Virus record (IMG/VR): IMGVR_UViG_3300045988_055277
Coordinates: 1 to 37,379 of that record
Source: a virus
Length of the DNA stretch: 37,379 bases
Strand: one strand, 5' to 3'
Shown: piece by piece, positions 1 through 37,379 of the stretch
Layout: each line of letters begins with the position of its first letter
Position numbering within the stretch: the stretch's first letter is position 1
Translations under genes and position numbers: made by a program
The notes under the pieces: generated by a model
Database searches by the model: none
Told to the model about the DNA's origin: nothing
The model's input: only the letters and a program-made list of their open reading frames with translations

Positions 1-337
1 CCAGCCGGTGGCGGATGCTGCGCCACTCTCGCCGGTGGCGGATGCTGCGCCCCTCCAGCCGGTGGCGGATGCTGCGCCACTCTCGCCGGTGGCGGATGCT
101 GCGCCCCTCCAGCCGGTGGCGGATGCTGCGCCACTCTCGCCGGTGGCGGATGCTGCGCCACTCCAGCCGGTGGCGGATGCTGCGCCACTCACGCCGGTGG
201 CGGATGCTGCGCCCCTCCAGCCGGTGGCGGATGCTGCGCCCCTCACGCCGGTGGCGGATGCTGCGCCACTCTCGCCGGTGGCGGATGCTGCGCCCCTCTC
301 GCCGGTGGCGGATGCTGCGCCACTCTCGCCGGTGGCG
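1..337. repeat. 27-bp tandem repeat array, 12 full units at 4-327 plus partial units.
   Basis: The unit is gccggtggcggatgctgcgcc + [a/c]ctc[tc/ca/ac]. Only two short sites vary, which gives E/V/W and S/R in the minus-strand protein. Confidence 0.95.
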
Positions 338-699
338 TGGTTTTCCTTTTTGCCGTTCGCCTTTTTGATGGCATTGTCAAAATCACACTGCGCTTTAACG
401 TACTCAACCTGCGCCTTGACCAGCCCCGGGATGCCGATCTCCGCGCTCAATGTCAGTTTCTTGCCGACGCGCTTCGTGTCGTCGCTGTGCATCTCGTCGC
501 TGACATCCTCCAGCTCCGCCTCGAAATACCGGGAGCCATCGCCGGGCACGTAGTAGCCCAGCACATCCAACGGCATCTCGCAGGCGTGGAGACCTCTTTC
601 ACAGAGTTTAGCGTCTCCATCCACTTCTGCCGTTTTACCAATCTCATATTGGAACCCACGGCATTTCATATCCTTATCAGTTGCCTTGTAAACCTTCAT
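1..699 (-). CDS. Tandem-repeat protein, N-terminal portion. The ORF runs off the window start and continues in frame at 37379..37002.
   Basis: ATG at 699-697 is preceded by GGAGG (705-709). The frame is open down to nt 1 (233 codons), so it is missing from the ORF track, which needs an in-window stop. The unique N-terminal domain reads MKVYKATDKDMKCRGFQYEIGKTAEVDGDAKLCERGLHACEMPLDVLGYY..., followed by 9-aa units [E/V/W][S/R]GAASATG. From memory, this domain-plus-repeat architecture recurs in Firmicutes phage hypothetical proteins; I could not verify that here. Confidence 0.8.
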   Translation of the reverse strand, partial: MKVYKATDKDMKCRGFQYEIGKTAEVDGDAKLCERGLHACEMPLDVLGYYVPGDGSRYFEAELEDVSDEMHSDDTKRVGKKLTLSAEIGIPGLVKAQVEYVKAQCDFDNAIKKANGKKENHATGESGAASATGERGAASATGESGAASATGVRGAASATGWRGAASATGVSGAASATGWSGAASATGESGAASATGWRGAASATGESGAASATGWRGAASATGESGAASATGW

Positions 700-899
700 T
701 TCATCCTCCTTGCGGCCTGTTGAATGCGCTGGTATGCTTTGCGCATCACGCGGCCTTTATAGTCCTTAAATTCGTTGTTCTTGGCACGTTCCGCATAGGA
801 GATGGCTTTCTCCGCCTCGTGCTGCGCCCATAGGGGGCAGTCGGTACGGCAGCCCACGCGCCGGTCAGGGCATTCAATGGGGCAATTGGTCATTCCCAT
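696..899 (-). CDS. Small Cys-rich protein (hypothetical).
   Basis: 67 aa, MGMTNCPIECPDRRVGCRTDCPLWAQHE..., with AGGGAG 8 nt upstream. Its TGA overlaps the next ATG as ATGA. Confidence 0.7.
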   Translation of the reverse strand: MGMTNCPIECPDRRVGCRTDCPLWAQHEAEKAISYAERAKNNEFKDYKGRVMRKAYQRIQQAARRMK

Positions 900-1408
900 G
901 TCACCAACTCCCTTCGTACCCCGGCGCGGTGCGCCTCCTCGTGGCTCATCAGTACGTCCACCGTGTAGCCGTACACCCCGGTATCGGCGGCGATGTACGT
1001 TTTTCCGCCGATAGTCACGGTGCTGCCCAGCGGGATAATGCCCGGGTCAACTGCCACCGCCTCACCGATGTCCACCCACCGGCCGGAGGCCGTCAGCACC
1101 TGCCCCGCCTCGTTGCGGTTGATGTGGGCATAGGGCGTGCAGCACGCGCAGTAGCCGGTGATGTCGCAGACCAGCAGATTCTCCGGCGGCTTCGCGGCGG
1201 ACAGCACCGCCGCCTGCACCGCAGCGGACAGGGGAGGGGGTGCGTCCTCCGGCTCCAGTGCCTCCGGCAGCGTCAGCGCCCAGAGGAGGACGGCGAGGAT
1301 CAGAAGACCCAGCAGGGCATTTGCCAGACGCAGACGGCGGCTCCATCTGCGGGCGGCGCAGCGCCGGGAATACTCCCGCGCCCGCCTGTTCCGCTGCCGG
1401 ATATCCAT
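890..1408 (-). CDS. Membrane-anchored 3D-domain protein (MltA/YabE-type peptidoglycan-binding or lytic domain).
   Basis: The start is taken at MDIRQRN (1408), which overlaps the upstream stop as TGATG. There is a TM helix, LANALLGLLILAVLLWALTL. The C-terminus, ITGYCACC...TASG...AVDPGIIPLGSTVTIGGKTYIAADTG...VDV, matches the 3D-domain pattern. Confidence 0.8.
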   Translation of the reverse strand: MDIRQRNRRAREYSRRCAARRWSRRLRLANALLGLLILAVLLWALTLPEALEPEDAPPPLSAAVQAAVLSAAKPPENLLVCDITGYCACCTPYAHINRNEAGQVLTASGRWVDIGEAVAVDPGIIPLGSTVTIGGKTYIAADTGVYGYTVDVLMSHEEAHRAGVRRELVTWE

Positions 1409-1614
1409 CAGCGCCGCCCCCCTTCCGACAGGCACCGCGCCAGCGTGACGGCGGAGATATAGCCTTTTTCCACGGGGAAGTGGCGCTTGGCGGTACGCTG
1501 GTCTGTGATGCCGGTATAGCGGCACAGCTCACCAACGGACAACAGGCGCTTGCCGCCGGTGAATGCGAGGATATCCTCCAGATTCTCCCGGTAGCCGGGC
1601 AGCTCCTTACTCAC
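1408..1614 (-). CDS. Small putative HTH DNA-binding protein (hypothetical).
   Basis: GTG start at 1614; 68 aa. The segment LLSVGELCRYTGITDQRTAKRHF looks like an HTH. Confidence 0.6.
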   Translation of the reverse strand: MSKELPGYRENLEDILAFTGGKRLLSVGELCRYTGITDQRTAKRHFPVEKGYISAVTLARCLSEGGRR

Positions 1615-1708
1615 GGCGACCCCTCCCCTCGATAGCGTCCAGCAGATGCAGAACGGACCTTGCCAGCGTTGCAGCGCCGGCGATGATGACGATGTAATAT
1701 AAAGTCAT
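1607..1708 (-). CDS. 33-aa hydrophobic peptide (below the ORF-track cutoff).
   Basis: AAGGAGcaaccaccATG, sequence MTLYYIVIIAGAATLARSVLHLLDAIEGRGRRE. It fills the gap between the antirepressor gene and the next gene and overlaps the next gene's start. Confidence 0.35.
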   Translation of the reverse strand: MTLYYIVIIAGAATLARSVLHLLDAIEGRGRRE

Positions 1709-1720
1709 GGTGGTTGCTCC

Positions 1721-2494
1721 TTAGTGTAGGAATTTATTGACAAAGTACTTCTGGCCGTTGCCGGTCACCTTGACAGTTTTGCTGATGGTGATAGACCCGT
1801 CGGAGCGGGTGATGGCCGTCTCCTTGATGGAGAAAAGGCCCATGTCCATGGCGCGCTGGGTGGGCATATTGTAGTCCGTGCCGCTGCGGCGGATCAGATA
1901 GCCGTTATCCCGCAGCCAGGCGAACAAGCGGTTCTGCCCGATGTCCACGCCGTTCTGACGGAGGAGCTTTGCCAGCTCCCCCACAAGGATGGAGGTGTGG
2001 GACGCGCTGACGGCATCGGCGAAAAGAACTTTTGGACGGTCGGCGGCGGTCTGCTGCTCCAGCGCCCTGCGCTTCTCCCGCTCCTCCTTGAGGGCCTGGA
2101 GGGTGCGGATCATGGTGTCCGGGTCGTCCAGCATCTTCTCCACGGTGGGCGCGTCGGCGTACATTCCGTGGCGGCGGATGGCGGGCAGCACTTCGGAGGT
2201 GACCCAGCGCTTGAACTGCTTCGCGCCGGGCAGCTTGCTGGACAGCACCAGCGCGTACAGGCCGCTCTCGTTGATGACGGTAGGGGACTGCTCTCTCCCG
2301 AGGGAGTCACGAATCGTTACCCCATCCCCTTGACGCTTGTCATCGGCGTCAATGTGGTCTGCCAGCGCCTTTCTGGGATTGGTGTAGCCCAGCACCGACG
2401 CCACGTCCTTTCCGATAAACCAGGGTTCGCCCTCGATTTCAGTGGTGCGGATGGTGCCAAAGGCGGGATTGGTGAATTGCTGTAATGTGTTCAT
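1721..2494 (-). CDS. Phage antirepressor (N-terminal BRO/AntA-like domain plus C-terminal KilAC/ANT-like domain).
   Basis: 257 aa. The N-terminus is FTNPAFGTIRTTEIEGEPWFIGKDVASVLGY...INESGLYALVLSSKLPGAKQFKRWVTSEVLPAIRRHG. The C-terminus is ...ILVGELAKLL...NRLFAWLRDNGYL. RBS AAAGGAG. Confidence 0.9.
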   Translation of the reverse strand: MNTLQQFTNPAFGTIRTTEIEGEPWFIGKDVASVLGYTNPRKALADHIDADDKRQGDGVTIRDSLGREQSPTVINESGLYALVLSSKLPGAKQFKRWVTSEVLPAIRRHGMYADAPTVEKMLDDPDTMIRTLQALKEEREKRRALEQQTAADRPKVLFADAVSASHTSILVGELAKLLRQNGVDIGQNRLFAWLRDNGYLIRRSGTDYNMPTQRAMDMGLFSIKETAITRSDGSITISKTVKVTGNGQKYFVNKFLH

Positions 2495-2552
2495 GGGCGC
2501 TCCTTTCTTGTGTTTTGATGAAATCTGTGATACATTCAGCGGGGGTGAAAAA

Positions 2553-2954
2553 ATGTTTACGAAAGAACAAATCGATATGCTATGCAGGCTTGAAAGCGGC
2601 TGCGCCTGGCGGTGGCATCAATCCGACCGAGATGACGGCGTTCTTCTGTTTCTGCTGGATAGCGGGTACTGCACACCGCGAGAAGATGTCGCGCCGGGAT
2701 GGATAGAACTCACCGAAAAGGGGCTCGCCGCCTTAGCTGACCTTCGCGTAAAGGAAGCAGAGCGCACCGACCGCCGCCGCGAGAAGGAACTCACGGAGGC
2801 CACGCGCCTCAAGGAACGCCAGCAGGATCGAGCCGATGAAGAACGCAGATACCGAACGCAGAACAAGATTGCGATAATAATGCCGCTTGTCACGTTCGTG
2901 CTTGGCGTCCTGGTAGAGCATTTCTACGGCGTCTTTGCGCTTCTCTTTTCTTGA
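2553..2954 (+). CDS. Hypothetical protein with a C-terminal TM anchor, oriented against the early operon.
   Basis: 133 aa, with GGGGGTGaaaaaATG. It has a globular N-terminus, a charged coiled segment and the hydrophobic tail IIMPLVTFVLGVLVEHFYGVFALLF. A possible promoter is TTGTGT (2508-2513), 17 nt, TACATT (2531-2536). It competes with the antisense ORF 2733..2963. Confidence 0.5.
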   Translation: MFTKEQIDMLCRLESGCAWRWHQSDRDDGVLLFLLDSGYCTPREDVAPGWIELTEKGLAALADLRVKEAERTDRRREKELTEATRLKERQQDRADEERRYRTQNKIAIIMPLVTFVLGVLVEHFYGVFALLFS

Positions 2955-2963
2955 AAACAACAT
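2733..2963 (-). CDS. Alternative small membrane protein, antisense to 2553..2954.
   Basis: 76 aa with two hydrophobic segments. A strong TAAGGAGGT lies 10 nt upstream, directly downstream of the cro-like gene on the same strand. Its codons are in exact antisense register with the + ORF, so base composition cannot decide between them. Confidence 0.3.
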   Translation of the reverse strand: MLFSRKEKRKDAVEMLYQDAKHERDKRHYYRNLVLRSVSAFFIGSILLAFLEARGLREFLLAAAVGALCFLYAKVS

Positions 2964-2990
2964 TAAGTGTTGACCTCCTTACGGGATGGG

Positions 2991-3191
2991 TTACTCTCTG
3001 CCGAGAAGGTAATCGGTAGAGACGCCGAAAAAGTCGGCCAACCTTGAAAGTGCAGCGCAGGGAATGCGCCCCGCATTTTCCCAGTTATGAATGGTTTTTC
3101 TTGATACTCCCATGACGCGCGCAAGATCATCTTTACTTAGGCCGCGCCTGACGCGTTCTGCTGAAATGTTCGGATATTTAGCGTGTACCAC
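2991..3191 (-). CDS. Cro-like short XRE-family HTH regulator.
   Basis: GTG at 3191 with AAGGAGG 9 nt upstream; 66 aa. The sequence ...RGLSKDDLARVMGVSRKTIHNWENAGRIPCAALSRLADFFGVSTDYLLGRE is HTH_3-like. It is divergent from the repressor gene. Confidence 0.8.
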   Translation of the reverse strand: MVHAKYPNISAERVRRGLSKDDLARVMGVSRKTIHNWENAGRIPCAALSRLADFFGVSTDYLLGRE

Positions 3192-3401
3192 TTTTCTGAT
3201 CCTCCTTCGTGTTACGCATTTCGCGTATTTATGACCATAATAATATACGCATAATGTGTAATTGTAAAGCGATAAAATGCACGAAATGTGAAGCCTTCCT
3301 TTGTACAACTTCACATATCGTGCAATCGCCCTTGACATTGTACCCAAAAAGTGTAATACTGAAATTGCTAAAATTTAATCTCATAATGAGGAGTTAAGCG
3401 C
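3192..3401. promoter_or_regulatory. AT-rich divergent promoter/operator region of the immunity switch.
   Basis: The + promoter is TTGACA (3332-3337) and TG-T-AATACT (3352-3360). The minus promoter is TTTACA (3268-3263), 17 nt, TATTAT (3245-3240). An inverted repeat lies between them. Confidence 0.6.
3279..3323. promoter_or_regulatory. Candidate operator: 15-nt inverted repeat.
   Basis: GCACGAAATGTGAAG (3279-3293) and CTTCACATATCGTGC (3309-3323) are complementary at 14 of 15 positions. The palindrome TTGTACAA (3301-3308) sits in the centre. Confidence 0.5.
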
Positions 3402-4001
3402 ATGGAGAGCTTGAAAGAATTAAGAGAAAAAGCTGGAAAATCAATGCGGCTTACCGCTGAAGATCTTGGAATACCGTATACAACATATGTAAGCTATGAA
3501 AAGGGAGCGCGGGAGCCAAACAGTGAGATGCTTGTTAAAATCGCCGAATACTACCACACGACCACAGATTTTCTATTGGGAAGACTGGCGCGAAACAGTA
3601 TGGCCGCACCAACTATAGGTGAACGCATACGCGATGCGCGAGAAGCGCGCAAGATGTCGCAAGAGGAGCTTGGACGCGCCTGCGAAACGACAAAGCAGAC
3701 GATTTATAAATATGAATCCGGCCTGGTCACGAACATCCCGCTTGATAGACTGGAAGCCATTGCAGACGCACTTGGCGTGTCCTCCGCATATCTGGCGGGG
3801 TGGGATAGTACAGAGGAATACCGAGCGTTGCACCATATCGCCGAAGATATGTATACGACAAAAGCCCCCGGCCGCATGGCCGAGGACTTGAGCACCGAGG
3901 AGCTTGAAATTGTCTCTATTCTTCGAAAGATGTCTCCAGAGCAGCTTGCGCGGGAGCTGGCGTATTTGCGACAAGCTTCCGCAGATGGGCAAGATAAGTA
4001 A
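3402..4001 (+). CDS. CI-like repressor with two XRE-type HTH domains.
   Basis: 199 aa. HTH 1 is LRLTAEDLGIPYTTYVSYEKGAREP. HTH 2 is RKMSQEELGRACETTKQTIYKYESG. It is divergent from the cro-like gene and is the first gene of the + lysogeny arm. Confidence 0.9.
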   Translation: MESLKELREKAGKSMRLTAEDLGIPYTTYVSYEKGAREPNSEMLVKIAEYYHTTTDFLLGRLARNSMAAPTIGERIRDAREARKMSQEELGRACETTKQTIYKYESGLVTNIPLDRLEAIADALGVSSAYLAGWDSTEEYRALHHIAEDMYTTKAPGRMAEDLSTEELEIVSILRKMSPEQLARELAYLRQASADGQDK

Positions 4002-4080
4002 CTTTCCGCTCTGGTGTGAGCTTGCGGTATAGGTCGATCACCGCGTTGATCGCCTGTTCAGAAATCTGTGTTTTCCCCAT
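3916..4080 (-). CDS. Possible 54-aa ORF convergent with, and overlapping, the repressor 3' end.
   Basis: MGKTQISEQAINAVIDLYRKLTPERK..., weak RBS, 86-nt antisense overlap with 3402..4001. Doubtful. Confidence 0.2.
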   Translation of the reverse strand: MGKTQISEQAINAVIDLYRKLTPERKVTYLAHLRKLVANTPAPAQAALETSFEE

Positions 4081-4301
4081 TTTCTTTCCCCTTTCCTTTG
4101 TGTAATACAACAGCGCACCCGCCGCCTCCGCAACGGCGACGGGGGCTTACAGCAGACACACCAACCATCACGCGCACCTGCTGCGGCTTCACCGTAGCAA
4201 AACCGCATTAGGCAGGTCAACGTCAAAACGAGGCAGACCGCCCCGCCGCGCCAAACCGAAACAGGGCAGGCCGCGCCCAGTTCAGGGAGGAATGAATACA
4301 A

Positions 4302-4691
4302 ATGGAAGAATCTTTACAGGAAATTTGCAGAGAAGCCAAATACCGGGCAAAGATGACGGCGCAGGATATTTCCGACTGTTCCGACGTTCCCCTGTCCAGC
4401 GTCAACAACTTCTTTTCGTCGTCTTCCAAGATGCCGTCTATCTACACCGCTGGACCTATCTGCCGCGTCCTTGGCGTGTCAATAGACGCTTTTTTTCATA
4501 TTAAGCCAACGCCCGATCCGTCACTTGAAGAGCAACTTACCCATGAGCAGGAGCTAAACCAGCTCCGCGTCAGAGCCATACATCACAAAAATTATCTGAT
4601 TTTTGGGCTGATGATCCTGCTTGCCATCGCCCTGGCATACGGCATCACAATTGACCTGCAAAATCCCAACATTGGTTTGTTCCAGAAATAA
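4302..4691 (+). CDS. Membrane-anchored HTH-like protein (degenerate XRE-like N-terminus, C-terminal TM helix).
   Basis: 129 aa, GGGAGG RBS. The N-terminal segment is KMTAQDISDCSDVPLSSVNNFFS. The TM helix is YLIFGLMILLAIALAYGITI. Confidence 0.75.
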   Translation: MEESLQEICREAKYRAKMTAQDISDCSDVPLSSVNNFFSSSSKMPSIYTAGPICRVLGVSIDAFFHIKPTPDPSLEEQLTHEQELNQLRVRAIHHKNYLIFGLMILLAIALAYGITIDLQNPNIGLFQK

Positions 4692-4749
4692 AACATCATA
4701 GGAAAAGCCATCGCGTTTACAAGCGCGGTGCGGTAAGGAGGGGTAGAAT

Positions 4750-5391
4750 ATGCTTAGTTCCATCGTGCATCTCTCGTCCATCGTGGCGGCCGGAATGGTT
4801 CTCTATGCTGGATTCCGTGTTGCGAAAAAGGAAAAGAAGATCACGGACAGGCTGTTTGAAAAATGGGCTGTGGTGTTCTTCCTCGTGACCGGATTGATGC
4901 TTGTTTGGGATCTCTCCCGTGACCTGAAGAACAATATACCTGACGGAGAATACGACATCAGGGTAGAGGCGCATAGCAAAAGTTGGAAATTTGACCGGTA
5001 TCTATCGGCTGTTCTGGCCGTGCAGACGGATATAGATAGCGAGCCGTACCGAGACACGGACCGGCTGACCAAATCGACGCGATACACCCTGTGCGGCGTG
5101 TTTTACGGGAAAAGCCAAACGCCCAGAAACTGGCGAAGACTTGACATTGATGTGCATCCTCCGGAAGCGATCAGTGTGGAAATCGACAACAAGCTGTGTG
5201 ATCTTACGATTGACCGCGTTTCCGCGTCGTCGCTGGGCGTGACGCCTTCCGATAACTGGCGTCTACAGCCAACAATGAACAAGATAATGTATATTTCCGT
5301 CCCGATACTGTGCGCGATCGGCACAATTCACGGGATTCTAATAGACGAGATAGAGAAGAGGAGGGCTATGGAATGGCAAAAAAGATCATAG
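4750..5391 (+). CDS. Three-TM membrane protein with a central roughly 110-aa soluble domain (hypothetical).
   Basis: 213 aa, TAAGGAGG RBS. TM segments lie near residues 5-22, 41-60 and 178-198. G+C is visibly lower than in the phage core. Confidence 0.8.
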   Translation: MLSSIVHLSSIVAAGMVLYAGFRVAKKEKKITDRLFEKWAVVFFLVTGLMLVWDLSRDLKNNIPDGEYDIRVEAHSKSWKFDRYLSAVLAVQTDIDSEPYRDTDRLTKSTRYTLCGVFYGKSQTPRNWRRLDIDVHPPEAISVEIDNKLCDLTIDRVSASSLGVTPSDNWRLQPTMNKIMYISVPILCAIGTIHGILIDEIEKRRAMEWQKRS

Positions 5392-5726
5392 CGGCAATGC
5401 TGGCTTTTTCGCTGGTTCTTGCTATTACGGCCTGCGGTGATGCACCGGTCGAGGAGGCAAAACAAACGAGCTCTCCGTTGCCCGTAGAGGATCGCGAGCC
5501 GACGGTAACGCTGCAAGAGACGCCAGACAGCACCTGCTTTTCTGCTGTCGGATATGACAGCGCGGGACAGGTCTTGTTTGTGCAATTTCGGGAAAGCGGC
5601 TCCATCTATTCCTACGACGATGTTCCGGCGCTTGTGTACAGCGACCTGATGAATGCCGAATCTATGGGCGGCTACTACAACGGATATATAAAGGGACATT
5701 ACACGGCACACAGACTTACGGACTAA
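5373..5726 (+). CDS. Lipoprotein with a KTSC-like domain.
   Basis: The start is taken at MAKKIIAAMLAFSLVLAITAC (signal peptide plus lipobox ITAC), with GAGGAGGG 7 nt upstream. The C-terminus, FSAVGYDSAGQVLFVQFRESGSIYSYDDVPALVYSDLMNAESMGGYYNGYIKGHY, fits the KTSC-domain pattern as I recall it. Confidence 0.8.
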   Translation: MAKKIIAAMLAFSLVLAITACGDAPVEEAKQTSSPLPVEDREPTVTLQETPDSTCFSAVGYDSAGQVLFVQFRESGSIYSYDDVPALVYSDLMNAESMGGYYNGYIKGHYTAHRLTD

Positions 5727-5731
5727 AATAA

Positions 5732-5761
5732 GCCGTCCCCTGCTGCAACAGGGGACGGCTC
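5732..5761 (+). terminator. Hairpin after the cassette (12-bp perfect stem, no clear U tract).
   Basis: AGCCGTCCCCTG-ctgcaa-CAGGGGACGGCT. Confidence 0.5.
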
Positions 5762-5883
5762 AAGCGAAACACCCACGAACAACCACCACGTCATTAGCAG
5801 GACGGCAAAACTGCCACGTTTCGATGCCAGTATAGCACGATTCGCCGCCGCCTGCAAGCGAAAAAAGAGGAGGATTGACTATT

Positions 5884-6936
5884 ATGGCAAAAAAGAAGTA
5901 TTATCAGAGGCCGGACGGGATCTTTGAGACGACCCGGACGGTGAACGGGAAGCGGGTGCGCTTCCGGGGCAAGACCTGCGCGGAGGTAGACCGGAAGATA
6001 CTGGCCTACAACGAGGAGATGCAGAAGGGGAGGAAGATGCCGAAGATCATCGACGAATGGCAGGAGATGCACAACGAGGAGGTATCGGAATCCACGCGGC
6101 GGGTCTATGATGTGGCCGTGCGGCGTATCCGGGAGGCATTCCCAGGCTATGCCGGCGCGTATACACCGATGGACGTGAAGCGCTATATCACGGCATTTGA
6201 AAAGAAAGGGTTTTCCGCGTCCACGGTCAGCGTGGAGCTGGGGGTGCTGAAGCAGGTGTTCTCCCACGCGGTGCTGCAAGGCGACATTGCCGTGTCTCCG
6301 GCGACGGAGGTACGGGCAAGCCGCGGACTGCCGAAGAAGGAGCGCAGCGCCCTGACGGAGGAGCAGGAGGCATTGGTGGAGGCGTACCGCGGAGAGGACT
6401 TTTTGCTGGGGTTGATGATGCTGTACACCGGCTGCCGGCGCGGGGAGCTGCTGGCGCTGACGTGGCAGGACATAGACCGCGACGCCGGGGTGATCCACGT
6501 CACGAAAAAAATCAACTACGCCACAGGCAAGCCGGTTCTGGAGCACAAGCTAAAGAGCAAGAACAGTCAGCGGGACATCCCCATTCTCGCGCCGCTGGCG
6601 GCGGTGCTGCCGCAAAAGCCGCGCATTGGGCTGATCTTCTGCGGGGAAGACGGCGCCCCCATGAGCATAGGACACTGGAATAGGCGGTGGATATCCTACA
6701 CGGCGCGGGCGGGGATCAGCGGCATTACGCCGCACCAGTTCCGGCACAGCTTCGCCACGCTGATGTATGAGGCGGGCGTGGACAGCAAGCAGGGCGCGGC
6801 CTTTCTTGGCGATACGGAGGACGTGCTCAAGGGTGTTTATGAGGAGCTGCGGAGGAGCCGCGCGGCCAGTGGCGCGGCTCGGCTGGACGCCTATCTGGAG
6901 ATGCGCAGAGCGGAGGCGGAGGCGCGGCACGGCTGA
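5884..6936 (+). CDS. int: Tyrosine recombinase / phage integrase.
   Basis: 350 aa, AGAGGAGGA RBS. It has an N-terminal SAM-like core-binding region. The catalytic-domain signatures are LMMLYTGCRRGELLALTW, HQFRHSFATLM and GDTEDVLKGVY. Confidence 0.95.
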   Translation: MAKKKYYQRPDGIFETTRTVNGKRVRFRGKTCAEVDRKILAYNEEMQKGRKMPKIIDEWQEMHNEEVSESTRRVYDVAVRRIREAFPGYAGAYTPMDVKRYITAFEKKGFSASTVSVELGVLKQVFSHAVLQGDIAVSPATEVRASRGLPKKERSALTEEQEALVEAYRGEDFLLGLMMLYTGCRRGELLALTWQDIDRDAGVIHVTKKINYATGKPVLEHKLKSKNSQRDIPILAPLAAVLPQKPRIGLIFCGEDGAPMSIGHWNRRWISYTARAGISGITPHQFRHSFATLMYEAGVDSKQGAAFLGDTEDVLKGVYEELRRSRAASGAARLDAYLEMRRAEAEARHG

Positions 6937-7171
6937 CGGCTTACTGTGTACTTTTACTGTGTACTTTCTGTGTACTTTTTACTGCCTAAGTATAACAGAG
7001 CATAACAGTATCTTGCAGGGCTGAAACCGTTGTCGCACAACGGAAAGCGCCTATTTGCAAGGGGTTGGAGCGGGTGCGTGGTTTTTAACGCGCCATTACG
7101 ATAGAATGTTGTAATTGCAGGCGGTGGCGATGGCTACTGTGTACAAACTGTGTACTTCGGTTTTTTTTGAA
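6937..7171. other. Candidate attP: direct arm-type repeats flanking a roughly 160-nt core region.
   Basis: CTGTGTACTTT occurs at 6944-6954, 6957-6967 and 6968-6978. CTGTGTAC(AAA) is at 7137-7144 and CTGTGTACTT at 7148-7157. A hairpin CCGTTG-tcgca-CAACGG lies at 7027-7043. The region directly follows int. Confidence 0.55.
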
Positions 7172-7209
7172 AAAGAGAAAAGCACCGGGTTTCCGGTGCT
7201 TTTCTCTTT
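7172..7209. terminator. Bidirectional terminator (17-bp perfect stem).
   Basis: AAAGAGAAAAGCACCGG-gttt-CCGGTGCTTTTCTCTTT. The arms are U-rich in both orientations. It sits between the int arm and the convergent minus-strand block. Confidence 0.75.
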
Positions 7210-7230
7210 AGCGGTGGTACTGTCAAGCGG

Positions 7231-13653: not shown

Positions 13654-14706
13654 ATGGCTATCAATTATGCTATCAAGTACGCGACTAAGATCGCGGAGCG
13701 TTTCAAGATCGCATCCATCACCAACGAAGACTGCGGCCACGACTATACGTGGGCAGCGCCCAACAGCAAGGTGATCCGTGTTGGCAGCGTGAACACGGTG
13801 CCGGAGACCGAGTACAAGCGCAGCGGCGACAACCGCTTTGGCCCCGTGTACGATGTGGGCGACACGCTGCAGGAGATGGAGTGCAAGATGTCCCCCTCCT
13901 TCAGTTTCACCATCGACGCGCTGGACGGATCTGACCGCGCTATTCAGGTGTCCGCCGCCCGTTCGCTGCGCCGGCAGCTGGACGAGGTGACCACGCCCAA
14001 CATGGATAAGCACCGTATCCGCAAGTGGGTGATGGGCGCCAACATCCAGATCAAGGAGGCTACCGCGCCCACCAAGACCACCATCGGCGGCATGATCATC
14101 GACGCCAACGCCAAGATGACCGACGCGCTGGTGCCCATGGACGGGCGGACGCTGTACATCGGCACGGAGTATTACAAGCTCCTGAAGCAGAATCCCGACT
14201 ATCTGGGTGTGGACGCGCTGGGCAAGGAGGCACTGACCCGCGGCGTGGTCGGCGAGTTCGACGGCTGCCGCGTGAAGCCCATTCCCTCCCGGTATATGCC
14301 CGCCGGCGTGTACTTCTTCATTAAGCACCGCAACAGCACGGTTGACCCGGTGAAGCTGGCGAAGTACGACATTCTGCCCAAGGTGCAGGGCTATTCCGGC
14401 CCCGTGGTGCAGGGCGTGACGTACTACGACAGCTTTGTGCTGGGTGCCAGAGGCGACGGCATCGCCGTGTGCGGCAACGCGGCCATTCTGGACGCGCCCG
14501 TCATGAGCATCAGCACCCATAAGGTGACCATCACCGCCGCAGACGGCGTGGTGTTCATGTACACCACCGATGGCTCCAACCCCCGTTACAGCACCACCGC
14601 GCAGGTGTATACCGCGCCGGTAACGCTGGCGGTCGGCGAGACGCTGCGTGCAGTGGGCACCAAGGACGGCTGCGTGGGCATCGAGGCCGCAAAGGATTAC
14701 GAATAA
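13654..14706 (+). CDS. Major capsid protein with a C-terminal Ig-like / chitobiase-C-like decoration domain.
   Basis: 350 aa, following the scaffold gene. The C-terminal segment is ISTHKVTITAADGVVFMYTTDGSNPRYSTTAQVYTAPVTLAVGETLRAVGTKDG. A strong hairpin lies downstream. Confidence 0.8.
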   Translation: MAINYAIKYATKIAERFKIASITNEDCGHDYTWAAPNSKVIRVGSVNTVPETEYKRSGDNRFGPVYDVGDTLQEMECKMSPSFSFTIDALDGSDRAIQVSAARSLRRQLDEVTTPNMDKHRIRKWVMGANIQIKEATAPTKTTIGGMIIDANAKMTDALVPMDGRTLYIGTEYYKLLKQNPDYLGVDALGKEALTRGVVGEFDGCRVKPIPSRYMPAGVYFFIKHRNSTVDPVKLAKYDILPKVQGYSGPVVQGVTYYDSFVLGARGDGIAVCGNAAILDAPVMSISTHKVTITAADGVVFMYTTDGSNPRYSTTAQVYTAPVTLAVGETLRAVGTKDGCVGIEAAKDYE

Positions 14707-14716
14707 AGCCCCAACC

Positions 14717-14751
14717 ATAGGGCGGACACTGACCCCCGGTGTCCGCCCTAT
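14717..14751 (+). terminator. 13-bp perfect hairpin after the capsid gene (possible partial terminator or attenuator).
   Basis: ATAGGGCGGACAC-tgacccccg-GTGTCCGCCCTAT followed by TCCCTTC. Confidence 0.5.
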
Positions 14752-14792
14752 TCCCTTCATATACGGGGGAGGATACAGAGAAAGGCGAGCGC

Positions 14793-16178
14793 ATGGCACA
14801 CAGAGACAACACACCGACGCTGCGAACCGGCGAGCTGAACCCAAAGCAAAAGCTATTCTGTCAGGCGAGGAGCCGGTATGTGGCTTACGGCGGCGCACGA
14901 GGCGGCGGAAAGACCCATGTGCTGCGGGTAAAGGCGGCAGGCGGCGCGCTGGCCTATCCCGGTATCCGGATCCTGATCGTGCGCAGAGAGTACCCGGAGT
15001 TGGAGCAGACCATCATCATACCCATGCGGAAGATGATACCGCCGGAGATGGCGGCGTATAACGGCACCATGCGTATGTTCACCTTCTGCAACGGCAGTGT
15101 GATCAAATTCGGACACTACGACGCAGGCGGCGACGTGGAGTATCAGGGTCAGGAATGGGACTGGATATTTCTGGATGAGGCAACGCACTTTACGGAGAGC
15201 CAGTTCCGCACGCTGGGCGCGTGCTTGCGCGGCGCCACGAAAATACCGCGCCGGATGTACCTGACTATGAACCCCGGCGGCGTGGGGCACGCCTGGGTAA
15301 AGAGACTGTTTATCGACAAGGAGTATACGGCTGATGAGCGGGCGGAGGACTACACCTTTATTCCCGCCACGGTGGACGATAACCCCCAGCTATTGGAGGC
15401 TTCCCCGGAGTATAAGCAGATGCTGGATCTGCTGCCGGAGAATGTGCGCCGCGCGTGGCGTGACGGCGACTGGAACGCCATGGCCGGCACGTACTTTCCG
15501 GAGTTTAAGGCGGATACGCACGTTGTGGAGCCATTTGCAAAGGTGCCGCGTGAGTGGCGGAAATACCGGGCATTCGACTACGGCCTTGATATGTTCGCCT
15601 GCCTTTGGGTGGCGGTGGACTATGACGGCAGGGCGTGGGTCTATCGCGAGGTACAGCAAAGCGGGCTGATCGTGTCGGAGGCGGCGAAACTGATGAACGC
15701 ACTGACGCCGCCGGAGGAAACGATCTTTGCGACCATCGCGCCGCCGGATATGTGGGCGCGGCAGAAGGACAGCGGAAAGAGTATGGCCGAGATATTCGCA
15801 CAGAACGGCGTGGGGCTTATTAAGGCCAGCAACAACCGCATTCAGGGCTGGATGGCGGTAAAGGAAATGCTCAAGCCGCTGCGCAGCGAGCGCGACAGGC
15901 CGGGCCTTCTGGTGGCCAACTGCTGCCGGGGGCTGATCCGGAACATGGCGCTGATACAGAGCGACAGCAAGAACCCCAGCGATTGCGCCACAGAACCCCA
16001 CGACATTACCCATATCTGCGATGCGGCGCGGTATTTCTGTGCCACACGCACCATTGCGGCGCAGTTGGCCGCGCCGGTGCGGGAGCAGGAGCCTTACGAG
16101 GCAGCGGCGGCGGACTATGACGACGAGATGACCGGCGGCGAGATGACCGGCAGCTATCTGACATACGGAGGTGGTTAA
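14793..16178 (+). CDS. terL: Terminase large subunit.
   Basis: The start is taken at MAHRDNT. Walker A is GGARGGGKT and Walker B is WIFLDEATH. The C-terminal nuclease region is FDYGLDMFACLWVAVD...ICDAARY. Confidence 0.93.
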   Translation: MAHRDNTPTLRTGELNPKQKLFCQARSRYVAYGGARGGGKTHVLRVKAAGGALAYPGIRILIVRREYPELEQTIIIPMRKMIPPEMAAYNGTMRMFTFCNGSVIKFGHYDAGGDVEYQGQEWDWIFLDEATHFTESQFRTLGACLRGATKIPRRMYLTMNPGGVGHAWVKRLFIDKEYTADERAEDYTFIPATVDDNPQLLEASPEYKQMLDLLPENVRRAWRDGDWNAMAGTYFPEFKADTHVVEPFAKVPREWRKYRAFDYGLDMFACLWVAVDYDGRAWVYREVQQSGLIVSEAAKLMNALTPPEETIFATIAPPDMWARQKDSGKSMAEIFAQNGVGLIKASNNRIQGWMAVKEMLKPLRSERDRPGLLVANCCRGLIRNMALIQSDSKNPSDCATEPHDITHICDAARYFCATRTIAAQLAAPVREQEPYEAAAADYDDEMTGGEMTGSYLTYGGG

Positions 16179-16180
16179 AG

Positions 16181-17995
16181 GTGGCGACCATTTCAAACGC
16201 AAACGGAAACAGCATACTGAAAATCCATGCGTTTCTGGGCATGAATGAGAATCTGGACGGCGACACGACGCTGCAAAACGGCGAAATGGCGGAGATGCGG
16301 AATTTCCGGATCACGGCAGATAACCACCTGCAGATAAGACCCGGCAGCAAGACCATTATGACGCTGGCGGACGGGGGCGGCGCGGCAGGCGCGGAGATAT
16401 ACGGCGTATGGCGCGGCATGGTGGGCGGCAGCGAGCATCTGCTGGCGGCCTACGGCGGGCATATCTACGATGTGGATGTGGACGCCCGGACAAAACGCGA
16501 CCTTGGCGCAGCCGCGGCGGCGAGTACGACATTTTTCGCCTTTGGCGGAAAGGTGTATCTGCTCAACGGCGCGGACTATAAGAGCTGGGACGGCGGCGCG
16601 GAGACGGAATTTTCGGACGTGACGCCCTATGTGCCGCTGGTGCAGATCAGCACGACACCGGCAGGTGCGGGCACGCTGCTGGAGGGCGTGAACCGTCTGA
16701 CAGGGAAGCGGCGCGTACAGTTCAGCCCGGACGGAACGGCAACCATGTTTCAACTGCCGGAGAAAGGAATCGTAGGCGTGGACGGCGTGAAGGTGAACGG
16801 AAGCGCCGTTACTGGCTGGACGGCGGACACCGCGGCGGGGACGATCACCTTTTCGGCGGCGCCGGCAAAGGGGACAAATACCGTGGAGGCGACATACACA
16901 AAGGGCGGCGGGGCGCCCGGAGATGTTAAGGCCATGCGATTCTCCGAGCTGTACAACGGCAGTACGGATACCCGCGTGTTTCTATACGGTGACGGGAGCA
17001 ACCGCGCTATCTACTCCGGTATCCGGTACGACACAGGCGAGGCAAGCGCGGACTATTTCCCCGACCTTTACGAGCTGCGGGTGGGAGAAAAGAACACGCC
17101 CATTACGGCACTTGTAAGACAGTACGCCCGCATGATGGCATTTAAGCCCAACAGCGCATGGGCGGTGATCTACGGCACAACACCGCTGGATGACGGCACC
17201 ACCACGGCGGCATTTTACGTGCAGCCCGTCAACCGACAGTTCGGAAACGAAGCGCCGGGACAGGCGCGGCTATTGGAAAATAGCCCCCTGACGCTGGATG
17301 CAGGCAGCGTATATCAGTGGATCAGCGAGGGGAGCAAGTATGTCAACAGCAGTGAGAGCAATGCAAAGCGCGTCAGCGACCGGGTGGCTAAGACGCTGCG
17401 CGGTTTCTCGCTGAAGGACATCAAGACATATAACATGAAGCAGGAGCATGAATACTGGTTCATGCACAATAGGCGTGCGTTGGTACTGAACTACGCCAAC
17501 AACACGTGGTATCTGTATAAGGACCTGCCATTTGACCAGATCGTGGAGGTAGAGGCAGAGCGGTACGGTTTCAGCGCAGACGGAGCGGTGGTGCATTTCA
17601 GCCGCGCATACCGGAACGACAACAACGCGCCTATCGACTGCTACGCCGCAACGGGCGCCATGGACTTTAACAAGGATTGGCTGCTGAAATACTCCCCCGC
17701 AATTTTCGTGGCGATGCAGCCGGAGAGCAACGCACGCATTACCGTGACGGTGGAGAGCGACCGGCGCAGCGACTACCCGGAAAAGGTGGTGGCATATAGT
17801 CTGGCGGCTTTTGACCATGTGAACTTTGCACACTTTTCTTTCTCCACGAACCGTAAGCCGAAGGTGAAGCGTGTGAAGCTGAAAGTAAAGAAAGCCACGT
17901 TCTACCGACTGATCTATCGGAGCCTGTCCACCAGCGCAACGGCGACAGTGATCGAAACGGACATTCAGATGCGGTATGCGGGCAACGTGAAATGA
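16181..17995 (+). CDS. Large virion structural protein of unknown role (beta-rich; possibly a tail or nozzle component).
   Basis: GTG start with GGAGGTG 7 nt upstream; 604 aa. It lies between terL and the portal gene. Confidence 0.85.
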   Translation: MATISNANGNSILKIHAFLGMNENLDGDTTLQNGEMAEMRNFRITADNHLQIRPGSKTIMTLADGGGAAGAEIYGVWRGMVGGSEHLLAAYGGHIYDVDVDARTKRDLGAAAAASTTFFAFGGKVYLLNGADYKSWDGGAETEFSDVTPYVPLVQISTTPAGAGTLLEGVNRLTGKRRVQFSPDGTATMFQLPEKGIVGVDGVKVNGSAVTGWTADTAAGTITFSAAPAKGTNTVEATYTKGGGAPGDVKAMRFSELYNGSTDTRVFLYGDGSNRAIYSGIRYDTGEASADYFPDLYELRVGEKNTPITALVRQYARMMAFKPNSAWAVIYGTTPLDDGTTTAAFYVQPVNRQFGNEAPGQARLLENSPLTLDAGSVYQWISEGSKYVNSSESNAKRVSDRVAKTLRGFSLKDIKTYNMKQEHEYWFMHNRRALVLNYANNTWYLYKDLPFDQIVEVEAERYGFSADGAVVHFSRAYRNDNNAPIDCYAATGAMDFNKDWLLKYSPAIFVAMQPESNARITVTVESDRRSDYPEKVVAYSLAAFDHVNFAHFSFSTNRKPKVKRVKLKVKKATFYRLIYRSLSTSATATVIETDIQMRYAGNVK

Positions 17996-17996
17996 G

Positions 17997-19676
17997 GTGA
18001 AAGGATTGAGCGATAACTTTACGCCGCAGAGTGTATTTGCGGAATACAACGCGGGCGTACACTTCTGCGAGGGAATCGACCTGTACGACACGGTGCAGAC
18101 CAACGAGAACTTTTTCATCGGAAAGCAGTGGGAGGGCGTACAGGCGAACGGTCTGCCGACACCTGTATTCAACTTCCTGAAGCGCGTGGTGTTGTTCAGC
18201 GTGGCCAACATCAGCACGGACAATCTGAAGCTCCACGCAAAGCCGCTCAATGGCGGCGGCGATGCGCCTGCATGGCTGCTGGAGATGTACAGCAACATCC
18301 TGAACGACCAGTTTACCTCCATTTTCGAGAAGAACAAAATGGGCGGGTGTATCCGTGAATACTGCCGGAACGCGGCGGTGGACGGAGACGGCTGTATGTA
18401 CGCATGGTGGGACGCAGACATGGAGACGGGGCAGGCCCGGAAGGGCGGCATCCGGACGGAGGTGCTGCAGAACACGCAGGTGCTGTTTGGCAACCCCAAC
18501 AGCCGGGATGTGCAGAGCCAGCCGTATATCATCATCCTGCGGCGTATGCTGGTGGGTGAGGCGCAGCGGTACGCCAGAGAGATGGGCGTCTGGGAGGAAA
18601 ACGTGCAGGCCATTACGCCGGACGACAAGGAGACCGGCAATATCTCCATGGATCAGCTGGGCGGGAACAAGGTGACGGTGATGCTGCGCCTGTGGCGAGA
18701 CAGCGAGACAAACACCATCCACGCCTATGAATGCACACAGGCGGCAGAGGTGCGCGGTGAGTGGGATATGGGGATCAGGCTCTATCCTCTGGTGTGGATG
18801 CCGTGGGACTATGTGCAGGACTGCTATCACGGACAGGCGATGATTACCGGACTGATCCCCAACCAGATCTTTGTGAACAAGCTGTTTGCAATGAGCATGA
18901 TCTCCCTGATGACGCTGGCTTATCCCAAAGTGATGTATGACAGGACGCGCATTGCGGGGTGGAGCAGTAAGGTCGGCGCGGCCATCGGCGTAAGCGGCAA
19001 CGTGGACGGGGCTGCGAAGATCATCGACCCGGCACAGATCAGCCCGCAGATCAGCCAGTTTATCGAGCTGGCCATCAGCTACACGCAAAAGTTCCTGGGT
19101 GCAACGGACGTGGCGCTGGGCGACACGCGGCCTGACAACACAAGCGCCATTATCGCCCTGCAGCGCGCGGCTGCTACGCCGATGGAGCTGACAAAGCAGA
19201 ACCTTTTGCAGAGCGTGGAGCAGCTAGGCGACGTGTTCATGGAGTTCATGGCCGAGTACTACGGGACGCGGCAGGTGGAGGTATCTGACAGGGAAACCGG
19301 AGAACAGATGTATGTTGGGTTCGATTTCAGCGTTCTGCGCGAGGTACCGTGCAGCATCGACCTGGACGCAGGCGCCAGCTCCTATTGGAGCGAAATTGCC
19401 AATATGCAGACGCTGGACAACCTGCTGATGCAGGGGAAGATCCCCACCAGCGAATACCTGCGGCGTCTGCCAAACGGACAGATCAGCGACAGAGAGCGCC
19501 TGATCGCCATCACGGAGGCGGCAGAGCGCGGCGCGATGCCGGAGATGATGGGACAATCCGGCGGCGCAGAGCCGGAGATCGACGAGGCGGATATTCCGGT
19601 ACGAGGCGGCGCTGGATACGGCGCCTTACAGCGGAAGATCAACGAGAGCGGCGCGGTGCCGAGAACGGAGGGATAA
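17997..19676 (+). CDS. Portal protein (probable).
   Basis: 559 aa. The N-terminal segment is NENFFIGKQWEG...GLPTPVFNFLKRVV. The stem/tunnel-like segment is GDTRPDNTSAIIALQRAAATPMELTKQNLLQSVEQLGDVFMEF. The C-terminus is acidic. The start is uncertain: GTG at 17997, or TTG at 18006 with GAGGTG upstream. Confidence 0.7.
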   Translation: MKGLSDNFTPQSVFAEYNAGVHFCEGIDLYDTVQTNENFFIGKQWEGVQANGLPTPVFNFLKRVVLFSVANISTDNLKLHAKPLNGGGDAPAWLLEMYSNILNDQFTSIFEKNKMGGCIREYCRNAAVDGDGCMYAWWDADMETGQARKGGIRTEVLQNTQVLFGNPNSRDVQSQPYIIILRRMLVGEAQRYAREMGVWEENVQAITPDDKETGNISMDQLGGNKVTVMLRLWRDSETNTIHAYECTQAAEVRGEWDMGIRLYPLVWMPWDYVQDCYHGQAMITGLIPNQIFVNKLFAMSMISLMTLAYPKVMYDRTRIAGWSSKVGAAIGVSGNVDGAAKIIDPAQISPQISQFIELAISYTQKFLGATDVALGDTRPDNTSAIIALQRAAATPMELTKQNLLQSVEQLGDVFMEFMAEYYGTRQVEVSDRETGEQMYVGFDFSVLREVPCSIDLDAGASSYWSEIANMQTLDNLLMQGKIPTSEYLRRLPNGQISDRERLIAITEAAERGAMPEMMGQSGGAEPEIDEADIPVRGGAGYGALQRKINESGAVPRTEG

Positions 19677-19679
19677 GAT

Positions 19680-21665
19680 ATGGCATTGACAGAGTTTGAG
19701 AAGAACATGGACATCATTGCGGCGCTTGACGATGAGCCGAACGACGTGGGCGGCCTATCGGCGGCGGAGCTGAAGGCCAAGTTCGACGAGGGCGGAAAGG
19801 CGCTGCAGGACTACATCAACAACACACTGCTGCCGGCGCTGGATAACGCCGGCGTGGAGCGCTCTGTGCTGCTGCCGCTGCTGGACGCCGGGTTCAAGTA
19901 TATGCGGCTGAACAGCGACAAGGTTCTGGAGGTCAGCACGGACGGCGAAGCGTGGCAGGCGACAGGATCTTCCGGACACCTGGTCTACGGCAAGAACGGG
20001 GGGCAGCTTCCCCAGCGCAGCCGGTTGAAGTTTGCCAACAGCGAAGTGACGGACGACGGCACCTATACCATTGTGCAGGGCGTGAAGGGCGACACCGGCG
20101 CTACCGGACCGCAGGGCGCACAGGGTATCCAAGGCCAAAAGGGCGAAAAGGGCGACCGAGGGCAGGTGCTGGTACCCAATGTGGACGGCGAGGGCGTGAT
20201 GTCGTGGAGTGTACAGGAGCCGCCTGCGGCTGTTCCCGCGCCGCGCAACATCCGAGGGCCGCAGGGCATCCAAGGTGTGCAGGGTGTACAGGGTGCGCAG
20301 GGCCAGCGCGGCGTACAGGGTGCGCAAGGCCCGCAAGGTCCGCAGGGCGTACAGGGTGAGCCTGGACGAGACGGCGCGGACGGACGCAGCTTTGCAATCA
20401 AGGGTATGTACGCCACGCTGCAAGAGCTGCTGGAAGCGCATCCCACGGGCAGCGTGGGTGATGCCTACGCCGTGGGAACGGCTGCCAGCAACACCATTTT
20501 TAACTGGAACGCGGACAAGGGTACCTGGGATGATCTGGGCGGCTTGAAAGGTCCGCAGGGCGAGCAAGGCCCACAGGGCGAGCAGGGCATACAAGGCGTG
20601 CAGGGTGAACGCGGGCCGGAGGGACCGCAGGGTGTGCAGGGTCCGCAGGGAGAGCAGGGCATCCAAGGCCCGGAGGGCCCGCAGGGTCCGGTGGGACCGG
20701 CAGGCCCGCAGGGAGAGCCGGGGCCGGCCTACACCGCCGGGGAGAACATCTCCATCAGTGGCAGCGTGATCGCTACCAAGGCGTTTCCGTGTAACCCCAA
20801 CCTGCTGGATAACTGGTACTTCGGGAATCCGGTGAATCAGCCGGGGCAGACGGAATGGCTGTCCTCTGCAAGCGTTAATGTTCCGTGCGTAGACAGGTGG
20901 AATTGGTGGGGGCAGTATATAGCGGGTTCAACCTTAAAGCTTCTGAATGATGGACTGCAACTTATCGGAAACCCCGAAGGAGGAGGACTTTATCAGCAAA
21001 TCGTACAGAAGATTGAAAAGGATAGGTTGCCTGTCGGAGCAACCGTTACACTATCTGCTCTTGTCAAGGCGGAGGCTGACGCTTCAATTATTCTCAGCAT
21101 AGGCGGACAAAACTATGCGGCCGTGATGGTTCCAGCGAACACATGGACGTTAATCGCTGGCGTAAAAAATGTGCCAAGTGTCGAGCAGACGCATAGCATA
21201 GGTATCCAGCGAAATACAGCTGGAGTAACTTTTACTGTTAAAGCAGTCAAGCTGGAGCTTGGCTCTCAGCAGACGCTGGCCCATCAGGAGGACGGCGTGT
21301 GGGTGCTGAACGAGATCCCCGACTACGGCGAGCAGCTGAGACGGTGCCAGAGGTACTACTGGCGCTCTTGGCGTGGCGAAAAAACAATTAACACCGCTAT
21401 CCTTGGAGAAACATTTCCAAGTAATAGTAGGAGCAGAATTGTAGGATTCTCATATCCCGTGGAAATGAGAGAGAAGCCGAGTATTATAATTTCTGGAACT
21501 AATAGTGTTGGAAGTGTGAACGACTGGGTAGGCGATGGGGAGATTGAATGCGGCGCTAAAGCGTTGTATTACGATAATCAAAGGTGCATGGCCGTTGGTG
21601 CCGACATCCCCCTTACGGATTATGAATATGTATATTACTTTGTCGAGGCATCTGCCGATTTGTAG
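19680..21665 (+). CDS. Collagen-like tail fibre / receptor-binding protein.
   Basis: 661 aa. Three Gly-X-Y blocks lie at about nt 20079-20162, 20256-20384 and 20541-20726. A C-terminal non-collagen domain follows from about 20760. Confidence 0.88.
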
Positions 21666-21676
21666 GAGGTGACCGG

Positions 21677-22006
21677 ATGGAAGCATGGACGAATGTCGGC
21701 GTGCCGCTGATCGTGGCGCTGCTGACCTCCACCGCCCTGTGGGGCGTGGTGAGCAAGGTTATCCTCAAGCGGATGGAGCTGACAGCCAAGCGCAGCAAGG
21801 CAGACGAGGCGCAGCGGAAGATGCTGGTGGGGCTGGCCCACGACCGCATCATCCACCTCGGCATGGTGTACATCGAGCGGGGCTGCGTCACGCAGGACGA
21901 GTACGAGAATTTGCAGGTGTACCTCTACGAGCCGTATGAGGAGATGGGCGGCAACGGCAGCGCGCGGCGCGTCATGGAGGAAGTGCGGAAGCTGCCCATA
22001 CGATAG
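21677..22006 (+). CDS. N-terminally membrane-anchored protein (hypothetical; possibly lysis-associated).
   Basis: AGGAGGTG RBS, 109 aa, TM segment VGVPLIVALLTSTALWGVV. Confidence 0.75.
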   Translation: MEAWTNVGVPLIVALLTSTALWGVVSKVILKRMELTAKRSKADEAQRKMLVGLAHDRIIHLGMVYIERGCVTQDEYENLQVYLYEPYEEMGGNGSARRVMEEVRKLPIR

Positions 22007-22068
22007 GGCGATGTTGCACGCCGCTGTGAAACAAAAAGCCGTGGCCGAAATAAAGTGGAGGTGCGAGA

Positions 22069-22281
22069 ATGGACCGTTTGACAGATATTAAAAAAAGACT
22101 CCTGGCAACGACGCCGGGAGTCTGGATAGAAGGCTTAAATGCTTGCAAGAGGCGACTCCCCGTTGGTGTCATCGCGTGCAAGCATATTTGGACACCCACC
22201 ATAGAAAATCCGACGGTGAGCGTATGCCCCAAGTGCGGGGCGAAGGTAGGTCCGCAGAGGGAAGATGGAATACGCATATAA
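22069..22281 (+). CDS. Small protein sharing its N-terminal 18 aa with the next gene; Cys-containing tail.
   Basis: MDRLTDIKKRLLATTPGVW... compares with MSRIDEIKRRLLATTPGSW... in the next gene. A CPKCG motif is present. G+C is lower. Confidence 0.55.
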   Translation: MDRLTDIKKRLLATTPGVWIEGLNACKRRLPVGVIACKHIWTPTIENPTVSVCPKCGAKVGPQREDGIRI

Positions 22282-22299
22282 CGTGCAGGAGGGTAGACA

Positions 22300-22551
22300 A
22301 TGAGCAGGATAGACGAAATCAAAAGAAGGCTGCTGGCGACAACTCCGGGAAGCTGGGGAGTGGTGGAGCAGGACGATGATGGAGACTGGATCGTGAGCGG
22401 CGCGGATGGCACCTACATCGCGCAGACCAGTTATGACGGGCTCAGCGTTACCACGAGGGAAACTTGCAGAGGTGATGCTGAATTTATCGCCCACGCAAAG
22501 GAAGATATCGCGTTCTTGTTGGAGAAATTAGAAGTATATTTCAGGGAATAG
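22300..22551 (+). CDS. Ead/Ea22-like small phage protein.
   Basis: The N-terminus is RLLATTPGSW and the C-terminus is DAEFIAHAKEDIAFLLEKLE. I recall this pattern from Ea22-like prophage proteins. Confidence 0.7.
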   Translation: MSRIDEIKRRLLATTPGSWGVVEQDDDGDWIVSGADGTYIAQTSYDGLSVTTRETCRGDAEFIAHAKEDIAFLLEKLEVYFRE

Positions 22552-23166
22552 CTTCGGCTTGACGCGATAGAGAGACTGCAGAACCTCGAATGTCATTTGA
22601 CGCATGGTAGCATAGACGGCATCGTTATCTAATGGAGATTCTGTGCCGTCAGGCCTTGTGACCGTCCAACCTGTGAGATCGTTTGTTTTCATCACAGCAA
22701 GATCGTCACTAATTTCCGGATCAACGTGGGCACCTCCGTCCTGATTAGCGAGAAGTTGCAAGACTTGTTTGCGGCGATAAAGGTTTTTCTTCCGATCTGA
22801 AAACACGATCTCACCACTCCAGTCCGGGAACGACAAGAGACGGTAGCGATCGTCGTTTTCAAAGAGCGGAACGTACCGGGCGGTATTGCCACCAAGTTCG
22901 AACTTAATTAAGCATTGCTGGGAAAGGAGGTTCGTGGGGTCGTATTTTTGAGCGGTACTTACGAACTGCATCTTCCTTTTCAAGTGCATTTGCCCAAGAA
23001 GGGAAGATGATGCCTTTGTGTCGTGCAAAAGGACGCGGAGCGTCACGGCCATTCGCTTCGCCTCCGTCTCGTTACCGAGGTCGTAGAGCTTGGCGGATGA
23101 TTGGAGGAAACCAATTTGCTCAGTCAAATGCTTCGCTAATTCTTCTTGTGTAATCTTCACAGCCAT
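22528..23166 (-). CDS. Reverse-oriented low-GC moron: 212-aa cytoplasmic protein of unknown function.
   Basis: AAGGAGGTGtaattATG, MAVKITQEELAKHLTEQIGFLQSSAKLYDLGNETEAKRMAVTLRVLLHDT...LLANQDGGAHVDPEI... It is the only minus-strand gene within the late operon and converges on 22300..22551 with a 24-nt overlap. Confidence 0.85.
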   Translation of the reverse strand: MAVKITQEELAKHLTEQIGFLQSSAKLYDLGNETEAKRMAVTLRVLLHDTKASSSLLGQMHLKRKMQFVSTAQKYDPTNLLSQQCLIKFELGGNTARYVPLFENDDRYRLLSFPDWSGEIVFSDRKKNLYRRKQVLQLLANQDGGAHVDPEISDDLAVMKTNDLTGWTVTRPDGTESPLDNDAVYATMRQMTFEVLQSLYRVKPKLFPEIYF

Positions 23167-23254
23167 AATTACACCTCCTTGCATGGAGTATACATCGCAA
23201 GGCGTATTTTGTCAAAAACAAAGGACAGGCCGACAGGCCGGAAAGGAAAAAATC

Positions 23255-23470
23255 ATGAAGCTGAACAACAAGGTATACGACATTATGAAATGGTTGGTCA
23301 TCATCGTTATGCCCGCCGTGGCCACGCTGTATGCGGCGCTGGCGGCGGTGTGGGCTTGGCCCTACGCCGACGAGGTGGTGACCACCATCACCGCCGTGGA
23401 TACGTTCCTCGGCGCGGTGCTGTGCATCTCCACGGCGCAGTATCACAAGGAAAACAAACTGGAGGTGTGA
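23255..23470 (+). CDS. Holin (Dp-1-like holin family).
   Basis: 71 aa, KVYDIMKWLVIIVMPAVATLYAALAAVWAWPYADEVVTTITAVDTFLGAVLCIS, immediately upstream of the endolysin gene. Confidence 0.85.
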   Translation: MKLNNKVYDIMKWLVIIVMPAVATLYAALAAVWAWPYADEVVTTITAVDTFLGAVLCISTAQYHKENKLEV

Positions 23471-23473
23471 GCC

Positions 23474-24286
23474 ATGCCGACGGTACAGGCTGTGGTGGCG
23501 CTGCTGGAGGGCGAGCGGGGCTATCTGGAAAAGAAGTCCAACGCCCAGCTGGACAGCAAGACCGCCAACGCGGGGTATAACAACTACACCAAGTATACGC
23601 GGGACATCGACGCGGCGGGCATCAACGACGCCAAATATCAGGGGCAGGCGTGGTGCTGCAGTCTGGCCATCTGGCCGGAGCTGCACCTGTCCGGCGCGGC
23701 AGAGGCGCGGGAGCGGTTCTACCTGCCGGTGCCGTCCAAGTGCAAGGCGTACAACTGCGAGTGGCTGGCGGGGTATTTCCGCAGTGCCGGTGCGTGGTAT
23801 GCGGAGCCGCAGGTGGGAGACTTCATCTTCTTCCGCACGGCCCGGTACAGCTACGCCCATGTGGGCCGCGTGGTGGCGGTGGACAGCACGACGGTGTACA
23901 CCATCGAGGGCAACACCTCCGGCGACTATGGTGTGGTGGCAAACGGCGGCGGGGTGTTTCGCAAGTCGTATAGCCTCGGCTCGTGGAACATTGTTGGCTA
24001 CGGTCGCCCGAAGTGGAAGGGCGGCGAGCAGGACGACACCGGAAAGAAGGAGGACGTCAAGTTGGACATGAAGGTACGTATGCTCAAGCGCGGTATGAAG
24101 GGCGCAGACGTGAAGACCCTGCAAGCGGCGCTGATCGCCTACGGCTTTTCCTGCGGCGCGGCCGGTGCGGACGGCGACTTCGGCACCGGAACGGAGACGG
24201 CGCTGAAGAAGTTCCAGACCAAGTACGGCCTCGGCGCTGACGGTATCGCAGGAAAGGGGACTTGGGGCAAGCTGCTGGGGGAGTAA
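23474..24286 (+). CDS. Endolysin: N-terminal CHAP domain plus C-terminal PG_binding_1 domain.
   Basis: The CHAP segments are GQAWCCSLAIW (catalytic Cys) and YAHVGRVVAVD...TIEGNTS. The binding-domain segment is GADVKTLQAALIAYGF...DGDFGTGTETALKKFQTKYGLGADGIAGKGTWGKL. Confidence 0.93.
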   Translation: MPTVQAVVALLEGERGYLEKKSNAQLDSKTANAGYNNYTKYTRDIDAAGINDAKYQGQAWCCSLAIWPELHLSGAAEARERFYLPVPSKCKAYNCEWLAGYFRSAGAWYAEPQVGDFIFFRTARYSYAHVGRVVAVDSTTVYTIEGNTSGDYGVVANGGGVFRKSYSLGSWNIVGYGRPKWKGGEQDDTGKKEDVKLDMKVRMLKRGMKGADVKTLQAALIAYGFSCGAAGADGDFGTGTETALKKFQTKYGLGADGIAGKGTWGKLLGE

Positions 24287-24291
24287 ACAGA

Positions 24292-24325
24292 CAGGGGCGC
24301 CCCCGCACAACGCGGGAGCGCCCTG
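24292..24325 (+). other. GC-rich hairpin between the endolysin gene and the next gene.
   Basis: CAGGGGCGCCCCCGC-acaac-GCGGGAGCGCCCTG (about 13 bp, one bulge, one mismatch), with no U tract. Confidence 0.4.
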
Positions 24326-24349
24326 ACTGCATGAAAGAGAGGTAAGAAT

Positions 24350-25390
24350 ATGCCGAATCCGTATATTACGAAAAATAGCAAAATCCCCATTTCCGGCCCG
24401 AAGGCCTATATCGACGGCGGGGAGAAGAAAAAGAGTTCCTTTGCGCAGCAGGTGGCAAAGGCTAAGTCCTACACGCCGACAACCAGCCGTCCCGCAGGCT
24501 CCGGAAGTCTGTCCAGCGCCATCAAGGACAAGAAGAATATGTATCAGGCAAACGCCGCACCGTCTTCCGGCGGAACGGTGATCGGCGGCACCACGCAGGC
24601 ACCGGAAACGACGGTAGCAAGTGGGTACACCGGCAGCTCGTACAGCGGCGGCGTCAGTGATTTGAGCGATTATCTGCGCCAGCAGCAGGCGGCGGCCACG
24701 GAGGCGGCGCTGGCGGGTCTGAAGGGCGCGTATGAGAAAAACGCCCGGCTGTATGACGATCAGCGGCGGCAACTTGCCCCCATGTACGCGGCACAGCGAA
24801 ATGCGCTGGCGGCAGATGTGGCGCAGCGGCGCAGAGACTACGACGAGCGTGCGCTGGCCAGCGGACTGAACACCGGCACGGCGGGGCAGGCAGACCTTGC
24901 GAGAAGCAGCGTGCTGACGCAAGGTATGGCGAACATCGGCGAGGCGGAGGCGGACGCACTGGCGCAGATCGATCTTGCCAGAAGCCAGCTGCAGGCAGAG
25001 TATGAGAATGCCATTGCCCAGCAGAAGGCGGAGGACAGCGCCGCACTGATGAAGATGCTGTATGAGGAGGCTGTGCGGGTGCAGAACGCCCGAATGGCGG
25101 AGGCACAGGCGGCGGCGCGCTCCTATTCCGCAGGCGGTTCCGGCAGCGGCAAACGGAGCTCCGGCGGCAGCAGCACCACGCAGACGGGGGCGTATCCCGG
25201 TAAGACGGGCAGGTCGTTCAATATCAACCTTGTACACGTACCCGGCTACGGAGAGGTGAGCTACAGCGACGCGGAGACACTGGAGAAGAACGGGTATATC
25301 AAGCTGCAGGGCGTGGATAAGAACGGCGAGCCTGTTTTTGCCAAGACCACGAAGAAGAACTATACGAACCCCATCAGAATGACCAGATAA
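24350..25390 (+). CDS. Hypothetical virion-associated protein (A/Q-rich coiled region).
   Basis: 346 aa with an RBS. It precedes the 1671-aa gene. Confidence 0.8.
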   Translation: MPNPYITKNSKIPISGPKAYIDGGEKKKSSFAQQVAKAKSYTPTTSRPAGSGSLSSAIKDKKNMYQANAAPSSGGTVIGGTTQAPETTVASGYTGSSYSGGVSDLSDYLRQQQAAATEAALAGLKGAYEKNARLYDDQRRQLAPMYAAQRNALAADVAQRRRDYDERALASGLNTGTAGQADLARSSVLTQGMANIGEAEADALAQIDLARSQLQAEYENAIAQQKAEDSAALMKMLYEEAVRVQNARMAEAQAAARSYSAGGSGSGKRSSGGSSTTQTGAYPGKTGRSFNINLVHVPGYGEVSYSDAETLEKNGYIKLQGVDKNGEPVFAKTTKKNYTNPIRMTR

Positions 25391-25402
25391 GGAGGGGGCA
25401 TC

Positions 25403-28400
25403 ATGCAGAAATTCACGGCGGGAGACGCAAGAGACCGCATTATGAGCCGGGCAAACGCGATGGGCGCCGTAGAGCAGTCGGACAGCTCGGCGGCACGAGA
25501 CCGCGTGCTCGCACGTGCGGCGAAGCTGGGCGAGGTGAGCGCGGCTTCGTCTGGCAGTCAGGCGGTCGGGACACAGGCCGCCGCACCAAAAAGCGAGGCG
25601 CAGCGCCGGGTGGACAACCTGCCTAATATCCACGCCTTTGGTGCCGGTGAGGATAAGGGCGCGGGAAAACTGCTGGAAAGAATATGGAAAACGGCGGCAT
25701 CCGGCGCTGTCGGCGCGGCAAGCGGGATCAGGGAGATCATGGCGCAGGCCTCGCCGGTAGACCGGGAGCAGCACATGGGGACCTTTTCCGGCTTCGGCGA
25801 CTTAGGCCGTGCGGTGTCGGTGAGCCGGGAGACGGGGGAGAGCCTTGACGAGGTGACAGACCGGCTGGAGAGGGAGCGCCAGCAGCGGCGGATCAAGGAG
25901 CGCCAGCGGATACAGGGCGAGGCTGACCAGCTGGCGGCTCTTAGCGGGCGGCTGCACAGCGAGGCAAAGGACGGCACCGGAAAGGTGGGCGGCTTTCTTG
26001 TTGACCTGGGCGTGGCCGGTACGCAGATGGCAGGCGATGCGCTGGCCAATGCGCTGCTGCCCGGCAGCGGCCTTGCACTGATGGGTATTCGCTCCTACGG
26101 ACAGTCCGCCGGAGAGGCGCGGCGCGCCGGACTGACGGAGGAGCAGCAGTTTGCATCCGGCCTGAAAAGTGCCTCCATCGAGATGCTGACGGAAAAGCTG
26201 TTCGGCGGTCTGGCAAAAGCCTATGGCGCAGGTACGGCAGATCAGGTGGTGGAGCAGATCGCGGACAAGCTGACAAGCAGCGAGGCGGGAAAGCGCGCGG
26301 CGGTCTGGCTTATCAACTCCGGCGGCGAGGGCTTGGAGGAGGTACTGTCAGACGTGCTGAATCCCGTCGCGGATCGGGCGCTGAATCTGGACGGGCTGGA
26401 TCCCAATGCGCCGCTGCGCTTCACAGCAGACGATGTGGCGCAGATGGGCTATGACTTCCTGCTGGGCTCGGCGATGGGCGCTATCGGCGGCTCCGGGCAG
26501 TTGAAGTCTGCCATTGATGCGCGAAAGGCCGAGAAAGCTGCTTTGCGCGGCGCACAGCAGCAGGGAGACGGTCAGGCCGCTACATTTGATGGGCAGAAAC
26601 AAAACGCCGCAGAGCGGGTTACAGGGCCGAACGCGGCAGAGGGAAATACAGCGCCCACACCGGCAGAGATGCCGGCGCAGGCGCTGGAAAGCTCCCCTGT
26701 GCAGGGCGCGGGGAATGGTCGTCAGCAAGTAGACGCGCCCCTTGCCCCTCTGGGCGTTTCAGCCACACAGGAGAGCAGCAACAGCGTACCACAGATCAAC
26801 GGCGAATACAAGGGGATCGACGAACTTTTGGGCGCCGCAAAGCGGAATCGCGCGCCCGCCCGCAATGTAGTGGATGTCATGCGGGGAATGACCCAGGAGG
26901 ATTTAGATCGGTTTACCGCCGAGAGTGAAGCAGGTAAATATGGGCTGGACGCCGCAGACAACTTCTTTCGCGTAAAGCCGGAGGAGCATATCGACAACCG
27001 GGAGAGCAGCACCGTTGGAGACCGGCGCATGAATGCCTTCCAGTTTGACCACCCGGAGCTGCACCCGTTCTACGTTGAGGCGGCAAGGCAGCTGCAGATG
27101 GATATGCAGAACGTGCAGCGAGGCGGAGAGGTGTACAGCGTGGCGGATCGGGACGGAGACTGGCGGCCGCGGTATCTGCGGACAAAGCGTGTTGCTTCGG
27201 ATGCCATTGTGGGGCTGAAGGACAGCGACCACCTGACCTATGCCCAGATCGACAAGGCGCTGTCCGACATCATCGCAGATCGCGGGCAGGAAAACTATGC
27301 CGCTGCAAAGCGGGTGGAGCTGGTGCTGGACAAGATGCTTTCCGAGGGGTACACCGCCAGCGACGGAGACTATGCGGCGAATCCCGAATATTTACAGCGA
27401 AAGGCAAATATCCTTGGCACGCAGACCGGCAGCGAGGATGTGGCCCGTGCCGACAGCGAGCGGACGTGGCGGCAGCGCCTGCAGCAGGCAGAGGACGGAA
27501 CTTTCGAAAATCAGGCAGACACGGACATCGCGGAGAAGTGGGCGCAGGCGGCGCGGCCGGAGGGCTGGGAGCAGCAGTACGAGGGGCAGGAGCCGCCGGC
27601 GCGGGAGACCTATGCACCGGAGGAAAGCCATGTCACGCCAGGAGGAGACGACGGACTGGGCGGCGCGGACAGGGGCAGCCTGAACAGCGACTTCCAGAAT
27701 ATGCAGGCAGGGAGTGACCGTTTCCATCCCGTAAATCGGAACGCAGGGGAAAGGATCCGCAGAGAGCAGAACCGCGCCCCCTCGGAGGTGCCGGAGGTGA
27801 ATCCGGAGACGAGAGAGAACATTACAAAGACGGTGAGCACGATCCTGAACGCGCCCATCACATCACCGGAGATGGCACCCATCATTGAGCAGAGCGTGGC
27901 AAATGGGCGCTTCGACTATGCCAAGGTGACGGATCAGGCGGCGATGGACACCGCCAACCGCGCTATCGACGCGCTGGGCGGCTACCAGAAGGCGGCAGCG
28001 AATTTCAACGCCAAGGTGGAGCTGGGACAGCGGGTCACGAAAGAGGACTACGCGCTGGGCGTGCAGTCCTATAACGAGGCAGTGAGCGCCGGAGACACGG
28101 CGCTGGCGCTGGAGCTGGCGGGGAATCTGGCGGATGCCGCGCACACAGGCGCACAGGTTACGCAGGCGGTGAACCTGCTGAACCGGCTGACACCGGCGGG
28201 AAAGCTGCTGACGCTGCGGCGGTATGTGGACAAGCTGAACCGCGAGAGCGCGCCCAAGCAGCAGAGGCGGGGCAACAATCTGACGGCAGATGAGCGGCGG
28301 GGTATGTTTGTAGACGAGGCGTACCAGCTGGGCGTGGACGAGCAGCTGGCCACGGACTATCTGATGGCAGAGACAGACGCGGCGCGGGCGGAGGCGTGGC

Positions 28401-30418
28401 AGGCGATCATTGACGATATCGCCAGCCGCGTGAAACCCACAGTCATGGAGAAGTGGAACTACTGGCGGTACACCTCCATGCTGACGAACCCTGTGACGCA
28501 TATCCGCAACATTGTGGGCAACAGCGTACAGGGGTTGATGCGGAGGACAAAAAACGCCGTGGGCGCGGCGCTGGAATCCGCCGCCAATGTAGACGCAGAG
28601 AGCCGCACCAAGGCACTGCTGAATCGCAGCGAGGCGGACAGGGCGCTGCGGGACTTTGCCAGTAAGCTGTATGAACACGAGGACAAGGCGCGGGCGATGG
28701 GCGCTGGCAAGTATACGGATGGTACGTCCGCCGGTATCGCGCGGGAGATCGAGAACGCCCGGAAGATGTTCGGCGAAAAGCACAAGGTCGGCGAGATCGT
28801 GCAGAAGGTGGGGGACAAGAACTCCCAGCTTCTGGACACGGAAGATGTGTGGTTCAACAAGCCCGCCTATGTGGATAGTCTGGCGCAGGCCATGAAGGCA
28901 AAGGGCGTCACGGCGGAGGAGGCGCGCGCAGGGGTAAAGCCGGAATTGATGGAACGCGCCAGAGAGTACGCCGTGCAGGAGGCGGCAAAGGCCACCTATC
29001 GTGACTTCAACGATTTCAGCAACATGATCAGCAAACTGGGCCATGTGAAGGAGAGCGACAACCCGGCGCAGCGGATTGCGGGATACGCCATTGACGCGGT
29101 GATGCCGTTCCGGCGGACGCCTGCCAATATTCTGGTGCGCGGCGTGGCGGATTACAGCCCTATTGGCCTGATGCGTGGCGTAAAGCAGGCGGTGGTGGAT
29201 GTGAAGGCTGGCACCAAGACAGCTTCCGAGGCCATCGACACCATCTCCACAGGTCTGACGGGAACAGGGATTCTGCTGCTGGGCGCGCTGCTGGCAAAAA
29301 ACGGCCTGCTGCACACCCGAGCCGGAGACGACGACGAGGAGGAGAGTTTCCTCAAGAGCATTGGCTATCAGGACTTCGCCCTGCAGATCGGCGACAGGAG
29401 CTATACGCTGGACTGGCTTGTGCCGGCGGCTATGCCGCTGTTCGCTGGGGCTGCCATCACGGAGGGCTTTGCCGACGACAAGAACGCGGCGGACGCCATC
29501 TGGGACGGCCTGACAGGTATCAGCGACGTAATGCTGAAAACGTCCATGCTGTCCTCGCTGGACAGTCTGCTGGAGAACGCGCAGTACGCCAACAACAAGC
29601 CATGGTATTACCTATCTTCCGCGCTGATCAACTATCTGTCGCAGGGTATCCCCACGGTGGGGGGCAAGATCGCCAACGTTCTGGACGACAAGGTGCGAAA
29701 GGCATTCGTGCCGGGGAGCGCCGGAGAGGTGGCCGGTGATCTGCTGTATGCGGGACAGAACGCACTACGGAAGATCCCCGGCGGGCGAAACGCCTTGCAG
29801 CCGATGGTGGATGTCTGGGGCAACGAGGTCAGCAACGGCGGCCTTGTGGATCGTCTGGCGGCGAGTTTCGTCTCCCCGGGATTTTTCAGCACCGTGCGGC
29901 ACGACGCGGTGACGGACGAGGTGCGACGGCTGGCGGAGCAGGTGGGCAGCGACGTATATCCTGAAAAGGCAAAGGGATCCTTTACGGTGAACGGCAAGAC
30001 CGTCTATCTGACGGGAGACCAGTACACGGCGTATGCCAAGGATCTGGGGCAGACGCGGCACGCGCTGCTGGAGGAGGCAATTTCCGCAAGGGGTTACAAG
30101 TCCATGAGCGACGAGGAAAAGGCGAAGATGGTAAGCACCATGTACGAGTACGCCAACGCCAAGGCCAAGAAGTCCATTGTGCCGGAATATCCCATGACAG
30201 GGGATATGGCGAAGTATGCGGCGGTGGAGAAGGCCGGCGTCAATCCGGCGGCGTGGTATGTGTTCCGGCATACCGCAGACCGGGACGGCAGCGGCGGCAT
30301 CTCGAAGGACGAGGCACAGGCAGCTCTTGACCGGATGGGGCTGACGCCGCGGGAAAAGGCTGCGGTCTGGCCGCTGATCAACAAGACGTGGGGCAAGACA
30401 AACCCCTACAAGAAATAA
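25403..30418 (+). CDS. Giant (1671 aa) virion-type protein, a putative internal/ejection or polyvalent structural protein.
   Basis: TAAGGAGGGGG RBS. Hydrophobic segments include ISTGLTGTGILLLGALLAKNGLL and LDWLVPAAMPLFAGAAIT. The C-terminus carries an EF-hand/dockerin-like loop, DRDGSGGISKDEAQAAL. Its size and position fit a podovirus internal protein. The function is inferred. Confidence 0.85.
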   Translation: MQKFTAGDARDRIMSRANAMGAVEQSDSSAARDRVLARAAKLGEVSAASSGSQAVGTQAAAPKSEAQRRVDNLPNIHAFGAGEDKGAGKLLERIWKTAASGAVGAASGIREIMAQASPVDREQHMGTFSGFGDLGRAVSVSRETGESLDEVTDRLERERQQRRIKERQRIQGEADQLAALSGRLHSEAKDGTGKVGGFLVDLGVAGTQMAGDALANALLPGSGLALMGIRSYGQSAGEARRAGLTEEQQFASGLKSASIEMLTEKLFGGLAKAYGAGTADQVVEQIADKLTSSEAGKRAAVWLINSGGEGLEEVLSDVLNPVADRALNLDGLDPNAPLRFTADDVAQMGYDFLLGSAMGAIGGSGQLKSAIDARKAEKAALRGAQQQGDGQAATFDGQKQNAAERVTGPNAAEGNTAPTPAEMPAQALESSPVQGAGNGRQQVDAPLAPLGVSATQESSNSVPQINGEYKGIDELLGAAKRNRAPARNVVDVMRGMTQEDLDRFTAESEAGKYGLDAADNFFRVKPEEHIDNRESSTVGDRRMNAFQFDHPELHPFYVEAARQLQMDMQNVQRGGEVYSVADRDGDWRPRYLRTKRVASDAIVGLKDSDHLTYAQIDKALSDIIADRGQENYAAAKRVELVLDKMLSEGYTASDGDYAANPEYLQRKANILGTQTGSEDVARADSERTWRQRLQQAEDGTFENQADTDIAEKWAQAARPEGWEQQYEGQEPPARETYAPEESHVTPGGDDGLGGADRGSLNSDFQNMQAGSDRFHPVNRNAGERIRREQNRAPSEVPEVNPETRENITKTVSTILNAPITSPEMAPIIEQSVANGRFDYAKVTDQAAMDTANRAIDALGGYQKAAANFNAKVELGQRVTKEDYALGVQSYNEAVSAGDTALALELAGNLADAAHTGAQVTQAVNLLNRLTPAGKLLTLRRYVDKLNRESAPKQQRRGNNLTADERRGMFVDEAYQLGVDEQLATDYLMAETDAARAEAWQAIIDDIASRVKPTVMEKWNYWRYTSMLTNPVTHIRNIVGNSVQGLMRRTKNAVGAALESAANVDAESRTKALLNRSEADRALRDFASKLYEHEDKARAMGAGKYTDGTSAGIAREIENARKMFGEKHKVGEIVQKVGDKNSQLLDTEDVWFNKPAYVDSLAQAMKAKGVTAEEARAGVKPELMERAREYAVQEAAKATYRDFNDFSNMISKLGHVKESDNPAQRIAGYAIDAVMPFRRTPANILVRGVADYSPIGLMRGVKQAVVDVKAGTKTASEAIDTISTGLTGTGILLLGALLAKNGLLHTRAGDDDEEESFLKSIGYQDFALQIGDRSYTLDWLVPAAMPLFAGAAITEGFADDKNAADAIWDGLTGISDVMLKTSMLSSLDSLLENAQYANNKPWYYLSSALINYLSQGIPTVGGKIANVLDDKVRKAFVPGSAGEVAGDLLYAGQNALRKIPGGRNALQPMVDVWGNEVSNGGLVDRLAASFVSPGFFSTVRHDAVTDEVRRLAEQVGSDVYPEKAKGSFTVNGKTVYLTGDQYTAYAKDLGQTRHALLEEAISARGYKSMSDEEKAKMVSTMYEYANAKAKKSIVPEYPMTGDMAKYAAVEKAGVNPAAWYVFRHTADRDGSGGISKDEAQAALDRMGLTPREKAAVWPLINKTWGKTNPYKK

Positions 30419-30452
30419 GAGAAAGCCACGCCGCAGGGCGTGGCTTTCTCTT
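30418..30452. terminator. Bidirectional terminator between the convergent late and early operons.
   Basis: AAGAGAAAGCCACGCC-gcag-GGCGTGGCTTTCTCTT (15-16 bp perfect), T-rich on both sides. Confidence 0.8.
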
Positions 30453-31416
30453 ATTTGGTATCACCGATCTGCATCGCCGCAGTCCTTTCTCTCTCCGTAG
30501 GAGCAGAAGTCATCAGGCTTTCGCATCTGTCAATTTCCGCCTCCGGATACTGCTCCAAAAGCGTGGTCTGCCGCGTCTTGCGCGGATGCGCAGTAGACCA
30601 TTCCTCGACGACCTTAACCACACTTGCCGGGTCATAATCGTAGCCGGGCGTGACCGCGCCGCTCTCGTACATCCTGTTTCGCTCCTGCAAAAACTTTACA
30701 GCGTCCATTTGCTCTTCCTCCATTTCTTTCAATACCTTCCGGATCACGTCCCCGCCGTAGGCGTCCTTGGTCAGCTCCAAGAACTCCCGCAGCGTCATAG
30801 TGGCATTCTCCACGTCAATGCCGTGGTCACGGGCAAACTGCCTGCGTCCCATGTCGCAGCTTCCTGTAAGCCGGTGGTGCCAGTCGTAGAAATACTGCGC
30901 CGGGTAGGCCTTGCCGTCCTCCGTCTCCCGCAGAAACGCCGCGATGCGCTCCTCCTCCGGCATATCCTCAAATAGCTTGTCGCGCAGGGCCTTCATGGCC
31001 TGGGCCAGCGTCTCCCCGTGGGCAAAGCAGTTGTCCTGCTTGACAACGTAGCAGGGAGTTGTGGTCAGATCGAGGTTCAGAATCACACCGTGCGCCACGT
31101 TCCCCCGCACATGGCGGAGGATCGTTGGAACATCGTCTATGGTATACACCGGTTCGCCGTTAAAGAACTTTATGCCGTAGCCGTAGCCGTAGCCGGAGCC
31201 GGAGCCGTAGCCGTAGCCGTCGCCGTAGCCGGAGCCGGAGCCGTCGCCGGAGCCGTAGCCGTAGCCGGAGCCGTAGCCGTAGCCGTCGCCGGAGCCGTCG
31301 CCGGAGCCGGAGCCGTCGCCGGAGCCGTCGCCGTAGCCGTCGCCGGAGCCGGAGCCGGAGCCGTCGCCGGAGCTTACAGACAGGAATGATTTGATTTTCT
31401 CCTCCAGCGCGCTCAT
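30451..31416 (-). CDS. Protein with an N-terminal (X-Gly)33 low-complexity array (X = S, D or Y) and a globular C-terminal region (hypothetical).
   Basis: The start is taken at MSALEEKIKS (an ATGA overlap with the upstream stop). After the array the sequence reads IKFFNGEPVYTIDDVPTILRHVRGNVAHGVILNLDLTTTPCYVVKQDNCFAHGETL... Confidence 0.85.
   Translation of the reverse strand: MSALEEKIKSFLSVSSGDGSGSGSGDGYGDGSGDGSGSGDGSGDGYGYGSGYGYGSGDGSGSGYGDGYGYGSGSGYGYGYGIKFFNGEPVYTIDDVPTILRHVRGNVAHGVILNLDLTTTPCYVVKQDNCFAHGETLAQAMKALRDKLFEDMPEEERIAAFLRETEDGKAYPAQYFYDWHHRLTGSCDMGRRQFARDHGIDVENATMTLREFLELTKDAYGGDVIRKVLKEMEEEQMDAVKFLQERNRMYESGAVTPGYDYDPASVVKVVEEWSTAHPRKTRQTTLLEQYPEAEIDRCESLMTSAPTERERTAAMQIGDTK
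31174..31371. repeat. Hexanucleotide-based repeat encoding a strict X-Gly dipeptide array (66 aa).
   Basis: ggagcc/gtagcc/gtcgcc units on the + strand. The + strand ORF 31018..31389 (AVAVAG...) is its antisense shadow. Confidence 0.9.
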
Positions 31417-31709
31417 CGCTTCCACTCCTTCACGCCGCTGATGGACGCCGCGGCCTTATCGGTGCAGGGGATCACCTGGATCACACCGGTCACATCCATC
31501 TCCGGCACCACCACGGTAAACTTGCAGTCGCCGGGGGTTTTTGTGCCGTCCATGGCCAGCTGCTCGATGGCGCACGCGCCGTTCCAGTACCACAGTTTGC
31601 GCACGTTGGTCATGGTAGCCTCTGTGCCGTGTCGTTCCTTGATACCACCGAAAAACACGCCTGCGCGGTCGCACCGCACGATGTACATCTGCTCTTTCTT
31701 CTCGTTCAT
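31413..31709 (-). CDS. Hypothetical protein (98 aa).
   Basis: GGAGGaaaagactATG, MNEKKEQMYIVRCDRAGVFFGGIKERHG...LWYWNGA... Confidence 0.75.
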   Translation of the reverse strand: MNEKKEQMYIVRCDRAGVFFGGIKERHGTEATMTNVRKLWYWNGACAIEQLAMDGTKTPGDCKFTVVVPEMDVTGVIQVIPCTDKAAASISGVKEWKR

Positions 31710-31754
31710 AGTCTTTTCCTCCGTATTTTTTAATTTCACCGGTTTCCCGGCGGT

Positions 31755-32093
31755 TTACTGTTTCCTTCTGCACCCGTCACAGGCGCCCTCGTGTGCTTGT
31801 TTGTACTTACCGCAGTATTGGCACAGCTCGTTGATAAGCGCTTTCCGGTCTGCCGTCATCTTCTCGATCTGCGCATCCCGCCGCAGAACGGTGTCCCGCA
31901 GGGCGGCGTTTGCCTGCATCAGTGCCTCGATGTGCCGCTGCTGGTTCTCGATCAGGTCAGCGGCGGCGGTATTTTTCTTCTGACTGCAATACTCATCGAG
32001 GCTGCTTGTGCCAAAAAACGCGCAATTCCCCTTGCAATTCGCTTCCGAGATTGCACAGCACCGCAGCGCGGTCACGATCTCATCTCTTGTCAT
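31755..32093 (-). CDS. Cys-rich coiled-coil protein (hypothetical).
   Basis: ATGA overlap with the upstream gene. MTRDEIVTALRCCAISEANCKGNCAFF...CQYCGKYKQAHEGACDGC. Confidence 0.75.
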   Translation of the reverse strand: MTRDEIVTALRCCAISEANCKGNCAFFGTSSLDEYCSQKKNTAAADLIENQQRHIEALMQANAALRDTVLRRDAQIEKMTADRKALINELCQYCGKYKQAHEGACDGCRRKQ

Positions 32094-32494
32094 GTCATTC
32101 CTCCTCTCGCATCTCCGCCCCACTGCTCTGCCATTGCTTTGGCGATGCCGGGGTTAAGCAAAAGCGCTTTAATTTCGCGAAGAAGGTCGAAAGCGCCGCT
32201 AATTGCCGAGATTTCAACAATTTTGCTTCCACCGCCGTCAATTCTCGCCCACTCAACAAACTTTGCAATGTCACGGCAGGAAATTCTCCCGAGCTCTGTT
32301 TCCGACCATTCGCGCTGTGTAGAATTTTCTGGGGGCGGATTTTGTCCGATAAGCCACCAGTCAGTGCCATATCTCCGCTGGAGCTTAAAGTAACAGTAGT
32401 CGTCTGGCTTGATCTCTACGTTGATAGTCTCAAACCAATCTAATGATGGCTGCGTATACGAAAACTTAAATGGTGCTTTAACAGACTGTGACAT
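32090..32494 (-). CDS. Hypothetical protein (134 aa), lower G+C.
   Basis: GGGAGGGAGtgaaATG. Confidence 0.75.
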   Translation of the reverse strand: MSQSVKAPFKFSYTQPSLDWFETINVEIKPDDYCYFKLQRRYGTDWWLIGQNPPPENSTQREWSETELGRISCRDIAKFVEWARIDGGGSKIVEISAISGAFDLLREIKALLLNPGIAKAMAEQWGGDARGGMT

Positions 32495-32495
32495 T

Positions 32496-33176
32496 TCACT
32501 CCCTCCCCTCGCAAATGTCCACGATGTGTTCGCACAGGGCGGGAGGAATCTTTGACCTTTCCATACTGTTCTTCAGCGCACTTGTTCCACCACGGGGAAG
32601 GATGATACCCATTTGCTTTGCCTTCCTGATGGTTGCCCCTCTTGGGCTTCTTTCGTGGCACGGATCACCGTTTTTGCAAATCGGCTTAAACTGCGGATCA
32701 GGATGGTTTGTCCAGATGTCAGTTGGCTTCATTCTTGTGTCACCATACTGGCAGTATGTAACCGTATAACGGGGAAGCCCCTGCATCCACGTCATCTTCC
32801 TCATACCGCCACGGGGATTTTCGATGAAGTAAAACTTCGGTTTCAGCTCACGGATAAGCTGTAAAACATGTTGATCGACCACATCACAGAATTTTGCATA
32901 ATCGCTGACAGGGTCAAGGTTGCCGGTAACGGCGTTCTTGCGCCTGTGATGGCTGATTGCCGCAATGCTGAATGTCGTGCAGTCCGGGCTTGCCCATATC
33001 ACATCCGGCCTTCCAAACCGCTGAACGATGTCATCAGCCGTGACCGTCATGATATCGGCATACAAGTCAATGTTTTCAAAGTGCTTGTCCCACTCGACAG
33101 AAAACACTTCGTGCCCACGCGCTTCAAACGCTTTGCCAATGCTCCGTGTCCCGGCAAATAACTCCAAAACTTTCAT
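32496..33176 (-). CDS. Compact DNA (cytosine-5)-methyltransferase, orphan.
   Basis: Motif I is VLELFAGTRSIG, motif IV ASPDCTTFS, motif VI FIENPRG and the C-terminal motif X-like segment RSKIPPALCEHI. It is only 226 aa, and no restriction gene is nearby. Confidence 0.85.
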   Translation of the reverse strand: MKVLELFAGTRSIGKAFEARGHEVFSVEWDKHFENIDLYADIMTVTADDIVQRFGRPDVIWASPDCTTFSIAAISHHRRKNAVTGNLDPVSDYAKFCDVVDQHVLQLIRELKPKFYFIENPRGGMRKMTWMQGLPRYTVTYCQYGDTRMKPTDIWTNHPDPQFKPICKNGDPCHERSPRGATIRKAKQMGIILPRGGTSALKNSMERSKIPPALCEHIVDICEGRE

Positions 33177-33177
33177 A

Positions 33178-37379: not shown

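Follow-up and report, generated by a model that had tools for sequence, protein, structure and literature searches.

The window, ie the whole stretch of 37.4 kb (37,379 nucleotides) that was analysed, is a complete virus record bearing terminal repeats and belongs to a temperate phage. Three intact plus-strand genes, named here g1 (4302..4691), g2 (4750..5391) and g3 (5373..5726), occupy the interval from the repressor gene to the integrase gene, as a preliminary description of this DNA had reported, in the order repressor, g1, g2, g3, int. The 199-aa repressor (3402..4001, plus strand) carries two XRE-type HTH domains, with matches to HTH_3 in two stretches (E 4.3e-31) and to phrog_8, transcriptional regulator (E 2.5e-40), and its gene forms the left border of the cargo slot. 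The tyrosine integrase is encoded at 5884..6936 on the plus strand (Phage_integrase E 1e-18, phrog_1 E 1.9e-58). It is followed at 6940..7160 by an attP-like region, read from the sequence and conserved after int in relatives, which contains CTGTGTACT arm-type repeats; these repeats are likewise found 3' of int in the related loci L002, L003, L006, L010 and L018. A 15-bp hairpin follows g3 (5729..5762), with a T-run 3' of it on the minus strand only. Oscillospiraceae, a monoderm family, is the sole organism name attached to any homologue of g1, and is probably the family of the host. All the named source samples are gut or faecal metagenomes.

The three genes share the strand of the repressor and int, as first described, but they do not simply sit on the repressor transcript, because a spacer of 300 nt intervenes. 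No consensus plus-strand promoter was found upstream of g1-g3 in the window. The spacer holds a structured element, considered below, and a conserved minus-strand ORF of 54 aa (3916..4080) which runs towards the repressor gene and overlaps its 3' end. That ORF is called as a gene in relatives, has a strong Shine-Dalgarno sequence and is 87-89% identical in L002, L003 and L010; a family search gave no match for it, and its standing as a coding gene is uncertain. The low G+C that had been judged by eye for positions 4302-5726 was borne out by computation (0.506, compared to 0.594 for the genome, at the 3rd percentile of 1425-nt windows), but it is not specific to these genes, since the dip spans approximately 2500 to 5900 and takes in the cro-like and repressor genes as well.

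The product of g1 (129 aa) has a cytoplasmic XRE-type HTH at its N-terminus, joined by a linker to a C-terminal membrane helix, as indicated by profile and hydrophobicity analysis and by its homologues. For the HTH and the anchor, both noticed at the outset, the evidence is as follows: the match to HTH_3 (PF01381) is weak (E 8.6e-4, 19.7 bits, below the Pfam cut-off of 23), many relatives that are 85-93% identical carry a precomputed match to that family, and the single hydrophobic segment comprises residues 96-121. The external tail is only about 8 residues long, and g1 therefore has no sensor domain. BcrR, ToxR/CadC and RodZ also combine an HTH with a membrane anchor. Compared to these, g1 has one helix and no sensor domain, is borne by a phage and linked to an integrase, and its DNA binding is putative. 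At least 139 homologue clusters were obtained for g1, compared to 7 for g2 and 17 for g3. Pairwise dN/dS was 0.10-0.18 for g1, 0.13-0.27 for g2 and 0.07-0.38 for g3, values which indicate purifying selection on all three and give no sign of arms-race selection.

Directly 5' of g1 there is a near-invariant element of 124 nt (4169..4292, assigned to the minus strand), which precedes every g1 gene (38 instances, 17 distinct sequences) whichever gene comes before it. It was folded on both strands. For positions 4105-4310 the single-sequence fold had a z-score of -3.29 on the minus strand and -1.06 on the plus strand, and the consensus fold of the element gave -52.0 and -36.4 kcal/mol, respectively. 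The same helices are 98.3% paired when read on the minus strand compared to 78.1% on the plus strand, and 10 of the 16 variable pairs stay paired on the minus strand, compared to one of 16 on the plus strand. The pattern of substitution thus fits a minus-strand RNA structure, the complement of the element covering the g1 Shine-Dalgarno sequence. The alignment contains no compensatory double changes in the helices, and shuffle controls of the structure carry no information, since variation is confined to only one side of each pair. No consensus minus-strand promoter was present in the sequence upstream of the element. A promoter-like site at 4722-4695 on the minus strand, examined as a possible start for antisense transcription, was rejected as it is not conserved in relatives. 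The element matched none of the Rfam 15 covariance models; the sole Rfam match, a chance lncRNA with an E value of 1.3, lay elsewhere in the stretch. Sequence, alignments and folds also identified a G+C-rich hairpin at 4118..4145. The corresponding hairpin of L035 has a T-run after it and resembles a plus-strand terminator, while L002-type relatives have a promoter-like TTGCTT-17-TATAAT in its place. One reading of 4169-4292 is a short structured RNA opposite a gene of the lysogeny region, like lambda OOP RNA and the cis-antisense RNAs of temperate phages. Compared to OOP the transcript, its promoter and its target are putative, and the strand assigned rests on an asymmetry of wobble pairs among closely related sequences.

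Profile searches, hydrophobicity and a model were used to characterise g2 (213 aa). The three membrane segments predicted earlier were found (residues 1-22, 35-53 and 179-199), but the beta-rich loop between the second and third is about 125 aa and not 110 aa. The Lys/Arg-rich stretches that follow TM1 and TM3 indicate that the loop is extracytoplasmic. The ectodomain spans residues 54-178, and the invariant residues of g2 include C150 and the motif LGVTxxDNW. The fold is unreadable because the AF2 model is poor (pLDDT 56.3). Foldseek, proposed in the preliminary description as a check, found nothing below E 0.2 with that model, and its matches were disregarded. An exhaustive search brought together 26 distant proteins of the g2 family, whose alignment is too diverse for pattern scans. 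The family profile retrieved nothing below E 0.38 from PDB sequences, Pfam scans of 16 members gave scattered chance matches only, NCBIfam gave no match, and the PHROG matches were to families of unknown function at E 1e-3 or weaker. No relatives of g2 were detected in isolate phage genomes (tblastn, E up to 0.1), in species-representative bacterial genomes or in JGI metagenome contigs, nor in IMG/VR with g2-family queries. As far as these comparisons reach, g2 is a member of a small family without a Pfam, NCBIfam or PDB relative or a PHROG function.

The third gene, g3, encodes a 117-aa protein made up of a signal peptide, an acidic linker and a C-terminal KTSC domain, assigned from Pfam, the lipobox, homologues and fold. 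The description of g3 as a KTSC lipoprotein whose start overlaps g2 agrees with these assignments. A hydrophobic segment covers residues 1-26, and the signal peptide ends in the lipobox I-T-A-C with Cys21, the sequence reading MAKKIIAAMLAFSLVLAITAC; g3 is thus a predicted lipoprotein. The lipobox cysteine and the linker motif PLPVEDxEP are invariant across 13 homologues. In the KTSC domain (residues 44-117) C55 is an invariant residue as well. The match to KTSC (PF13619) covers profile positions 2-58 of 58 (E 1.8e-19, 69.6 bits, cut-off 25), and even with E values of up to 1 allowed, the Pfam scan gave KTSC only, the Ltp repeat domain (PF07553) being absent. In the AF2 model the core of the domain has a pLDDT of 80-89. 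With this model the top Foldseek matches were the KTSC domain of HerA (8wof, 8wld) and 7x8c, each with probability 1.00; sequence matches to PDB 7x8c and 4rgi were obtained at E 1e-9 to 3e-8. The KTSC fold of g3 is confirmed at the level of the predicted model. The PHROG matches, phrog_3292 and phrog_8113, contain KTSC and are both of unknown function.

KTSC domains are otherwise cytoplasmic. The cytoplasmic proteins compared here (7x8c from Methanolobus vulcani, 4rgi, and the C-terminal domain of HerA in SIR2-HerA, 8wiv/8wld) have the domain in common with g3 by both sequence and fold; they are neutral to basic, whereas g3 is exported, lipid-anchored by prediction and strongly acidic. The net charge of mature g3 is -10, and mature exported KTSC proteins range from -4 to -20, compared to +1 and +4 for the same region of solved cytoplasmic proteins. 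Binding to nucleic acid has been reported or predicted for KTSC proteins (PMC9503650, PMC8541194), and a paper cited by PMC11237433 is described there as reporting that one archaeal member binds ssDNA. The strongly acidic character of mature g3 argues against such an activity. A KTSC match in Flavonifractor phage Chenonceau was set aside as irrelevant; it is encoded within the replication module, antisense to the annotated genes, and is not a lipoprotein.

The preliminary description treated g1, g2 and g3 as one cassette, and this did not survive comparison with other loci. g1 occurs without g2 or g3 in at least 25 of the loci examined, mostly directly before a different, zinc-ribbon-type integrase that is only 24% identical to the one in this phage. 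Two further phage backgrounds (L006-L009 and L018-L022) have the g2-g3 pair but no g1. Judging by these loci, g1 together with its upstream element is an independent unit. Each g2-g3 pair found adjoins an integrase of this phage's family (63-81% identical in the identity matrix), the two genes overlap by 16-19 nt in every locus (19 nt here), and g2 was only ever found together with a lipoprotein gene; the loci are mostly close relatives, so that this co-occurrence represents roughly three independent backgrounds. In L006 and in the RecT/YqaJ phage L018 the pair begins 12-17 nt 3' of an S24-type repressor gene, a spacing which implies co-transcription with the repressor in those phages.

KTSC proteins of the g3 type were found without g2 in at least 10 loci from about ten phage lineages, with varied neighbours. 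Such genes adjoin an integrase in L023, L027, L035-L039, L042 and L043, mostly between integrase and repressor, and at least three clearly different types of integrase are represented. In L040 and L041 the exported KTSC proteins are encoded among membrane-protein genes, with no integrase within the stretch examined. Relatives with this phage's integrase family contain g2 and g3, only a KTSC lipoprotein, different small membrane proteins, or no cargo at all (the last two kinds include L026 and L028). The interval between repressor and integrase is, in these phages, a slot for variable cargo, which speaks for the original interpretation. Since it recurs without g2 across lineages, the exported KTSC lipoprotein is, on the genomic comparisons, the recurrent cargo; g2 accompanies it optionally, and g1 lies beside it as a separate unit.

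We tentatively favour the view, to which we give somewhat less than an even chance, that the locus holds two independent accessory units, one of which would be produced during lysogeny and would counter superinfecting phages at the surface of the cell. Recombination would have placed the first, g1 with its upstream element, beside the second, the g2-g3 pair. The first unit would supply a membrane-tethered XRE-type HTH protein. The second would be translationally coupled and would travel with this phage's integrase family and attP. g3 would expose its strongly acidic KTSC domain at the external side of the cytoplasmic membrane, with the beta-rich domain of g2 facing the same way, the exported KTSC protein being an autonomous recurrent cargo of the slot and g2 an optional, faster-evolving partner. 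The pair may bind a component of phage entry or ejection or mask a membrane receptor, in the manner of Ltp, Sie2009, Llp and Cor, and would work through protein-protein contacts rather than by binding nucleic acid. By position and topology only, superinfection exclusion would be the best reading.

The int-repressor interval is where streptococcal and lactococcal phages encode Ltp and Sie proteins, which are expressed in the lysogen. Ltp of Streptococcus thermophilus phage TP-J34 (PF07553) is a prophage lipoprotein tethered outside the membrane of a monoderm host, and its proposed action is on incoming phage at the stage of DNA entry. g3 resembles it as a predicted prophage lipoprotein on that side of the membrane, would likewise act on incoming phage, and has the same location between repressor and integrase, a slot it also occupies in those relatives in which both genes were seen. 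Compared to Ltp, g3 has no kinship in sequence or domain (it has KTSC and no Ltp repeat), often has a membrane-protein partner, and is only a candidate for exclusion. The Sie2009-type proteins of lactococcal P335 phages are small membrane proteins which are expressed in lysogens and block DNA entry, and their genes, like g2, lie between those for repressor and integrase; g2 differs in having three TM helices with a 125-aa ectodomain, and matches no PHROG annotated for exclusion. Llp of phage T5 and Cor of phi80/N15 are lipoproteins that mask a receptor by acting on FhuA in diderm hosts. Binding to a host surface protein so as to stop superinfection would be a plausible working model for the acidic g3, although neither is homologous to g3 and any mechanism for g3 is drawn by analogy. 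The scan for defence genes, proposed in the preliminary description as a check, gave nothing significant in PADLOC-DB v2 (best E 0.031, g1 to PDC-M12B; no match for g2 or g3), and no exclusion annotation occurs among the PHROG matches of g1-g3. The missing PADLOC match, Ltp domain and PHROG exclusion annotation, the 300 nt between the repressor gene and g1-g3, the lack of a consensus plus-strand promoter in front of them and dN/dS values free of any arms-race signal count against exclusion, as does the fact that KTSC is otherwise a cytoplasmic domain for which nucleic-acid binding is reported or predicted.

The same evidence of position and topology would serve equally if the KTSC lipoprotein, with or without g2, were lysogenic-conversion cargo that alters the host envelope for the benefit of the bacterium, through adhesion, cation binding by an acidic surface, or the ability to tolerate bile or stress on the envelope. 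The extreme acidity of mature g3, the lack of a match to any defence model and the gut or faecal origin of all the named samples suit that explanation. However, no homology to an adhesin, transporter or stress protein was found, the slot is best known in Firmicutes phages for exclusion genes, and nothing in the analysis separates conversion from exclusion; we consider it possible but doubtful. As originally described, the products of g1-g3 are envelope proteins by prediction, and no housekeeping homology was found for them. A role for g2-g3 in the phage's own cycle, as a spanin pair or another accessory of lysis or egress, is suggested by the overlap of a downstream lipoprotein gene with a membrane-protein gene, as in Rz/Rz1. 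We regard such a role as very improbable, because g2 has three TM helices where an i-spanin would have one N-terminal anchor, and because the pair belongs to the lysogeny module and shares the strand of the repressor and int (directly 3' of the repressor gene in L006 and L018), far from the lysis and structural modules and about 18 kb from the endolysin (23474-24286); the structural genes are at 13.6-30 kb. The likely host family is, moreover, monoderm, and has no outer membrane to span. An Rz/Rz1 identity was rejected on topology, location and host envelope, only the gene overlap being alike.

Two further explanations involve g1, and we think each of them unlikely. A single three-gene system, in which g2 and g3 form a sensor pair that sets the membrane-tethered g1 regulator in the manner of ToxR-ToxS or BcrR and so controls exclusion, defence or the lysis-lysogeny decision, would provide the sensing partner that g1, nearly without an external domain, would need. 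It would also account for the distant locus L035, where a g1-like protein is again accompanied by a KTSC lipoprotein and a polytopic membrane protein, and for L012, in which g1 again adjoins a polytopic membrane protein. Against this, g1 and the g2-g3 pair occur apart in the loci described above, gene order and partners vary wherever genes of the three types meet, and g1 keeps its own conserved upstream element whatever precedes it. That element is the basis of the other explanation, in which g1 and its leader resemble a toxin-antitoxin or OOP-like unit; a minus-strand RNA from the 124 nt would pair with the leader and ribosome-binding site of g1 and so restrain a membrane-active protein, with a role for g1 in abortive infection or prophage stabilisation. 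The constant linkage to g1, the strand-asymmetric wobble compatibility and the overlap with the g1 Shine-Dalgarno sequence agree with this. The lack of a consensus minus-strand promoter and of compensatory double substitutions does not, g1, at 129 aa and with an HTH, is unlike type I toxins, and the good plus-strand promoter in L002-type relatives would make the element the 5' UTR of g1.

Returning to surface exclusion by g3 with or without g2, the list of Gram-positive entry-blocking proteins is short, and temperate phages abound in gut Clostridia but have seen hardly any experimental work; we know of no exclusion genes from them. If the function holds, that list would gain a new family of proteins, and the KTSC fold a new use. 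The statement that a KTSC lipoprotein would be new in this role still stands, as no paper describing an exported one in exclusion was found in the literature searched. A wider proposal, which we put forward as speculative, is that exported, lipid-anchored, acidic KTSC proteins might constitute a new and widespread prophage exclusion family in gut Clostridia, a cytoplasmic nucleic-acid-binding fold having been repurposed for protein binding at the surface, with g2-family proteins as exchangeable partners for specificity or scaffolding and the adjoining XRE protein under the control of a cis-antisense RNA. If exclusion fails, the exported KTSC family still marks the cargo slot of these phages. 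A guess from a single locus has become a defined, testable candidate, an exported KTSC family found beside the integrase, mostly on its repressor side, in about ten phage lineages. The minimal construct would be g3 alone, followed by g2-g3, with g1 left out. Of smaller interest are the g2 family, with no Pfam entry and no structure, and the element upstream of g1.

Three genes stand between the repressor gene, with two HTH domains (3402-4001), and the tyrosine integrase gene, int (5884-6936). The first, g1 (4302-4691), encodes 129 aa with a divergent XRE-type HTH and a single hydrophobic helix in its C-terminal part (residues 96-121); its match to HTH_3 (E 8.6e-4) falls under the Pfam cut-off, which many relatives 85-93% identical to it exceed. 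The second, g2 (4750-5391), encodes 213 aa with three hydrophobic helices and a beta-rich loop of about 125 aa, which the positive-inside rule places outside the cell. In the 117-aa product of g3 (5373-5726), a signal peptide bearing the lipobox ITAC is followed by an acidic, disordered linker and then by a KTSC domain (Pfam E 1.8e-19). The top structural matches of its model are the HerA KTSC domains (8wof, 8wld) and 7x8c, and at the level of the predicted structure the KTSC fold is confirmed. ORFs, Pfam, hydrophobicity and the model thus bear out the preliminary description of the three products, as well as the overlap it reported, the g3 start codon lying 19 nt ahead of the g2 stop codon. 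The low G+C that it judged by eye is real, 0.506 for the g1-g3 region against 0.594 for the genome (3rd percentile), but the zone extends over the cro-like gene (2991-3347, minus strand) and the repressor gene too. Pairwise dN/dS of 0.07-0.38 across g1, g2 and g3 shows them to be real genes under purifying selection.

The first proposal is borne out as regards a cargo slot and products that belong to the envelope, but not as regards a single three-gene cassette. Among 5.8 billion protein clusters searched, those with homologues of g1 number at least 139, against 7 for g2 and 17 for g3. Co-occurrence was assessed from the contexts of homologues and by HMM and phmmer over all ORFs of 77 fetched loci. 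g1 is found without g2 or g3 in at least 25 loci, and in the g1-only loci a zinc-ribbon-type integrase, 24% identical to that of the window, follows about 100 nt downstream. g2 is seen only directly 5' of g3, with an overlap of 16-19 nt, and only beside integrases of the window's family, which are 63-81% identical and have the same arm repeats. Two further phage backgrounds, L006/L007 and a RecT/YqaJ phage (L018-L022), have the g2-g3 pair but no g1; the L018 copy of the latter is integrated beside transporter and two-component genes of the host. In each background g2 starts 12-17 nt past an S24-type repressor gene, a spacing which implies co-transcription with that gene there. The most plausible reading of the window arrangement is a junction made by recombination, with repressor, leader and g1 on one side and g2, g3, int and attP on the other.

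Exported KTSC proteins 32-54% identical to g3 also occur next to integrases without g2. In some loci the KTSC lipoprotein stands between an ImmA-like gene (L027/L034) or an S24 repressor (L039) and int, or a TM-anchored KTSC protein lies between repressor and int (L043). Elsewhere the orders are S24 repressor, 4-TM protein, KTSC lipoprotein, small HTH, int (L036/L038); repressor, ImmA-like fragment, KTSC lipoprotein, second lipoprotein, small HTH, 253-aa protein, int (L037); polytopic membrane protein, KTSC lipoprotein, g1-like protein, int (L035); KTSC lipoprotein, unrelated 2-TM protein, int (L023); and int, KTSC lipoprotein, second lipoprotein (L042). In L040/L041 the KTSC lipoprotein is 3' of membrane-protein genes, on a fetched stretch without an integrase. 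Members of the window integrase family also stand beside small, unrelated cargo (L026) or without any (L028). These varied occupants mark the repressor-integrase interval as a cargo site, of which the exported KTSC protein is the recurrent, autonomous occupant, with g2 its optional partner and g1 a separate unit.

When 1.84 billion representatives were searched exhaustively by profile, 26 proteins emerged as the g2 family; most are about 200-220 aa long, repeat the arrangement of three helices and an ectodomain, and share the motifs IPDGxY, YLPADL and VNIGxISPxxLGITxxDNW. The family is small but real; no relative was found in Pfam, NCBIfam, function-annotated PHROG or PDB, and it is an undescribed membrane-protein family. 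Judged by identity between the window and L018 (int 81%, g3 71%, g2 46%), g2 is more diverged than g3 or the integrase; against L006 the values for g2 (61%) and int (63%) are similar.

Three features of g3 do not vary among its homologues: the lipobox Cys, the PLPVEDxEP motif of the linker, and a Cys where the KTSC domain begins. KTSC is taken in the literature as a nucleic-acid-binding domain (PMC9503650, PMC8541194), and an archaeal KTSC protein that binds ssDNA is cited in PMC11237433. All the mature exported KTSC proteins are strongly acidic, with net charges of -4 to -20, whereas two solved cytoplasmic KTSC proteins carry +1 and +4 over the same region. This reversal of charge makes nucleic-acid binding by the exported proteins unlikely and points to a protein-binding role. 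As a family, an exported KTSC lipoprotein is new.

The analysis shows gene order, strand, topology, the coupled translation of g2 and g3, and repeated occupation of the cargo slot. Ltp, Sie2009, Llp and Cor are established examples of envelope action against incoming phages, and by analogy the products here would be expressed in the lysogen and act on incoming phages at the outer face of the membrane. Searches of g1-g3 against defence and exclusion families, the functions first suggested, matched none. Exclusion, within the corrected two-unit structure, is a tentative reading to which we give somewhat less than an even chance. Its main rival is an envelope or fitness role unrelated to phages, for which the same exported products in the same slot would serve. 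In kind, the products are ordinary prophage accessory surface proteins, encoded beside an integrase. An integrated three-gene sensor would unite the HTH of g1 with the g2 ectodomain and the lipoprotein, and is less likely; g1 and the g2-g3 pair each occur apart. Also less likely are a spanin-like role, with a lipoprotein gene overlapping a membrane-protein gene but sited beside int, and a toxin-antitoxin-like role for the HTH protein g1, which bears a membrane helix.

g1 has a conserved companion. A near-invariant 124-nt element (4169-4292), with a hairpin close by at 4118-4145, precedes every g1 found (38 instances, 17 distinct sequences), whatever the upstream neighbour, and its conservation exceeds that of the coding sequences. 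Immediately 5' of it, L002-type relatives carry a + strand promoter close to consensus, by which it would be a g1 leader. Its fold and substitutions, however, agree better with a minus-strand RNA. For 4105-4310 folded as a single sequence, z was -3.29 on the minus strand against -1.06 on the plus strand, and the consensus fold gave -52.0 against -36.4 kcal/mol; the same helices are paired 98.3% against 78.1%, and variable pairs kept paired in all variants number 10 of 16 against 1 of 16. Compensatory double changes in the helices were absent among the aligned sequences, the shuffle control was uninformative, and an Rfam search of the element matched no family. The strand evidence is suggestive only, because the element sequences are closely related; the element could be a cis-antisense RNA covering the g1 ribosome-binding site. 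Nearby, a minus-strand ORF of 54 aa (3916-4080) is convergent with the repressor gene and overlaps the final 86 nt of that gene; its Shine-Dalgarno sequence is strong and its conservation in relatives 87-89%. Its motif LxxLTPE(R/Q)K...YLAxLR resembles one in the repressor C-terminal tail, encoded by the opposite strand. It might be a small partner, an anti-repressor or an overlap artefact.

Other genes of note lie in the slot or in related loci. Four loci (L026:2888-3337, L036:3780-4004, L037:1741-1953, L038:3780-4004) encode, between cargo genes and int, a small HTH protein of XRE type, soluble and 70-75 aa long; since it stands where g1 stands elsewhere, some HTH gene upstream of int seems a regular feature of such modules. 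Cys-rich polytopic membrane proteins of 219-241 aa, without family assignment and 29% identical (E 1e-28), are encoded in the repressor-integrase slot at L012:4079-4804, adjoining g1, and at L035:2798-3457, adjoining the KTSC lipoprotein and g1-like genes. In L041, a viral contig of lower GC, exported KTSC-type genes lie in tandem (2968-3402 and 3327-3719; one TM-anchored, one lipoprotein) 3' of a 3-TM coiled-coil protein, which shows duplication of the module. The 233-aa 2-TM protein 3' of the KTSC lipoprotein in L023 (615-1316) ends in a Cys-rich motif with weak likeness to the Ada zinc-binding domain (NCBIfam E 0.028). L038 has two additional small genes (4175-4955) separating its small HTH gene from int; they encode a 130-aa protein and a 161-aa HTH-containing protein, resemble a toxin-antitoxin pair by eye, and would add to the cargo of this slot.

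The 37,379-bp window, a virus record with direct terminal repeats, is complete. It also encodes a Bro-N/ANT antirepressor (1721-2494), major head protein (13654-14706), large terminase (14739-16178), portal (17997-19676), tail-fibre-like protein (19680-21665) and endolysin (23474-24286), with arm-type repeats CTGTGTACT 3' of the integrase gene. Gut and faecal metagenomes are the source samples, and 'Oscillospiraceae bacterium' is the sole organism name on any homologue. No tape-measure gene was recognisable among the window ORFs scanned. An ORF of 1671 aa lies 3' of the endolysin gene, at 25403-30418.
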